Shown here piece by piece: positions 1 to 64,000 of a stretch of 64,000 bases of DNA. The DNA lies in NCBI GenBank assembly GCA_010093605.1, contig MU004193.1, positions 1-64,000 of the forward strand. The letters run 5' to 3'. Numbering within the stretch: the stretch's first letter is position 1; every line of letters begins with the position of its first letter. Under the pieces are notes generated by a model. It searched no databases and was not told the origin of the DNA. It saw only the letters and a list, made by a program, of their open reading frames with translations. This stretch comes from Lophium mytilinum (taxonomy: Eukaryota). The position numbers and the translations under genes were made by a program.

Positions 1-19
1 TTATAAAATTATTCTACTA

Positions 20-1120
20 CTACTTAGTATAGGTAAGTATTACTAGTAGACTTAGTATTAGGTATATAGTATAAGTATATTTTATTATTTATATTACTAC
101 TAGTTACTTTTACTTCTATTTATATTAAGTATTACTACTAAGTAAATAGCTATATATTATAGCTAAACTCTACTATTTATTACTTTCTATAAATTAGTCT
201 TACTATTAGACTTAGTATTAGTTAGTACTTATAAGTATATCTTATTATTTCTATTACTACTAGTTACTCTTACTACTATTTTCTATTTTATTACTATCTA
301 GTATTATTATTAGGCTAGTAGCTATATATTATAAGATAAATCTACTAGTTATAACTTATTATAGCTTAGTACTACTAGTAAGCTTAGTAATAGTTAGTAT
401 TAGTAAGTATATCTTCTTATATCTATTACTACTAGTACTACTACTAGTTACTTTTTCTATTATTTAGTACTTTTTTTACTATTTAGGTATATTACTAAGC
501 TAGTATCTATATATTATAAGCTAATTATACTAGTTACTACTTATTATAGCTTAGTTTTACTAGTATATATAATATTAGCTAGTAATTATTATTATATCTT
601 AGTATTTCTATTACTACCGGTTAATTTTTCTACTACTAAGTACTTTTATTATTATTTAATACTATTACTATGCTAGTAGCTATATAAAATAAACTATTTC
701 TAGTAGTTATAACTTAATATAGCCTAGGTTTATTAGTATACTTAATAATAACTTCTTATTACTATTAAATCTTATTATTTCTATTACTACTGTTTACTTT
801 TCTATTACTACTATTTACTTTTCTATTACTACTAGTATTACTACTAGTTAATTTATTTCTTTTTCTAAGTATTACTACTAGTAGTTACTTATTATAGTAT
901 AGTTTTATTAGTAAGCTTAGTATTAGCTTATTATTACTATTAACTTTTCTACTATTTATATATATTACTAAGCTAGTAGCTATATAAAATAAGCTAATTT
1001 TACTAGTTTTAGCTTAGTATAGCTTAGTTTTATTAGTATATTTAATATTAGCTAGTAATTACTATTAAATTCTATTATTTCTATTACTACTAGTATTACT
1101 ACCATTAATAGTATTATTAC
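20..1120. repeat. Degenerate tandem repeat, unit about 170-185 bp, RIP-mutated
   Basis: Motif (G/T)CTATATA(T/A)(T/A)ATA recurs at about 149, 321, 505, 678 and 978. Motif TTATTTCTATTACTACTAG recurs with similar spacing. Confidence 0.75.
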
Positions 1121-1149
1121 TAGTGGCAGTAGTATTGTGAACTATTTCT

Positions 1150-3450
1150 CTAAGTATACTAACTACTAGTTTCTTAGTAATATATATATAGTTAAAGGTA
1201 GATACTACTATACTATAAGAGAAGGCTATAAAGAGTATAATTATAAGCTATTTCTAGATAATAGCCTACTAGCTATTTATTAGAAGTGTATGCCCTCTAT
1301 AGTAGTAGAAATATATTATTAAATTAATTCTAAAGTAGCTCTAAATACTATTCTTAACGGCCTTCTATTAAGTAGAAGGAAACTTAATATAAAAGACATC
1401 TATAATAAGAAATATAAGTATAAAAAGAAGCGGCTTAGTAGCCTTATATCTATATAGGCACTACTCTAATAGCTAGAAATATATAGAGAACTAAGTAGTA
1501 AGAAATATAAGTATAGCTTTCTTCTAGATAAGGTAAAATAGGTTACTTATCTCTTTTTTATTTACTTTAATAGCCTCTAAATATTTAAGAAGAATCTAGA
1601 TATTCTACTACTAGACTATATATATAAAATAAATTATTTTCTTATACTAATATTATATATTATTAGAGTAATATCCTCTAATAAGAACTTTAAAATAGGC
1701 TATATATTTCTAGCTAGTAAAATAGAAGGTAACTACCTTTTTATTATTATAGCTCTCTAGAAGCTCTATAAGTAGCTAGGTATTAGGCCTTATATATTTA
1801 TTACTAATAAAAAGAAAGCTCTTAAGAACGCGCTTATATAGTACTTTTCTAGAGTTAAATAGGTTCTATATAGATAGCATATTATAAAGAATATTAAATT
1901 AAAAGCTATAGAGATATAAAAGAAGAATAAATAGAGTTTACTTACTATACTAGAAATATATAAGAGAGAAGAAAGCCCTATACTAAAGTAGCTTAAGGTA
2001 GTAGAGGCGGATTATACTATATTTCTATATACCTAGAATAAGCTTCTACTTATTAAATTTATTAAGAACTTTATAGCTAGCTAGAAGAAACTAATTAATA
2101 AGTATATACTAATTAAACTAAGCCTAGCTAGCTACCTTATAGAGGAATAGGCACTATACTAGACTTAATTTTCTAACTATTAGATTAGAAAGTACCTTTA
2201 CTATAGTAATATAGTTACCTTACGCTTAGAGGGGTTATATAGCTACCTTAAAAAGAGCCTTTAGAATACTAGAGGTAATCTATATAATATAGTAAGCGCA
2301 ATTAATAACCTTATTTAATAGTAATATAATAAGCTAGAAAATAAGCGCGTATAGAGCTTATAGAGTATACTAATTAACCTTAAGCTACCTAAATTTAAAT
2401 ACTTTCTAGATAAGGTAATACTTTAGGGGCTATAGCTACTATAGAAGTAGCTTTAATTAGCTAAGAAAAATAACTTTACCTTAGTATACTCTAGCAACTT
2501 TAAGAGTACCTATAGCATGCTATATTATTATAAACTATACTAAGAATTATACTATATAGTAACTAATATCTATAAAATTATACTAGAATTAGTTAATAGA
2601 CACTAGCTATTTATATAGCCTAGCGCTAAGCCTTAGCTAGCCTCTAAGCTAGCCCCTATTAACTCTCTATTACTTATTTAATAGCCTCTAGTTATATAAT
2701 AATATAAGGGTAGGCTAGCTAAAAAGGCTAATAGCTCCTCTATTTAATAAGAGCCCTCTAGCTTTAAGATTATAGAGTAAAATAATCTAGTAAATAGAGC
2801 CCGTGCAGCTCTTAATAGAAGTAGATGCGGCGGCTAACTAGCGGGTATATAGTAAGAGCCTATAATAATACCTATATAGCTAAATATAGAGGGCCTAGGT
2901 TAATAGATAACTACTAAAAGTACTATAGTATTAATAGCTATATTAATAGCTACTTAGTAGCCTAGAAAGCGCAGTAGGCTACTAAAAAACTTAATACTAG
3001 GCCCTTTTATAAAGAAGTAATATATAAATATAAAGATAGATCTTAAGTAGAAAATTACTCTACTAGAAGTATAGGTAAGAGGTTTATAGCCTATTATAGG
3101 AAGTATAATATAGTTAATAGCCCCGCTGCAGCCTTATAAGGTAGTTAATAAGGAATTTAATAAGTATATAGAGAACCTTATTAATAAGAACTTTATATAG
3201 GTACTTATAAGCTAGTAGTAATAGAGAGAGGGCTACTATTAGATATAAAATTAATAGGTTAGGTATACTTCTAGGTAAGTAGGTATATAGATATATAGCT
3301 ATATATAAAATAGTAAAACTATATAGCCTATATATTAAATAGAAAGGCTTTATATAAATTTAGTAAATAACTAGAGCTTTTTCTAAGCTCTCTAAGCTAA
3401 TTAAAACGCGGTAAAAGGTCTACTAGAGGGGGGGTAGTATATATAGTAAT
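1150..3450 (+). mobile_element. Mutator-like (MULE) DNA transposon, RIP-inactivated transposase remnant
   Basis: After undoing C>T/G>A changes, about 1600-1740 reads DILLLD(C)(T)YK(T)N(R)F..(P)..(H)II(G)V...F.IGY.FL.S(E)(T)EG(D)Y. About 1800-1895 reads FIT(D)K(E)KALKNAL...(W)HI.KN. About 2195-2255 reads (H)Y(G)N..T(S)RLEG.(H).YLK. About 2490-2530 gives a SWIM-like C..F...YG.PC.H. Many in-frame stops. Boundaries are approximate. Confidence 0.8.
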
Positions 3451-3762
3451 ATAATATTATATAGGTAGTAAAAAGGGGTTATATATATAGTACTAGCCTA
3501 TATATAATATAATTATCTTAATATATATATTAACTATAATAATTCTACTCTATATCTATATAGATATTATATTTATAAATAGTAAAGGTAGCTACTAGAT
3601 TTTAAGGTTTATATATTTTAGTATACTATAGACTAATAGGTGCGCATATAAGGTATCTAGACTACTAACTCTATTAAGTAATATACTTAATAGTAGCTTT
3701 AGTCTATATATAACTACCTTATACTCTACTATTTTATAATAATATAAAATGCGCTAAATATA

Positions 3763-4352
3763 AAGTATCTTCTTATTATTTATACGCGCGCATCTTTTTA
3801 GTAGTTATAGCTATTAGTAGTATAAAACTCTAATAGTTCTATATATAATATAACTCTATTAATATTTTTTTACTAATATCTTATCTTATTAATTATAACT
3901 ATTATCTATTATTCTTTTTATATATAGATAGTGCATTTAATATACTAGTATAGATTATACCTTTAGTATTATTTACATCTATCTCTTCTATTAAGGGATA
4001 CATATTCTAATTCTATAAAGATAGTAATTAGAACGCAGGCCCTATATACTAGTACGCCTAGTATCTTCTTATTATTTATGCGCATAAGTCTCTCTAGTAG
4101 TTATAGTTATTAGTAGTATAAAACTCTAATAGTTCTATATATAATATAACTCTATTAATATTTTTTTACTAATATCTTATCTTATTAATTATAACTATTA
4201 TCTATTATTCTTTTTATATATAGATAGTGTATTTAATATACTAGTATAGATTATACCTTTAGTATTATTTACATCTATCTCTTCTATTAAGGGATACGCA
4301 TTCTAATTCTATAAAGATAGTAATTAGAACGCAGGCCCTATACGCTAGTGCA
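3763..4352. repeat. Near-identical direct tandem duplication (2 x about 295 bp)
   Basis: About 3763-4055 and about 4060-4352 both run AGTATCTTCTTATTATTTAT...GTAATTAGAACGCAGGCCCTATA. Confidence 0.9.
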
Positions 4353-4599
4353 TCTACTAATAAAATAATTAAAATAGGCCTGCGTTTTAATTAATCTTAT
4401 ATATTAGCTTTTTTTCTTTATTAGTTTAATTTTATACTAGCCTATACTAATATATAAATAATTTACTATTATATCTTTTAACTAGTAATAATTAGAGTAT
4501 TTTAGTAAGAATTATAGTAGATCTAGACTAAAAGTAATATAAACTAATACTCTCTAGATAATAAAGCTTTAATATATACTTTAACTCTTTAAAATAAAG

Positions 4600-6276
4600 T
4601 AACTCTACTAAGAGGTATAGCTAATAAGTATTTTTATATCTCTAAAGCCTCTTTTATAGAGTAGCCTACGCCCTTAAAAAATAATAACTTAGTAAGAATA
4701 TCTAATAAAGTTAAGAATTCTACTAATATTATAATAGACCTAATCTAATCCCCTCTTATAGAGAAGTATATACCCTTAAAAAATAATAACTTAGTAAGAA
4801 TATTTAATAAGATTAAGAAGTCTACTAAAGTTACTACTAAAGGTAAATAGCTAGATATACTAGAAGTCTACTCTACTAATAAGAAAAAGCCTATTAAGAG
4901 GGTAAAAGAGTCTAAAGATAAGAGTAAAGTAATTATAAAGCTATTACCTAAAGTCTATATTTCTATTACTAGTAGCCTTTCTAGTAGCCCCTCTAGTAAC
5001 TCTAGTAACTCTAATAATAATAGTAATAATACTAGCTAGAGTAAGAATAATAGTAAGTATCTATAGCCTATAGTCTATATAAGATATTATAAGCTTATAG
5101 ATAAAGATAAGACTAAAAATAAAAATAAAAATAAACTTAAACTAGTTATTAACCCTATTAAATAAATTAAGAATAGGGAGAATAATTAGAAGTAAGATAG
5201 TAAGATTACTAAAATTATAGATTAAGTAAATAAAAGCTAATATTTTATATAGGCTAAGCTATACTAATATTCTATAAACTCTCTTTAGAATTACCTATAG
5301 AGTATTTCTAACTATCTAATAGCCTAAACTTTAAGAAGTTCTTACTACTATCTAGAGAAACTAACTATACTTCTAATAAAGATATTAAGTCTAAAGGTAA
5401 ATTAGAAGCGGCGTTATATAATAAGATAGAGAAAGAGAAAAGTAGAAAATAAGTTACTAATACTAGCTCTAGATACTATAAATATAAATAAAGACCTAGT
5501 AGTACTAGGGAGTAAACTATCTATAGTACTTATAGCGCAGGCTAATATACTAGCCCAACTCTAACGCTACTGCGTCGTAATAGATAATGCATCCCAGTTC
5601 CTAACAGAGGACGTCGAGAAAGGGTACGAGGCGGGTGGCACCCGCAAGATCCCAACCACCAAAGCTCGACAATGGCGAGCTGCTCAATCTGCCCGAGGAA
5701 TTGCACGCCAGGGCCACCTTGTATAGGGTTGCGATCCTTCACTACAGTCAAGTGCCGAGCGAAAGCTCAAACGCGATTACCATCGCCATCCTCGGTGTTC
5801 TCCACACTGTCCTCACGACACCCGCAGAGTATGACCCGAAATTGTTCGACCTAACTCTCAAACTATTACAGTCGTGGGAAAAGGAGGGTAGGCTACGGTC
5901 GCTAGGACAATCGACCAGACGTCACGTCGACATGCTTCCGAACAGGCGAATAAAGAAAGAGGTGATCCCCGAAAACCAGACATGGGACATAGATCATGCA
6001 GAGGATCACCCAGCAAAGAAAAGAAAGGCCACGGCAAAGTCCAAGTCCAAAAAGTCGGTACCAAAGGCATCCGCGACGAGCAAGGGGAAATCGCAGAAGG
6101 AGCGAGCGACGGGGACCTCGAAGAAGAAACGTCAATCAGGGGCCTCCAAGAACGACCAGGCAGCGGAGAGCTCACCAGAGATTCAGACAACGGAGAACAC
6201 CCAGAAGGAGGCATTGGGCAGCGAGGACGTGATGGGCAGCGAGGACGTGATGGGCAACGATGGAGAAGGATCGTAG
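4600..6276 (+). pseudogene. Lys/Ser/Glu-rich hypothetical gene whose 5' part lies in the RIP block; the intact 3' part is ORF 5635-6276
   Basis: ORF 5635-6276 has no ATG start and begins right at the RIP boundary. The upstream RIPed sequence still reads as K/E/D/S-rich codons. The 5' limit is a guess. Confidence 0.45.
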
Positions 6277-6705
6277 GCTGAAAAGATTGGCGAAGAGCAT
6301 TTCGGCGTCGGTGCCGTTGATGGCGCTGCGAGCCCAGGCCATCACTTTGATGGAAATGAATGCGTGAGAAATGGAGGAGTCGACTTTCTCGTCTATGTCT
6401 CCGAATTGGGTGGTTATAGGCTGGGAGTATCCCGAGCCTCGTGACGCTTGAACGTTGCCCTCAATCTTGTCTTCGATGGTGCGGGCGTAGAGGCGGATGC
6501 AGACTACGATGCTCTCAAAGACATGGAGAACATGGCATACCACTTGCCAAATGGAGACTTCGCGCGAGTGGTCTGTGCAATGGATAGAGAACTGCGTTTC
6601 ACAATAGCCATGACACTTAGTCGCTGGCAAAAACATACTTTTCGAAACAGTCCTCGCTGCCTGTCAGAACAGTAACCTACGTTCTTCCCCCACCCACTCC
6701 CACAT

Positions 6706-7425
6706 CTAAAACACATCCCCGCCCACAATCATCACATCCTGCACCGGCCGATCCTGCGCGTTCGTCCTGACAGCGCCCAGCTTATCCACCGTGTCCATCC
6801 CATCCACCACATGGCCAAAGACGGTGTGCTTGCCGTCCAGATGCGGCGTGGGGCCCAGTGTGATGAAGAACTGCGAGCCGTTCGTGCCCGGCCCGGAGTT
6901 GGCCATGGACATGGTGCCTTTGTCCGTGTGCTTGAGCGACGACACAAACTCGTCGGCGAACTTGCCGCCGTAGATGGACTCGCCGCCGCGGCCCGTGCCG
7001 GTGGGGTCCCCGCCTTGGATCATGAAGCCGGGAATGATGCGGTGGAAGATGACGCCGTTGTAGTAGCCGGAGCTGGCTAGCTGGGCGAAGTTGCGGCAGG
7101 TCTGGGAGAGTAACGTGTGGTGTTAGTGGGGTTGTAAATGGGATGAGTAAGATGTGCTTGGTGGATCGCGGACGCGTGGGGTTTAGAATAGGTCTGTGTG
7201 GAAGCGCACCTTGGGCGTCTGGTCCTTGTACAAGGCAATGGTGATATCACCCAGATTGGTGTGTAAGATCACGCCCTCGGCATCTGCGCTTGTGCCCGCG
7301 CCTGCGCCTGTGCCTGCTCCTGAGGTTGGCGCCGCAGAGCTCGAGGTCTGTGTCGCTGGCGACGAGTTTGACGGCGTTGAGGCCGATTTATCTTTCTTGT
7401 GGAGGAGGGACTTCAATTTATTCAT
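6706..7425 (-). CDS. Cyclophilin-type peptidyl-prolyl cis-trans isomerase (PPIL1/Cyp1-like), 1 intron
   Basis: Exon 1 MNKLKS...[19 protein letters not shown], intron about 7210-7103, exon 2 [65 protein letters not shown]. Confidence 0.95.
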
Positions 7426-8153
7426 TTTGGTGCGCACTCACAAAACGGTGAACGAGTGGGGGATTGAGTTTGGGAGTTCGGTATTTACGTGAGGGTTGCT
7501 GTGGAGAACGAGAATGCGCTGGACTGAGGTGACCTTTTTGTGATGGCTGAGACGTTTATGCATGGAACGTCATGCAGCGCTTGGCACGCTAGCGGATGGC
7601 CCTTGGAGTCCAGATGCAGCCCTTCGTCAATGACGACGCTTGCTTTGGTGTCGGATATCCTGATACAAGGGCCGATTTGAAGTGCTACAGTAGCTGAGAG
7701 GTAGCAAATGCGCCACATACGTGGAACTTAGTCAAAGTTGTGTTTCGCGTCATATACGCATGCATTGGCTCTTAAAGCACTAATGAAAGCTGTTGAATAT
7801 ACTTCTGTCGTTGATCTTCCTAGACAGCACAAATATTATTGTTTCGTTATACCACCTATTTCAAGTCATAGAAACCAATCACTTGTTTATGAACAACTCG
7901 TAGCAGGTGTAATTACCGAAGCCCTTTCCACCCTTTCCTGAGGAATTCTAGGTACATAGCACCCACCAAAACACCCTCACTAGTATCTCCCAGTAACAGG
8001 GGGAATGACCAAACTAATCGTTAAGAGCATACATTGTTCCATTAATTGTTCAGGCGAAACATCTACCCTCCATGCCGCGAAAATTGGGTTCTGCGTCTAG
8101 ATTTCATAGCATGAGGAAGCTATTGATCCACATGAAAAGAAAAGCCACGTAGA

Positions 8154-11041
8154 TCAACACATTCCACTGGTCCATGGTACACTGTAAAGGGTGTAGCTCC
8201 GCGTGCCTCCTACGCAGAAAAGGCAGCCAAATAAAAACTCTCACTACATCATTTGCCCATACCACATCCAGTAAATATTGTTGGCTCGTGTTCGGCCGGC
8301 GTCTGAGGCTTGAGAAGTGCAGCCCCATCCTTAATCTCTATCTTCTTGGTATTTGCGCTTCCATTAGGAATGCTACTAGGAGTGCTAGAAACATGCGCGG
8401 CATCACCAAAAACACCACCTGTATGACTGGCGCCCCGTGGCTGGTAGTACGGAGGCGCATCGTCGTAGAGTTCCAGCTCTCGAAGCTTGCCGAATTCCTG
8501 GAGAGCACCGTTGACCTCGCATGCATACTTGGACGTACCGAAACCATCGAAGCGAATCATCCATGCTGTACGAAATTAGCAAAGTCACCGATAACGCAGA
8601 TGTGAGATTGATTGTCAGCGAGGAAAATTGCATAGCTTACTGTTCGGGAATGGCACCATCTCGTCCCATTCTGCGGTAAGATACGTCTCCGTCTCCGGCC
8701 GCAAGACCTTGCTCGTATAGATCTTCTCGGCAATCTGTGGTTCACCGAGCATTTCGACCTCTTTCGAGATTCTTTGGATGCGCATCGGGGCCATGTAGTT
8801 GGTGTAACCCTCGGCGGAAGCATCAAGTTTGACTTTCTTCACTCGGCCCTGCGCATCGTGCCCCCGGCGTGCATTCCTCATTTGCGCGAAGATCTTGATC
8901 ATGGCTGTAACGCCCACCTCGGCGATGCGCTTGGGCTGGTAGTCGGCGAATTGGTCCATGGCGGTAGACTTGTGGTCTAAGAAGTCTGATTCTTTGGGCT
9001 CAACCCCAGCTTTTGCGGCAGCTTTCTAGACTGCGTCGTTGGCTTTGAACTGTTGAGACGTATCATTAGTCCTTTCGTGGTAGTTGAGGGTTGTTTTGAC
9101 GGCTGGGGTAGAACTTACAATGTCCAAGATGACCTTGTGATCTTTCTCGACCTTCAAATTGTTGCCTTCGCTGATTTTGTATTTTTTGATCTTGAGCGCT
9201 ACTCGAACCAAAGGAAGCTTAATGCTTCTACGTTCAACGTCCTCCACCAGTCCTCGGAGCTCTTGCTCGCTCTTCTCGTCGTCCTTGAATGCGAGCTCCT
9301 GCGCCTTCACCCATTTCGGCCTGCCGCTCAGTTGCTTGTGCGGGTTCTTTTGTGGATTCGCGAAGTCGTACATCTCTTCGAGAAATTTTTTGAGGGCAGA
9401 AGTGAACTATTTTGCGTTAGTATGTTAAGTCTTGGTAGGTTGTGATTCTTTGAAGCACTTACAGCGAGCACCGAATTGTAAGCAGCGTGAAGTCCCACGA
9501 AAAGCATTTTAGAAGCAGCAGCTGGAAGGCTCGGTTCATGCTTCAGCACTCGTTCTGCAACCTCGTAGCCGAGCTTAGTCATGGGATTGTCCTTCGGTGT
9601 GCCAAACCAGTATCTTGTTGCGCTCCATCGGTTCGCTTACCCAATGTTGCCACCAAGCACCAGATTGTACAGAGTCTCAATGGAAGTCTTGAATGCCTTG
9701 CGCCGTTTCAAGAGTTTGGTTTCATCGGCATTGTATGACAAGAAGACCTGACAATTTGAGATATGCTGATAGATCTCATTTTCGGAATGAGGCGCTTTCG
9801 GATACTTCGCACTTCGAATGAGATGGCCAAAACCAAGGAAGTCCGCAACATACTTAGTCACTACTGGAATGGCAAAACTGCAAAAGTGTCAGTCACAGGA
9901 GTGGAGCATGGGAGTGGAGCATGGGAGTGGAGCATGGGAGTGGAGCATGGGAGTGGAGCATGGGAGTGTCGACTTACTCTCTGGTGGCATCGATTTGCAA
10001 AGTCGAGCTGTTCATAGAGATGGATTCTTGTTTGATGATGTATCGCATCAGATCGGAAAAGTAACCCGTGATAGCCTCAGTGTCTTCCTTGAGCGCAGGT
10101 AGAATAGGCTTTGGCTCGGAATTGTGGGATGAGAACATTCCTTTAAAATCAAAGCATGTTGGGAAATTGGCAGAGTCCTTCAGTGCTGGGTGCACGAAAT
10201 TCGATGCATCCTTCAGTATAGCGGAGATCTTTTTGACCTCTGCCAGGTAAATTGGCTTCCATGGTTTCTGTGTTACCGAATCGCTAACGTCGAAGACAGG
10301 CGTGCCATATTGATCGGACGTCGTAGGCTTCTGCGACATCCTGAACTCCGGAGCATATCCTTGCTGCGCAGCAAATCTTGCATTCGTTTGTCTGGTGTAA
10401 AAGGGGTGGAAGAACTGGACGGAGTTGTATGGATACCATTCGGGAAATGCTCGCTGGATCAGTCGATGGAAAATAGAGCTCTTGCAGGTGTCGTTGTCAG
10501 GAGTGACCTCTTTCATACCCCAGGACGTCAAAGAGTTCGTGTTCCAGTCGGTTGTGTAGAAACGATCCGATCGTACAAGAGTGATAGCATCGGAGAAAAT
10601 TGCAGACCAGAGCGCAGAATCAACATCGCTAGGGCCGGGATCCACACCCATATTCGCGTCTGATTTGGAAAAGACACCTGGATAGAGTTCGATCTTATCT
10701 GCATGCTCATACAGGTCTCGCAACGCGTCTTGGATCTCCGCATTCTTGCTGACACTACCGAATGTTTGATGTCTTGGCGTGCCAAAGAAATCTCGGAAGT
10801 CATTGAGTGTGCCAATCTCCCACTTCCGGGCTTGTACAATGCCCAGGATCTCGACAGGCTTTAGGCACTTTGGTACGTTTCGAGGACCGAAGTTCGATAT
10901 TGGATCGTCCATTGCTTTCGTGAGGGCGTTAATCATATCTTGATCATCGAAAAGACCTGTGATGGGGTTGCGAGCGAAATCAAGCCCAGGTTCGCCATCA
11001 ATACCGAAACTGATTTCCCATGGCTGGTAATAGTAGCTCAT
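8154..11041 (-). pseudogene. Linoleate diol synthase / Ppo-like heme peroxidase-P450 fusion, apparently 5'-truncated (multi-exon)
   Basis: Peroxidase C-terminal motifs NFGPRNVP..VEILGI.QARKW..GTLNDFR.FFG..LYPG..FSDAITLVRSDRFYT.DW, followed by a degenerate P450-like region (FAQMRNARR...YLTAEW..MVPFP). No N-terminal peroxidase half (e.g. EFNLLYRFH) is visible upstream. Confidence 0.75.
9899..9967. repeat. 14-bp minisatellite (GTGGAGCATGGGAG-type) x about 5 inside an intron
   Basis: Directly visible between the splice donor at about 9976 and the acceptor at about 9865 of the LDS-like gene. Confidence 0.95.
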
Positions 11042-11465
11042 ACTTCGGCTTTGACCTTGACATCATGGATATCGGCGGTCGAAGTCCGGCATTCTTAAGC
11101 AGGGTAGCTCCTTCGGTAGTTAAATACTTCATCAAATCACTTGCGTGAATGACGAGGAGGTTCGCCGCAACTATTCCCGCGGGCTCGGCAACATCTGTAA
11201 CATCTGCCATCGACTCATACTTGAGCAACAAGTCTCCGAGCGGATCCTGCTTGATCCCGGATGCTGCGGCCATGCTGTCCATATGGCTGGTCGCAGTGAA
11301 GTCTTCGAGACTTTCCATGTCATCGGTGTCATCGCCAGACGCTTCTCGGTCGTAGATACATGACGTCGTCAGAGGCCGCCTGGCAAGAGTACAGGTGGCT
11401 CAAACCGAGTCAACCACGGGTTGGGCCAATTCCGAAGATAATTCGAAGCACTTCACACCGCGAGG

Positions 11466-11770
11466 TCTAGGTGTGCGCGAAGTTATGTCGTATCTTTGAT
11501 TACTGGCTATTGACTAGCTAGGCTGCCCCTCTCAGTAGTGTCCAGTGAGCAAGATTGGAGCGGAATAATATTAATCTCGAGAATCCAGACTGACGATATG
11601 GTACTACACATGTCTAGGCACAATGTCAAGTTCCATGCAGTTCATAACAGAATGCCGTTTAACTTACTGTCTACCTACTAGCTGGGCCATTCCTTACATT
11701 AGTGTCCAGTGAGCAGAACTGGAGCTGAGCAGTGATAGTATGAGTGTACCAGATATATGACCTTGTTGCA
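11466..11770 (+). repeat. Dispersed repeat family A, copies 1 and 2 (tandem, about 150 bp, diverged)
   Basis: CTAGG...AAGTT...ACTAGCT(A/G)GGC...AGTGTCCAGTGAGCA..CCAGA at 11466-11610 and 11613-11770. A third copy is at 35571-35730. Confidence 0.8.
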
Positions 11771-12054
11771 CACTACATTTACATCTTGCGTTTATATCGT
11801 GCTCTACACGTTCGGACTTTGACTGAACGGGTATCTACTCATCAGGCTACTCCGTACGTGGTATCAAGCATGCAAAGGTCATGCAAGTTAAACTATAGAA
11901 GAGTTAGCAATGGCCGTCTCGTTTCCGCCACAGTAACAAGCTACTTACCATTGCCACGGGATCGGAATTGCTTCATCGTTTCGACTGAGAGCACTCAAAA
12001 GTCCATCGAATTCGGCTCCTCGATGTCGGAAGCAGCGAAAGTGGGCGACAGCCT

Positions 12055-14549
12055 TCAATCGCTCAAATCCCCCCAATACTCCTTCAAATCATCCATCCTC
12101 CACTTCGTCCCCCACCCCGTCTCATGCTCAATCCTCTCATAAGCTTCCAAAATCGCCTTGTGTTCACTCGGGTGACTCATGACCTGTCCCGCAATCCAAA
12201 GCGGCTGGATCGCATTCGTCCAGCATCCGTGATGCGTATTCGAAATCGAAATCGCGCATATCTGCCGCGCATGCCAGAGGATACTCCTCGGTTTCTTCAG
12301 CAATTTCGTGCTTCGGGGCCTCTTCTGCAGCATCAAGAGCGCCGCGGTGTGGTAAAGCTGGTTCCCCGATACTGCGGGACCATTCCCGAAGAGGAGCGTG
12401 GGAAAGGGGCGGTTCTCGTTAGTATCGGCGGGGATGCAGACGATGGCTTTCATCTCTTCGGGGCGCTCCGAGTACCAGTCTTCGATGTAGTTGAACAACT
12501 GCAGCCAACGCGATTCGTAAATGCTCTCAGAAACGGGGTTGGCGAAAAGATCGAGCGCTTCTGCCATTAGGAAGACGGCGAAGTTCGCGTAGGTGTCAAA
12601 GCCGGGACTGGATCGGAAGGCGTGGACGTCGTTTTCGATGTTGGTTCGAGATGCCCAGTGTCTAGCAGGAATCAAGGTCCTTTCGGAGGAGATGAGACCA
12701 CCGCAGACGTCCATTCGTGCGAAGCACCAGAAGAGAGCTTGCTCGACGCCTCCGACGCAGCCATTGATTCCTACAGCTTCCATCAGGGATGCACAGCCGT
12801 CTAAATGTCTTCGCCACTCTTTTGGAGAGCAGCTCAGCATCTCAAGGACGCAAAGTACTACACATGATGCAATGACGGCCGTGTTTCTTGTTTGAAGCTG
12901 AGGGAGCAGATGATGAATCGCTTCCTGGTAAAGCGCTAGACTTCTTGATGACTTTCTATTCATCTCTTTACGCTCCAACTGCCTAGCTGATAAGGCAAGA
13001 ATAGAGTACTTCAGATGCGTGTGCGATTTCGCCATTAGTGGAAGCATATGCTCGAAATGCCTTTGATTGTCGAATTTGTCGAGCCAAGGAGCCACCTCGT
13101 CGATCCAGTTCTTCCACAGCTCGTACTCCTCAAGAGGTGGCAGATCTACCGCTTTGTATATTCCATTTTGTGGCTGCAGATCCGGAAGTGTGGCAGAGGA
13201 ACGTCTGGAAGGATTCCATGTTGGAGCGCTGTGCGCATGAGTAACGCTTTCTAGACCCGGGGAGACGTGGCGTGATGGGGCATTGGAGCGAGCGGTGTTG
13301 ATGATGTGGGTTCTTAAAGTGCTATGTAGCTCTAGATATGTAGAGCCGGGTATAAATAGCCCGTCCTCGAATAAAGGATCTCCGTAGTCAAAGATGTCGG
13401 GCTCGATTGGAGTACCGTGGTGCTGAGCGTCTCCCAGTTGAATCGGAATATCAGATACATGAGGAGACGTCATGTGTGGCTGTGTGTCACGTAACGATAG
13501 TAGATTTGTCGCCGCCGTATGGGCGAAAGACTGGGAATTAGGAGACGCGGTGTATGCAAGCCGTTGCGAATTCGGAGACGTGGTTGAAGACTCCGCTTCA
13601 GTGGCAAACCCTGGAGATAGAAGTGTATTAGTGGGTTGAAATGGAGGAGATCCGAATACGATATCCGATGTCGTTGGATTTGAATAGGTTTGCTGTAACT
13701 CCGGCACCGGATAGTCAGCAGTAGACGCCGAAACACGCGCCTTTCTGGTGCTTTTTGTTGTTGGTCGTTCAAAGGCATGGTTCTGCGATGGTGGGGTGTC
13801 GGAAATGCGAAAAGTGTGACTTGATTCGATTGCTAGGTCCTCGTTCCAGTCGATGGCGGTCTCCAGGAAGCTATTCTCGCGCCAGTAGTCCCGAACAATC
13901 TCAGACGTAACGTCAAGAATCTAGATGCTGGTAAGTATTGTTCTGAGCGGCCGCAAGATACAGTGTCTCGTAATAGATGACCGTGCAGCTTCCCGCCAAA
14001 CAGACATCTGGGCCGATGTATCGCCCTTCAAGATCATATCCACCGCTCTGCCACTATCCGGAATGGCCTCTCGAGATTATCAACTGTTCTTTAGCTGCAC
14101 TTCCCTCAAGTTGGAGTTCTGAAGCAACTACGAGGCCCCACAGCATTGGCAGGAAAGTACACGGATACACATGACCAAAGGTCGAAGCTTGTGAAGAAAC
14201 GAAAAATCATCAACCAACATACCTCATACTGCCTCGGCCTCTTCCTCGCCCTCCCACACTTCATCGACGGATGATCGTCCTGGATGTTATGCGCATTCTC
14301 CGTCCTAAACGACAGCTGCGTCCGCCATTCACAAGCTTCCCCGCGCTTTTGACAATTGGAGCAGCACGGCTTGATCTCGTTGCCTACACAATCCTATAAG
14401 AAGACTGACGACTACACACCGAAGAAGTTGAACTCACACTTCTTCCTCCGCAGCCGACAATTCAAACACCCATTGCGCGTCCTAGTCCGTTTCTGTGGTC
14501 CGTCGTCCATGAGCTCTTCATCCGCGGGCGAGGCGGGGCCGGCTGCCAT
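12055..14549 (-). CDS. Zn(II)2Cys6 transcription factor with fungal-specific C-terminal TF domain (multi-exon)
   Basis: Exon 1 MAAGPASP..KRTRTRNGCLNCRLRRKKC, intron, then NEIKPCCSNCQKRGEACEW. The large last exon has APWLDKFD..HF...ALSARQL..WRRHLDG..FWCFARMD. Confidence 0.92.
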
Positions 14550-15099
14550 ACTAATCCCTCAGTCACCGATGTTGGCGCGAGAATGTAGAGAGGAGGAGCA
14601 TTGTTTTCGGCGAGATAGAAGGTAACGGGAAGAGAGCGGAGGTCACGCAGGTAATCTGGGGTGCCACGAGGTGTGGAGAAAAAACGCCACGAAATGCGGG
14701 CTACGGTAGCCGCACTCGGCCGCGTCTCGGGATTACCGAGACGTGAGGTCTGGGACTGGAATTCACTTTTATATGAGTTGCTAGTGATATCAAAATGGTT
14801 TGAGATGAATTGTGGGTACATAGAAGACCTTGAAGCGTGGAGGACGAGGTCACGTGATAAGCAGCTTTGAGATGCCATTCTAGTTCGTAATTTCCTTCAC
14901 GCACATAATCTACTCCGATGAAATTCTGATTCACGCATCTACTAGTATTGAAGCGAACCGATATGCATGATTGAATGTAGAAAACCGGCTATTCACATAA
15001 AGCCGACCATATATACATATATACATCCCATCCATCATCCTCTTCACTCCAAGAGCCCCACCCCATCACTTCCCCACAATCTTAGCCTTATAGCAAAAT

Positions 15100-16872
15100 C
15101 TAATTAAACTTGATCTCCTCCACCTTCTCCGCGTTCTTTTCCTTCTTCCCCTCCAGACTCAAATCACTCGAATGTCCACTCTCCTCGCTTCCACCCATCG
15201 ACGTCTTCCAATGCATGATAACCTTCCCACCTGTGAACAGTTTATCAATTTGCTCGAGCGTCAGGTTCTGCGTCTCCGGGTAGAAGAAGTAGATCAAAGG
15301 CAAGAAGCAGAAGTTGAAGACGGAGAAGTAAATGTAAGTTTTCCAGGCGATGGATCTGATGCTGACGGGTGTGATTTCGACGACGAGGAAGGTGAAGATC
15401 CCTGCAATTACGATATTAGCATTTACAGTTTTTTTTGGGAGTGATGAGAGGTAAAATGGGGCGTTGCGTACAGTTCGAAGCAGTAGCAAGCGCCGCAGCT
15501 CGCGTGCGGATGGCAAGCGGTGCGTATTCCGCTGGTAGCAACCAGGGGATAGCGAGGAGTCCGACGGCGAAGAAGAAGTTGAAGAGGAAGAGCATGATGA
15601 TGGCTACGATGCCCGCACTTGAGCTGCCGTTCGCGACGGTGCCGGCGAGGATGGCCATGCAGGCGCCTTGACCAGCTGCAGCGAAGAGCATCAATTTGCG
15701 GCGACCGAGGCGGTCGATGATCCAGATTGGGATAAGAGAGGAAAGGAAGTATGCGACGCCTAAGATAGGATTAGCTCTGCATGAGAAGTGCGTGATGAAC
15801 GAGGGTTAGCTTACCATTGAAACCGGCAACTAGGAGGGCGGTGTTATGTGCCAGACCCACAGACTGCTCGAATATAACCGGTGCGTAGTAAGTTATGAGG
15901 TTTATGCCCGATAGCTGCTGCATAAACTGTCCGCCGATACCAAGGAGGGTGCGGTAAAGGAACTTCTGCTCCCCATTCTTCATCATGGTCTTGTAGCTTC
16001 CCGCCGCAGCAGCTTGGCGTTCCTCGACAATCGCATCCTGGATGAGTTTGATCTCGATATTGAGCGTGTCATCCTGCTCTGTGATCTCTTTGGCGTTGTT
16101 TTCCAATGCCCAGAGAATGTGTCGTGCTTCATCGTGTCGGTCGTGGGCAATAAGCCATCGTGGTGACTCTGGCAGAACACTGATACCCGCGAGGGTAAAG
16201 AGCGCGAAGAGAATTTGAAGCGCCAAGGGGAAGCGGAATTGGGCTTCGCTGGATACGTAGCTCATGCCGTAGTCGACCCAATAGGCCGTCATGACGCCGA
16301 AGATGTTGATGGCGAGTTCGATTGCGAGGCCCTTGCCACGCTTGTGGGCTTTCATCAATTCGGAGTGCCATACAGCTGGTATGGTCAGTATGGCAATGAA
16401 AAGCGGACTGTGGTGTGTATCGACGTACGGATAGTGCTGGTGTTCATCCCGTTACCGAGACCAGCTACGATACGACCAACGATAATTTGAGGGATGGTGC
16501 TCGCTGAAGCTTGGAGAGCGGCTCCGATGCTCAGAACAATAGAACCAATGATGATGCACCATCTCCGCCCCATTTTTTCTCCGAACAGCATGCAGAAGAT
16601 GGCACCAAAGAAGCAGCCCTATAAATGTTGGTTCGAGAAAGTATGTTTCATACCAGGGGACTTACGATTTCGTAGATTGCAACCACAGTTCCTTGGAGCG
16701 ATGAGCTTCCATGACCGCTATCGGTAGTATCAATCTGGGGAAAGGTGTTCGTGAATGCTACGCCCGTGAGCAGACCAGACATGACACCTTGATCATAACC
16801 GAATAGGAGAAACCCTGAGCCCGCAGTGGCTGTGATGGCCCAGCTAAGGGCCCGACCCGTGAGGATGGTCAT
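15100..16872 (-). CDS. MFS sugar porter, STL1-like polyol/sugar:H+ symporter (about 4 introns)
   Basis: Motifs LLFGYDQGVMSG, GRIVAGLGNGMNT, LPESPRWL, QQLSGINLITYY, PAEYAPLAIR, YPET. Confidence 0.93.
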
Positions 16873-17642
16873 GATGGCGGAGGATGAAGGGTGATGATAT
16901 TGAATTAAAAGAGGAAGCTCGAGGCTGTGAAAAGCAAAGAGATTCCGGGAACTTGGATACTTTAAGTAGAAACCTTACTGAAGTCACGATATGCCCGCGA
17001 CTTGCTAACGTGCGCCTTAAACGTGGAGACCCCAGGCGCAAAGTCATGATGCTCCATGGGGAATCACAATGCGGAGGGACTACGGGGCGAAAAAACTCGA
17101 AACGAGCACTAAACCAGGCCACGAACATGCCATAGCCGGCATTGGAGGCAGCTGCAAGCGCTTTCCGGTCCACGGTGCTTCGTCGGTGCCGTTGTTCAAG
17201 GACATGGTTTGCAGGCGATGATGATATTCTCTGCATGACTCGCGATGCGGAAGGACGTGCCCGGCGGCTAGTCGGACCTTTTTGCGAACCGGTGCCCCAA
17301 GTCGGCCGCTGCTTCGCATTGCCTATTTCGTCAAACGGCAGCTCTAACGCTTAATCGGCCGCAACCCCCTGCGGCATGCCCGCTCCGTTCTCGCTGTCGA
17401 CGAAACACCCGTGACATTTCCACTTTGGGTCACGATAGTCTTCAATAAGTCATCATTGATGGAAAATTGAATCACACGATGACTTGGGACGGCAGAAGCT
17501 CCGAACGCTTGCGGCTTCTAGACCCACGGCCGCGCAGTCCTTTTGGACCATCGTGGAACGGCGTCAAGGTCAAAATATCTACTCGACCGCCTGACCCGCG
17601 CTGAGGCTGTAATCAATATCATACTCTCGATCAATCTTCAAC

Positions 17643-19728
17643 ATGTCTCTTGGCAAACACTTCATCAACGATGTTACGAACCCAGTGGAACGAGCCTTGC
17701 GGAGTATGCTTCTGCATGACACAGCTCTACGCTTGATTGAATCAGAAAAGGGTGCGAAAACATCATCATATATAGCAATTTTATTCCCAGCTATCTTCTA
17801 ACTCCGATAAAGTTCTGTATCGTCAACAATCGAATGGCTCCTCCAAAGTACTCCTTCTTTCTGGAGGAGGAGCGGGCCATGAACCCGCGCACGCAGGCTT
17901 CCTCGGTGAAGGGATGCTTGATATTTGCGTCTCCGGCAACACCTTCGCATCGCCATCAGCATCACAGGTCTTTGCAGGCGTCAAGTCGTTACCTTCACCT
18001 CAAGGGTAGGCGGGGAAATGCGACCTCTCGCGCGATTGACTGACTGTCTTTAGAACCCTCATGATCGTAAAGAACTACACTGGCGACAAGCTTAACTTTG
18101 GTCTCGCTGCTGAGAAAGCGAAAGCAATCGGCAAACGCGTCAATGTCGTGTTCGTTGGCGACGATGTAGCTGTAGAAGGGAATGGTTTGGTCGGAAGACG
18201 TGGATTGGCGGGTGTAGCCTTTGTGCATAAAGTTGCTGGAGCACTTGCGAGCTCTGGGTTCGTCTGCCATCTTTCTTCTCTGATGTCGTATTGCTGTGTT
18301 ATCTTCGACTGATCTGACCTCTTCTAGTGCGGACCTTGACTCTACCACAGCAATCGCTCAAAAGGTGGCAGACCAAATGGCGACCGTCGGAGTGAGTCTT
18401 GACCGATGCAGCGTACCGCGAAGAGGAGAACAAGAGCCACTTCCTTTCGATCAACTCGAATACGGCATGGGCATCCACAATGAACCAGGAGTGCGCAGGG
18501 CTAGGATTCCGTCGCTATCAGAAACAGTAACACGAGTCCTACAAATGCTCACCAAGAAACGGAGTATAAGCTGGACACCAACTACAACGCAATGTCTTGC
18601 TGTAATGGTGAACAACCTTGGCGGACTCAGCGTGCTAGAGTTGAACGTTGTTACGCAAGAAGTGGTACGCCAGCTGAGAAAGGATGGCCTCCAGATTCGA
18701 AGACTCCTGATGGGAACTTTTGTCAGCTCTTTGAACGGTCCTGGATTCTCGGTAACATTGCTCGAAGTGGATCCCCAAATCGAGATGCTCTTAGATGCAC
18801 CGACTACAGCACCTGCATGGCCGAAGATAATCAGCCCTATCAGCATCAGTGCTGCAGATGACCAAATCATTCACGAGGCCGATACCGAGGCGGTTCCGGT
18901 GTCAGAAGGAACTCCGTTACTACCAGGTAAGGATATCTATCGCCCCTAAGCGATATGCGTTAACTGATTGTTAGTGTCTTCCGCTCTAATTACCACCATA
19001 ATACAATCAATCGTTTCCTCCGTCTTCACTTCCGAACCCTTAATAACGCACTACGACACCATCGCCGGCGACGGCGACTGCGGCGAAACTCTCCTAAATG
19101 GGGCGAACGGTACTTCTCCTTCCCATTCTCCTTTCATCAGTCTTGATTCTAACACCCCCCAGCCCTCCTCACCGAGTTCAGCAACCCAACCTCTCCTACC
19201 CTCTCCCTTCCCACCGTCTTTCACACCATCGCCACCGTAATCGAACGCAGCATGGGCGGCACCTCCGGCGCCATCTACGCCATCTTCCTGAACGCTGTCT
19301 CCACCGCCCTCGCTAAAACCAGCACTTCTACCGACTTTAGAAAGACCGCACCCCCGTCTCCTCCTATGTCACCATCCACTGGCCCTCAGTCCCAGCTCTC
19401 TTACTCGATCATCATCGCTTCGGCGTTCCGGTCTGGGCTTACAGAACTCTGTAAATATACCTCCGCGCGCAAGGGGCATCGCACACTGATGGACGCGCTC
19501 ATCCCATTCGTGGATGTATTCGAAGAGAGTGGCGATTTAATCAGAGCCGGCAATGCGGCGAGGGAGGGTGCAGAGGGCACTCGGAGCATGAAAGCACTCT
19601 TAGGCCGGGCAAGTTATGTGGGTGAAAGTGCTTTCGAAGGTGAAAAGGGGGGTATTCCAGATCCCGGAGCATTAGGGGTTGTGAGTGTGGTTGATGGAGT
19701 ATGTAAAGGGTTAGCTACTGAATCATAG
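17643..19728 (+). CDS. Dihydroxyacetone/triose kinase family protein (DhaK-DhaL fusion), about 5 introns
   Basis: Motifs [87 protein letters not shown]. Confidence 0.93.
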
Positions 19729-20242
19729 GGAATGGGGAATGGAGATCTGGATTATAGGGGGTCCGAAGCTTGGTATATATTATCATAGAACATGTTCAAG
19801 AGGGTATTTTATTCGTCCGATTCATAACCTACACGGAACTAGTGACGATTGACTTGTTATTGAGAGCAGCTTTTGAGTGAGATACTCGTGAATATCACAT
19901 AGCTTCATTGATTCATATTGTACAAAGTCCTCTAACATGCCATGAGAAATTGGACAGGATGTCGAATCATTGATTCCACTAATCAGGAAACCTGGGAAAC
20001 GTGTTACGGTCTTACCCATCACTCTTCTCTGCAAAACACGCTGCACTGATAGCACGTGACCTTCGACCGAGCACTTCGCAAACTTCGCTCGCGATAACCT
20101 TCAAGCAAGATCTGGTTATCCACGCATCCGAAATAAGCATCTCCTCACTAAACCACTGCTTCACATCTCTACTCACGACAATACAGCACATCTAGAAATT
20201 CCATCAAGTCTATAACGCCATCTACCCCTTCCCCTTTCCAAT

Positions 20243-21251
20243 CTACGCGCTAGCACAATGTCCCCCATCCACCCTCAAATCCGCCCCCGTCATAAACGCA
20301 CTCCCCTCCGACAACAAAAACACCGCCGGCGCCTTGAAATCCTCCGGCGCGCCCAACCTCCCTAGCAGCGCCCCCGCCATCCATATCTTCTCCACCTCCG
20401 GCTCCGCCTTCAGCAAATCATCCGTCATAGCCGTCCGAATATACCCGGGGGAGATCGTATTCACGCGGATACCGTACTGTCCCCACTCCTGCGCGACGGA
20501 GCGGCACATCTGGTGCACAGCCGCTTTCGAGGTGTTGTAAGCGGTGCAAGTAAGCCCCTACCCAGAGAAACCACATTAGTCTTCGATTCCCAAAACCTCC
20601 TCTGGGTGGGTGGATGGGTGCGTGAGTAGGGTGGGAAATAAAACTAGAAAACCAAAAAAACCCAAAACATACCCTATTCGCCACCTGCCCGCTCATACTC
20701 GCAATCATCACCACACTCCCCCTTACCCCCCTCTCCCTCATCACCCCGGCCGCCAACTTCGCCGTCAAGAAAGTCCCCACCACATTCACCCTCAGTATCC
20801 GCTCAAAATCCGCCGCCGGGTACTCCAACGCGGGAATCTTCTGCTGGATCCCCGCGCACGCCACCGCGCCCCAGAACACGCTGCCCGCGCGCTCCGCGCC
20901 CGCCGCGATCTCGGCAAACACGGCGGCGAGCGCGGGCTCGTTGGTGATGTCGCAGTGGTGGTAGGTGCAGGTGAGGTGGGCGGGCTTGGCGAGGGCGAGC
21001 AGGGCGCTCCAGTCGGGTTCGGAGGGGGAGGGCAGGATGTCGATGCAGGCGACGTGGCCGCCGGCTTCGAGGACGGCGGCGGCGAGGGTGATGCCCAGGC
21101 CGCGGCCGGCGCCGGTGATGATGGTGGTTTTGTGGGCGAGGGAGAAGAGGGAGGGGGAGGGGCTGGCGGCGGGGGCGGTCGCGGTGGTGAGGGCGGATTC
21201 GGGGTTGGTGGGGGGGAGGGCGAGGTCGGGGAGGATGGCGCTGGGGGACAT
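20243..21251 (-). CDS. Short-chain dehydrogenase/reductase, D-arabinitol 2-dehydrogenase-like polyol dehydrogenase (1 intron)
   Basis: TGAGRGLG Rossmann motif, ASMSG, YNTSK catalytic motif just after the intron, IRVNTISPGY, DLRVDGG. Confidence 0.92.
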
Positions 21252-21897
21252 TTTGGGGGAGGAGGGGTGGGTGTGAGGTTTGAGGTGTGAAGTATGAAGT
21301 TTGGAGATATGAGGGTTGAGGGTTGAAAGCTAGAGGAGATTTGGAGTTGAACAAGATGTTGTGGCGAAGAGTGAAAGAAAGTGGAAATAGTACCCCTCGA
21401 TGAGAAAGAAAAGAAACCCACACTTCTTACCCGCGTCTACTTACCGGGCTTACCAGAGAATTTCCAGGAACCTGGAGCAAGGGTCTTTGCGTTCCTAGGA
21501 AGTCTGCCCATGCCATGTGGAGTAGCTCCACCTGGAGAAGTTTGAGGAGAAAGCGCGTGCCGCGTGACGGGAACGCGACGTCGCCGGGAGCGCTTATGAT
21601 GTCTACTTTGATATCTTCGAAATTGTTAGTGTATAGCCAATCCGTGGTTCTAGAAAGAAGGGACGCTAGCTCGAAGCCGAGATGGGATACTCGAAGCGCT
21701 CCTCGCACCCTACGGCGACATTCTCGGCATACCTTCCCCGCCGCCCCACCACGATCTGCTCCAGCTTCCGTAGGGGTCATGATGTTTTGAAGAGGGAAGC
21801 TATGAGAGCTTGTCAACATGTTGAAAAGAAACTATCCCATGCAATTCCCGGGTTCTGCACTCAGTTTCCTCCTCATTCCTCGCATTATCCATTCGCC

Positions 21898-24193
21898 ATG
21901 GCTCCTTCTGCAATTCCCGTCGAGACGTTGAATCATCTTCCTCTTAAGACTGTCAACGGCAAGTCTGCTGCGGTAGATGATATTATAATTGAAGATGTAG
22001 AAAAGACGAATCTGGTGCTACGCACCTTCCGCTCCTTCATCGTGGATCTGTGTGAGCAGTTCAAAGGCGGACATCCAGGGTAGGTAGCTATCCAAAGCTC
22101 CTAGCATTTGAAAATAATAGTTCCAACCAGGAGTGCAATGGGAATGGCAGCCATCGGCGTCGCCCTCTGGAAATACATCATGAAATACTCACCCGAGAAC
22201 CCTTCTTTCTTCAACCGGGACCGCTTCGTCTTATCCAATGGCCACACATCTATCTTCCAATACATGTTCCTCCATCTTACGGGCTACAAGGACATGACTG
22301 TAGACCAACTGAAAACATACCACTCCACTCGGACGGACTCGCTATGTCCTGGTCACCCCGAGATCGAGCACGAAGGTATCGAAGTCACCACCGGCCCATT
22401 GGGTCAAGGCATCTCGAATGCCGTCGGTCTCGCGATGGCAACGAAGCATCTCGGGGCCGTATACAACAAGCCTGGGTTCTCGCTGGTCGACAACATGACT
22501 TGGTGTATGATCGGTGATGCTTGCCTCCAGGAGGGCGTAGCACTCGAATCTATTCAGCTAGCTGGTCACTGGAAGCTGAACAACCTGACCGTCATCTATG
22601 ACAACAACCAGGTCACTTGCGATGGGTCTGCCGATATTGCGAATAGTGCTGAAGATGTCAATGCTAAGATGCGGGCTTGCGGGTGGAACGTTATCGATAT
22701 CTTAGATGGGAACCACGATGTGGAGGCTATTGTCAAGGCTTTGGTTGCCGCACGATCGAGCAAGGACAAGCCGACATTCGTCAACGTACGGACCATAATA
22801 GGAATTGGTAGCCAGGTTGCGGGCGATGCGAAAGCTCACGGTGCTGCTCTTGGCCCGGCTGATGTTGCGCATGTGAAGAAGCAGAATGGGATGAATCCGG
22901 ACGAGCACTTCGTCATCTCCGATGAGGTCTATGCCTTCTTCCGGGAAACGAAGAGTCGAGGTCGCCAGTTGGAGAAGGAATGGAATGAACTAGTGTCAGC
23001 GTATGCGGCCGAGTATCCTGAACTCCACGCCGAATTTCAGATGAGGGTAAAGGGTGAGACGGAGGACTGGATGAAGCTCATTCCCTCGAAAGAAGAGCTA
23101 CCTACCACACCTACAGCGACTCGAAAGTCAGCGGGGCTAGTTTGCAACCCGCTTGCTGCAAAGCTGCCGAGCCTGATGGTCGGAACCGCAGATTTGTCTC
23201 CTTCCGTGAACACGGCATGGAAGGACAAGGTCGACTTCCAAAACGTCAGTACAACTCCTCCTACTAACCGCATACCTCGAAACTAATCCCCCACAGCCCG
23301 ACTTCCGCTCCGCCTGCGGCCTCAACGGCGACTACACCGGCCGCTACATCCACTGGGGCATCCGCGAACACGCCATGGCCTCGATCAGTAACGGCCTCGC
23401 CGCCTTCAGCAAAGGCACCATCCTCCCCATCACCTCCACCTTCTTCATGTTCTACATCTACGCCGCGCCCGGTATCCGCATGGGCGCCCTCCAACACCTC
23501 CAAACCATCCACATCGCCACCCACGACTCCATCGGCACCGGCGAAGACGGCCCCACCCACCAGCCCATCGCCCTCGCCTCCCTCTACCGCGCCATGCCCA
23601 ACCTCCTCTACATCCGCCCCTGCGACAGCGAAGAAACCGCCGGCGCGATGATCGCCGCGCTGAACGCGAAGAACACCCCTTCTATTCTATCGCTTTCGCG
23701 CCAAAACGTCCCCCAGTACCCCTCGTCGTCCTCCCGCGAAGGCGTCCAGCGCGGCGCCTACGTCTTCGTCGAAGAGCCCAACGCAGACGTCACCCTCATC
23801 GGCGTCGGCGCTGAAATGGTCTTCGCGATGAAGACGCGCGAGCTGCTCGCCTCGAACCACAACATCCGCGCGCGCGTCGTCAGCTTCCCGTGCCAGCGGC
23901 TGTTCGAGGCGCAGCCGGTCGAGTATAAGCGGGAGGTGCTGCAGTACCGCTCGAACGCGCCGCGGGTGGTGGTTGAGGCGTATGCGGTGAATGGGTGGGA
24001 GCGGTATGCGGATGCGGGGATTAGCATGAGTTCGTTTGGGAAGAGCTTGCCTGGGGCGGCGGCGTATAAGTATTTTGGGTTTGATGAGGAGAGCATTGCG
24101 CCGAGGGTGCTGGAGTTGGTGGAGGAGGTGAGGAGGGAGGGGGTGGGGTGTTTGAGGGGGGAGTTTAGGGATTTGAATGGCGGGATGAAGTAG
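21898..24193 (+). CDS. Transketolase family, dihydroxyacetone synthase (DHAS)-type (2 introns)
   Basis: Motifs GGHPG, DRFVLSNGH, SLCPGHPEIEH..EVTTGPLGQG, ThDP motif GDACLQEG...YDNNQV, THDSIGTGEDGPTHQP. The C-terminus GGMK has no PTS1. Confidence 0.95.
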
Positions 24194-24868
24194 GGGTTGG
24201 GTATGTAGGCGTTGGGGTATGGTGCTGGGCTGTGTGTTTGTACGCTTTTTCTCGAGAGGTCTTCTAGATTTCTCGTAGTACGCGGTTGATCCTATGTGAT
24301 AGTTGCATTGTTTGATTGAGAGCCTTTGACCCGTTCTGATTCGCGCTGGAGGGATTGTGTGTCGGTTTTGACTTTTTGTAATACGCTGGAGTGCCTCAGA
24401 CATTGGCATGCAGGAGTGTTCAATGGGAAATGAAACGTGCTAATAGAATTGGCATGGTCGATCTTTTGCGAAGTAGATCTAGATATAGTAGAGCCGGGGT
24501 CGAAAGCCATGCAGAAAAGGACGAAGGGATGTGGGATTTGCGATGAGGATATCCATCTCATCATTACTAAGGCCTTTTCAGCTGTCCTTTGTTCATTGCC
24601 TAAGGGCCTTTGGGTCCTTTTAAAGTCAATTTGATATTGACGCGCGTGAAGGGGGTTTGTTCGTGAGATCGGTTTGCTTGATAGATGTCGTGAGATTTAA
24701 ATAGAGTCGTGGGAGACCTGGGGGCCAGAAAAGCGGGGCAATTAGGGGATTATGTAAGCTGGTACTCATTGGTATGCCCCTCTGCGGTATATCTCAGCAC
24801 GGTACTTCCCCTTCGTTCCTTTTCTCGCAACTGCGAAGAGTTTCACGCATCTAAGTGACTCCTCCAAA

Positions 24869-27512
24869 ATGGCGAACCACATCGAGTGCACTCGTCTAGG
24901 GAGGCCTCAGTGTCTCTCTCAGTCATCCAGATCCATCTTGCTCCATCTCCTCCGCAATTTGAAGCTGTGGAATCCCCGCGACATCCCTCACGTGGACCGC
25001 CTTCTAGGCTCGAGAATCAATCGCCTATTCATTACAAGTGCGACTTATACTCCGGGAGCCCCTCCCATCAAGATTAGCTTCGCGCGCAAGTATGTGGGAG
25101 GATAACGCCCAGATTATGAGGTGCGGTATGCCCAGTCAAGAGATAGCCTGGTCGGATTGGCCGTACTGCTCTACATGCAGATTTGAGAGTCTATCCAGAG
25201 GCGGGCCCAGCGAGATGGTTTTCTGTTGTGAATGTGGGTCTGGCCCTCAGCTTATATACGTCAATCCCGCATGTTACAACTGCCGCCATACCTTCACGTG
25301 GGACAATAATTCGAAAGCTACATTACGTGTAAGAGAAAAAGAAAGCCCCTCATTGACATTCAATGAACTTCTCTTTCGACGAGCGGCAGATCCCATAACT
25401 ACCGAGAATGATACATCTTCATGTATCTTATCACCTCCCCATGATCCTTTGGCACTTCCAGCAGCTGAACGTCTGGCGCTCCCAGCGCCTAGAACTCCGC
25501 TTGATACTCTTGAGCAGCTTCTAGGGCCGTTCCCATCAAACCCCGATTTACCGGCTGGGGTCTACATTGCGCGACAGAAAAGCCGAGAAAGATCCCCTCA
25601 AGGCTTGCGACTTTTTGAAGAACATATAAACAAAAGCGTTAATGGAACCGACTGGCCGAACTACGCATCACTCTGGGACTGTGAACTATTGGACGAAACC
25701 GCAAACGCGCGAAGACCGAGTCCAATTTCACGCGTTCATCAGGAACCAACGCCCTCCGACAGACTTCGCGGATTGCATCACACATCGAAGGTCGCAGCAG
25801 AAGACTCGGAGAGAGCCAATGAGCAGGGCAGTCTACCGCTCAAGACCACATCTCACGATAGCTCACGGGAGGTATACAGCAGTTCGGACAATTCGCCGCC
25901 CGCTTCTGGCAGTCCTACAGCTACCCGAACCAGCGACACGGAATACGACTACTCCACCGAAACCGAGACAAGTCCCAGCACGATAGCAGATTCTCAATCT
26001 GGACCCTCAACCATTTCATGTCTGGTCCGAAACTTCGTTGATCGGGTTATGAATGATATCCACTTCTTTTTTGACGTCGAGTCTGGGATCATTCAATGCA
26101 CTAATGGATCAAACCACCATACTTCAACCACACAGAGCCAAAATCCTTCCAGTCATGATAGTCCGAAAGGTGGCCAGCCCGAGGAAGAAAACAAGCGACA
26201 ACAGGATGCAGATGGTAGCAAGGGCCCACCACAAGACCACAGCGAAGACGATCATGATGATGATAGAGGTAGAAAGCGGCGAAAGCTTAGCAAAAGCAAA
26301 CGACCGGAGAAATCCACGAGACGGCTTGCTTGTCACTATTTCAAACGCGATCGGGAAAGGTATAGAGAGTGTCGCGCCTGTGCGGGTCCGGGATGGTTCA
26401 ACATCCATCACGTAAAGTATGCTCTCCGCAACAATTTTTTATTGGAGTTTTGTCAACTCTTGTCTGATAGAATGTAGAGACCATCTTTACCGGAATCACC
26501 AAGTTCGTCCTTGTCCAATATGTTACTTAGATATGAAGACGGACGAGGCTTACGAAGCCCATATACGTGCACGAACGTGCGAAGAGCAGCCACGAAATTC
26601 TTTCGAAGGCATAGATAGAGCCAAAAAGGCGAAACTGGAAAGCCGAATGAGCGGGAAGCCACCTGTCGAAAAGTGGAATGCTATCTACCGGATCTTGTTT
26701 CCTAATGACCTACACATACCAAGTCCTTGTAAGAAATAATGTAACTTTTAGGTACTACACTCTAGCTAACTTCTCATTATCTAGTCTACGACCATGATGA
26801 TAACGCACTGAGTGCAGTGGACCCTCGTTCTCGCTTTCACGATTATTGCGAGATCGAACTTCCGCGGAGAGTCCGCGCAAAGCTCGAGAACAATCTCAAA
26901 CAACGGTACCGCCAAATCTACGCTGAAATTGGCAGTCAAATCGAGTCTACCATCCGAGAATGCTACGGTGATGTAGTGTCGGCATTTCAGCTGTCTACTG
27001 CCGCCGAGAGCGCACCTAAAGCATCAATGCCCGCCGAAGAGAATATCCTTGTTGACACCGATGAGCAATGTGCGTTTACGACAACCGAACAGTGTTTGAA
27101 TCAAAGCTCTTTCACTCCTCCAGACCTATCACTCGAATTTTTGGATCTGGCTAGCTTCGATATTCATACACCGTCTACGAATGTGCACGACCAAACGAAC
27201 CAAGACAACATGAACTACTTCACTGAGCTGACACTCAGCGCTGACCCTTCCCCCGGCGGGCTCAGTTTCCCGTCTATCTGCCCTGACGTATTTCTCTCTT
27301 CCCCCCAGAACCCGTGGGAGCATGGTTTCATCGACTCTACTACGACATCTTCAGACCCACTGCTTGACGAGCAGAACGAGGAGCAGTTGATTGAGCTTCC
27401 TGGTGCCGCAGTTGTCAAGATCATCCCCGAAGTTAGGCTGCCAAACCCATCTCAGACCCAGGGAATGTACTCGGACCTCACAGATTTGCTACAGCATGAA
27501 CCGTATATGTAG
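24869..27512 (+). CDS. Fungal C2H2-like finger protein, paralog 1 (N-terminal CCECG..P.CYNC.H motif); start uncertain
   Basis: Core LACHYFKRD..CRAC.GPGW.NIHHVK|DHLYRNH...CPICY...H..C..EKW..IYRILFP...PSP. Introns at about 25090-25180, 26418-26477 and 26730-26784 keep the frame. Confidence 0.75.
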
Positions 27513-29457
27513 TCTGCTACAGCTTTTCACAATGGAATCTATCCAGGAATACTGAAAATATCTGCTTCTTCCTAACTTGGGCTTGGACAGGGAGCTTCAA
27601 TAACAGCTTGATACTCGTTGAAGGACTTCAGATCGTGTACGGACTTCGTTTGAAGATTGAGAAGTCACTGTTGAACGCAGAGTGATTACTTACCAGCAAA
27701 AGTCGGAGTCACGCGTCACTGGTCTCAACGCTTGAGAAGTCGAAAAGCGTTGGCCAGATTAATCTGAGGTCAGATCTGCATTCACTGATTAGTGCCCGCC
27801 TTCGTATGCGCTTTAGTTTCATCATCGAAGACTCTTGATAGGTGGTTAGAATGGGTTGCCATTGCTGTTTTGATCTGAGGATGGCTCCCGGTACTTGAAC
27901 CTTCGGTATGTATTTGCCAGAGAGTAGCACGTGACTGGACAAACACCTTACCACCTCGTTCAGACCATAAGAGCTTAGTCTAGTTTGAGAAGTTCAGATG
28001 GGCGGAATTTTGGATTGCTATCGTCTGGATTCTGTTTCTTGTCCGGGCCTATAAACTAGCATGCAGCCTAACGAGATACACGCTTGCGAAACGGTGGGGC
28101 GTACGGTGGTTTGCGTATATGCTTAATTCTACGCCGCTGCGGAGTATAACCCAACACGGCGCTAAACTCAAGCGGATATTCGCAAACCTGCTGCCTGCCC
28201 TGCTGCGCAAAGTTTCACGCATCTGCGTATTCTTCGCTCATGCCACGTCTTTTTAATTAAGACCACTGGGCACCTCTTTTACTGTTCTTGAGATTTCACC
28301 GCTTGTGCCTCCCCCTATCTTGGATCTTAGACCCGTCCAATCCCCATCCAGAGAGTGATCGACACGCTAGGTGTGAGACTTCTTCTTGGTGCCCGCAAAG
28401 GTCCCTCGGCCTTCCAGCCTCGAGTAACCCTCCAGTGGCACTTGAAAGCCAGGAAAGGATCAGCTTTCCGCGCGCCTTACTGAATAGATATAGCCTCGCC
28501 ATGGGACGATGCCCGCATAGGCAGGATTTGGACCCAAGGCGATCGACATTCCATCGACGCTGCCTCCCAGGAATAGGACGAGGATGCCGGCCACGAGAAT
28601 ATGGATTTGCCAAGAGGATGATACCGTTACCAGCACGGTACCGGAACCGAGGACGTGTGAAGAGGATGACGCGCACAGCCGTGCCCGTGGTGTTAGCGCA
28701 AGGGCCCCTCACCCCTTCTTTGAAGCTATCTTTCTCGCAGATAACAGCACATCTTGGGGATTTACGGGCGACTTATGCCGCAAGGCCTCCACAGCCACCC
28801 TAGGAACGATGCTTACGAAGAGCTTCTGGGAGAGATTTGCATCAACTCCTGATTGATGATTTTCTGCCAGGCGATCCTGGAGTCGACTCCTGGCCAAGGG
28901 ATCCCCCAGCCGAGGATCTACCCATGGCCCATTCCCACGAAAGGGTTTCATTTCTACATGTCCCAGGTGAGAGCGGCAAGCTCCAGCAGCTTGAGGATAG
29001 GACTCCTACCCTCAAGGTCGCTTCAATGTTAGAGTACACCTTCCCTCGCATTGAAATGTACCGAGAGGCTCATCTCGTTTCCTATCTCGCTTCTTCGCAT
29101 CGCAGTCGTGTTACTGCTGATGACCTGGGCAACCGCTCAGCCGTTCTTGGAAACCCGGATGTGTTGGCGCTTAGCTGCTTATTGTCAATCAGCTGCTTAG
29201 AAAATATCAGGAAAGGTGCATTTTCCCCTCCGATATCAAACGCAACATTTTTATGGTGCTCTATTCCCACTTACTGTGCCCATTGCTCATTGTCTAATCT
29301 AATGGCTCCAGCCCCAAGAGATGCTTTTCATCGTCTACAGACATCCGCAAATCCGACATTTCCAATCCATGGAAGTCCGCGGTGCTTTAGTCTTCAACAG
29401 GCAATCGCAACACACCAAAGAACTGGCTCGCTCGTCAGAGTTTAAGATCTTATAGGC

Positions 29458-31115
29458 GTGTCTCGCCAAGTAAGACTCGGACAGATACCAGAGCATGGTT
29501 TGCCAGATGTTGACGAGCAGAGCTCGTTTTCTAGCCTCTCTGACACTGGTACCCATCGACTAGACGTGGGCCTGGAAGAAAGAGCGTTCTCTCTGAGCCC
29601 ACGAATGTCGAAATCTGGCTTCGAAAGCGAGATGCCGTCTGTGCAAGGAAAGCCGACGAAACTAGAACAGCCATTACATCGACCAAGCGGCGCAACCTCC
29701 AAGATCGGCCCACGGGAATTCAATGCCTTCGAGCCCTCAAGGTATATCTATAGCAACGATGTTCTAATAGCTAGTAGCGGCTTGACAGATGTTTCCAAAA
29801 ATAGGAGCGAAACACCCGAGAATGTAGAGGTGGGATATCCGGACGAACGTTCGAATATCTCATATAGAGCTTGTAGTGTTGATTTTAGGATCATGAAAGC
29901 CCAATGGCTCTTCGATGACAGGTCGGGGGTTATCCAAAGTACGAATGGCTCTCACACCAGCACCAGCACATCCAGTGCCGCTCAGTTTACAAGTGAGAAC
30001 AAGAAACGAAAACGGCAGAACAGACACGGAGGACGATCGGGCGAAAACGATGAAGATGACATCGCAGATAATAATGATGATAACGGTAATAATAGGAGAA
30101 ATTTGGACAGCGGTAAACGCCCGCGGGGGAGTAAGAAGAGGTTCGCGTGTCCGTTTTTCAAACGAGATCCAGAAAAGCACATGGGGCGTCGCTCTTGCAC
30201 GGGCCCAGGATACTCGGGAATTCATCAGCTGAAGTGAGTTGCGGCAAGGTCACTCGCGCTGCAGAACTGATACCAACACGGTTCTAGAGAACATCTTTAC
30301 CGAAACCACGAAGTGCGACCTTGTCCAATATGCTATGCGGATATGAAGACGGACGAGGCTCTAGAGTTGCACGTGCGGTCACAAGTTTGTGAAAGACGGG
30401 AAGCACCCCCTTGTGAAGGTATTAATCGACCAATCAAGTCAAGATTGGAGAACCGGAAGGGATGGAGTAAGAAATCTGATATCGAAAAGTGGGAGCCTAT
30501 TTACCGGATACTGTTTCCGAACGACGAGGCCCTTGCTATGCCTAGTCCATGTAGGTGTTCACAAAATCCGATACCGACGCATTGCAGTCGAACTCACGAT
30601 CCGTGTGCCTAGTCTACGAGGACGATGAGCTACCCTTACCAGGCCTTCTCTCTGCGTTCGAGGAATATTGTCGACGCGAGCTTCCGCGGAGCGTCCGGAT
30701 GGAACTGGACTCGAAATCTAGGCGCGGCGACGACATCAACAGCGAAATTGAGACCCTAGTGCGACATTGCTACGACGGAATAGTCACCACTTTCAAAGGA
30801 TCAGGGAGATCGAAAACTGCGCAAGCCGTCTCGACCCTTGCTGAACCTGAAACGTGTGTCCTAAGTCAGTCCGACGAAAGCACCTCCGTTGGATCGTCGA
30901 CGCACGATGCTCTGGAAAATATCCTGGGCCAAGTTTCGTACGTTACACCGGATCTTACTTTTGATGGCTTCAATACAAGCGGCCTAGAGCCCTCCACGCA
31001 ATCCTTCGACTACGGTACCAAAACTAGTCAAGAAGGTTCCGATCAACCTGACTACTTTGGAGAGACTTTCGACTTCATGAGAATCCTTGACTTCCCGTTT
31101 GACCCTCATCCTTGA
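29458..31115 (+). CDS. Fungal C2H2-like finger protein, paralog 2 (5' exons unresolved, possibly degenerate)
   Basis: Core FACPFFKRDPEKH..SCTGPGYSGIHQLK|EHLYRNH..CPICY..EKWEPIYRILFP..PSP|YE..F..YCRRELPR. Intron positions match paralogs 1 and 3. Confidence 0.7.
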
Positions 31116-31644
31116 CGAAGCCCGCAGAGGCAGCCGGGTGCCCAGAAAAGCGCTGTTCGACAATGTGCCTTATGGTCAGAAAAGATTATTCAGACATTAC
31201 AGATTTAAGCAGTCTGACTACAATCTCTGGTACGTATCATCTGCTAGAACTTCTGATAGCATGCGTTTGTAGCGAAAGCCTTCATGAACTTCGATAGCCA
31301 CGACCTGACCGAGCTCATAATGATGTTTGCCTCAAGTGATCCATGGTGAATAAATACTGCTAGCGACTCTCGCAAAATCCGCGTCCGCATCACGAACGCT
31401 ATACTGCTAGCTAGCATTCTGTCGCAGGGAAATGTCTACATGGAGTTGGAGTAGGTATGAAAAGATTTCTCCCAAGGCAACGCAAGGCAACGAACGTTGT
31501 TATGTCCTTTACGCACGCCAAATTCCAGGGGTATCAGAATTCGCGCAACTCATTACTTCTTGGCCATTGACAAGTGTTCGTATTTGGACTGATGTGATGT
31601 CTGTCTTGACGAGGATGGAGTTTTCTGCCTCTGGCTATGTAGAT

Positions 31645-31855
31645 GTGTGGAATTCTCATTATAGAGTTGATATTCGGATGTCGAGCACGGGACGTATAGC
31701 TCTAGAATACTGTAGGATCGCTTTCCTACATAGATCTAGTGTAATTTGAGGTCTACACAGGCCTTCCTTACGTGTATATAGCCTGGCTAGATTCCTACAT
31801 AGAATCGGCATCTATGGTCCTCCAGATTCTTGTATCACGTGATCGGTAATATCAC
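31645..31855 (-). repeat. Dispersed repeat family B, copy 1 (inverted relative to copies 2 and 3)
   Basis: The reverse complement reads ...ATCACGTGAT..GGAGGACCATAGATGCCGATTCTATGTAGGAATCTAGCCAGGCTATATACACG...CGTGCTCGACATCCGAATATCAAC, matching 58845-59048 and 61453-61658. Confidence 0.9.
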
Positions 31856-32436
31856 ATATGAACGCTTGAGCATCATCATTTTTCAGCGTACTCCATTTGA
31901 AAACTATATCCTTGTCGGATTCCGCGTTCTCACATGGGGTCGGGAAAGGCATTGGGGCCCTGGACACGTTTATCAGAATTTGATGGGTGTCGTGAAAGTA
32001 AGGCCGGTTTAGTGGGTCCAAAAGGGTGCTTTGGCCGTTTCATGCTCATGTCTACTCTATGATTGCGAATATAGAAGCACAGCCGGCCATGTTTCAGCCT
32101 CCGCGACGCTGGTAGGCCACTAGGGTGCAGGGTTTCTCGCAAACATCAGCCACGCACTGCTACGTCAACCTGGGAGAGTTTCACGCATTTGCGTATTACC
32201 TCGACCACAAGCTGCAACAGATCCATCCATTCTTGATAGTCATAGTGCCTGCCGTGCTTCTTCCTCTTGATATTCTGACAAGCAACCTCTCACTAGCTGC
32301 TGTTTCAGTCAGCCTCACTTGTTTACAACTTCACTTGGACAGCCTTGGGAAAAGCATCTCAGGCTACGCGCGTACAGTGACTATATGAACGGAGCCCATC
32401 ACTGAAGAGATTGCTCCAAAAGCCCCAGAGGTGATC

Positions 32437-35111
32437 ATGGACCCAATGGAATGGAACTGGAGCGCTGAGTATCAAGATCACTACCGCATAATCGACAATA
32501 AGAATGGTAAGTAAAGTACTTGTCTACATGGCGCATAAGCTATCTGGCGGTCATATCTACGTTCGACGAAAATATACTAACTACGCAAGGTATAGGTCCA
32601 GCTTTATTGGTGTGGGCAAAGGCTACAATGCAACAGGCTGGAAAACCAGAGACTGACGATCATTCATTCGAGGGACGGAGAGACCGAGCTGATTCTACTT
32701 ATGGGTCGGCTGAATTAGCCCTTGCGAATGTCTCCGCGTATAAGGAGCCCTCAAAAAGTGCTGACGCCTTCCCTATGCCCCTCTCCGAACAAAGCGTAGA
32801 TACCGCATTGAGAGATCAAAAGACAGTGCGTCGTCGCCGGAGACAGGATCTGGTTTGCGATGCTTGTAGGGAACAGTGCAGTGCTTCTGACACCTCGTCC
32901 TGTACAAATTGCTCCATCCAAGGTCGCAAATGTCTCCTCACGAAAGAAGATGATATCGGAATGGTGTCCTCGATCGAGTACGTGTTTAGAAATGACTGTA
33001 TATCACCTATGCAAAGACTTAGATTGACGCTCAATAGACAGGTAGAAGACCTGAAAAGCCAATTGGCCGATACACAATGGGTAGCACAGAACTTACAAAG
33101 TCAAATAACCGAGGCGAACCAAGAAATCAATCAGCTGCGGTCGAGACTAGCCATACATGAGGAGGGCGTCTTGGAACCGCATCCACCACTCAATCGCGTG
33201 GACCTATTGAAGCCAGAAAGGCTGGAGGAGTTACTTGGTCCAACAAGGTCTACTTTTCCAAGCATCAAGAAAGACCCGTCTAAGAACCTTGATGAAGAAG
33301 ACTGCTCTATCAAGGCTTCGTCGTCCAAAAACCGCGAGACGCAACGACTGAGATCACATGCAGCCAGTCAGACGAATACCACCGACAGTGACAGTAAAGC
33401 CCATGGCGAGGTATCCAATGTGCCTCAGAACGCAAGAATATACGATCAGCAGCATCTTGAAACGCTCATATCTACACCTAGTTGCGCAATGGAGGACATA
33501 GATGTCGCTTCTAGCGGTTCGCGGTATACCCCCAGCAACGACCCGTCCAACGAGAGTAGTGATACAGACCACGACACGTCCAGTGGAAGCGAAACACCCG
33601 AGATTCTGGCCGCTAGTTCTGTTCACGTGTCCTACTTCACGACCATTATCGTCGAAATGCTCATGAGCGGCATTCGCTTCTTTTTCGACCGTGATTTAGG
33701 AGTCATTCAATGCACCAACGATTATAGTGAAAGATGTTCCGGCACAAAACGGCGACGTTGCTCCAACAACCCAGCCGGTGGCCAACGTACTAGCGAAGAT
33801 AGAATCACCGGCGATGACCAAAATGATGACAACAATAATGACGAGAATGATGAGGACAGAGACGCCAAAAGACGCAAATCAAATAGTGGAAGCCGTATTG
33901 TAAGGTCCAAGGAGAGATTCGCCTGTCCATACTTCAAGCGTGATCCACAAAAGCACAACTGTCGTCCATGTAATGGACCGGGATGGTCTGGAATTCACCA
34001 ACTGAAGTAGGTTCTATTGATTCTCAGTTTACTGTGATATGGGCATTAATATACCAATAGAGAGCATCTTTATCGAAGGCACAGCGTTCACCCGTGTCCG
34101 AGATGCTACGTGGATCTGAAGTCAGAAGAGGCGCTAGGCCTGCATTTACAGGCAGAGCAGATCTGCGTGAGAGGGATAATTCAACCAAGCGAAGGTGTAG
34201 ACAGGGCGAAGAGATCGAAACTAGAGAGTCGCAAAGGTTTGTCAAAAAAGTCTGACGTCGAAAAATGGGAGATGATCTACCAAATATTATTTCCGGAAGA
34301 CGACAGCAGCGACATGCCTAGTCCATGTAAGTGATTTCTATGGCGGATCTGGTTGCAACTGTGCTAACTAAATCAATGTTGAGTCTATGATGGAGCGAAC
34401 AACTCTACAGGTGGCAGTGACCCCGTATTTCGATTCGAGCGATACTGCCGACGCGAGCTTCCGCGACGGATTCGAACATAGCTAGAGAAAATCATCGAGA
34501 GATACGTCCAGAAGCACAGCGGAAACATGAGCAGCCAAATCGAAAACATCGTACGAGAATGCTATGATGAAGTAGCGTCGACCTTCCAGGTTCAAGGAAC
34601 ATCTCGCGCAGGCCATAATTCGCCGCTACAGGACTTAGCTGAGACTAGAATGGAACCTTCTGCACCAGTGGATACAACCCATGATTCACACAGTTTTGTT
34701 GATCCCAGCCAATTTATTGTTCCCGAACTCTCTTTCCAGAACTTCGATTTTATCGGCCTGGAACCCTTCGCGTCATCTTTCAACGTTGACGATCAAACAA
34801 ACCAGAAACACCCAGACTCATTTGACTGCTTCAGAGGCTCTCATGACTTGCCTGGGGGCATAGACCTTCCCCCTTTCAGCTTTGACGACCCCATGGTTCC
34901 CTACCAAAGCTCTTGCCCAAAGACCTGTGGTAGCTTAAACTTGTCATCTTCCACAGATCTATCCATGGAGCCGAACGTGGAGCAGGAGATGGGGGGATCT
35001 GGCATTATCGCTCACAAGGCAGTTCCTGGGATTACTCCGCAGGAAAAGCCAGGGAAAGAGGGAATCGTCCTGAATGTGGTGGATCAGCCGCAACCAGAGC
35101 TTGGAGGTTAG
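32437..35111 (+). CDS. Fungal C2H2-like finger protein, paralog 3, with N-terminal degenerate Zn2Cys6-like cluster and coiled coil
   Basis: Exon 1 MDPMEWNWS..; cluster CDACREQC..SSCTNCSIQGRKC; core FACPYFKRDPQKHNCRPCNGPGWSGIHQLK|EHLYRRH..CPRCY..EKWEMIYQILFP..PSP. Confidence 0.8.
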
Positions 35112-35570
35112 TGACGATGATGCACTCCAGAACATTTTAATACTGCTGTGTCTTGCAAAATGTCTACGCAAAGTTTTTCGTCGTCGTTTGACGTGGTTCA
35201 GCGGATTTTTGAACGTTAAAATGAGTTTCCAAGTTCCTGAAAGCTTGAATTGGTCGGATTTCACATACTGCCAGTCGGCCCACTTCGGTGCGTCCTGCCA
35301 ATTTGGCACCAGATGAAAGGTTACTAACGAAGATTCGAACTCATATTTGGAGGCGAACCATAGCCGCACGTCCGAAAATGAGTACGAACGCAATGTTCTT
35401 GACTTCAAAGACTTCGCCGTATCAAGGAAGACATACGTACAAATGCCTGCTAGTGACTCCTGCTCAACGGCTTCACATTGACTCCTCAACCCTTCGAATA
35501 CAATGACAAGCTAGAAGTCTATACACACCTTTTTACTACTTCCGGGGGTACCCTCGTCAGAGTTCAAACA

Positions 35571-35730
35571 ACTAGGCGCGATGTCAAGTTCCAGACAGTG
35601 CAAATCAGAGGGCTGTTTAACTCGCTGCCTACTGACTAGCTGGGCCACTCCTGTCAGTGGTATCAAGCGAACAAAACTGAAACCAAATAGTAACAGATTT
35701 GTGTGCACAGATATATGACACAGTGCTGCA
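35571..35730 (+). repeat. Dispersed repeat family A, copy 3
   Basis: CTAGGCGCGATGTCAAGTTCCA...GTTTAACT...ACTAGCTGGGCCA...CAGATATATGAC aligns by eye with 11613-11770. Confidence 0.8.
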
Positions 35731-35991
35731 AAAGCTTGAGGTCCATCAAGCCGGGTGCAGGATGATGCATAGGTAATCACGGCTACCATCGCTCACGCCT
35801 TGAGTCGGTGATGTCCGGAGACGGGTTTGGCCGATCTTGCATGTTTTCACCTTCATGTATAAACTTCGTGTGCCTACACTAGCGTCTTCTCAAACACACA
35901 AACATTTCTTTATTGTCACAAGAAAAGCACGCTTGACCTTGTTAGCTGGGTTTCTTGAAGAACTGCAAGATCGAACTGTCTCCCTCCCGCC

Positions 35992-37350
35992 ATGCCAGAA
36001 ATCGCGGAAGATCTCCCTAGACATGTAGGCAAGCTGCTCATGCGCCATGGCGACTTGCTCGAAGAGAGCCGACCGGAGAATGCTCTACCTGGAACTGAGG
36101 CCCCGGACGATGGTCCCGCTGAGGGCACCGAGAGGGCCAACATTGTTACCGGGTTCGATTCAGCGATGAAAGCAGACCCACTGCCCCGACTTGAAGCGGA
36201 GAAACTCCTAGAAGTCGCTCTGGGCCTCAAGTTCTCCTCTCTCGGGCCATCAAGAGGTGGCATCAAACGCTGGGCTTCCCCAGCCCGCGAAGATTTCGCA
36301 AAGGCGTAAGTTTCACCCTTGCTTCTTTGCATCGTGAACCCCCTTGTCTCACAAAACTCTAGTCACCCTAATATTGCGCATAACGCCGTCTTTGTCTCGA
36401 TCGACTTCGAGAGCCTTTCCTGGATGGACGACACCGGACACCCTCAGTACGGCAAGATCACGGAGCTAGGGCTTGCTTTCCTCGACACGCGAGCGCTGAA
36501 GGATGTTGATGAGCCGACCGAGTGGGTCGAACAAACCCGTGCAAAGCATTATATCGTCGACGAGTACGCCCATCTCCGGCCGATGGTCGTGGATAAACGA
36601 AAGCATTCTCTCGACAATGCCGACAAGTTCGACTACGGAACTAGCGAGATCGTGCCATCCAGAACTCTCGGTGATATTTTGAAGAACGCATTGCGTATCC
36701 CGGATGACGCTGCATCGAATGCTGAGAACGAGAACGCGGAGATCAAGTACCGCCCAATCATCCTTGTCGCCCACGCGTACCAGAACGAGGACAAATACCT
36801 ACGCAGTGAGCTCGATATCTCTGCTGCCGACCTTGACGAGATCTACGCCATTATCGATACTCAGGTCATGATGTGCGGGAAGGGGCAGAAGGCACCTGGC
36901 CTTCGTCAGTTACTGGAGAACAGGTACGGTATGCATCCCGTGAATATGCATAACGGCGGCAACGACGCGGTGTATACTCTCGTCTTGGTCTTGGCGCACG
37001 CGGCGAGGAAGGGTTGCGGAGTGGAAGAAAAAGGCGGAGTTGTGGATGAGTGGCTTAACGCCCTAAAAATAAAGATTGCAGAAGAAGCTGGGGGCAGATG
37101 TGAAAACTGTGGTGGGCTTGGGCATTCGGACGAAGCGTGTAAGGAGCCAAAGGGAGCAGGGCTGCATGATGTTGCAAAAGCTCTTGCCGGGCTGAGGCTG
37201 GACAGGGCCGACGCTGTGCAGGAGTTCGAGCGTACGGTATGTGCTGCTTCCCCTGAGCCTGCAGAAGCTGATACGCTTGGCACTAAGGCTGAAGGGTCTG
37301 GTGTCCCGGATGATAAAGAGAAAGGCGAAGTTCTACCGAAGCTGGAGTGA
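35992..37350 (+). CDS. DEDDh 3'-5' exonuclease, QIP (QDE-2-interacting protein)/Gfd2-YDR514C-like, with C-terminal CCHC zinc knuckle (1 intron, 36306-36362)
   Basis: Motifs FVSIDFE, ITELGLAFLDTR, FDYGTSE, IILVAH, IIDTQ, HNGGNDAVYTL; knuckle CENCGGLGHSDEAC. Confidence 0.85.
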
Positions 37351-38564
37351 AGGGACAAAAAGGTTGAATGTTGAGCTAATAACAGGCCGAGTAGCTCAGC
37401 TTTCGTTAGATCCCGGACTACAAAGCACGCCCTTGCGGCATGTACTTTTTCTCCTTGTGAAAAGATGACCCTGGTCATACTTTCTTATATCGCGACTATA
37501 TTGTAGTTCCCTGGATGCTTGCTTGCCACTGTTAGAGGTGCTTTAATACAGTTTCATAGATCAGAATTCGTCCGCCTATCTCTAGGCTCGAATCATAGAG
37601 GAGCGGAATACGTAGCTCTTTGCGCCTATTCGGAACTCCCTTAATCTCTGCCATAATTCAAATCGGAAGTTCTAGTGCCAATATAGTGGACTCACATGGG
37701 TAAATCTTGGCAAGCCTTGGTTTGAGCTGAGCCTTGTACGGGATGGCGTCAGCACAGCTTCTTACCAACGTCAAACGATATTGGGCAATACCTTTGAGCT
37801 CGGGTCAGATACATGATGAGCCACCTTCTCGATATGTGTTTCGTATCTTGTCTTCTTCCAGTCATTTCAAATTCAAGAAAGAGTGAATGAAAAAGGTAAA
37901 TGTAAAATGCGGTGGACTTTGCAAGGAGCACGTAATGCGAACTACACTATGCGGAATTTCAATCGCAGGCGTATTCAACTAGATTGGCTCCTCCTTCAGC
38001 CTCAGATTATCCATTCTCGAGATGATTAGAAAGTCGGAGGTGGTGGTGGCGAAGGCGGGCTGAGTGCCTTGGCATCTTGGCATCTATCCGTCAGCTCCCA
38101 TTTCGTACAGGCTGAGAGCTGTAGTTTGTGAAATCTCTGCCTGCGCCACCAGGAAACAAGCTCATCTCAAATCTCTTCCGCCGTTGAGGCGTTTTGCTTT
38201 CCGTCTTCGGTGAAGTCGGCTTGGCGTCTGACGATTTACGGACGCCCTCTTCTTCCCCATCTGTATTTCTCATCCATTTCTCAGCCCAGCACGGGGGCCC
38301 TTAACCTTGGTATAAGCTTAATGTAAGTGCTGATGGCACTGATTTTAGAGCTACACGCTCGTTATCGAAGACTGGCAGAGATATAAAATGAAAGCTTCGT
38401 CGTCCCCAAGAGCATCATCATCACAACAGTTCAATACAACTTCAAGCCCACCTTTCCTAGTATCTCCATATCTTCACTCACTAGAATCTCCTTTTATTCT
38501 TTTCCTATCAAACCCCAACCACTCACTACCTTCAAACCCACCGACCAACCAATCAATCCTCAAA

Positions 38565-38975
38565 ATGAAGTCCTTCGCCACCATCGCCCTCACCATCCTC
38601 GTCGCCGCTACCACCATCTCCGCCCGTCCCAACACCATGGAGCGCCGGCAGACCGCCGTCCAGAAGGTCAGCGTCCAACTCACCAACGACCGCACTGGCA
38701 GCAGCGGTGTCTTCAACGCGGCTCTCAACAACGGCGCCGTTCCCATTGTCGATCTCTTCCTCGGCACCGGTGTCGATTTCGGCGGCGTCGTACTTGCCTC
38801 CAGCGCGCAATTTGTTGGCACCATTCTACCCGGCGCGGCTTGTGTCATCAAGGGCAATGATGGGCGGGTGTTTGGGGATATCAATGACCGCAAGACGTTT
38901 ACCGATTTGGATGGGGATGCGGGCATCGCGATCCCGCAGAACTTGAACGATGCTACTTTGGAGTGCCAGCTATGA
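38565..38975 (+). CDS. Small secreted protein (136 aa, signal peptide, RR propeptide site, 2 Cys)
   Basis: Signal-like N-terminus MKSFATIALTILVAATTISA, then ERR|Q. Strong codon bias. TATA box GATATAAAA at about 38380. Confidence 0.85.
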   Translation: MKSFATIALTILVAATTISARPNTMERRQTAVQKVSVQLTNDRTGSSGVFNAALNNGAVPIVDLFLGTGVDFGGVVLASSAQFVGTILPGAACVIKGNDGRVFGDINDRKTFTDLDGDAGIAIPQNLNDATLECQL

Positions 38976-39244
38976 GGAGTACGGTTGTGGGACGGGATAT
39001 TGGGGGTGGTCAGGTGTTCAGACGTTTCTGCATTGGGTTTGGGTCACGGTTGCATAGCGGGTTTTGCATTTAGGGCATTTGATTTTCTGTCATTAGAGTA
39101 GATGGTATCATTATGATAAGAGCCTTTGACTTCGATTCGCTCGTCTGAGTATCTCGGAACTTACGCGTATCATTAGGGGACACTTAACACCTACAGAACC
39201 TTGTGAAGAGGAAACGCGGTCGGCGATCCCAGTTGATCTAAGCA

Positions 39245-40318
39245 CTACACGGTGAAGCAGGCCTTAAAATTCAATAGCATTATTTGCGTAAAACTCCGCC
39301 CTTGCCACTGTCTCCATCGAATGCTCGCAACAATTTGCTCGATCTCCGCGTGGTTTTCTTTCCAGAAGTCGTAGAAACTGTCAGCCAATGGCACCTCCTT
39401 AGACTTGTACGCGCCGTGAACAGCGTCAAAGGTTTTCCAAATATTCTTCAGCACATTCTTATTTCTTAACGACACGGCAGATCCACGCCCTTGTCGTGAT
39501 ATGGGTGTTTTCTTTATCTTATTGGACGCTGTCTCGACGCCTCGAAGAATGCATGTCGTGATTGCATGCGGCGGGTCGGTCCGAGTCAGGGCTATTGCTT
39601 TGACGAGATTCGCTGAAGCTCGATCCATGAAACACTTGCCGTCTGTATATGCTTCCAGCTCCGCACCATAATCGAGGAGCATATTCACCAGTTTTGCAAG
39701 CTCAGCCATGTCGCCCTCTCTCATATCACGCCATGTTAGGTGATTCAACTCGTCGAATTTGACGATTGCTCCTTTCTGTATTAGCAGATCGATGAGCTTC
39801 GTACGTGGTACCACACTCCGCCCTTGGACCTCAAGCATCCAGCTCTCGTCCAGCGCATCCGACCTCGCCAACGCGCCATACTCAATCAACAAAGATGCTG
39901 TCTCGGGTTGGACATGAGCGAGGGCTATGTCGAGTGGGGATTTCTCTGGCCCTCCGTCCGAGTCCCGACATCGCAGATTTACATCTGCACCTTGTTCCAG
40001 GAGCTCCTGAATCAAATCCAGATAGTCACCGCCTCTTTGGTAGATAATTTGATGGAGGATTGGCCACCTGTTTAGGGTGTGATAGTCTAATAGACCAGGT
40101 GTCACCACTGTAACGTGATGTAACATGAGACACCGTAAATGCGGGAATTTGCGGCATTTGATGGCCCACGAGAGCTCTCCAATCGCACGCGCTGAAACGT
40201 CAACTTTCAGCAGGTCATGGTATCTGACGCTGGTTCTGCAGAACCTGCTTAGCGAGATACTGTCAAGGTCCTTCGCAATCTCGAAGATCAGCTCGTTGGG
40301 GAGTTTCCAGAACGGCAT
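39245..40318 (-). CDS. F-box-like + ankyrin-repeat protein, paralog 1
   Basis: N-terminal LPNELIFEIAKDLD...LSRF; ankyrin-like ELLEQGADVN, SPLDIAL, LLIEYGA, LLDYGAE. Confidence 0.85.
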   Translation of the reverse strand: MPFWKLPNELIFEIAKDLDSISLSRFCRTSVRYHDLLKVDVSARAIGELSWAIKCRKFPHLRCLMLHHVTVVTPGLLDYHTLNRWPILHQIIYQRGGDYLDLIQELLEQGADVNLRCRDSDGGPEKSPLDIALAHVQPETASLLIEYGALARSDALDESWMLEVQGRSVVPRTKLIDLLIQKGAIVKFDELNHLTWRDMREGDMAELAKLVNMLLDYGAELEAYTDGKCFMDRASANLVKAIALTRTDPPHAITTCILRGVETASNKIKKTPISRQGRGSAVSLRNKNVLKNIWKTFDAVHGAYKSKEVPLADSFYDFWKENHAEIEQIVASIRWRQWQGRSFTQIMLLNFKACFTV

Positions 40319-40945
40319 GATTATTTTCAACAGCTATGGACCAACTTTTATCGCGTTTCACTTCATCCAAGCTCTTCATAAGAACGAATCAAACCTAGGC
40401 ATAGAGAGTTTGTGGATCATTTCCAGGCGCGTGTCATGCGCCCATAGAACATGAGCAAACCACTTTTCGAAGGGTTTGGCAGGCTTCCAAGTCTTGGCAG
40501 GCAATCATGACCTTCATTTCAACTAGTTCTAGAGCCTTGTAGCATTCATTGGGCAGGATCTCGTGCAACCTCGTTCAGTCGGTCAAGACTCGGCGTGAGC
40601 ATCAGTTGTAGAATTAAGCGCTAATTCGCACTAGCAGCCTCGCCTAGAGCGGAGAGGTCACGTGCAATAAGCCAAGGGTATCGCCACTGTGCGCTTTGAT
40701 CGGCATCCCATCAGGGTACCACAGTCGCGTGAACGTGTACTCTTTGAATTGTATGATATGTTTCACTTTCAGGGGCAGAAAGGAGCTTCCTAGCTGGTTA
40801 ATACGATGCGAATTGAATTTGGGATTGCCTCTCAGGCCAACTCAAGTACCATCACACGAGTGGAAGCAGAATCACGTGGTAATTCGGTTTCTCTGCCTCT
40901 ATCTATGTCTCTGTTTATCTGCCTACTGGGTTCACGGGTCCAATA

Positions 40946-42169
40946 TCATAGAATACTGCAACAGCTTCCCGTGACTTCGGTTTTAACATCATCAATGATG
41001 ATTTCCTTCTTAACGGGCGTGAATCGCCTTAGTCGAAGAACAGTCTCAATCTCAGCATGATTTTCATTCCAGAACTTGCAGAAATCGTCGTCCATCGGGA
41101 CATGATTGGCCTCATACGCCTTGTGAATCGCTTTGAACAAATTCCATGGCGTTTCCAAAGCTGCCTCGTACGTGATGAAGCCCGGCCATCTGATTCCTCT
41201 TGGTTCCTTGTTCTCATCGTCCCAACCTTCCTGAACATACCTCAAGACGAACTTGGTGATTATATGCGGCGGACGCGCCAGGGCGATTGCTGTGAAGAAC
41301 TCTACGGTAGAATGCTGCAAGAAGTGCCGGCCGTAATGATCCCTTCGTTCCGGATCAGCACCATGCTCGATCAGAAAGGTGATCATATCAGCATTCTCTT
41401 CATGGCTTCGTGACCACGCTCCCTGCAATGCAACGCGTAAGACATTGACTGTCTCTCTAATCGACGTGGTGACGCAGTCATGCGGTTTGTTTCTGATGCC
41501 GTTTGGATCGGCTCCAAGCTGCAAGAGTTTGCGAATGAGCCGCATCTGATCCTGAAATGCGTCTGGCAAGGGTGGAAGATATTCCATGTCTTTACGCAAA
41601 ATAGCTCTACCAGTAACGGTTTTGATGAGATGCCTTGTGCGCGTTATGTAGAACGTGTCGGGTACGCTGTTCGGGGTGCCATACTCAATAAAGCAGCCCG
41701 ACTCGATCAGTAGCAGCGCTATCTTGAAATGTCCCTCTCTTATAGCCAGTGTCAGTGGTGGGCGAGTAAAGCTATACAGCCCCTTGTTAAGAAGCGTCGA
41801 CGTAGCTCCCGCATCTAGGAGCTGCCGAATGAGTGTAACATCTTCGTCACCTTTCTGGTGTATGACTTCGTTGAGGATTGGGAGTCTACGTGGAGAGTAA
41901 CACCCGTCAATGAGTTCTGGAGTGAGTCCATCAACGTTGTGAGCTAGAAGATGTCGTAGAGTTGGTATGCTTGGTTCCAGCAGAGCCCACCGAAGAGCGG
42001 TGATCTTTTCCCCATGATAGAGCCGGAGTGCATTCACGCGCTTGAAAAGATCGCTATCCAGAAGGTCGTGATATCTCCAGCTGACTCCAGACAGTCTACT
42101 TAGGGAAACATCGTCGAGATATTGACCGATCATAAGCACCAGCTCATTAGGTAGTGCCAGGAATGTCAT
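40946..42169 (-). CDS. F-box-like + ankyrin-repeat protein, paralog 2
   Basis: N-terminal LPNELVLMIGQYLDD..LSRL; ankyrin-like PPLTLAIREGH..IALLLIESG, LLQLGADPN, LIEHGADP. Shares the C-terminal F.A.H.AY....VP..D.F..FW.ENHAEIE with paralog 1. Confidence 0.87.
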   Translation of the reverse strand: MTFLALPNELVLMIGQYLDDVSLSRLSGVSWRYHDLLDSDLFKRVNALRLYHGEKITALRWALLEPSIPTLRHLLAHNVDGLTPELIDGCYSPRRLPILNEVIHQKGDEDVTLIRQLLDAGATSTLLNKGLYSFTRPPLTLAIREGHFKIALLLIESGCFIEYGTPNSVPDTFYITRTRHLIKTVTGRAILRKDMEYLPPLPDAFQDQMRLIRKLLQLGADPNGIRNKPHDCVTTSIRETVNVLRVALQGAWSRSHEENADMITFLIEHGADPERRDHYGRHFLQHSTVEFFTAIALARPPHIITKFVLRYVQEGWDDENKEPRGIRWPGFITYEAALETPWNLFKAIHKAYEANHVPMDDDFCKFWNENHAEIETVLRLRRFTPVKKEIIIDDVKTEVTGSCCSIL

Positions 42170-43772
42170 AACTCTAGTCGCAGATTTTTAGTACGATGTC
42201 ACGAATCTCTATATGCTTTTCCCTCACCGCTTATGGATATTTTCAGATACGTGAAGGGGCTGTCTTGTATGGACACCGCCGTCTCAGATTGCTCGGCGTC
42301 TTTATGGAGTGCGCAAACCGTTGAGCCTTTTTTTCAGTCAGGTTTCTGAGATTACAACGAAGCCTTACCCAGGTACTAAAGAATCGTTTTGCAGACCTAT
42401 GAAAACCCACGGGGCTTATCTGGTGATTTTTGGATGAAGCTGTTACAGGAAAAGAATAGAGATTGCTGGAAATCGACATCTTATAAGTGCACATAGTCAG
42501 GCTTGCTTTGACGGTTTTATTGGCATATGTATCATGTCACACGCCCATGAAGTGTCATCTTCTTCGCCCAAACGTGGGTATAGCAGAGTCGAGACTCATG
42601 ACCTTTGCTTGCAGTGTGCAAAAACGCATGCAATGTAAGACTAGCCAGGTGTTTGTGCAGGCTCTGGCCCTTCTGGCTCACTTGAAATGCTTCGTCATGG
42701 GGCCCCTAAACACGGCCCCCCCCGTAGAGGTAGGCTCAAACGATTGTTGGCGGTTGGATGCCTCTTCTTCCGTGATTATTGGGACCATTTTGATTAGAGG
42801 ATTCAGTGACCACCATTTTGCAAACATAGTGTGGCAATTGATACTTCGAAATATGCAGTCATATTCGTTGTCAACCATGATGGGGCGCCGGAGCCGCACA
42901 TAACGATCGGTGTTTCCCTAATGCGCAGCCATGATAATGAGAAGATTCTTGTGGACGCTAGGGAGATCGGCAGGAAGACGGTCGTCGAGCGATGGAAGAC
43001 TAGCATCTTCTTGTTTGTCGAATTTAATCTGTCCTATCTCCTTACTACACGTAGACTTAGGATCCTTTCGCTCAACGGTCTCCATTACCTCGCCGATGTC
43101 GAACCAATCAGCCATAACAGCTTGCCGCTATGGGATATCCGAATAGATAGTGAAGAGGCTGGGCAAGAGGCGATGCCGTTGATTTGAGTGAATGGTGGGT
43201 TAGCAGAATTCTAGACCCTGATTTCGCCAGAACGGAGTTCCGAGGTATGGCAGCCTTATCACCACGCAGAATTCGGATCTTCCGTAGTCTATTGCCTCAT
43301 TACTATTACGCTTTTCCAACGTTTCGTGGTCAGTGATAGCACTCCGCAACCTAAAGGAAGTAAACTCTTAGGTTTCTCACTTTCTTATAGGTACCGCACG
43401 ACGAGAATTGCTTTTGCATAGCCTAAAGCCAAGGGCTAGCGGATTTACTGCTAAAGTCAGCCTGCTAATTCAAAGATTTTAGAGCAACAGGGCTGGCTAT
43501 ATCGTCAGAAAACGGGAGGTCGCGGCAATTGAAAGTTACATTCACTAGCTGTACAGTAGATATATTTACAATTGCCTCCCACTGCTTAAAACCTTTGAAT
43601 GTGCTTTGACAAGCTTGAAAGACTTCATCTGTGTACACAGGTTTGCTACCTCCTAGGGTCTTTCAACGCATATTTACTACGTCAAACTTTCCCACTCCAA
43701 CACATTTTGTAAACCAAGCACTTTTCAACTTCACCTCCCCTCATGCCACCCCTCATAGCCGTTCTCATCCAT

Positions 43773-45191
43773 CTACAACCCCTTGACGATCTCGGGCAGC
43801 AGCTTCTCCGTAAACTGCCACAGCTTACTCGAATCCTGAGCATGCCACGCAGCGCCCGTCCAGAATGTCTTCTTCCCTCCTTGCAGCGCATACAGCTTCT
43901 TATAGAAACCACTCTTGAGTGCCTCAAGCGACACCGTGAACTCGAACGGTGAGTGGCTATGGAATATCACGAACTCAGGCGTCGTGGTATTCAGCGTTCC
44001 CGCAGTCTTGAGTCTCTCGACCGCCGCAATGATCGCAGCTTTGGCGTTGGCATCACCAATGGGAGCTGGCGTACAATACTTCACGGTGAAGAGGCCTGAC
44101 GTATCGGTAGACTGAACGAAATATGGACCAGGAAGGAAGGGAACGTTCCACGGGGTGTCCGCGCCGAAGTTGCGAACTTCAATGCCGTCGGGGATACCGG
44201 TGTTCTTGATGATGGAGGAGTAGTATCCGGCGTTCAGAAACTCGCTAAAGATGTCCCTCTCATTTAGGTCGAGGTCCCAGCCGGGCAAGTTCTCGAGCTT
44301 GGGCGGGATACTCGAGAGAAGTTTCTTAGCGATGATGAGTTTCTTCCCTGTGGGAGTCTGGACCTGAACCTTGACGCCGAGGGGAGAAGAGCGGTCGACG
44401 GAGAGGATGGTGGTGCTTAGAAGTGCTCTCTTGCCTAGTATTTTTTCGGCAGCTTCGTAGGGTGCTCGGTTATTGTGCGAAACGGTAGCTTGGTAGTTAT
44501 TTTCTTGCAGTGCTTTGATGCTGGCCAAGCTGACAAGTTTGAAGACGTAGAGGGTCAAATGATCTAGGAAAGGGCCCATTCCATTCCCGAAAATGTTGAG
44601 GATCTGGACAGCGCCTTCAATATTGTATTTCTTGACGAAGTCACCGAAAGGGATGAGTAGATCCTCCGGTATAGGATCCGGCAGGTCAAATGAGTCTTCG
44701 AGGTACGGGTACTTGGATATTTGCTCCACGTAGTTAATCAATCCTTGTGTGACATTCCCTGAGTAGATGCTTGTCACAGTCTTACCAGTACGGAAGTCAA
44801 CCGGGATGGTGGTGAGCGTCGTTGTGCCCGCGCGAGCGATATCGGTCTGTTGCAACTTCACCCCGAGTCGTTTGAAGTAATTTTGGACCACTGGGATGTC
44901 GTACCAGGCGACGACACCCATCTCGGTGTTGTTCCCAGACGCAGGATCAGTGTAGGTGTATGTGTGTCCTCCGAGATAGTCGTGGTGGTCCACAACGATG
45001 ACGCTCTTCCCCAAGTCGGTCAATCGAATCGCGCCATAAGTTCCACTTCCTCCTCCACCGAGAACGACCACGTCCGTCGTGATGATATCCGGGGGCCCGT
45101 ATCCATCTATGCTGGTAGTTCTCTCGGTCATTGCGGCGGTTGTTGCAGAAATTGCGCTGACTGCAGCAAATAAAAGTGAGGACACCCTCAT
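43773..45191 (-). CDS. Secreted flavin-containing amine oxidoreductase (CpaO/beta-cyclopiazonate dehydrogenase-like family)
   Basis: Signal-like MRVSSLLFAAVSAISA; FAD-binding DVVVLGGGGSGTYGA..LGGHT; C-terminal LYALQG...TFWTGAAW..DSS.LW. Confidence 0.9.
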   Translation of the reverse strand: MRVSSLLFAAVSAISATTAAMTERTTSIDGYGPPDIITTDVVVLGGGGSGTYGAIRLTDLGKSVIVVDHHDYLGGHTYTYTDPASGNNTEMGVVAWYDIPVVQNYFKRLGVKLQQTDIARAGTTTLTTIPVDFRTGKTVTSIYSGNVTQGLINYVEQISKYPYLEDSFDLPDPIPEDLLIPFGDFVKKYNIEGAVQILNIFGNGMGPFLDHLTLYVFKLVSLASIKALQENNYQATVSHNNRAPYEAAEKILGKRALLSTTILSVDRSSPLGVKVQVQTPTGKKLIIAKKLLSSIPPKLENLPGWDLDLNERDIFSEFLNAGYYSSIIKNTGIPDGIEVRNFGADTPWNVPFLPGPYFVQSTDTSGLFTVKYCTPAPIGDANAKAAIIAAVERLKTAGTLNTTTPEFVIFHSHSPFEFTVSLEALKSGFYKKLYALQGGKKTFWTGAAWHAQDSSKLWQFTEKLLPEIVKGL

Positions 45192-46435
45192 TTCAAAGGC
45201 GAACGGATTAAATGCGGATGTCTGGTAGAAGCAGAGCAAACTAGTGAGCTGAGGTACTTCTTCTACATCATTACGAACGGCTCATATATATATGGGTGAT
45301 TCCATGCCGACAAAATCTTGCCTGATGTGTTCTTCAAGCATATGAATTGCGCAAACAAAGGGGTGACCAATAGCAACCCCTGCTTCGGCCGGAACGACAC
45401 CAGCGGAACGACACCAGCCGAAGCAACATGCATAAATTCAGTCTTCATGGACCGCATGTACCTCCGACCAGACTTTCATGGTGTCCGGAAGAAGGGAGAC
45501 ACCTTGAAAGAGTCCCAAAATGCACGTTCCCCGCATGATCTGCACTGCAGGCCTTACCACGTGGGGGAGAGGTGCATGATGACGAGCTTTCATAGCCGTC
45601 CGGGTCCTAGGATTCTGCAAACTTTGACGGAAATCTGCTCTTCCATTCGGCTCGCGATGTTCCTGGAAGTCCGTAGGATCTCGGATCGGATGGGCTCGTA
45701 CGCGGGAATGATCCTCGACCGCATCTGAAGGGGTAAGATGTTGAGCTCAACATCTTCGCGTTCTAGCTGATACGCTTCTCGTCTTTGCTGCAATTTGCTA
45801 GTCTTTCGCTTTGGATCTCAATCCTATGCTCCCTTTCAATTAGGCCTCGAAGCATAGTATCTCAGCTTCAAGAGAGACTATGCAAACTAATTTTGGTTCG
45901 TAGAAGTTCAAGGAGCAAGTGCGCCATACCAAAAACATATAGCACCTCTGCAAATATCTCTGTGTAATACTATTGCTTGTTCTGTTCCATTCTAGCTACC
46001 GAGACCTATAGTGATGAGTGAGAGTGTAATTCTACTTACGCCCCTCCGTCCTCCGCCGGTGACTCCAGGCTATCGTGTCCACGAATATTGGGCGTTTGAT
46101 CTTGTCCGTATTGCTTTAAATTGGGCTAAGACACCCGTGATAGTGGCTGGGAATTATGCGGGAACCCTAACACCGACGACGTTTTACATATACTAAGAGA
46201 AAACCCCTCTGTCCTCTTTTTTCTTCGCCTAGGATTAGCGTCGCTACAGCGTGGGCAATAACCCGAGGCGGGCAGGTCTACAGTCGGATACTATCCCGTT
46301 TAGCTTAACAGGTTGGTTGGTGCTGCCTTAGCTCGCTGAAAAATCTTTGATAGGGTTTTTCGTACGCAGTTTATGCCCTCATATGCGATCTTACAACACC
46401 CTCCGGACCCCACAGTACCTACACGAAGTTGAGAG

Positions 46436-46927
46436 GGGCTCAAGCCCGTGTTGTAAAAGGTCGAAATAGGCTTCTGCCCTTGGGCTGGGTTGTTCAAGTT
46501 TGCCAGGTACGGGCTAATTGTCGAATCGTCGGGTCCACGCCCGTGTAGTAAATCGTCTAACCAGGGTTCATTTTTGGATTGAGTTGTTCAAAACTGCTAG
46601 GTACGGATGAATTATGGATCGTCGGGTCCAGGGCCGTGTTGTGAAGCGAGTAATTAGGCATTTGTTTTCGGACTGGGGTAAGTCTGCTAGGTACGGGTTA
46701 ATTACCGAATCGTCGGGTCGTGAGTGTTGTGAACCCTACAAGTAGGCCTCTGTTCTCTAATTGGGCCGTTTCAGTCTGCTAGGTACGGCTTAATTGCCGA
46801 ATCGTGGGGTTAAAGCCCGTGTTGCTTGTAACCGATCTTAAAAGGTCATTCTTCTTGGTTCAGGTTGCTTATATCTGCTGGGTACGGATGAATTACCGGA
46901 TCGTGCCGTCGGACTAACCTTGGACAG
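46436..46927. repeat. Non-coding array of 5 conserved about 35-50 bp cores (plus one partial) separated by variable about 40 bp segments
   Basis: Core YTGCYRGGTACGGNYNAATTRYSGRATCGT. Its (A/G)GGTAC lies at 46505, 46599, 46689, 46781 and 46880 (periods 94, 90, 92, 99). Confidence 0.9.
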
Positions 46928-48729
46928 ATCGTGTCTTATATGCAACTATTCTCCCCGCATTTGCCACGGATACGATTTAGACATTAGGAGTCCTCAAAAT
47001 GCTCGTAATGACCGGTGGCTTTGCCAGTCGTTGAGTTGTTCGCGGTCAGGATAATCGGAGTCAGACGGAGTATACCGGAACGTCGCTTAAGAGCTGGGCT
47101 AGGGGGCTTAGTAGTCATCTTCGTAGCCGACATAGTTGCATTGCAGTCAATTAGGGGCTAGCTGTAAGAAGCGCAGTTGAGCGGTTATGTCGGAACCCCA
47201 TGGGGTGTGGAAACACGAGCTAATCACGTACCCCAGGACCAGCGTCGTCACCTTCCACATTGCGCGCAGCCCAATCGTCAACCCCCTGAACTCATGCAGA
47301 TAGCCATCCTACAGAGCTCGCACAATTTCTTGGCCCACTCTGTAAGCAAGATCATTCGAAAACAATGCCAAGCCTCCATTTTGCACCTTTTAGTGAAGAA
47401 GTTGGGACGCGGAACCACTCTGCCAGGGCGATGACCTTTAGTGACTGTTGAAAGGACACTGCACCCCCGCACACGCATCTGCGATTTTAGAGACTATGCA
47501 ACTGGCGCAAGATAGGAAAAAGTGACGTACTGGAGTGAGAGCGCAGCAAAGGATCCCAAACTATCAGCCACTTTACTCACAATACCAGGCTTGACAACAT
47601 CAGTTTTCAAAATACCTATCAAATCTATGTACGATGAAGAGCACAACAACTGTAGTTGCCAACTACTGCTGCCATCCTTCTCCGCTGCCTCTACTCCCCT
47701 CGTGCCCCCGATATAACCAATGCTCGCGCATGCCTACTGCCTTTCTATTCTTATGACAGGCTTGAAACATTACTAGGCCACCATAGATGATGACTTTCAG
47801 GTATACGCAGAAGAGATCTCATAGTTGCCCACCGCTTGAAAATCCTCGCTCGCTTTCCACCTCCGCCTCCGTGACGATCACGGTCCAAAGGCCAACTCAC
47901 CTGGACATCTTGATACCCCCCTCCTTCGAGAGATCCGCGAATAATCACGCGTAATGCCCATACGCAATTCCAAGGCTAGGCACGCGAGTTTAGCGACATT
48001 AACTCCCCAAGCCTTGCCACTTACGTTATCGACATGCTCTCCAGGGCCACCGCCTCGAAGAATCTCCTTCAAGAAAACAGCGCCTCAAAGAGACACTGAC
48101 CGGAAGTACATATAGCGGCGACAACGAGTAGGGACAACGCGACACCGCCCGATTTGGTGTATAACGCGGACGCGCGCTATCGTATGAGTACGAGGATATG
48201 CGCCAGCTCTTCCAAGACTCCGAGAAAATCTCCGTGAGTAAGCAGAAAGATGCCGCGGCTTTGCTCTATGCATTTCCTGTGCTGCTATAGTAACTGTCAG
48301 ACTAGGTATTGACAATGTGATACGAAGCGAAGGGCTGCAAAAAACCGAGAGATCACGATATTACCAGAAATATTTTGGCGTAGGAGGTGATACGGGAGTG
48401 TCATGTGTCTAGCACGTGGATATCCAGTCACAAGCTTATCAGCCCCATCATAGGTCGGGAACTGCGGGACTTCCGAGCTTTACGGAAACCCATTAAAGCG
48501 CCTCGACTGTCCCGGGCCTCATATTCACGCGTCCTAGATAGATTCTCAATCCATCGGAATTCGAGAGCATCTTCCTACTCTACGCCAGCTTCTCCTCGAA
48601 CGCGAGATGATATTAAAGCCTATCTTTCCACTGCTTCGTGTCCATCGTAGGCAAAGTAATACACCTGACTAACTAACCTCCTCTCTGAAGTGAGCCAAGC
48701 GCTGTCTAGGTGCTTTTGAAATTCGCCTT

Positions 48730-51700
48730 TTATCGCCACCTTGCTCTTAAATAGGTTATTGAGTCCTCCCAGCTGTCTCTCATTTCCTTTGTCGTAAACC
48801 ATAGTGAGAAGTCTCCGCTGCTGACAATGAAATAAAGCGGGCAGTTTCTTTCTAGGTTCAGAACAAGCTTCCAGGCTCCGGGACCTATTGCACCCGCTAT
48901 TAGATACGGCAGCAATGGTAGAGAATTAGGGAAAGCCATGCATACTCGGCGCTTTAAGCTCATTACGTCTGATAACAGAGATGTGCTGAAGCTGTATCCT
49001 CATTTTCACAACGAAAACTTGTGGAGGCCCACGTCCTTCTGTAAGCAAGAGCACTTGGTTGTTAAGAAACATGGTATACTATGCGACGGAAATTGCGTAT
49101 TAGCCTCTTGACATCACGAAAACCTGCATCGGTAACATACCACGGGCTGCGATCTAATGGCGAGAACGGCTTGTTCTACAGGATTAAGACTGAGTCTGGT
49201 AAGTCCTTGGCGAAGCACAGGCCCAAAGGTATCAGCATCACCAGGTCCGCCATGCACTTCCATGAAAACAGGATTTTTCATTGGCCGAAAGGCGTTTGCT
49301 AGAACGTCCGTCCATTTCTGGGAAAATACTGTCCTCGATGAAAGAGCCTTTTAGAAATTTCAAATTAGTAAAAGAAGTTACGAAAAGAAGGATCTTACTT
49401 TGGCGATCTTTCCATATTCTAGCATACGGTGTACGGGAGAAACAATGAGAGTCTTCAAGCTGGGAGAATCCGTTGAAGAGCTGACGTGTTGCTGTTTATG
49501 ATCTGCTGCAGCGATTTCGAAACTATCGGCAATATATGGCAGACTGCGTGCGTACGATATAACAGCTTGAACTTGATCCTCATTAGGCACAAGTAGATCA
49601 AACCAATGTTCGGCATTGGTATCAAAAAGAAACATTTCTTCGACTTCGATCAAGAATCGTTGGTGAAATTCCAAGATAGTGGTCAGGTCTATCAGAATCG
49701 AGGACGAGGCATCTTTTGTTACCAAATGTCGCGAAACTGCCGTGTGTGCGATTTCGCTGAGCACCTCTAGGTTACAGACGTAAAGGCGTTCTGATTCCAC
49801 GAAGTTGCTGATAATAGCGTTCAAACTAGGATTGGGGTTTTTCACAGCAAGTGGTAATGGGAGATCTTCCCAGGTGATGTCTTCAATGGACGGATTCGCC
49901 TTTCCGCTATTCCAGAGTAGGCAAAGAATACGGTTCAGACCTTTGATGACCTATTGCACCTGTTAGGTCATCCCTTGATGCACGTCAAGAAGCTTCTACG
50001 AAGAATATTCCGTCGTGCCAGCAGTATGTCCTCAGGGTTACCACTCACCTTGACAAAGCCCATGATACTATCCTCGTATAAGTCTCTTGACGTGAAACAT
50101 TCGGCAGCCGGGACATGTAGATACCGAAAGCAAGTTCTCAAGAAGAGAGCAGATGCAGCTCGCGACTGTGCGGCATCCACGACGGAAAATGGGGCAAAAC
50201 CAGGGATATCGAATAGAAGTAGCAAGGGTACACCTCGCCTCAAAAAACGCCACAGTACGTCGACAGCATTCTTTTTTCGAGAGTAAGAAAGAGACTTATG
50301 TGCGTCTTGGTCCATCCATTGACGGCATCTCTCTTCGCCGCGGAAGATTGATTGAAGTCTGCGACACTCTTTGAGGAGCGAGAAGGGGGGCTGAGAGGAA
50401 GATTCAGCGACATGCTCCATTTTATCACGTTGCGGGTCTAGTTTGTCCGAGAATGCAACATCTGCTGCGAAAGCATCCGGACCAGCACCGGGTGCACAGC
50501 ATGAGGATACAGCTCTGTAACAAGACACGAGCTCTTCAGAAGTAGGTCGATGATGTGGTTCGGAATCAATCATTGAAACAATTTGGCTCAGAAATGGTTG
50601 GAGTTCGAGAAAATGAGGGTCTACTGTATTGAGATCTATGACCTCATGGAGCCAGAGAGCCACGGTGGGGATATTAGCTTGGTAACATCTCCAAGGTTGA
50701 TCTTCGTTAGACTGGATAATGGCCATGAGATCTTCCCTTTTAGAATCTCGGCCTGATGCAGCCAACACTCCAAGCATCTCTACAAAAACACAACCGAGAG
50801 AAAATATGTCGGTGCTTAGCCCCCGTTTACGATCAACTTCAGGTGCCGCATACATCCTCGTGAACGAGGTGCGGGAGTCAGTTTCGGCCTCAGCGGCATT
50901 CCTGTAAGAACGAGTGATGCCAAAGTCTGCAATATATACTTTGTACGAGAGCTCGTTCGGGGATGCGTGACTTTGCCAGATGGTCTTGACAAGCAAGTTT
51001 TTCGGTTTTATGTCCATATGCTTAGTGGCCTTTTGGTGGAGGAAGTTCAGTGCATGAGCAAGACAACCAAAGAACTTCGTCAAGGCGTGGAGCTTTGCGT
51101 CGTTCTCGTAGTCCGGAGAACCTGCTAGCCCGAGCGGTCGGGTAATGATTGACTCCATGAAGCCCTCAAGGTTATCTTCGGCTGCTGGATACAACAGTAT
51201 GCTCAGGTTTTGTTTGAAAATGTACGTTCCAACTACTCGGATTATATGAGAGTGCTCAACTCGTTTCAGATGCTTGACTTCTTTGATAGCTTCGGAGCGT
51301 TTCATACGACGGTTGAAGATGGTTTTGCGGGCTAACAAGATACGTCGACATTTCACACTTTCAACAAGGGCAGTCGCAGATGTGCCAAGGACACTCTCAG
51401 GAACAAGGAGTTCGTCGATCCGTGATTTCTCGCCAGGGCCGAATTCAGCGTGTTCGCCCCGACCAGACCAATCCTTCTCCAACAAGGGCTCAGGTATTAG
51501 TCGCTCGGAATCTAACAGCTTATGCCACGAACTCCTGCAAAAGTCCATCAGTGCGGACCACTTCGATATGAAAATATCATCACGTACGTTGAGGCCGTGG
51601 AGTTGCCATTGAGCTTTCGAGACCCCGACAGCGCTGTTCGAAAGGTATCAATGCTCTTGATGCTGCCTCGGATACTTCTGGCAGTGAAGAAGGTCGAGAC

Positions 51701-51886
51701 GCTCACTCTCCGACTCATCGCGACGTCATTTGCGTCTGGCGCAGGATTGACTGGAACGTCTACATCTGGGACGGGAACGTCGACATCCGGGAAAAGAGCG
51801 ACAATACTCTTCTCCAATGTCGCTATCATCCCATCCTGCTGTCCTTCTTCCCACAGCGGTTCAAGGCTAGTGTGTCCTTCGGCCAT
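48730..51886 (-). CDS. Ser/Thr protein kinase fused to degenerate Cdc24-like CH-DH(RhoGEF)-PH module (6 exons, about 947 aa)
   Basis: Exons 51886-51588, 51534-50049, 49950-49399, 49347-49141, 49078-48946 and 48896-48730 join in frame through GT-AG introns. Kinase motifs ARK, HMDIKPKN, ADFG, YAAPE, DIFSLG. CH: LWRFLRRGVPL..CFTSRDLY...GFVKVI. DH: FVESERLYVCNLE..FHQRFL..PVHRMLEY. PH end: F.TKEMRDSW. Confidence 0.85.
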
Positions 51887-52894
51887 GTGTCCTGCGTAAA
51901 CAGTCGGGAGCGGGAGGTAAGAAGTTCATGGACCGAGTCGATGTCTGAGGCTGAGTGGAGGGCGCAGAGCGCAGGGCTTCGGGGAGCGCGTATTGATGTG
52001 TGAATGATGAAGTTGAGGGCTTACAGCTAGAGAGCCTTGTTCAGTAAGATCTGGCAGACAGAGGGAAGTGGGAACAAACTGGCACAAACTGGCGGCTTCG
52101 TGGCTTCATCAATCAATCGGCGATGGAAGGCTGAAGGGCATATTGCGACATTGAGGATGAAGCAACACTCTCGAGGCATCGAAAACCCTAAAATGGATCT
52201 GAAGACACAGGTTCATCTTGGCGAGCGAGGCTGAACGAGGAGCTGAAAGCTGTGGGGGCCTGAGTGGTTGGTGTTGAAGCCTGGAATTGGTGGCTTTGCG
52301 TGGGGTGTTTGACGTGGAAAATTATGACGGGTCACGGGACACAGTCCCCGATGTTGCTAATCAGAGGCGCTGAATGCAGTCGAGCAAGTGTTATATTACT
52401 ACTATTTCCTCTCAGTAATACATTATGATCAATATTTGTTGGAGTATTGACGTCTGTAGGCCAGTTGAGCAGACAGTTGTCACGTGATCCCACTGACCTC
52501 ACCTCCGTCTCCCCATCTTCTGTGCAGTACCCCTGAATTCTTAAGTGTCAAGATGATACATCCATTAGAGTGCAGTATAAGCTCGGTAAATCATTTTGCT
52601 CTTATAAACGTTCCCAATCGTCATACCATTCACTACTATAATCACCCTGCACGTTCTTTTGCACTTATTACGTTCAAAGCTAGGTATACTGTTGAGTTCA
52701 AAGCTTTTGATACAAGAACGGTATAACGAGCCGAGATATTGGAAGTATTAGGGCTAAATCCCCATTCATTACGGTGATTTGGGGGCCCGCCCAGCGCTTT
52801 GCCCCCAACAGAATGAGTAACCCCGCCGACGCCTCCGACATTAGAAGTGACCAGGGTTTTTACTAGAGCTCTATTCTAGATCTATTGTAACGGC

Positions 52895-53793
52895 ATGACA
52901 CCTACACATCGTCGTCTAGCAGGCCCTGCAGGCCACATATGGGGGCCAAAATCGCGGGGTAGTCAGTCTATCATCAGGTTTAATACCCGCCGCGGCCCTT
53001 GCTGCCTCAGCCTCGCGCAGCATGCCCAGCCTCACAATTCGGGCCTATTGTCGGCCTCATCTTCCCTGCGAGCGCGGTCTATCGACTACTGGACCCTACC
53101 AGGATGGTTTCTTGGGGACGTTGACATCGATCGCATTCCATTCTTCTCTTATGACGGCAGATACCGGGAAGATTACGGACCCACCATGATAGGCGCGCTC
53201 CCTTTGGGTGACCTGACCCTTGAGATTGTGCAGTTTGGGCTGTTCACTATTGCCGTTGGCCATGTTTGTAATCGCAACATGTTGGTAAGCTATGTCTTAG
53301 ACTGAACCGCGAAGCATAAAGACACTTTTCTCCACACCTAGCTCCTTACGCTCTTTGCCGTTTCGCCCTTAATAATGTTTCTGTTTTTCATAACTTCCGA
53401 CTTGAATTGGATATGGCTATTAGGCATGTATGCATTCACAGTCATACTTGCCTTCTCGCTAGGGTTTCTGTTCGCTCCTACTCCCCGTCTTCTATGCCCG
53501 ACGTATGATTACCTCATTAGATGCCTGTCGCAAGGCTTCAAAAACGTCCACAAGTCATGTTTCTTCATGCCGTGTGTGCCGCAGTCAACGCCGGGGTAGC
53601 ATCAGGCGTACAATTTTATGGTGAGGTTGTTGTTACTTTTTGGCATCGAGATGCCCCAGTGATGATAAAGCGGAGGAAGGAATTGAGGAAATTTGAAGAA
53701 ACCTTGCGTCAGAAGACTGACGATGGAATGAGCAGGAGAAGACTCGTGGAAGTGGAAACACAGAGTATGGATGTTACGAGCGTGAGACCTTAA
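52895..53793 (+). CDS. Hypothetical membrane protein (exon structure only partly resolved)
   Basis: An in-frame intron at 53285-53341 joins two ORFs with hydrophobic segments. The second junction and the start are uncertain. Confidence 0.35.
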
Positions 53794-55980
53794 CCATTAA
53801 AAGGTGGTGATGTAGAGATGGGGAGTTTACTACAACATGGCGATGAGCCGGATGCACCGTTGGAACTTGCCACGCCGGAGCGAGCGACACTGAACGATGC
53901 AATTGCGGCCTCCAAGGAGGAATTTCGGACTTTCGAATACAAGGATATGGATGCACGTGTAGACAGCCGGAGACGTAGATCCAGGATGTCTGGTGGCAAA
54001 TCTGGGACGGCTGTAGGAGATGTTGGTAAGATTAGACACAAAAACCATAGAATCTTAGTTCGCCCATCTGGTTGCCAGGAAAGGTATTGTCAACGATTTG
54101 AGGAAACTTTCTTTCGTCGACGAAACATGATCTTGCTCTCTATACATCCGTGTGGAGAGATGCTTGAGGAACGCCCAGTCTGTATCGGTTCACTTCGACA
54201 ACTTCATACGGACGTTCCTCTACTAATCACAGATTAGTATTTTCGTCTGCATCAACGTCCTAGCCCGAATCCGGGGTGCTTGTTCGTACTGCTAGACCTC
54301 TGGCTGCCTCTTTCGATGGCGAAAGCCGTAGCTTTGTCCATCAAGTCATGATCGCAAGCTCTCTATATGTATGCAGCACGTCGTTCTTTACACAGTTCCT
54401 TTACTAACACTTGCAACCACACTCACCAGATGCCCCTTCTTTTACCACTTACGGCAAAGCGCTCATTCCAAGTCTTACATATAAGGCAATCCATCCAGAT
54501 ATTGAGCATTATGCGAGCTTGACCAAGTTCAGCTTATATCGCTACGCAAGCGCTCAAAAGACCACAGCTCTCCCACAAACGGCATCGCCCGCACTGGCTG
54601 CTATGCCATCAGGGCCGGTGAGCTGCGAGCTTCCGCAACCGCGTACGGTCTTGAGGTTTTAAGCCTGGGGCACAACCCGCAGTTTTCGACCCCACGCTCG
54701 GTGAGGTCACGCTATCAGTCCTCTTTCAGTTTGTTGACGAGCTGGCAGGCTGAGGATGAGGAACAAGGGGGTTAGATTGAATCGTGGACGTGCCAGGAGT
54801 CTGTAGGCCTTGAAAAGCTGGACTGCTTAGCACGCGTAGCGGCTGTCATGTCATGCAAGGCGAATGCAACAGCATGGACTAGTATTCAAGTTTATGCACA
54901 ATGGGATACTGACCTACGCTTCCTCCAGCCGGAGTTTTGGTTATGCTGGGTTGGGTGGAGGCCTCAGTTGGGCCTGTCAGCTCGTTCCAGGTTCAATCGC
55001 AAGGACTGTTGCTGCCACTTTCATCCGGAACATTCCTCAGATAAGTTCGCACGCAAGGCCTAGACTCGTTCGAACACGAACGGATAAACCTAGCAGCCGG
55101 TTACGCCGTCCTGACTCTATAAGTTCAGAAATATTTGGCTGCGGTGCACCTTTTCCTGAATGCGGTGAGTCTACACGACTGACCCCGGACGCATGGACCC
55201 ACACGTCCAAGAGGGGATGCTTGCGGTACATCAGGTCCTCAGGGGTTGTACCTTGAGGATATCATGGTCCAATAGGCTGCAGGATGAACTGGTTCCGGGG
55301 TTTCGGGTCATTTTTGCGATATTAAGCCTCCGCGACCCGAAACATTAGAGTTATTGCAATGAGTTGGAAGCTATATAATAACTGAGAAAGGATATATCAT
55401 TAGATTTATCAAGAAATGGTAACAGAAGGTGAAGAGACTGCGGACTGATTATTCCAGTCTTCTACGCTAGCTTTGCTCCTACCGACTACCCTCTTCCCTA
55501 AACGCAGCGCCCTCTACACGCGCGCTCAAACACTCGTACAGCAGAACATAGAAGAGATTCATGCCAGTCCTGAATAGCAAGATCACATCCCGACAGAAAG
55601 CATGAGATATTGACTCTTTATAGGGCTCGTTAGGCAAAGTGCTCGGATAAACTACCTTAGCAAGGATCCGGAAGCATGATATGCCCCAGGTTCAATCGCT
55701 CGGGTAAACTATGCTACCATGAACCCGGGTCCAATCATATTTCCGATTTCAAGTCCGAAATGGAAATATTCCAGTCACCACATCCAAGACTACGGATTCA
55801 GCATGGGTGTCCAGGCATGCGGGTTGGTCTCATGCACAACGGATGGGCTCCTGGGTGCTGGGTGCGGGGAAGCTATGGGAATATGGGGTACCGGGAAATC
55901 CTTTATATAGGCAATGTCCTCCAGGTTCGGTCATGATGTTCACACTCTACTGGTGATCGCTTTAAGTTATTCTGCACGCA

Positions 55981-58017
55981 ATGTCGGACAACAACTTTTC
56001 GAAGTATGAGAAGCCTCAGAAGTCTCATCATGAAGAGCAACCCTCGGGACATGTCGCATATCAGTCCGATACCGAAGGCCCTCGGGATCTAGACGATCCA
56101 GAGTGGCATCTCGATTACAAGATAGTTCTCACTTTCCTCGTAGGACTCCTTAACAGCTATGAAGCTCGACCCGTACTGACTTACATAATCTAGATCATGA
56201 TGATCCAGTACAATGCCTCCTACTTCACGCTTACCTTGTCCGCACCAATTGCCAGCTATATCAACGCAGATCTGGGACCGAAGCCTTATTACGTGTGGAT
56301 GGAAATCGTTTGGCCTCTTGCATTTGCTGCTACCATGGCCATCGATGGACGTCTCGGCGATCTCTTTGGCCGTCGCTGGTTGATGATCGGCGGAAACTTT
56401 CTTTGCGTGGTTGCCTCGATTATTGGAGGGACAGCGCAATCAATCGGCGTTGTCATTCTTGCCATCGGTCTTAATGGTATGGCCGGAGCTATCCAGCAAA
56501 CGGCTAGTGCTGCTGTCAGTGAGCTTGTCCCTAGGAAATATCGACCGCAAGCCGCATCTACAGTTGCAGGCAGTGGAATCATTGGAGGTGCCTTTGGTAC
56601 CCCGATTGGTATGCGTCCATCATTTTGCTTTGCCTTTTGGCGCTTTGAGGAATTGCGCTGACTGACCTGAAAGCTATCCATCTTGCTACTAAGCTTTCCT
56701 GGCGATGGGGTTTCTGGATCTCCCTCTTGACTGCAGGCATAAGTGTAATCGGTTTAGTTTGCTTCTACTTTCCTCCAACCTTTGAGGAGGTCCATAACGA
56801 GGACCGTCGTACAAAGTGGCAAGAGGTTAAAGATTTCGATTTCGTTGGTGTGATACTTTTCATCGGCGGCATCACTGTTTTGCTTCTAGGCATCTCTTGG
56901 GGAGGTGTCACCTATCCTTGGAAGAGTGCTGGAGTTCTTGTACCTCTATTCATCGGCGCATTGGCTCTCGTCGCATTTGGATTCTGGGAGGTTTACGGAA
57001 ACCTCAGCGAACCTCTTGTGCCATACAAGCTTTTCAAGAACGTCCGGGGCTTTACCATGGTACTGGTAGCCGATTTCGTTGGGGGGATGCTTCTCTACGC
57101 GTTGATTTCCCTCTATCCTGTTCAAATCGCGACTGTCTACGAGTCGAATCCTGCGGTTGCCGCGTGGGAGTCTTGCACTCTCCTGATGGGGACTTTTGTT
57201 AGTATTATCGTGATGGGGAACCTTCTAGGGAGAGTCGGCCACGCTAGACTGATCTTTGCGGTTTCTGTCGCCCTGAACACCATATTCTTGGGATGTATGG
57301 CGGCGATGAGTGAGTACCTCAAACGCAGACGACTTTCTACAACTCATTACTGACATCCCCATCAAGCACCCTCAACGCTCGGAGCAATCCTTGCACTAAC
57401 CACGCTTACCGGGTTCACCATCGGTTTTGTTCAGCTTGTGGGCATTGTAATGATCATGCTGAACTGCCCCGACGAAGACATTGGAGTTGCAGTTGGTCTG
57501 AATGGTTCCGCTCGGAGTATCGGTGGTTCGATTGCAACCGCCATGTACAGCACAATTCTCACCAACAAGGTCCAGGAAGTTCTACCTGGAAATATCGCAG
57601 CTGCGGTACTGCCACTAGGATTTCCGGCAAGCAGCCTCGGGCCTTTGATTTTAGCTCTTTTGAGCGGATCTAAAGCAGCAATCGAGCAAGTGCCTGGCGT
57701 CACGTTACCCGTCGTGGGTGCGGCAGCTCAAGCAGTGAAGGAGTCTTACGCTCAAGGATTCAGGTAACTTACAACCAAAAGCTCAGTGCCAAAGAGCATA
57801 ATGGAATGCTAACAAAAGTAGACTTGTGTATCTTGTTGCCATCGCATTCGGTGTCGTTGCTACAGTCTGTGCCGCATGCACCAGAGACATCGACCACCTG
57901 TTGACCAACGACGTAGCAGCAAAACTGCATGCGCCAGAACTGCAGCCGCTCCATCGGAACACCGTCAACAGCTCTGATGCTGATGTGGAAGCGTCAAGTC
58001 ATGTCGAGAAAACTTAG
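55981..58017 (+). CDS. MFS drug efflux transporter, Tri12 (fungal trichothecene efflux pump)-like family (about 4 introns)
   Basis: Motifs GRLGDLFGRRW, SELVPRKYR, FYFPPTF, GISWGG..YPWKS, DIGVAVGL.GSARSIGG, A...SYA.GFR.VYLVAIAFG. Confidence 0.92.
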
Positions 58018-58844
58018 GATGTGTGACAGTGTCTGCTGTTTCTCAAATAGGATCTCGTTGCTGTGCAACTTTTGCCGACCTCAAGTTCTAATAGACCCAC
58101 TGTTTGAGGATATCTTTGAAGATGTGATAATGCACCAGAGCAATGAACGTGACTCTTCATATCCAATGCGTAGCTTTACTTGCTTATTGAGTTCCAATCT
58201 TGGCTTCACGTCCAGCTCCATAGCATTTCCGCCGGCATCAGAGTTGATAGTGGATGCCGGAGAAAGCGATGACGACGCTCGTTCGGCCGCGAGTTTAGTA
58301 GATCGACGGAGCTTTTGAGTCGACAACTGCGCGGGACGTGGATGCGTCGTCAGGCTGCATGCCTCAGCCGGAGGTGTAAGAGACGAAAGATGTATGGTGT
58401 CTGGTGGCTGATCTGGTGCCTAGAAAACCTCTCCTCAAATCTTAGGAAACTTTCATTCGGTGGCGACATAATGACATGGATATCTCTGGTTCCCTGCCGG
58501 CTCTGATCCATCAAATCCGCCTTTACACTCTTAGTAGAATTGCAATGCCACCGCAGCTTCGCTAAACCGTAAGAGAGAATATGGACAGATAGAATTCACC
58601 CTTGGAATGCTCATAGGCATTCAAGTGAAGGATTTACTCTCTATAGACTCTGATGGTTTACTTGTAGAGTTATTTTGAATATGATGCCGTTCTTCTTATC
58701 ACTACTAGCATTTAAAATACTGGAGACACTGTCTACAAATGCCTCACGCAGCGGTAGAGGCATCTAGACATATAGAACAAGGCGTTGCAATATTTGGTTG
58801 CCTAGGTAGCCTGCTAGGTGGTTGCCTTTCACCCCGCACCCGTA

Positions 58845-59048
58845 TGGTATTTCCGATCACGTGATTTGCAATTTCGGAGGACAATAGATGTCGATTCCAT
58901 GCAGGAATCTAGCTAGGCTATATAAATGTGAGAGAGGGCCGTGCAGGCCTCGAATACACAAGATCCAGTTAAGAAAACGGTCCTTCAGTAGATGTATGCG
59001 TCACGTGCTCGACTTCCGAATATCAACCATACGTGGAGGGTTCCACGC
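58845..59048 (+). repeat. Dispersed repeat family B, copy 2
   Basis: TATTTCCGATCACGTGAT..GGACAATAGATGTCGATTCCATGCAGGAATCTAGCTAGGCTATATA..CCGTGCAGGCCT..TCACGTGCTCGAC. Confidence 0.9.
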
Positions 59049-59486
59049 CTGACCAGCTAACTGGTGATCACCGCACATCACAGCAACGAAGCTGAGACTG
59101 CCAAGGCCGCCCCAACCTTCGAAAGCGACTAACTCTACATCTCTTGAGCTCTAGCAAACATCTCTCACCTGTTATCATGGATAATTTACCGAAGAGGAAC
59201 CCAGAATCACGCCGCGCGATCTCGCGTTTGGTCGGAAGTGCTTAAATCTCTGCCTGAAGTCGGGAGACCAGGCCGATTGCAACTATGCACGAGATCCGGG
59301 TTCATTCCATCGCGTATCTTGGATCTCAGAGTCAACAAGCTAAAAGGAGATCTTTGGTTGGTTCCAAAGGACGACTTGCGCCCTAGTCATGGCAGTGCTG
59401 TCGAAATCACGATACAAAGACGAGTCTATTTACTTTATAGAGACAGGAAGTACAGGTTGATCTCAGCCTGTCGCGTCGCAACCCTC

Positions 59487-61407
59487 CTAGGCCAACGGAT
59501 TCTTCAACTCCCCTTTGTTGTCGAAAGCCTTCTTGACAGCGTCTATGCGGTCGATAAACTTATCAAGGTAATCAACGCGTTCCTTGCTGTCCTCCGACTT
59601 TTCCTTCTTCCCCTTCGCGCTGTCCCTTTCCTTCACGAGGTCTCCCCTAACGCCCTGTATTGCATCATGCCATTTCTTCAACCAATCATCCAAGTTCTTG
59701 ATCCGACTCCCGGTACGCTCCTTGATATAGTCGTTCCATTTCTGCTTGAGTTCCAGGGGCTTCCATGCCGGCCAATCTCTAACATCGTCCTTTTGTTTTT
59801 TGTCCGGATTTCTCCTCGTGGACCTCAGCTTAATCTTTGGTAGCTCTTTTTTGTCTAAGACATCGAACATTTCAGCAACACGCTTTACCTGATCCTGGAA
59901 TACCTTGACGAAATGCTTGTCCGAGCAATAAATGTAAACGCCGTAGACCTCCCTCCACTTCTCGATTGCCTTTTCAAGCCCAAATATCTTGTCGTGTTTT
60001 ATCAACTTTTTCTTGTCTTTCGATTTGAGGCCTTTCAGATCTTCGTTCGAAACCTGCGCAATTTTGAAGTCTAGAAGAGATTCCATATTCTTTCCCTCGG
60101 AGTTTGCACCTTCCGTTACAAGAGGCTGATCTTGCCACAACTGATTATTGGTTAGCGGATTACGTCCAGATCTTTTTTCGTTGCCTGTGTGCGAACTACG
60201 GGAAGGTTCGACTCACTCGACCTTTCATTCCGTTCACGGGAGTGTAAAGAAGCATAAATTCATCCCAGTTGCTCCACCTGCTTGGCAAAGCTGACGCAAG
60301 CCATTCCGCTGGTGTGGCTGCTGAATTTTTACCTTCCTTGTCTTGGTTATCATCGGGATACTTCTTTCCGTCTACGACCTTGAGCTCGTTGGCCTTATCA
60401 TCGTACTCCGTCCTCCACTAGAGAAAAGAAACCGCAGTACGTATTAGTCAATATACAGAGAGCCGGGATATCTTTGTTTTTGCTTTACATACGTAAGGCA
60501 ACATGAGGTTGCAGAAAGTCACCTTCTCGTCTTGCATTTGGTTGAATGGATCTAGGTTGTCGTATTTAGGCCCCGCAGAAAGGTCGTTGATGAAACTGGA
60601 TAATGCCTGACCTTCAAGCGCATGTTCGGTTTGATAATTCGACTTCAGAATTGCAAGACTTTTTTCTTGAATGAAGGAGAAGTCGTCGCAGTCCTTGTAG
60701 TCCTTAAAGTTGTAGGCTTTGATATTTTTGTATCTCTAACAGTTTGTCAGCGCTAGACCAACGCATTCAGTCCAAGGAAGCAAAATGAATACCTCCTTTT
60801 CATCGTCTTTACCATCAACGATATCTTTTGGCCCGGGATAATTCTCGGTCTGGACAAACACCTGTGGCTTTTCCTTGCCCTTGCTCGTTTTCTGTATGTC
60901 CACCCATAACTTCATTTCCTCTTGGCATGCGTTGATATTTTTCCGGGAGTATCTTTTGGCTAAGGAACGATGAGAAACGAAACGCCTGTCTGGTGTCTCA
61001 TTCTGGTCTAAGGTCTCCTTGATATCCCACTCCTCCAATTGTTCAGGCGTCGCATCCTCGATGTATGCCTAGTCAGTTCTTTAGCGTATCTAAGTTGAAG
61101 GGCGGATCAGTGTACTGACGTATTCCCAGGCTGTACAGGTCAGGTCGTCGCAGTCGTTGGGAGTTGTCCTTTTGAAGAGATATACGAAATCCTCATCGTC
61201 TCTTCTGTCTACTCTGATTATGTCACTTTGGTCGTATGATTCCGGTAGTTCGATCAACGACGTAGGGAAGAGTTCTACGCCTCCAGGCGAGAAACCTCTA
61301 GCCAATTCCACTTCATGTTGAAGAGAGCCACGCACCCGGGGAGCGATGGTTGCGAGCAAGGATGTAATGGCGAGGAGGCGGTGCGAGAATATAACAAATG
61401 CAAGCAT
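59487..61407 (-). CDS. Secreted Lys/Asp-rich protein with KR/RR processing sites and an EH..E.Q / N..K motif (toxin/effector-like; about 4 introns)
   Basis: Hydrophobic N-terminus MLAFVIFSHRLLAITSLLATIA. Internal exons read NYQTEHALEGQ, FC.LM, EFMLLYTPVNGMKG|LWQ. The last exon is ORF 59487-60140. Confidence 0.7.
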
Positions 61408-61452
61408 GATAGACCGTATAGACAACAGAATAAATAAGTTTAGGTGTAGAGA

Positions 61453-61658
61453 TGTAATATTTCCAATCACGTAATGTAAGAATTTAAAGGACAATAGATG
61501 TCAATTCTATGTAGGAATCTAGCTAGGCTATATACACGTTGGGGAGGCCCGTGCAGGCCTTAATTATACTAGATCTATATAGGAAAGCATTCCTATAGTA
61601 GATCTATACATCACGTGCACAACATCTAAATATTAACTATATATTAAGAATTCTATAT
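61453..61658 (+). repeat. Dispersed repeat family B, copy 3 (partly RIP-mutated)
   Basis: TATTTCCAATCACGTAAT..GGACAATAGATGTCAATTCTATGTAGGAATCTAGCTAGGCTATATA..CCGTGCAGGCCT. Many differences from the other copies are C>T/G>A. Confidence 0.9.
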
Positions 61659-64000
61659 CCTCTTCTTCTAGATCTAATTTACCATTAAATTACGTTTATA
61701 ATAGTACGTCGCGCTTACAGCTTTACGCTATGCGCCATTAGCATGTTAGGCTATTAGCTTCTTTAGAAGCTTTAAAGCTTCCAGGGGCATATAATACTAT
61801 AAGAGGTGCGTTAGCAGGCGGTAATATTACAGTAATATGCCTAAGAGGGGTTTAGAATTCTTTAGAGGCCTACTACTACGTTAGTAGGGGGGATAATAAA
61901 GGTATTAGGATATTTAATAGCTTAATAGTAAGGAAGAATTAGAAGAGATTATAAAGTGTTTATAATAGAGGGAATTATAAGGTAATATAAATATTAGCAT
62001 GCTGGCGCATATTAGGTTCTAATGCGCAATTAGAGCTATAATAGCTAATAATAGGCTTATTAGAGGTCTTATAAAGTCCCTTATAATCTAGTAAGAAGCT
62101 TATAATCTTGTATAGGTCTAAGAAGCTGTTAGTATATTACAGAGCAGTAAGTAGTAATCTAGAAGTAATAGATTTAAGAATCTAAAGTATATATAAGGCC
62201 TTCTTAACGCTCTTACACTCTTTCTTCTATACTTAACTTTCTTCTTTAAGGTTTAAGCTTCTTTTAGCTTTAAAGGTTTATTAAAGACTCTTATAGCTTC
62301 TCTTCTTATTACTATTATCTTTTCTTTATTAATTCTTTTATTAGGACTCTCTCTCTCTTAGCTTCTAGGCTGCTTCTCCTTACTCCAAGTCAGCGTTATA
62401 ACGTTGCTTAATACCTAGCCAGGTTCTATAGCCTCTAGCTTACTCTATAGAAGAGGTAGAGATAATAGAGATAATAATCCTTTAGACCCTAGCTATAGTT
62501 GCAAGGTTCCGCGCTCTTATAAATTCTTAGGCATCTTAGCTTATAAAGCCTTATAGGCCTATAGTAAGTTCCTAATAATAGTTTAGCTCTTTCTCTTAAT
62601 AAAGCTAATAAGATCTAGTTACTATTATGCTTATATTAATTATCAACCTTTTAATAGTCTAGAGGTTCTATAATCTATACTATACATAGCTAATAGCCTT
62701 TAATAACTCTATCCCACTTCCTTAAGCCTTCCAACGCTACGCTATAGCTTCTAATTATTTAAACTACACTAAATACCCCCTAAAGTTTAAAGGTAGTAGT
62801 AGAGCTTAAAGAAATATACTGCTTTAAGGGTTCCTTAGTAATATTAGGGATAATAAACTAATTTTAAATAAGAACTATAGCTATAATTCGCGCTTTATAG
62901 GGCTTCTTAAATAGTATTTAGGCTTAAGAGTAGATTATAGTAAGAATTCTAGGGCTCCTCCTGCCTTTAGGGCCTGCAACTACTACCTAAGAATGTTCTT
63001 AGGAGGCTGTTAGTTTAGTAAATATATTTAAGCTCGCAATCTAGATAGTTCTCCTCTCTACTAAGGATCCTGTGTGGAATATTATTAGTAGGGCAGTAAG
63101 GAGACTTATTTATTCTAAGGTAAGTTTAGCTTTACTTTTAGAGTGTCTTAGAACTTAGCTAACACCTATTATAGAAGGATAGACTCTAATAGCTTATTAG
63201 AAGACTACTAGGGCTCGCGTTTAATAAGGTCGCTATAATATTACTAAGTTTATATCTTCTCTTTATAATTAAGAATCCCTTAAGAACCTAGCTAAGAATA
63301 TAGTACGCTTAGCCTTAGCTATATAGCTGCTAATAGAATTAATTTAAAGAAAGACTACTATACTACTACGTAATCTAGGTATTCCTTATACTCCTAAATC
63401 TCTAACAGCTTAATATCGCCTATAGGGCTCTAGTAGTGCTTCTACTTAGGCTTCTAGTTTAAGATCTAGCTTCTAGTAATTATCCGCAGCTATATCGGGT
63501 TTAGGAAATATAGCTACTTTAGGTTCTAGCACTTAAGGTCTAAGGTAATACTCCCTAATCTTTCCTACTTAGCCTTTAACTTCTCTAACTTCTTTAACCT
63601 CTTATTATTCTCCTTTAGGTTCTCTATAGCGCTCCCGAGAGCCTACTTCTAATATACTATTAAGCCGCCGCTTATCCTAGTTATCTATTAGTAACAATAA
63701 CAACTCTACTAGAGAGACCCCTCTAAACTCTACTTAGTATTAGATGGGCTCTCTAAATGCTATTCTCTAAAAGAATAGGGCTAGTAAGCATAGCTAAAAT
63801 ATATTAACTTAGAGCGCGCCTCCAAAACAGCCTTAGAAGAATAATAATAGCTATTCTAGTAGTAGTAGTAGCTATAAAAGTCCTAGTAGAAGGAGTTCTA
63901 GTAGTAGAATAGCTACCTAGAAGAACTAAGAGTGTGTCGGCTTAGCTAGTATTAATGGAAAAGCGTTAATTTTCCCTCCCCTTCTAGATATAAGAAGGAT
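61500..64000. other. RIP-mutated block, probably a relic gene or transposon of unrecognised type
   Basis: TpA excess, CpA/TpG depletion, no ORF of 60 aa or more. No diagnostic transposase or recombinase motif was recognised. Confidence 0.85.

What the first reader, a model, noticed from the sequence alone, without database searches (positions are those of the whole stretch)
12055..24193. Five-gene catabolic cluster: TF + polyol porter + DAK kinase + SDR + DHAS-type transketolase
Seen: five contiguous genes, with porter/DAK and SDR/transketolase as divergent pairs. The transketolase resembles methylotroph DHAS but lacks PTS1, and no alcohol oxidase lies nearby. Established: bacterial D-apiose catabolism uses a kinase and a transketolase on apulose to give DHAP; Yarrowia erythritol catabolism uses a dehydrogenase, a DAK-family kinase and isomerases. 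Inference: polyol uptake, oxidation to a ketose by the SDR, transketolase cleavage and triose phosphorylation. A branched ketose such as apulose (from apiose/apiitol) would release dihydroxyacetone or DHAP, which explains the DHAS-DAK pairing and makes this a candidate fungal branched-sugar pathway. Tetritol/pentitol use or formaldehyde assimilation are alternatives.
Basis: partly seen in the sequence, partly recalled or inferred. Interest (0 to 1): 0.7.

Follow-up and report, generated by a model that had tools for sequence, protein, structure and literature searches.

The report
Conserved fungal sugar-alcohol breakdown gene cluster
Five neighbouring genes in this mould (a regulator, a sugar transporter, a dehydrogenase, an extra transketolase and a kinase) recur together in many other moulds and probably break down a sugar alcohol that is not yet identified; the suggested link to the plant sugar apiose is possible but has no direct support.

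Summary
There are five intact genes (Zn2Cys6/Fungal_trans_2 regulator, porter, DAK, SDR, second transketolase) in two divergent pairs, in a fungus labelled Lophium mytilinum. RNA-like contigs confirm six introns. The module is conserved. Of 20 metagenome locus groups with usable flanks, the SDR sits with the regulator in 14, the porter in 12, the transketolase in 10 and the cluster-type DAK in 1. Locus tags and 13 merged DAK-regulator models link the DAK in sequenced fungi. An AAGCGC motif is enriched in SDR promoters and in both window promoters, which suggests co-regulation. Best reading: polyol uptake, NAD-linked oxidation to a ketose, transketolase transfer of two carbons, then triose phosphorylation. 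The substrate is unproven; a linear C4-C5 polyol is likeliest. Apiose is weaker: no apiosidase or recurring aldose reductase was found, and recalled SDR stereochemistry disfavours D-apiitol. Methanol use is unlikely, because the transketolase lacks PTS1 while the unlinked alcohol oxidase has one. Ten literature searches found no description of the cluster. This scan earlier noted sister modules with a LAD-like dehydrogenase on other DNA.

The parts
12055..14549 (-). Zn2Cys6 + Fungal_trans_2 transcription factor, 712 aa; exons 14549-14438, 14383-14223, 13920-12055
   Evidence: both introns (54 and 302 nt) joined in an RNA-like contig; orthologues 43-56% identical in 13 merged DAK models
15100..16872 (-). 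Sugar porter (PF00083), 515 aa, 5 exons; polyol specificity inferred, not shown
   Evidence: all four introns joined in RNA-like contigs; orthologues (HSPs at least 55% identical) beside the SDR in 17 of 52 groups
16873..17642 (.). Divergent porter/DAK promoter with palindromic AAGCGCTT at 17156-17163
17643..19728 (+). DAK-family kinase (Dak1+Dak2), 601 aa, 6 exons; its own clade, apart from the genome's other two DAKs
   Evidence: tree support 99, quick tree
20243..21251 (-). Classical SDR, 297 aa, D-arabinitol 2-dehydrogenase-like by automatic names; TGxGRGLG, Asp71 (NAD preference, recalled rule), Y200-N-T-S-K204
21252..21897 (.). Divergent SDR/transketolase promoter with AAGCGC at 21551 and 21694 and its reverse complement at 21590
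21898..24193 (+). Second, DHAS-like transketolase, 730 aa, 3 exons, no PTS1; catalytic and phosphate-binding residues all kept

Best explanation
A self-regulated catabolic module for a linear sugar alcohol, most likely C4-C5. The porter imports the polyol and the NAD-preferring SDR oxidises C2 to a ketose. The extra cytosolic transketolase then takes the ketose, probably unphosphorylated, as C2 donor and passes the unit to glyceraldehyde 3-phosphate or another aldose phosphate, feeding the pentose phosphate pathway. The DAK phosphorylates the released triose, or the tetrulose directly, and the regulator switches the genes on through AAGCGC sites. The single scheme that uses all five genes is D-arabitol -> D-xylulose -> xylulose 5-phosphate + D-glyceraldehyde -> glyceraldehyde 3-phosphate. 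Shown: genes, splicing of two of them, conservation, motif enrichment, residue conservation. Inferred: every substrate, the direction of flux and the regulator's binding site. My odds: module-level reading about 0.8; linear C4-C5 polyol about 0.5; D-arabitol specifically about 0.2.
For: Synteny: 80 SDR loci collapse to 52 groups. With at least 1.5 kb on both sides (20 groups): regulator 14, porter 12, transketolase 10, at least one partner 16. With at least 7 kb on both sides (10 groups): 9, 7, 7 and 10 (L018's regulator, at 38% identity, fell under the cut and was not counted). L044 holds all five genes. Neighbouring locus tags: Chaetomium olivicolor 5132/5133/5135, Pseudogymnoascus verrucosus 01891/01890, Arthrobotrys megalospora 005143/005145, Cosmosporella 071100/071140. 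Thirteen DAK hits are gene models merged with this regulator's orthologue (43-56% identical, against 22-30% for the C18 regulator). AAGCGC occurs in 28 of 38 SDR promoters (10.4 expected; 0 of 200 shuffles reach the site count). The window's two promoters, outside the discovery set, hold 5 counts against 1.0 (1 of 200 shuffles; the palindrome counts twice). The nearest solved SDRs include polyol and hexonate dehydrogenases. D-arabitol 2-dehydrogenase orthologues are mainly NAD-dependent, with possible 4-dehydrogenase side activity (PMC10398940, passages). A. niger DakA is assigned both EC 2.7.1.28 and 2.7.1.29 (PMC9781776 supplement). Two other DAK types lie near the SDR, in L087 and L071, which suggests the product is a DAK substrate.
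Against: There is no substrate evidence of any kind. The nearest solved SDRs are only about 30-34% identical. The cluster-type DAK occurs in 1 of 20 well-flanked groups and 0 of 10 long ones; the transketolase is missing from 3 of those 10. A xylulose route duplicates xylulokinase, reported in all species studied (PMC6231085, passage); this genome has FGGY kinases of untyped specificity. The transketolase keeps its whole phosphate site, and free ketoses are poor donors for canonical transketolases (recalled). The genome has two other D-arabitol-dehydrogenase-like SDRs (44% and 43-52% identical). Held-out promoter support is weak: 12 sites against 4.4, but 9 come from three related loci, and 5 of 11 regions have none. 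The regulator's own promoter in the window has none.
Confidence: 0.5

Rival explanations
1. Branched-sugar route: apiose -> apiitol (by an unlinked reductase) -> apulose (SDR) -> dihydroxyacetone + xylulose 5-phosphate (transketolase) -> DHAP (DAK).
For: It uses all five genes and explains why the DAK is optional, since any DAK handles dihydroxyacetone (inference). Bacteria have a transketolase route for apiose (PMC13753588, passages). Clade-invariant changes near the thiamine site (Cys224 for Ile191, Ala191 for Gly158 in yeast numbering, recalled) could widen the pocket. Apulose C3 has no stereocentre, so it fits either C3 preference (chemistry).
Against: No apiosidase, aldose reductase or isomerase among the Pfam hits of 147 of 210 selected flanking ORFs. 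No GH140 in the genome (other apiosidase families not tested). D-apiitol has the C2 configuration used by LAD/XDH-type enzymes, opposite to that used by mannitol, galactitol, D-arabitol 2- and gluconate 5-dehydrogenases (recalled; soft at 30-34% identity). That would favour the sister LAD-like/TktC module for apiose instead. The search for 'apiitol' listed 6 papers, none on fungal catabolism by title or abstract start.
Confidence: 0.12
2. Tetritol route of the erythritol/D-threitol type: SDR gives erythrulose, the DAK phosphorylates it, unlinked isomerases give erythrose 4-phosphate, and the extra transketolase only raises capacity for it. This overlaps with the best explanation and differs in the order of kinase and transketolase.
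For: Yarrowia uses a dehydrogenase, a kinase, TPI-like and RpiB isomerases and a Zn2Cys6 regulator in one cluster (PMC5992420 and PMC11394100, passages). This genome has a second TIM and an RpiB on C19. The transketolase phosphate site is intact.
Against: No TIM or RpiB in the cluster or among the flank hits. The DAK is often absent, though this route needs it. The Euf1 core AAGCCG was not among the top-ranked k-mers; AAGCGC was.
Confidence: 0.2
3. Formaldehyde (methanol) or glycerol/dihydroxyacetone handling: DHAS fixes formaldehyde, the DAK phosphorylates dihydroxyacetone, and SDR and porter shuttle glycerol.
For: 25 of the 120 listed homologues carry a DHAS or formaldehyde-transketolase name (automatic names). 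A. niger models assign this reaction to the paralogues (PMC6231085). The genome has an alcohol oxidase (E 1e-151 to 5HSA). The best PDB match of the DAK is a 608-aa dihydroxyacetone kinase, but that entry is also the best match of the C1 DAK.
Against: The alcohol oxidase is unlinked and ends ARL, a PTS1, while the transketolase has none; 1 of 120 homologues does. No oxidase or formaldehyde-route gene among the flank hits. The most constant partners are SDR, regulator and porter.
Confidence: 0.12
4. Another polyol or rare sugar (hexitol, heptitol, 2-C-methylerythritol), or two loosely joined units (SDR-regulator-porter, and transketolase-DAK) serving related substrates.
For: Gene order and content vary; L062-L064 and L059 add a LAD-like dehydrogenase and a second porter, L095 a second SDR type, L071 a mutarotase and a hydroxyacid dehydrogenase.
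Against: The SDR and transketolase share a promoter in the window and in several loci, and the motif occurs at both divergent promoters.
Confidence: 0.16

Closest known systems
Xylulose-monophosphate pathway of methylotrophic yeasts (DHAS + DAK + alcohol oxidase)
   Same: DHAS-named transketolase clade and a DAK; an alcohol oxidase exists in the genome.
   Different: No PTS1 on the transketolase; oxidase unlinked; SDR, porter and regulator added. No methylotroph DHAS sequence was in hand, so kinship rests on source names and PMC6231085.
Yarrowia lipolytica erythritol utilisation cluster (EUF1, EYD1, EYK1, TPI-like, RpiB)
   Same: Clustered dehydrogenase, kinase and Zn2Cys6 regulator, with bidirectional promoters.
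   Different: A transketolase and porter in place of two isomerases; different enriched promoter word; DAK optional.
Bacterial D-apiose transketolase route (Carter et al. 2018; recalled, and seen only as cited in PMC13753588)
   Same: A ketose is cut by a transketolase, and a kinase is involved.
   Different: Isomerase, FGGY kinase and split transketolase there (recalled); here an SDR, a DAK and a single-chain fungal enzyme with no prokaryotic relative above 43% among the best 80 of 600 capped matches.
Aspergillus niger TktC (NRRL3_00895) / NRRL3_10165, and the LadA-like NRRL3_00896
   Same: Same extra-transketolase family. The window enzyme is probably of the NRRL3_10165 type, inferred because the A. 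fumigatus Af293 and Talaromyces orthologues are filed there.
   Different: TktC is numbered next to a LAD-like dehydrogenase, not this SDR. Both are annotated as DHAS in network models; I saw no assay in the passages read.
Fungal D-arabinitol 2-dehydrogenase family
   Same: SDR motifs, Asp at the cofactor site, automatic cluster name.
   Different: A distinct clade with an invariant C-terminal DGGHCASA, lacking the long N-terminal extension of the genome's two nearer paralogues; specificity untested.

Membership tests
Methylotrophic XuMP pathway | Transketolase in a clade apart from the housekeeping enzyme, named DHAS | tested here: inconclusive
   Separate clade, support 100 in a quick tree; 25 of 120 names; no characterised DHAS in the tree
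Methylotrophic XuMP pathway | Peroxisomal signal on DHAS (recalled) | tested here: not met
   Ends GGMK; PTS1-like 1 of 120, PTS2-like 0 of 120
Methylotrophic XuMP pathway | Alcohol oxidase available | tested here: met
   On C9, unlinked, ends ARL
Methylotrophic XuMP pathway | Formaldehyde as acceptor; methanol induction | not testable with these tools
   Needs assay
Yarrowia erythritol cluster | Dehydrogenase + DAK-family kinase + Zn2Cys6 regulator clustered | tested here: met
   orthology to EYD1/EYK1/EUF1 not tested, sequences not in hand
Yarrowia erythritol cluster | TPI-like and RpiB isomerases in the cluster | tested here: not met
   Both on C19, about 185 kb apart, unlinked to any DAK; none in flank hits
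Yarrowia erythritol cluster | Euf1 motif A core AAGCCG | tested here: inconclusive
   Not among the top 22 7-mers or 8-mers; no dedicated count made
Bacterial apiose transketolase route | Apiose isomerase and FGGY apulose kinase (recalled) | tested here: not met
   Neither in the cluster nor in flank hits; FGGY genes lie on C23 and C3
Bacterial apiose transketolase route | Split AptAB-type transketolase (recalled) | tested here: not met
   Single 730-aa chain; a split-chain entry scores 112 bits against 341 for yeast transketolase
Bacterial apiose transketolase route | Cleavage of apulose or its phosphate | not testable with these tools
   Needs assay
Transketolase (active enzyme) | Catalytic His/Asp/Glu and phosphate-binding Arg/Ser/His | tested here: met
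   H59, H99, H136, H297, H520, D516, E456, R392, S419, H508, R567 at 93-100% in 119 clade members (roles recalled, alignment to yeast)
D-arabinitol 2-dehydrogenase | NAD-type Asp after strand 2 and YxxxK | tested here: met
   Asp motif in 118 of 120 hits; Y200/K204 nearly invariant in 25 aligned
D-arabinitol 2-dehydrogenase | D-arabitol to D-ribulose activity | not testable with these tools
   Needs assay

The most novel reading that the evidence does not exclude
The cluster is a first eukaryotic route for a branched sugar. A cytosolic DHAS-like transketolase cleaves unphosphorylated apulose (or a related branched ketose) to dihydroxyacetone, and this catabolic job is the ancestral role from which methylotrophic DHAS arose. 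The broader version, a transketolase whose native donor is any free ketose, I put at about 0.4.
Probability: 0.12. Interest if true: 0.8.

Novelty: new variant of a known kind. Interest (0 to 1): 0.45.

Why it matters
Many moulds carry an extra transketolase that network models label dihydroxyacetone synthase, although they are not methylotrophs. The conserved SDR, porter, regulator and optional DAK give that enzyme a testable context: one regulator deletion plus a polyol panel should reveal the substrate. The result would fill a gap in fungal sugar catabolism, could supply a kinase-independent entry for ketoses and an inducible promoter, and bears on where yeast methanol assimilation came from.

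Tried and rejected
Accession-level synteny through cluster members could not be obtained, so same-contig pairs rest on names, locus tags and contig lengths. The prokaryotic scan with the transketolase alignment gave only canonical enzymes at 37-43% (best 80 of 600 capped matches), so no operon clue. All-against-all ORF clustering of flanks was mostly lineage synteny and was cut in the output. CGG dyad scans showed nothing (largest positive z 1.8). The review statement that A. niger tktB is XlnR-dependent (PMC8140973, passage) was dropped, because PMC9781776 gives tktB as NRRL3_05756, a different orthology row. A. niger tktC is flat (19.5-35.9) on eight monosaccharides and NRRL3_10165 has no data; no polyol was among them. 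No RNA holder was listed on record. Run X1 is only guessed to be RNA, and its lack of cover over most of DAK, SDR and transketolase is no evidence. The AlphaFold models (SDR pLDDT 72.7, transketolase 68.1) were too rough for pocket analysis. Foldseek on the SDR repeated the sequence hits, and the transketolase model was not searched. The Atlas search on a porter exon gave only generic porter clusters. Both trees are quick trees without bootstrap, so no transfer or origin is claimed. Earlier-finding look-ups by sequence, by relatives and with a third word set returned nothing.
Full report
Observation. The region holds five intact genes with canonical introns, typed by Pfam: a Zn2Cys6/Fungal_trans_2 regulator, a sugar porter, a Dak1-Dak2 kinase, a classical SDR and a three-domain transketolase. 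Porter/DAK and SDR/transketolase are divergent pairs. Identical database proteins are labelled Lophium mytilinum. Contigs of one run guessed to be RNA join both regulator introns and all four porter introns at the modelled places.

Genome context. The genome has one other transketolase, on C18, which groups with canonical enzymes. It has two other DAKs: one alone on C1, and one on C18 with a class II aldolase, two SDRs, a regulator and an MFS gene. The window DAK falls in its own clade (support 99). An alcohol oxidase ending in ARL is on C9, a second TIM and an RpiB are on C19, and FGGY kinases are on C23 and C3. No GH140 apiosidase was found. So the cluster adds paralogues to a genome that already has the housekeeping functions.

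Conservation. The transketolase has relatives at 69-85% across several classes of filamentous ascomycetes (best 120 of 7944). In the hit lists of 120 each, the same organism and contig length occur for transketolase and SDR in 10 organisms, for transketolase and DAK in 14, and for all three in 4 (read by hand). Some of these contigs are short (35-72 kb) and some are chromosome-sized, where this says little. Four of these organisms show neighbouring locus tags. Thirteen DAK hits are models merged with this regulator's orthologue. A metagenome scan with the SDR alignment returned the best 80 of 86 loci, which collapse to 52 groups. Over all 52: transketolase 16, porter 17, regulator 21, cluster-type DAK 1, any partner 32; many contigs are too short to show a neighbour. 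Among 20 groups with at least 1.5 kb on both sides the counts are 10, 12, 14, 1 and 16. Among 10 groups with at least 7 kb they are 7, 7, 9, 0 and 10. L044 has all five genes. The scan was anchored on the SDR, so it does not count transketolases that lack one. Order varies, and the DAK is the least constant member. Pfam on 147 of 210 selected flanking ORFs from 30 loci showed no glycosidase, aldose reductase, isomerase or alcohol oxidase. Loci L037, L084, L085, L089 and L094 were not in that set; three of them share a GH3-like neighbour seen, which looks like lineage synteny but was not tested.

Co-regulation. AAGCGC emerged from 38 SDR promoters: 28 of 38 carry it against 10.4 expected, and 64 sites against 12.4. 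The window's two divergent promoters, not used for discovery, hold 5 counts (4 distinct places) against 1.0. Background tiles carry it in 17 of 65 (window) and 82 of 297 (metagenome loci). Held-out transketolase, porter and DAK promoters give 12 sites against 4.4, but 9 come from three related loci. That the cluster regulator binds the word is inference.

Enzymes. The transketolase keeps all catalytic and phosphate-binding residues, and differs from canonical enzymes at clade-invariant positions such as A191, Q194, C224 and Y124. It lacks PTS1, as do 119 of 120 homologues. The SDR has the NAD-type Asp (118 of 120 hits), and its nearest solved relatives include gluconate 5-, mannitol and galactitol dehydrogenases at about 30-34%. 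From recalled stereochemistry these, and D-arabitol 2-dehydrogenase, oxidise C2 of the configuration found in D-mannitol and D-arabitol, whereas D-apiitol has the opposite one. This is a soft argument, since enzymes of the other preference (xylitol and sorbitol dehydrogenases) also appear lower in the lists.

Mechanism. The anatomy fits uptake, oxidation to a ketose, C2 transfer and triose phosphorylation. That the DAK is often missing, and that other DAK types lie near the SDR in L087 and L071, suggests its substrate is one a general DAK can handle. D-arabitol through D-xylulose and D-glyceraldehyde uses all five genes but duplicates xylulokinase. Tetritols fit with unlinked isomerases. Apulose fits the logic but not the SDR's likely stereochemistry. 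Methanol fits poorly because oxidase and transketolase would be in different compartments. None of this is shown.

Literature. Ten searches found no description of this cluster; the library lacks most subscription journals. I read passages of PMC6231085 (supplement hits and one part), PMC1794588, PMC9781776 (supplement hits), PMC8140973, PMC5992420, PMC13753588, PMC11394100 and PMC10398940; none in full. Carter et al. 2018 is recalled and seen only as a citation. Transcriptome supplements of other papers, which I did not search, may hold induction data for these genes. Two earlier notes of this scan describe a sister module with a LAD-like dehydrogenase. Loci L059 and L062-L064 show such a dehydrogenase beside this SDR, and A. 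niger numbers TktC next to a LadA-like gene.

Verdict. This is a real, widespread and apparently undescribed catabolic module built from known families. Its substrate is open and directly testable. It is a new variant of a known kind; interest 0.45.

Noticed in passing
G000:C18:282000-295100 (L013 2284 to L014 5089): A second catabolic cluster in the same genome: class II aldolase, SDR, Fungal_trans_2 regulator, divergent DAK, MFS transporter and a second SDR; a candidate ketose-1-phosphate/aldolase route.
   Followed up: partly
window 1-5600 and about 61500-64000: Very AT-rich ends (GC 0.20-0.30 and 0.32-0.40) with RIP-like dinucleotide indices (TpA/ApT 1.76 and 1.86); the window starts at base 1 of its contig.
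   Followed up: partly
window about 8250-11400, - strand: Haem peroxidase-domain gene (An_peroxidase E 1e-8) resembling a fatty-acid dioxygenase, in several ORF pieces; a short tandem repeat lies near 9850-9950. Whether it is intact was not checked.
   Followed up: no
window 25008-27512, 29446-31112, 32511-35108, + strand: Apparently three related genes in tandem; the first two share an RRLACHYFKRD / RFACPFFKRD-type motif and had no Pfam hit.
   Followed up: no
L071 321-3989: A divergent DAK that seems to have only the Dak1 domain, an L-rhamnose mutarotase-family gene and a 3-hydroxyisobutyrate-dehydrogenase-family gene beside the regulator and SDR.
   Followed up: partly
L062-L064 1-13800; L059: Composite locus: DHAS-like transketolase, a different porter, two hydrolases and a LAD-like zinc dehydrogenase divergent from the SDR, linking this module to the LAD-like/TktC module.
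   Followed up: partly
P0364, P0368: Deeper relatives of this transketolase clade that lack the Asp equivalent to D516 (Asn, Cys), so probably altered acceptor specificity.
   Followed up: no
window 17752-17830: The database DAK model (583 aa) skips the conserved LLLSGGG stretch; the 601-aa model restores it, but this intron has no RNA support here.
   Followed up: partly

Follow-up and report, generated by a model that had tools for sequence, protein, structure and literature searches.

A diverged tandem array with paired CGG-N8-CCG sites in a gene-free gap of a fungal genome, tentatively read as an old cis-regulatory module

Introduction

The window analysed here is a 64 kb stretch of DNA from Lophium mytilinum. 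It is fungal-type eukaryotic DNA, with spliced genes in public RNA contigs, and it contains a 2.4 kb gene-free gap (45192-47623) in which well-kept and variable blocks alternate at a regular period. What is this array, and why have parts of each unit been kept while the remainder has diverged? The locus had been titled a repeat-spacer-like array in an earlier note made from the letters of the sequence, which proposed that the conserved core was under selection either as a multimeric structured RNA processed into units or as an array of protein-binding sites, the latter of the zinc-cluster type or belonging to a mobile element. In this work, the architecture of the array, the divergence of its segments, its folding potential, its occurrence elsewhere and its neighbourhood were examined, and the possible explanations were weighed against each other.

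Results

Architecture and boundaries of the array

The repeat finder returned five head-to-tail units, whose starts are given in Table 1, at spacings of 94, 90, 92 and 99 bp, and no inverted pair was found among the array copies. The invariant heptamer GGTACGG occurs at 46506, 46600, 46690, 46782 and 46881 in units 1 to 5, respectively. A core pattern of 17 specified bases had four matches in the window, all of them in the array and on the plus strand, compared to 0.02 expected, and this number was reached by none of 100 shuffles; unit 2, which has lost one base, does not fit the pattern. A partial copy at 46436-46497 was recovered at E=1.8e-6 with a profile built from units 1-5, from which the partial unit (unit 0) had been left out. 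Five cores at a period of 90-99 bp and a partial copy at 46436 had been described before, and both are borne out by these matches. When Tandem Repeats Finder was run at a score of 30 (the lowest), 84 rows were obtained in the window and none overlapped the array, because its units are too diverged.

To the left of 46432, the columns where unit 0 would have its core shared 0.31-0.39 identity with the true cores. Beyond the core of unit 5, identity to the other linkers was 0.25-0.38, compared to an expectation of 0.26 from composition. Owing to the low identity at both edges, both stretches were taken as flank. The array extends from approximately 46432 to 46915, and not to 46927 or 46968; of the extent first assigned to it (46436..46927), the left edge holds to within a few bases and the right edge has to be drawn in. 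If the phase is read as site B, linker and core, the array is composed of five complete units. The array periods are not all multiples of three, and none of the 13 ORFs in the gap had a Pfam match at E<0.1; the array was therefore regarded as non-coding. The GC content was approximately 0.50 both at the array and in the gene-rich segment.

Table 1. Units of the array and flanking genes, in positions of the window.
Feature	Position	Strand	Content
Partial unit (unit 0)	46432..46498	+	site B with one mismatch (GGG-N8-CCG at 46435), GTGTTG, linker 0; profile match
Unit 1	46499..46592	+	degenerate site A (CGG-N8-TCG at 46510); exact site B 46530-46543; linker 1
Unit 2	46593..46682	+	site A with a 1-base deletion; exact site B 46623-46636; linker 2
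Unit 3	46683..46774	+	exact site A 46694-46707 (CGGGTTAATTACCG); linker 3
Unit 3, site B			lost through a 3-base deletion and substitutions
Unit 4	46775..46873	+	exact site A 46786-46799; one-mismatch site B (GGG-N8-CCG at 46806)
Unit 4, linker 4			longest linker; unit of 99 bases
Unit 5	46874..46915	+	core only; exact site A 46885-46898
FAD oxidase gene	43773..45191	-	single exon; ATG at 45191; beta-cyclopiazonate dehydrogenase-like
Kinase/CDC24 calponin/RhoGEF gene	47624..51647	-	Pfam domains; 3' end faces the array, approximately 0.7 kb off

Two CGG-N8-CCG palindromes in the ancestral unit

The conserved block of approximately 50 bp reads TGC-TAGGTACGG-N3-AATT-N3-G-N-ATCGT, followed by CGG-N8-CCG and then by GTGTTG. 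It holds two CGG-N8-CCG palindromes per ancestral unit, site A and site B, which lie 20 bp apart. Site A (GTACGG-N8-CCGAAT) is exact with AATT inside in units 3, 4 and 5, as had been claimed for these three copies, and site B (GTCGG-N8-CCGTG) is exact in units 1 and 2. Within approximately 480 bp (46435-46898), the array contains five exact and three one-mismatch sites, the latter being site B of unit 0, site A of unit 1 and site B of unit 4. At least one exact site was retained in each of units 1-5, and half of the ten ancestral sites are broken. The whole window contains 19 exact CGG-N8-CCG sites, compared to 10-14 expected per 55 kb. As the units share one ancestor, the eight sites of the array are not independent, and their enrichment reduces to that of one ancestral two-site unit.

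The two sites have been kept in different ways. In site B, the spacers vary (GTCCACGC, GTCCAGGG, GTTAAAGC and GCTCAAGC) while the triplets are constant, and conserved triplets around a free spacer fit a zinc-cluster dimer site and would not be needed by an RNA stem. In site A, the left CGG and the AATT of the spacer are invariant, and the right CCG is altered in two of the five units (1 and 2). Conservation is highest at TGC, GGTACGG, AATT and ATCGT; TAGGTA also lies outside the triplets. The right CCG of site A belongs to the less conserved columns of the core, and ATCGT, outside the triplets, is better kept.

A solitary exact CGG-N8-CCG with flanks resembling those of site B (GTCGG-N8-CCGT.TAG) was observed at 46285..46298 on the plus strand, 150 bp to the left of the array and out of the 92-bp phase. 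Its surroundings matched unit 1 around site B at 19 of 30 positions by manual count, and it may be a chance occurrence or an older decayed unit. Elsewhere in the window, AGGTACGG-N8-CCGTGAAT (36921-36945, with GGTACGG-N8-CCG at 36923) resembles site A. This string has 10 specified bases, for which approximately 0.1 occurrences are estimated per window; it lies inside a DEDDh-type exonuclease ORF and was judged to be a chance match. The motifs of XlnR (GGCTAR and CGGNTAAW), the CGG-N8-CGG direct repeats of AmyR and PnPf2-M2, and PnPf2-M1 (RWMGGVCCGA) were compared to the core by eye and rejected as misfits; GGCTAA occurs only in unit 1, and the linker string TAGGC resembles only the first half of PnPf2-M1. 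Reading AG/GTACGG as a 5' splice-site-like or U1-binding string is speculation.

The core has diverged less than the linkers

Identities were calculated over units 1-5 for the core and over units 0-4 for everything after the core. Mean pairwise identity fell along the unit, from 0.803 in the core (36 columns, 3-38) to 0.679 over the 14 columns that follow and 0.494 over the 49 columns of the linker. Of 20000 column permutations, 1 matched the best 50-column window and 11 matched the best 36-column window. When units 1-5 were used throughout, the identities were 0.80 in the core and 0.41 in the linker, respectively, and none of 20000 permutations reached this contrast. Gap cells were also distributed unevenly, with 4 in the core compared to 50 in the linker. 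With gaps counted as differences, the Jukes-Cantor distance was approximately 0.23 in the core and 0.84 in the linker, and the core would be changing about four times more slowly than the linker. These findings uphold two claims of the earlier note, that the linkers are far more variable than the cores and that the core has been kept more strictly than the linker, and divergence is not uniform across the unit. The cores themselves are not identical, their pairwise identity ranging from 0.67 to 0.92 across units.

The linkers have nevertheless kept a common origin. Their identity of 0.49 compares to 0.26 from composition, and a repeat family of 99 nt at 72% (D3) spans whole units. The linkers are thus mutually homologous, which indicates that the units arose via duplication; tandem duplication rather than spacer capture had been suspected from their residual similarity. 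The repeat-spacer-like title was misleading. The closest pair of units differs by segment: units 3 and 4 for the cores (0.92), units 0 and 4 for site B (0.93), and units 0 and 1 for the linkers (0.62).

Repeat-induced changes of the RIP type were considered as a cause of the contrast between core and linker. Transitions and transversions in the linker stood at 111:113, and the RIP target dinucleotides (CA+TG) numbered 1-4 per 36 nt of core compared to 7-8 per 54-63 nt of linker. RIP was rejected as the cause, since half of the linker changes are transversions and the targets are only moderately rarer in the core. Some constraint on the core is fairly probable, and the 50-bp block is protected either selectively or mechanistically.

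Tests of RNA structure

A search of Rfam at E<=10 over 44000-49000 gave four weak matches, none of them inside the array, and no tRNA was found by ARAGORN in the whole window. The fold z-scores of the five units on both strands (ten folds) ranged from -1.22 to +1.22. The consensus fold was a 6-pair hairpin of -3.06 kcal/mol with no compensatory pairs. Conserved C/D boxes and a conserved T-run terminator were not found in the units, and a T5 run was present in unit 1 only.

Two hairpins had been proposed for the units, the second of which was thought to vary in sequence while its pairing was kept. The four strings quoted in its favour are present (units 0, 1, 2 and 4), but the covarying stem is not: none of the 10 pairs in the two hairpins changed on both sides, the stem letters GGG/CCC are the same throughout and the loop alone varies. 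The covariation score of the two proposed hairpins, 0.140, was lower than the shuffled mean of 0.169, with 426 of 500 shuffles scoring at least as high. In addition, pairing in unit 2 requires a shifted register, and the second hairpin is missing from units 3 and 5. The second hairpin is the second CGG-N8-CCG palindrome, site B. These findings speak against a structured-RNA array, and the proposal of a multimeric RNA, structured or processed into units, gained no support from them.

Occurrence elsewhere

Both strands of the 64 kb window lacked a second copy of the array, the next match of the unit 1-5 profile having E=2.2. In the two DNA runs that contain the locus, only the locus contigs matched the array at a likeness of at least 80%, in a search in which pieces of 25-26 nt elsewhere were detectable. 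No length variant of the array was seen in these two runs, which represent one sample and possibly the source of this assembly. The exact 21-base core pattern gave no stretches in metagenome contigs. A two-core pattern gave 13 metagenome loci, which were rejected because each of them proved to be an unrelated tandem repeat in which the short motif happens to occur. There were 43 single matches in prokaryotic genomes and four in viral contigs, none with a second match, which is about the chance level for 17 specified bases by our own estimate.

One further run (X4) represents a relative, with contigs confined to 43762-45286 and to small pieces at or beyond 47452. In the coding sequence of the oxidase, the relative differed by 5-7% (36 of 587, 51 of 968 and 32 of 477 letters), and many of these differences were spaced at multiples of three. 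We infer, without claiming proof, that the duplications of the unit (linker distance approximately 0.84) are probably older than the split from this relative.

The neighbouring genes

The predicted product of the FAD oxidase gene has the Pfam domains NAD_binding_8, FAD and Amino_oxidase, and it matched beta-cyclopiazonate dehydrogenase (PDB 9vex_A) at E=1.2e-78 over residues 65-498, which is nearly full length. The translation begins with a signal-peptide-like MRVSSLLFAAVSAISA. A TATA-like CATATATATATG is located approximately 95 bp upstream of the ATG, and the array approximately 1.24-1.72 kb upstream of it. On the other side of the gap, spliced RNA contigs (run X3) extend over 47624-48285 and 48365-49952 of the kinase/RhoGEF gene and reveal three introns, with CT..AC on the plus strand; apart from this gene, the coverage of run X3 is confined to a short piece near 43274-43421. 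Since both flanking genes are on the minus strand, the sole promoter in the gap is that of the oxidase gene, which is the likely target of an element located there.

The only zinc-cluster-type regulator seen in the window is a Fungal_trans_2 ORF at 12055-13920, 32 kb from the array. A scan for bacterial-type promoters and terminators gave no promoter-like and one terminator-like match, compared to 0.9 expected; for fungal DNA such a scan carries no meaning.

The introns of the kinase/RhoGEF gene are short (51-62 nt). A 559-aa frame at 49968-51647 on the minus strand encodes protein-kinase and CDC24 calponin-type domains, and a RhoGEF domain follows in the adjacent downstream ORF (49378-49950). 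Fusion of a kinase to a Cdc24-like exchange factor would be an unusual arrangement.

Other features of the window

AT-rich blocks (GC 0.22-0.34) with degenerate tandem and dispersed repeats are present at 1-6000 and 61500-64000. Among their repeats are one of 173-bp period at 22-943 and two copies of a 296-bp unit at 3764-4349 with 95% matches. The blocks resemble repeat islands degraded by RIP, with a gene-rich segment of normal GC content between them. A perfect 13-bp tandem repeat (GGAGTGGAGCATG, 5.5 copies, 100% matches) at 9898-9968 adjoins an ORF at 9974-11062 on the minus strand that encodes an animal-haem-peroxidase-type domain. Transketolase was found in two overlapping frames on the plus strand, 22105-23286 and 23210-24193, which indicates an intron or a frameshift near 23210-23286. 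At 43274-43421, two stretches of 25-26 nt located 97 nt apart were matched, with one mismatch each, by other contigs in both DNA runs, and also by a 4078-nt RNA contig of run X3 at a depth of 765; the 97 nt between them are equal in length and diverged in sequence. The pattern suggests a short conserved piece that also occurs in a strongly expressed paralogue or repeat at another place in the genome.

Discussion

The array is tentatively read, at something short of an even chance, as an old cis-regulatory module that was duplicated in tandem and carries Zn2Cys6-type sites; selection on it, its binding by a protein, the nature of that protein and the gene it acts on are inferred. Protein docking is favoured because of the palindromic CGG/CCG content, the position on the promoter side and the failed RNA tests. 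Of the two functions first put forward, binding sites for a protein fit better, as both palindromes are of the form CGG-N8-CCG and are 20 bp apart, and they stand here as a prediction. An ancestral unit of approximately 92 bp would have been duplicated to five copies, after which a block of approximately 50 bp would have been held under purifying selection while linkers of approximately 45 bp drifted almost to randomness. The 20 bp between the two palindromes would correspond to about two helical turns and would place both on the same face of the helix. Dimers of a Zn2Cys6 transcription factor would dock on the CGG-N8-CCG sites, a second factor would probably read the invariant AATT and TAGGTA parts, and the five copies jointly would form a multi-site upstream activating or repressing region. 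The target would probably be the secreted FAD oxidase gene.

Sites of this form are known from other fungi. ClrB of A. nidulans is reported to bind CGG-N8-CCG on the mndB promoter, and loss of either triplet abolished binding (PMC13267753); predicted ClrB/CLR-2 sites of the same type are given in PMC8313289. Binding of BcSpd1 to CGG-N8-CCG in a gel-shift assay is described in PMC9280406, and PMC4006717 names CGG-N8-CCG as a possible GliZ site. Like the sites of ClrB/CLR-2 and BcSpd1, the array has inverted CGG and CCG triplets with an 8-bp spacer, here twice per ancestral unit and in a fungal upstream region. The spacing has been kept while the sequence of the site B spacer varies, as in Zn2Cys6 sites, with binding at the array being predicted from sequence. 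In contrast, five to eight sites in a fixed tandem frame of 92 bp would be an undescribed layout for ClrB/CLR-2 and BcSpd1. Unlike in ClrB/CLR-2 sites, the best-kept letters of the array (TAGGTA, AATT and ATCGT) are located outside the triplets, and the neighbour is an FAD oxidase and not a cellulase or mannanase.

Several observations count against the docking reading. A simple CGG-N8-CCG site would leave the best-conserved letters unexplained. Because these letters lie outside the triplets and the CCG of site A is altered, a second or different reader must be assumed. The approximately 20 invariant positions exceed what a single factor would normally read, and the loss of half of the ancestral sites is the same as would result from neutral decay at the rate of the core. 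In addition, 1.2-1.7 kb is a long way from the ATG for an upstream element in a fungus, the one zinc-cluster-type regulator of the window is 32 kb distant, and the neighbouring oxidase is not a ClrB target of the cellulase type.

The arrangement itself has parallels among fungal promoters. According to PMC8471628, five tandem copies of a 126-bp enhancer raise the expression of PdCYP51A in Penicillium digitatum. The array resembles this enhancer in consisting of five head-to-tail upstream elements of approximately 100 bp with one gene downstream, and it resembles the tandem upstream elements TR34/TR46 of A. fumigatus cyp51A (PMC5146965). The PdCYP51A and TR34/TR46 duplications are recent, near-identical and fungicide-selected, whereas the array studied here is old, with linkers 49% alike and differential decay. 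Differential decay implies long-term maintenance and not recent amplification.

The main competitor, somewhat less likely, is a neutral decaying minisatellite, in which a unit of 92 bp was multiplied by slippage or unequal exchange and has since drifted without function, its core being re-homogenised by short-tract gene conversion or later partial duplications, or the mutation rate being uneven along the unit. The head-to-tail units do share one ancestry, and the edge copies are truncated at an arbitrary phase like those of ordinary tandem duplications. The change of closest pair from core to site B to linker is what patchy conversion would be expected to leave. The cores are far from uniform, half of their CGG-N8-CCG sites are broken, and with only five to six copies the numbers are small. 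The core also has somewhat fewer RIP target dinucleotides, and there are RIP-like AT-rich blocks at the ends of the window. However, a four-fold rate difference across an uninterrupted block of 50 bp, as found in only 1 of 20000 permutations, is not the uniform divergence of such a repeat; whole-unit duplication or unequal crossing-over would have homogenised the linkers equally, which is not seen. The share of transversions among the linker changes speaks against RIP, and the indels avoid the core too. Conversion repeatedly restricted to the same 36-50 bp would involve unusually short tracts.

The remaining explanations carry much less weight. Tandem protein-binding repeats are present near the ends of several families of DNA transposons, and a remnant of a mobile element, in the form of subterminal repeats bound by a transposase or of a tandem repeat from inside a degraded transposon, is a very unlikely source of the array. 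Degraded repeat blocks of RIP type do occur at both ends of the window, but the best match outside the array was not significant (E=2.2), the DNA runs yielded nothing beyond the locus contigs at the likeness given above, the only inverted pair consists of 15 nt at 87%, 1248 nt apart, the 13 ORFs of the gap contain no transposase or other Pfam remnant, and the GC content is normal (0.50). The mobile-element terminus considered earlier thus lacks a second copy in the window and the DNA-run contigs, an inverted partner and a transposase remnant. It is very unlikely that the array would be transcribed and cut into unit-length small RNAs with the core as a conserved handle and the linker as a variable segment; the layout of conserved and variable blocks at a fixed period would suit such RNAs, but the Rfam and tRNA searches, the unremarkable folds and the lack of compensatory pairs do not, and linkers that are homologous to each other were not acquired. 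The specific form of this idea, a fungal repeat-guide analogue in which one transcript would be cut at handles of 36-50 nt into RNAs of approximately 90 nt with fast-evolving guide or decoy tails of 45 nt, and in which the units would stem from tandem duplication instead of spacer capture, is barely conceivable. The likeness to CRISPR arrays is a visual one, of conserved and variable blocks at a regular period, whereas the array lies in a eukaryotic genome, its "spacers" share homology, its repeats are 67-92% alike, and there is neither a cas gene nor a stable repeat hairpin.

A further parallel comes from another kind of tandem repeat. In alpha-satellite DNA, the CENP-B box is a short protein-binding box that is kept inside otherwise diverging monomers, and the array likewise has a short block, predicted to be bound by a protein, kept in diverging tandem units. 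Alpha-satellite forms megabase centromeric arrays in mammals, whereas the array described here has five units at a single locus in gene-rich fungal DNA.

If the array is neutral, it would show how a conserved core can be mimicked by just a few tandem copies, and no RNA-like or CRISPR-like call should be made on such a pattern from the letters alone. If the core is a selected docking platform, the array would be a natural enhancer in several copies with a long history of maintenance. It would also point to the regulator of a secreted flavin oxidase, and in a filamentous fungus it would offer a ready-made dosage series of zero to five units for the study of cooperative zinc-cluster binding.

Follow-up and report, generated by a model that had tools for sequence, protein, structure and literature searches.

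Fungal polarity depends on Cdc24 as the central activator of Cdc42; to our knowledge, it has been treated as a single, conserved, kinase-free protein. A gene of the wood-dwelling Dothideomycete Lophium mytilinum, found within the 64,000-nucleotide stretch of contig MU004193.1 analyzed here (the window), raises the question of what becomes of such a protein when a copy of it is joined to a protein kinase. The original prediction for this locus described a kinase followed by a captured, degenerate Cdc24 module with calponin-homology (CH), DH (RhoGEF) and PH segments, serving as a sensor or integrated decoy. The reading favored here, with a probability of roughly 0.55, is that of an active kinase whose Cdc24-derived pseudo-GEF module serves in binding or regulation, the outcome of one ancestral fusion.

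The gene lies on the minus strand, with six exons within 51886-48730 that splice in frame into 2832 nt and encode 943 amino acids followed by a TAA stop. Six in-frame exons had been predicted and were recovered, while the expected size of about 947 amino acids had to be revised to the computed 943. The five coding introns (53, 98, 51, 62 and 61 nt) are all GT-AG. A single contig of 3424 letters from run X1 maps to the window with 0 differing letters, omits precisely these five introns and a sixth of 53 nt in the 5' UTR, and continues beyond the stop codon. Run X1 is taken to be RNA by guess, and its contig is used for the six exact intron skips, not for expression level. The contig confirms intron 1 (51535-51587) as well as intron 2 (49951-50048); the latter, which the original prediction had singled out for checking, is skipped exactly. 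Because the contig skips the five introns and passes the stop codon, the transcript does not end ahead of the DH exon and instead spans all exons (Table 1).

The ORF listing agrees with the earlier remark that this gene is split in the ORF track. Two adjacent genes were considered and ruled out, since a single long ORF (49968-51647) contains the kinase and most of the CH domain, and one transcript contig covers all exons. On this evidence the locus is a genuine Dothideomycete gene with six exons, and one that is expressed, if run X1 is indeed RNA. Amino acids 1-779 are identical to an NCBI 'kinase-like protein' of L. mytilinum (P0193), a model without the three PH exons; the gene is already public, but in a truncated form that is corrected here.

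Table 1. Features of the kinase-Cdc24 gene and its transcript, in window coordinates
Feature	Position	Strand	Evidence
Transcript contig: 5' UTR with one intron, CDS, ~365 nt 3' UTR (start ~48365 inferred from contig letter 36 at window 48400; last piece ends 52166)	48365..52166	-	run X1 contig
5' UTR intron, 53 nt, GT..AG on the minus strand (CT..AC on +)	52027..52079	-	contig jump 52026 -> 52080
Upstream ORF, 20 codons, different frame, overlaps main ATG	51867..51929	-	read by eye
Exon 1: ATG at 51886, aa 1-99 plus two bases	51588..51886	-	public P0193 begins at same ATG
Exon 2: pre-kinase motif, kinase domain, linker, most of CH	50049..51534	-	ORF, Pfam, contig
Protein kinase domain, aa 150-436, non-RD	50526..51386	-	Pfam Pkinase, motifs
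Cdc24-type CH domain, aa 521-607, across intron 2	49915..50273	-	PF06395
Exon 3: CH end, linker, DH through CR3	49399..49950	-	Pfam, contig
DH (RhoGEF) domain, aa 641-791, across intron 3	49312..49815	-	PF00621
Exon 4: DH end and start of PH-derived region	49141..49347	-	contig; absent from public model P0193
PH-derived region, ~aa 804-943, across introns 4 and 5	48733..49275	-	profile of fused relatives
Exon 5: middle of PH-derived region	48946..49078	-	contig, alignment, profile
Exon 6: end of PH-derived region (C-terminal helix with conserved Trp), TAA stop	48730..48884	-	contig, alignment, profile

The kinase half matches Pfam Pkinase with E 3.2e-27 in the per-exon scan and 9.3e-27 in P0193. 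The motifs LARK (with the beta-3 Lys), HMDIKPKN, DFG and APE are all present, bearing out the proposal of a non-RD (HMD) kinase with intact catalytic motifs. Across the kinase relatives these motifs are widely kept (HMD in 131/133, DFG in 130/133 and APE in 126/133), and LARK is found in 16 of the 17 listed fused or CH-bearing relatives, the 16 being those that cover the region. The glycine-rich loop (GxGxxG) is degenerate in the window kinase, reading LGTSATALV with the first Gly alone kept, and a loop of this type recurs in the same proportion of those relatives (16/17, again those covering the region). Because of this loop, kinase activity is something we infer only, and the kinase half is apparently active as judged by its motifs. 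Its identity to relatives is 52-69%.

The window kinase is a member of a Dothideomycete 'HMD' kinase-like family of uncharacterised NCBI entries, sharing the HMDIKPKN loop with 131 of 133 relatives. Comparison with PDB sequences gave generic matches, the best to CDK2 at 43.9 bits and another to ULK1, and pointed to no characterised kinase family. The family is much expanded in Dothideomycetes: of the candidates scored, 403 proteins reach E <= 1e-40, and most of the 120 listed paralogues, which come from Pleosporales, Mytilinidiales, Gloniales and others, share 40-50% identity with the window kinase. Cdc24-derived domains occur in 7/27 and 10/120 of the kinase-family members listed. In other members the kinase is accompanied by ankyrin repeats, C2H2 fingers, a Spa2-homology domain or no recognisable partner, and a HET domain partner is seen in more distant kinases.

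Within the C-terminal half, the CH domain matches PF06395 at 29.9 bits in the per-exon scan and 38.6 bits in P0193 (cut-off 21.3), and a canonical Cdc24 CH profile reaches 46.9 bits. The DH domain matches PF00621 at 41.8 bits (cut-off 27.6) and a canonical Cdc24 DH profile at 58.7 bits. An AF2 model of exon 3 is an all-helical bundle (pLDDT 74.1), and its top Foldseek rows are almost all DH domains, those of Trio and Kalirin among them, with TMq 0.44-0.58 and a best E-value of only 0.036. A phmmer comparison of the DH exon with PDB sequences gave 0 matches at E <= 0.01.

The PH segment is far more elusive. The per-exon Pfam scan detected no PH in the window, where the region is divided over three exons, and the canonical Cdc24 PH profile scores 1.4 bits, which is not significant; because this lies below the 8.0 bits reached at most by 1000 shuffles of the region, a PH domain cannot be claimed from general profiles. 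A profile built from the PH regions of the other fused proteins matches window amino acids 844-942 at 26.1 bits (E 4.3e-10), some of these relatives themselves match Pfam PH_10 at up to 78 bits, and a strand-by-strand correspondence is visible in the alignment. By these comparisons the PH part of the window protein is recognizable only via relatives. The proposed CH-DH-PH order is found, with CH and RhoGEF above their Pfam cut-offs and PH reached through the fused-relative profile, and the PB1 tail is missing as predicted: a canonical Cdc24 C-terminus profile gives no match in the window protein, and tblastn finds no PB1 remnant downstream of the gene. A tblastn search for a second paralogue within the window also came up empty.

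The architecture relates to canonical Cdc24/Scd1, the Cdc42 exchange factor with CH-DH-PH-PB1, in domain order and in Pfam families (PF06395, PF00621 and, in relatives, PH_10). It differs in the N-terminal kinase, which is absent from all 35 kinase-less Cdc24-like proteins scanned, in the lack of the PB1 that canonical Cdc24 has, and in domain scores that are two to four times higher in canonical Cdc24 than in the window copy. A full-text literature search found no published kinase-Cdc24 fusion. A survey of PB1 domains gives Cdc24 solely as DH-PH-PB1 (PMC7051960, excerpt), and term look-ups in PMC9815663 and PMC2838846 returned neither RhoGEF nor Cdc24.

Mytilinidion and Glonium share the architecture of the window gene, as do a second Lophium paralogue and further assemblies. 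The fused relatives P0013 and P0006 retain a Cdc24-type PB1 (49.3 and 47.0 bits), making 2/9 of the proteins scanned. The best non-kinase matches of P0013 are canonical CH-DH-PH-PB1 proteins; 20 were looked up by name, and 5 of these are Dothideomycete Cdc24s. In a module tree of 32 rows, all 9 fused modules group with the 7 named Dothideomycete Cdc24 proteins (85/97), nested in a 100/100 clade that also holds a Leotiomycete Cdc24 and three further Cdc24-like rows. Monophyly of the fused modules themselves has a support of only 67/65 and involves long branches; the end branch of the window row measures 1.91 against a median of 0.41. By sequence comparison, the C-terminal half is a descendant of Dothideomycete Cdc24, with the long branches as a caveat, and this nesting together with the CH-DH-PH order agrees with the diverged Cdc24 copy that had been proposed.

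In the kinase tree, all 13 fused kinases and 4 short proteins form one clade (100/100). A single fused-kinase clade, combined with a module that falls inside Dothideomycete Cdc24, fits one ancient duplication and fusion common to a small clade. For the captured copy of the original prediction, an old shared event of this kind is a better fit than a recent one in this genome. The two halves have diverged at different paces. Between the window protein and its relatives, module identity is 24-38% in CH, 16-26% in DH and 21-24% in PH, and the Cdc24 half changes two to three times faster than the kinase half, being the faster half in close pairs as well.

Does the module still look like a working exchange factor? 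Across 23 canonical Cdc24 proteins, 96 positions are conserved to at least 90%; the window protein keeps 40/96, and the survivors include CH, CR1, CR2 and PH-helix core motifs. CR2, which has been described as stabilising the helical bundle (PMC2892021, excerpt), is comparatively well kept, reading LEFHQRFLIEVE in the window against DFQRRFLI.vE. The catalytic positions fare differently. Canonical Cdc24 has Glu in CR1 (23/23), Gln (23/23) and Lys (22/23) in CR3 and Asn in helix 6 (22/23), whereas the window protein has Asn for the Glu, His for the Gln and Glu for the Lys, and a gap at the helix-6 Asn, which is not alignable. Helix 6 is shorter by about 19 residues, the reduction falling in its second half. 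The alignment around this helix is uncertain, and the window protein has an Asn (KNP) six columns upstream of the one that holds the canonical Asn. All four positions together are kept in 0/9 fused rows. In P0002, P0003 and P0004 the CR1 Glu and CR3 Gln are still in place; the loss was therefore stepwise, and some members could retain weak activity.

Mutational work on other exchange factors bears on these positions. In the alignment, an exact spacing of 182 residues pairs the canonical Glu and Asn with P-Rex1 E56 and N238, and the E56A/N238A double mutant of P-Rex1 is GEF-dead (PMC4601503, excerpt). Tiam1 Q1191A/K1195A is unable to activate Rac (PMC2989435, excerpt), where Q1191 and K1195 would, by motif spacing, be the CR3 Gln and Lys. 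A CR1 Glu and a CR3 Lys have been named catalytic, and the Bcr DH domain, which lacks them, has been described as a pseudo-GEF with no activity (PMC5727386, excerpt). A full-text search on Dbs N810A/E639A turned up nothing relevant. Under the definition of a pseudo-GEF taken from the same excerpt of PMC5727386, the window DH would be one as judged from its alignment and fold model, with the DH fold kept and key catalytic residues lost. The GTPase-contacting surfaces are, by alignment, the most degraded parts of the module, and the 'degenerate' label of the original prediction is apt, given the 40/96 tally and the replaced catalytic positions.

The favored reading can be laid out as a sequence of putative steps. 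A Cdc24 gene, originally encoding CH-DH-PH with PB1, would have been duplicated, and the copy joined to a kinase in a single event in a Mytilinidiales/Gloniales ancestor. The DH domain would then have lost nucleotide exchange, to go by sequence only, and a DH domain without exchange catalysis would therefore be a pseudo-GEF. The CH-DH-PH module would now be a non-catalytic platform and the kinase would provide the output. The module may dock the kinase onto partners in the polarity machinery, possibly of the Bem1 type in clades that keep PB1, or it may regulate the kinase within the same molecule.

DH-PH and a kinase also share one chain in the animal Dbl-family GEFs Trio and Kalirin, where the kinase is C-terminal. 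There the DH domains are active, the order is DH-PH and then kinase, the kinase is of another group and there is no Cdc24-type CH domain; their fusion event is not homologous to that in the window. A further parallel lies in Bcr, including the p210 form of Bcr-Abl, and in obscurin, which likewise have DH-PH and a kinase in one polypeptide with the catalytic residues not kept, and for whose DH-PH a structural or scaffolding role has been proposed (PMC5727386 and PMC10118190, excerpts). These proteins belong to a different lineage and have a different type of kinase, whereas the window module is Cdc24-derived, includes CH and sits C-terminal to the kinase. Inactivity was measured for Bcr and obscurin, while for the window protein we infer it from sequence.

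One could still imagine a protein that serves Cdc42, Rac or another Rho GTPase as a second, kinase-coupled GEF and works with unusual catalytic residues, the kinase either regulating the GEF or phosphorylating what the GTPase recruits. CH and RhoGEF do score above their Pfam cut-offs and a DH fold is predicted; the second CR1 Glu (TE motif) is kept in the window and in all nine fused rows, and a CR3 Arg in the window and in 6/9; three of nine rows have the catalytic Glu and Gln, and Trio and Kalirin set an animal precedent. Obscurin offers another DH-PH and kinase pairing (PMC10118190, excerpt). Nevertheless, this reading is improbable given four substituted or missing residues where 22-23 of 23 canonical proteins agree, the shortened helix 6, the inactivity of P-Rex1 and Bcr without such residues (PMC4601503 and PMC5727386, excerpts) and RhoGEF scores of 32-56 bits in the fused family versus mostly 83-146 in canonical Cdc24. 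It is just as improbable that the kinase alone matters and the Cdc24 tail is a relic, held in frame by chance or by weak selection on folding. Progressive reduction across the family would suit a relic: PB1 persists in two of nine proteins, P0058 has no CH match, P0001 and P0003 have no PH_10 match, the Mytilinidion orthologue P0196 is annotated at only 441 aa, the fused-kinase clade includes four short module-less proteins, and the window PH is below detection by general profiles. However, about 440 codons over four exons are still open and correctly spliced, the conserved positions noted above survive although the module is only 16-38% identical among relatives, and the module is present in every full-length member across two orders; the short proteins may be truncated gene calls, like the window's own public model.

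The sensor or decoy of the original prediction is unlikely, if less so than these two. By analogy, a dead Cdc24 would bait effectors or toxins that antagonists may aim at the real Cdc24, and once bound or modified it would switch on the non-RD kinase for defense or non-self signaling. Such a role would suit a module that is enzymatically degraded yet in frame and fast evolving, attached to a kinase from a much expanded family with varied partner domains. Non-RD kinases are said to be linked to innate immune signaling across kingdoms (PMC8463890, excerpt), and SteC, an effector kinase of bacterial origin, has Cdc24 as a binding partner in yeast (PMC3496616, excerpt). Against this, Pfam scans covering P0193 and each of the six exons return Pkinase, CDC24 and RhoGEF only, with no NACHT, NB-ARC, HET, HeLo, patatin or other known fungal cell-death or immune domain. 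Fast evolution fits relaxed constraint equally well, the fusion is old and common to two orders rather than variable, and the neighboring genes (oxidoreductase, transporter, exonuclease, F-box/ankyrin) are ordinary and offer no hint. The full-text literature search found nothing on fungi that use kinases in this way as an immune output, and for a sensor in particular the surfaces that would contact a GTPase are the most degraded ones. The likeness to plant integrated-decoy and kinase-fusion immune proteins is one of analogy only, a signaling output joined to an enzymatically dead housekeeping copy; the window gene has no nucleotide-binding oligomerisation domain and no homology to the plant systems. 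A broader version, a shade more doubtful, would treat the whole HMD kinase family as kinase-fusion sentinels, each carrying as bait an inactivated protein of polarity or GTPase signaling, or a fragment of one: dead Cdc24 here, a Spa2-homology domain or ankyrin repeats in other members. Tampering with the cell-polarity machinery by an antagonist's effector or toxin would then be read out as kinase signaling. Were the decoy reading true, it would point to fungal surveillance without NLRs, and the sentinel version would give fungi an equivalent of the kinase-fusion and integrated-decoy immunity of plants, one in which no NLR is needed.

Under the favored reading of a kinase with a pseudo-GEF module, this lineage has a putative second Cdc24 copy that was joined to a kinase, lost its catalytic residues, and was nonetheless kept and expressed, with PB1 shed in some branches. 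It would show, in nature, an exchange factor that has become a pseudo-enzyme domain, parallel to animal Bcr and obscurin. Unlike those proteins, it has a datable origin and living intermediates with and without PB1, and it may offer a handle on the binding partners of the non-catalytic surfaces of Cdc24 (CH, PH and the DH scaffold). The N-terminal region encoded by exon 1 carries a motif of its own, STF.TARS.R..TF.TA, which is conserved in relatives.

The window gene joins a conserved kinase to a CH-DH-PH module that derives from Cdc24 and is stripped of its catalytic positions, and the fusion is expressed. It lies on the minus strand, where the ORF list gives a main frame of 559 codons with shorter frames on either side. 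The six script-joined exons amount to 2832 nt, i.e., 943 codons and a TAA, and are separated by five GT-AG introns of 53, 98, 51, 62, and 61 nt with branch-site-like motifs. A single public sequencing run, X1 (kind guessed as "RNA?"), contains the stretch. One of its contigs shows 0 differing letters from the window, omits exactly the five predicted introns, and also skips a sixth intron in the 5' UTR. A contig without six canonical introns is best read as spliced mRNA; every splice junction is therefore confirmed, including the 50048-49951 intron of the original prediction, and the transcript does not end before the DH but takes in the DH and PH exons and runs past the stop codon. The X1 contigs carry no information on expression level. 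An upstream ORF, read in a different frame, extends over the main start codon and, with the 5' UTR intron, may serve translational control.

Coordinates of the window gene and of other features in the window
Feature	Coordinates	Strand	Remark
Exon 1	51886-51588	-	script-joined model
Exon 2	51534-50049	-	script-joined model
Exon 3	49950-49399	-	script-joined model
Exon 4	49347-49141	-	script-joined model
Exon 5	49078-48946	-	script-joined model
Exon 6	48884-48730	-	script-joined model
Main ORF	49968-51647	-	559 codons
Region of the three C-terminal exons	48730-49398	-	spliced in X1, left out of P0193
5' UTR intron	52027-52079	-	53 nt, GT-AG
Upstream ORF	51867-51929	-	20 codons
X1 contig	~48365 to 52166		3424 letters
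Exonuclease-like gene	36310-37350	+	within 15 kb
Ankyrin gene	39245-40333	-	within 15 kb
F-box/ankyrin gene	40946-42187	-	within 15 kb
Flavin oxidoreductase	43773-45281	-	within 15 kb
TRI12-type MFS transporter	56194-57767	+	within 15 kb
ORF series	28261-30237	+	180, 213, 263 codons
Long ORF	25008-26477		no family
Long ORF	32511-34010		no family
ORF series	52880-55256	+	no Pfam matches
AT-rich left end	1-6000		GC 0.22-0.30
AT-rich right end	62001-64000		GC 0.34

The existence of the protein is not new: public databases already list it under an automatically assigned name, together with a truncated gene model and precomputed Pfam matches. Its exon 2 matches, at 100% identity, the NCBI entry P0193, a 788-aa "kinase-like protein" of Lophium mytilinum, a Dothideomycete of the Mytilinidiales. 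P0193 and the window model are the same over aa 1-779, after which P0193 breaks off just past exon 3; it therefore lacks exons 4-6 with the PH region.

Exon-by-exon Pfam scanning finds Pkinase (E 3.2e-27), the CDC24 calponin-homology domain (29.9 bits, cut-off 21.3), and RhoGEF (41.8 bits, cut-off 27.6), and no PH family in any exon. Custom profiles from 23 canonical Cdc24 proteins give the spliced protein 46.9 bits for CH and 58.7 for DH; the canonical PH profile gives 1.4 bits, and shuffles of the region reach 8.0. A profile from the PH regions of other fused proteins matches aa 844-942 (26.1 bits, E 4.3e-10), several of those proteins themselves match Pfam PH_10 (up to 78.4 bits), and the PH strands and a C-terminal helix with its Trp can be traced in the alignment, so the PH appears to be present by descent. 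The predicted domain set thus stands for Pkinase, CH, and RhoGEF, while the PH is seen only through fused relatives and alignment. The lack of a PB1 tail also holds, with no PB1 in the protein and no remnant downstream of the gene. Predicted alone, the DH exon (exon 3) forms a helical bundle (pLDDT 74.1, pTM 0.66). Foldseek pairs this bundle almost exclusively with DH domains, among them those of Dbs, intersectin, FGD6, Vav1, Kalirin, and P-Rex1, at TMq 0.44-0.58 and with weak E-values (best 0.036).

Sought in other proteins, the same architecture is present in Mytilinidion, Glonium, a second Lophium paralogue, and others. A kinase joined to CDC24-CH and/or RhoGEF occurs in 7/27 of the longer proteins matched, namely P0001 (Mytilinidion resinicola), P0013 (Glonium stellatum), and P0002-P0006, and in 10 among the 120 similar-length matches listed, the Lophium paralogue P0058 included. 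P0013 was queried against 1.84 billion representatives; the 41 of its top matches that were scanned for domains comprise 35 kinase-less Cdc24-type proteins, 2 with kinase and Cdc24 parts, and 4 with kinase only. The names of 20 proteins looked up (19 kinase-less matches and P0058) include Dothideomycete Cdc24 proteins (Neofusicoccum, Coniosporium, Piedraia, Elsinoe, Trichodelitschia), a Leotiomycete "BcCDC24," and Cdc24 of Saitoella, Ustilago, Rhodotorula, Funneliformis, Coemansia, and Calcarisporiella. The fused genes with names belong to the Mytilinidiales and Gloniales. Cdc24-type PB1 is kept in P0013 (49.3 bits) and P0006 (47.0 bits); it is marginal in P0005 and absent from the other six scanned proteins.

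Other members of this HMD kinase family have different partners. An N-terminal Spa2-homology domain (PF08518), another polarity-protein module, is found in P0211 of Glonium stellatum (51.0 bits) and in P0282 (31.8 bits), and further paralogues bear C2H2 fingers or long ankyrin arrays. In P0007 and P0009 a Rad4 DNA-repair protein is joined to the kinase; these may be merged models of neighbouring genes and not real fusions.

The origin of the module was addressed with a tree of the CH-DH-PH region (32 rows, 466 columns, LG+C20), setting the fused proteins against canonical Cdc24 as the original prediction had proposed. One clade (85/97) takes in every one of the 9 fused modules together with the 7 named Dothideomycete Cdc24 proteins; it is nested in a 100/100 clade with the Leotiomycete Cdc24 and three Cdc24-like rows. 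The best tree groups the fused rows together at a support of only 67/65. These rows are very long-branched (window end branch 1.91 vs a median of 0.41), and the tree is flagged for the risk of long branches meeting. Since long-branch artefacts usually draw rows toward the base of a tree, the nested position would, if anything, be conservative. An independent, carefully searched kinase tree (49 rows, 323 columns, rooted on HET-associated kinases) unites all 13 fused kinases and 4 short proteins at 100/100. Both trees, with the PB1 kept in P0013 and P0006, support a history in which a complete Cdc24 would have been duplicated once and fused once to a kinase in a common ancestor, PB1 being lost later in some branches, the window gene's included. 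Nearest to the window kinase is P0196 of Mytilinidion resinicola (sister at 99/95; 73% identity over aa 14-381), an apparent orthologue annotated at 441 aa and ending within the kinase domain, which is either a truncated model or a decaying gene.

The two halves of the protein differ in constraint. Against six relatives, identity is 57-69% in the pre-kinase motif and 52-69% in the kinase, vs 24-38% in CH, 16-26% in DH, and 21-24% in PH. Close pairs repeat the pattern: kinase, DH, and PH are 94%, 88%, and 77% identical between P0002 and P0004, and 85%, 67%, and 55% between P0006 and P0013. Among the relatives examined, HMD is found in 131/133, DFG in 130/133, and APE in 126/133; judged by these motifs, the non-RD trait is therefore a property of a large family, not peculiar to the window gene. 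LARK and the loop LG.S...[LIV]V occur in 16/17 fused or CH-bearing relatives listed, the exception being P0013 with its cut N-terminus, and the glycine-rich loop is degenerate in all that cover it.

Of 96 columns with a conservation of 90% or more across the 23 canonical Cdc24 proteins, canonical rows keep 92-96, the PB1-bearing P0013 and P0006 63 each, the window protein 40, the Mytilinidion paralogue 36, and P0058 29. Catalytic positions can be placed by comparison with studied GEFs. Canonical Cdc24 P0176 can be aligned with the P-Rex1 DH-PH; its "LNEIL" Glu and "INE" Asn are separated by 182 residues, as are E56 and N238 of P-Rex1, to which they are thus matched. The E56/N238 double mutant is the standard GEF-dead P-Rex1 (PMC4601503). 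Reckel et al. (PMC5727386) describe a CR1 glutamate and a CR3 lysine as important for catalysis, and the Bcr DH, which lacks the conserved residues, as a pseudo-GEF with no detectable activity. Tiam1 Q1191A/K1195A is unable to activate Rac (PMC2989435), these residues being equated, solely from their spacing, with Q and K in the CR3 motif QRxxKY. The window protein has N for the CR1 Glu (E in 23/23 canonical proteins), H for the CR3 Gln (Q in 23/23), E for the CR3 Lys (K in 22/23), and a gap at the helix-6 Asn (N in 22/23). All four are kept in 0/9 fused rows; P0058 alone retains the Asn, and P0002, P0003, and P0004 retain the CR1 Glu and CR3 Gln. Compared with canonical proteins, ~19 residues are missing between CR3 and the first PH strand, where the alignment is uncertain. 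The CH core motifs are comparatively well kept, and so is CR2, said to stabilise the helical bundle (PMC2892021). A core kept and GTPase-contact elements lost is the pattern that a pseudo-GEF would show.

The kinase would then be the working output of the fused protein, and the module a platform for docking or regulation without catalysis, like the role proposed for Bcr, a reading given a probability of roughly 55%. In PB1-bearing clades the module may still reach Bem1-type partners, as the Cdc24 PB1 binds Bem1 (PMC7051960). A role of the module as a bait or sentinel is unlikely. The varied partners in the kinase family (ankyrin repeats, the Spa2-homology domain of P0211, C2H2 fingers, and HET in distant kinases) make the idea somewhat more attractive, and Pfam detects no known immune-receptor or cell-death domain in the window gene. 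Still less probable, and equally so, are an atypical GEF that remains active despite the substitutions in its DH and a module that is only a decaying tail of the kinase.

Full-text searches of main articles, and look-ups within PMC7051960, PMC9815663, and PMC2838846, found no description of a kinase-Cdc24 fusion or a Cdc24-derived pseudo-GEF. Multi-domain proteins uniting a kinase with a dead DH-PH are already known in animals; the fungal fusion differs in that its origin is traceable to the polarity GEF itself.

No other kinase or Cdc24-like sequence was seen in the window, and nothing among the neighbours connects the gene with a cluster or with any known incompatibility locus. The adjoining ankyrin-repeat and F-box/ankyrin genes (39245-42187) lie 7-9 kb downstream. 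Farther left are a dihydroxyacetone kinase, a transketolase, a short-chain dehydrogenase, a sugar transporter, and a fungal transcription factor. The three ORFs starting at 28261 lie back to back in one frame with single stop codons between them and match no Pfam family; possible explanations are a pseudogene or a gene whose introns contain the stops. The series beginning at 52880 starts ~700 nt away from where the kinase-Cdc24 transcript has its 5' end and probably represents an unknown gene transcribed divergently. Both window ends, set against a GC of ~0.5 elsewhere, resemble the AT-rich, repeat-mutated blocks of many Dothideomycete genomes.
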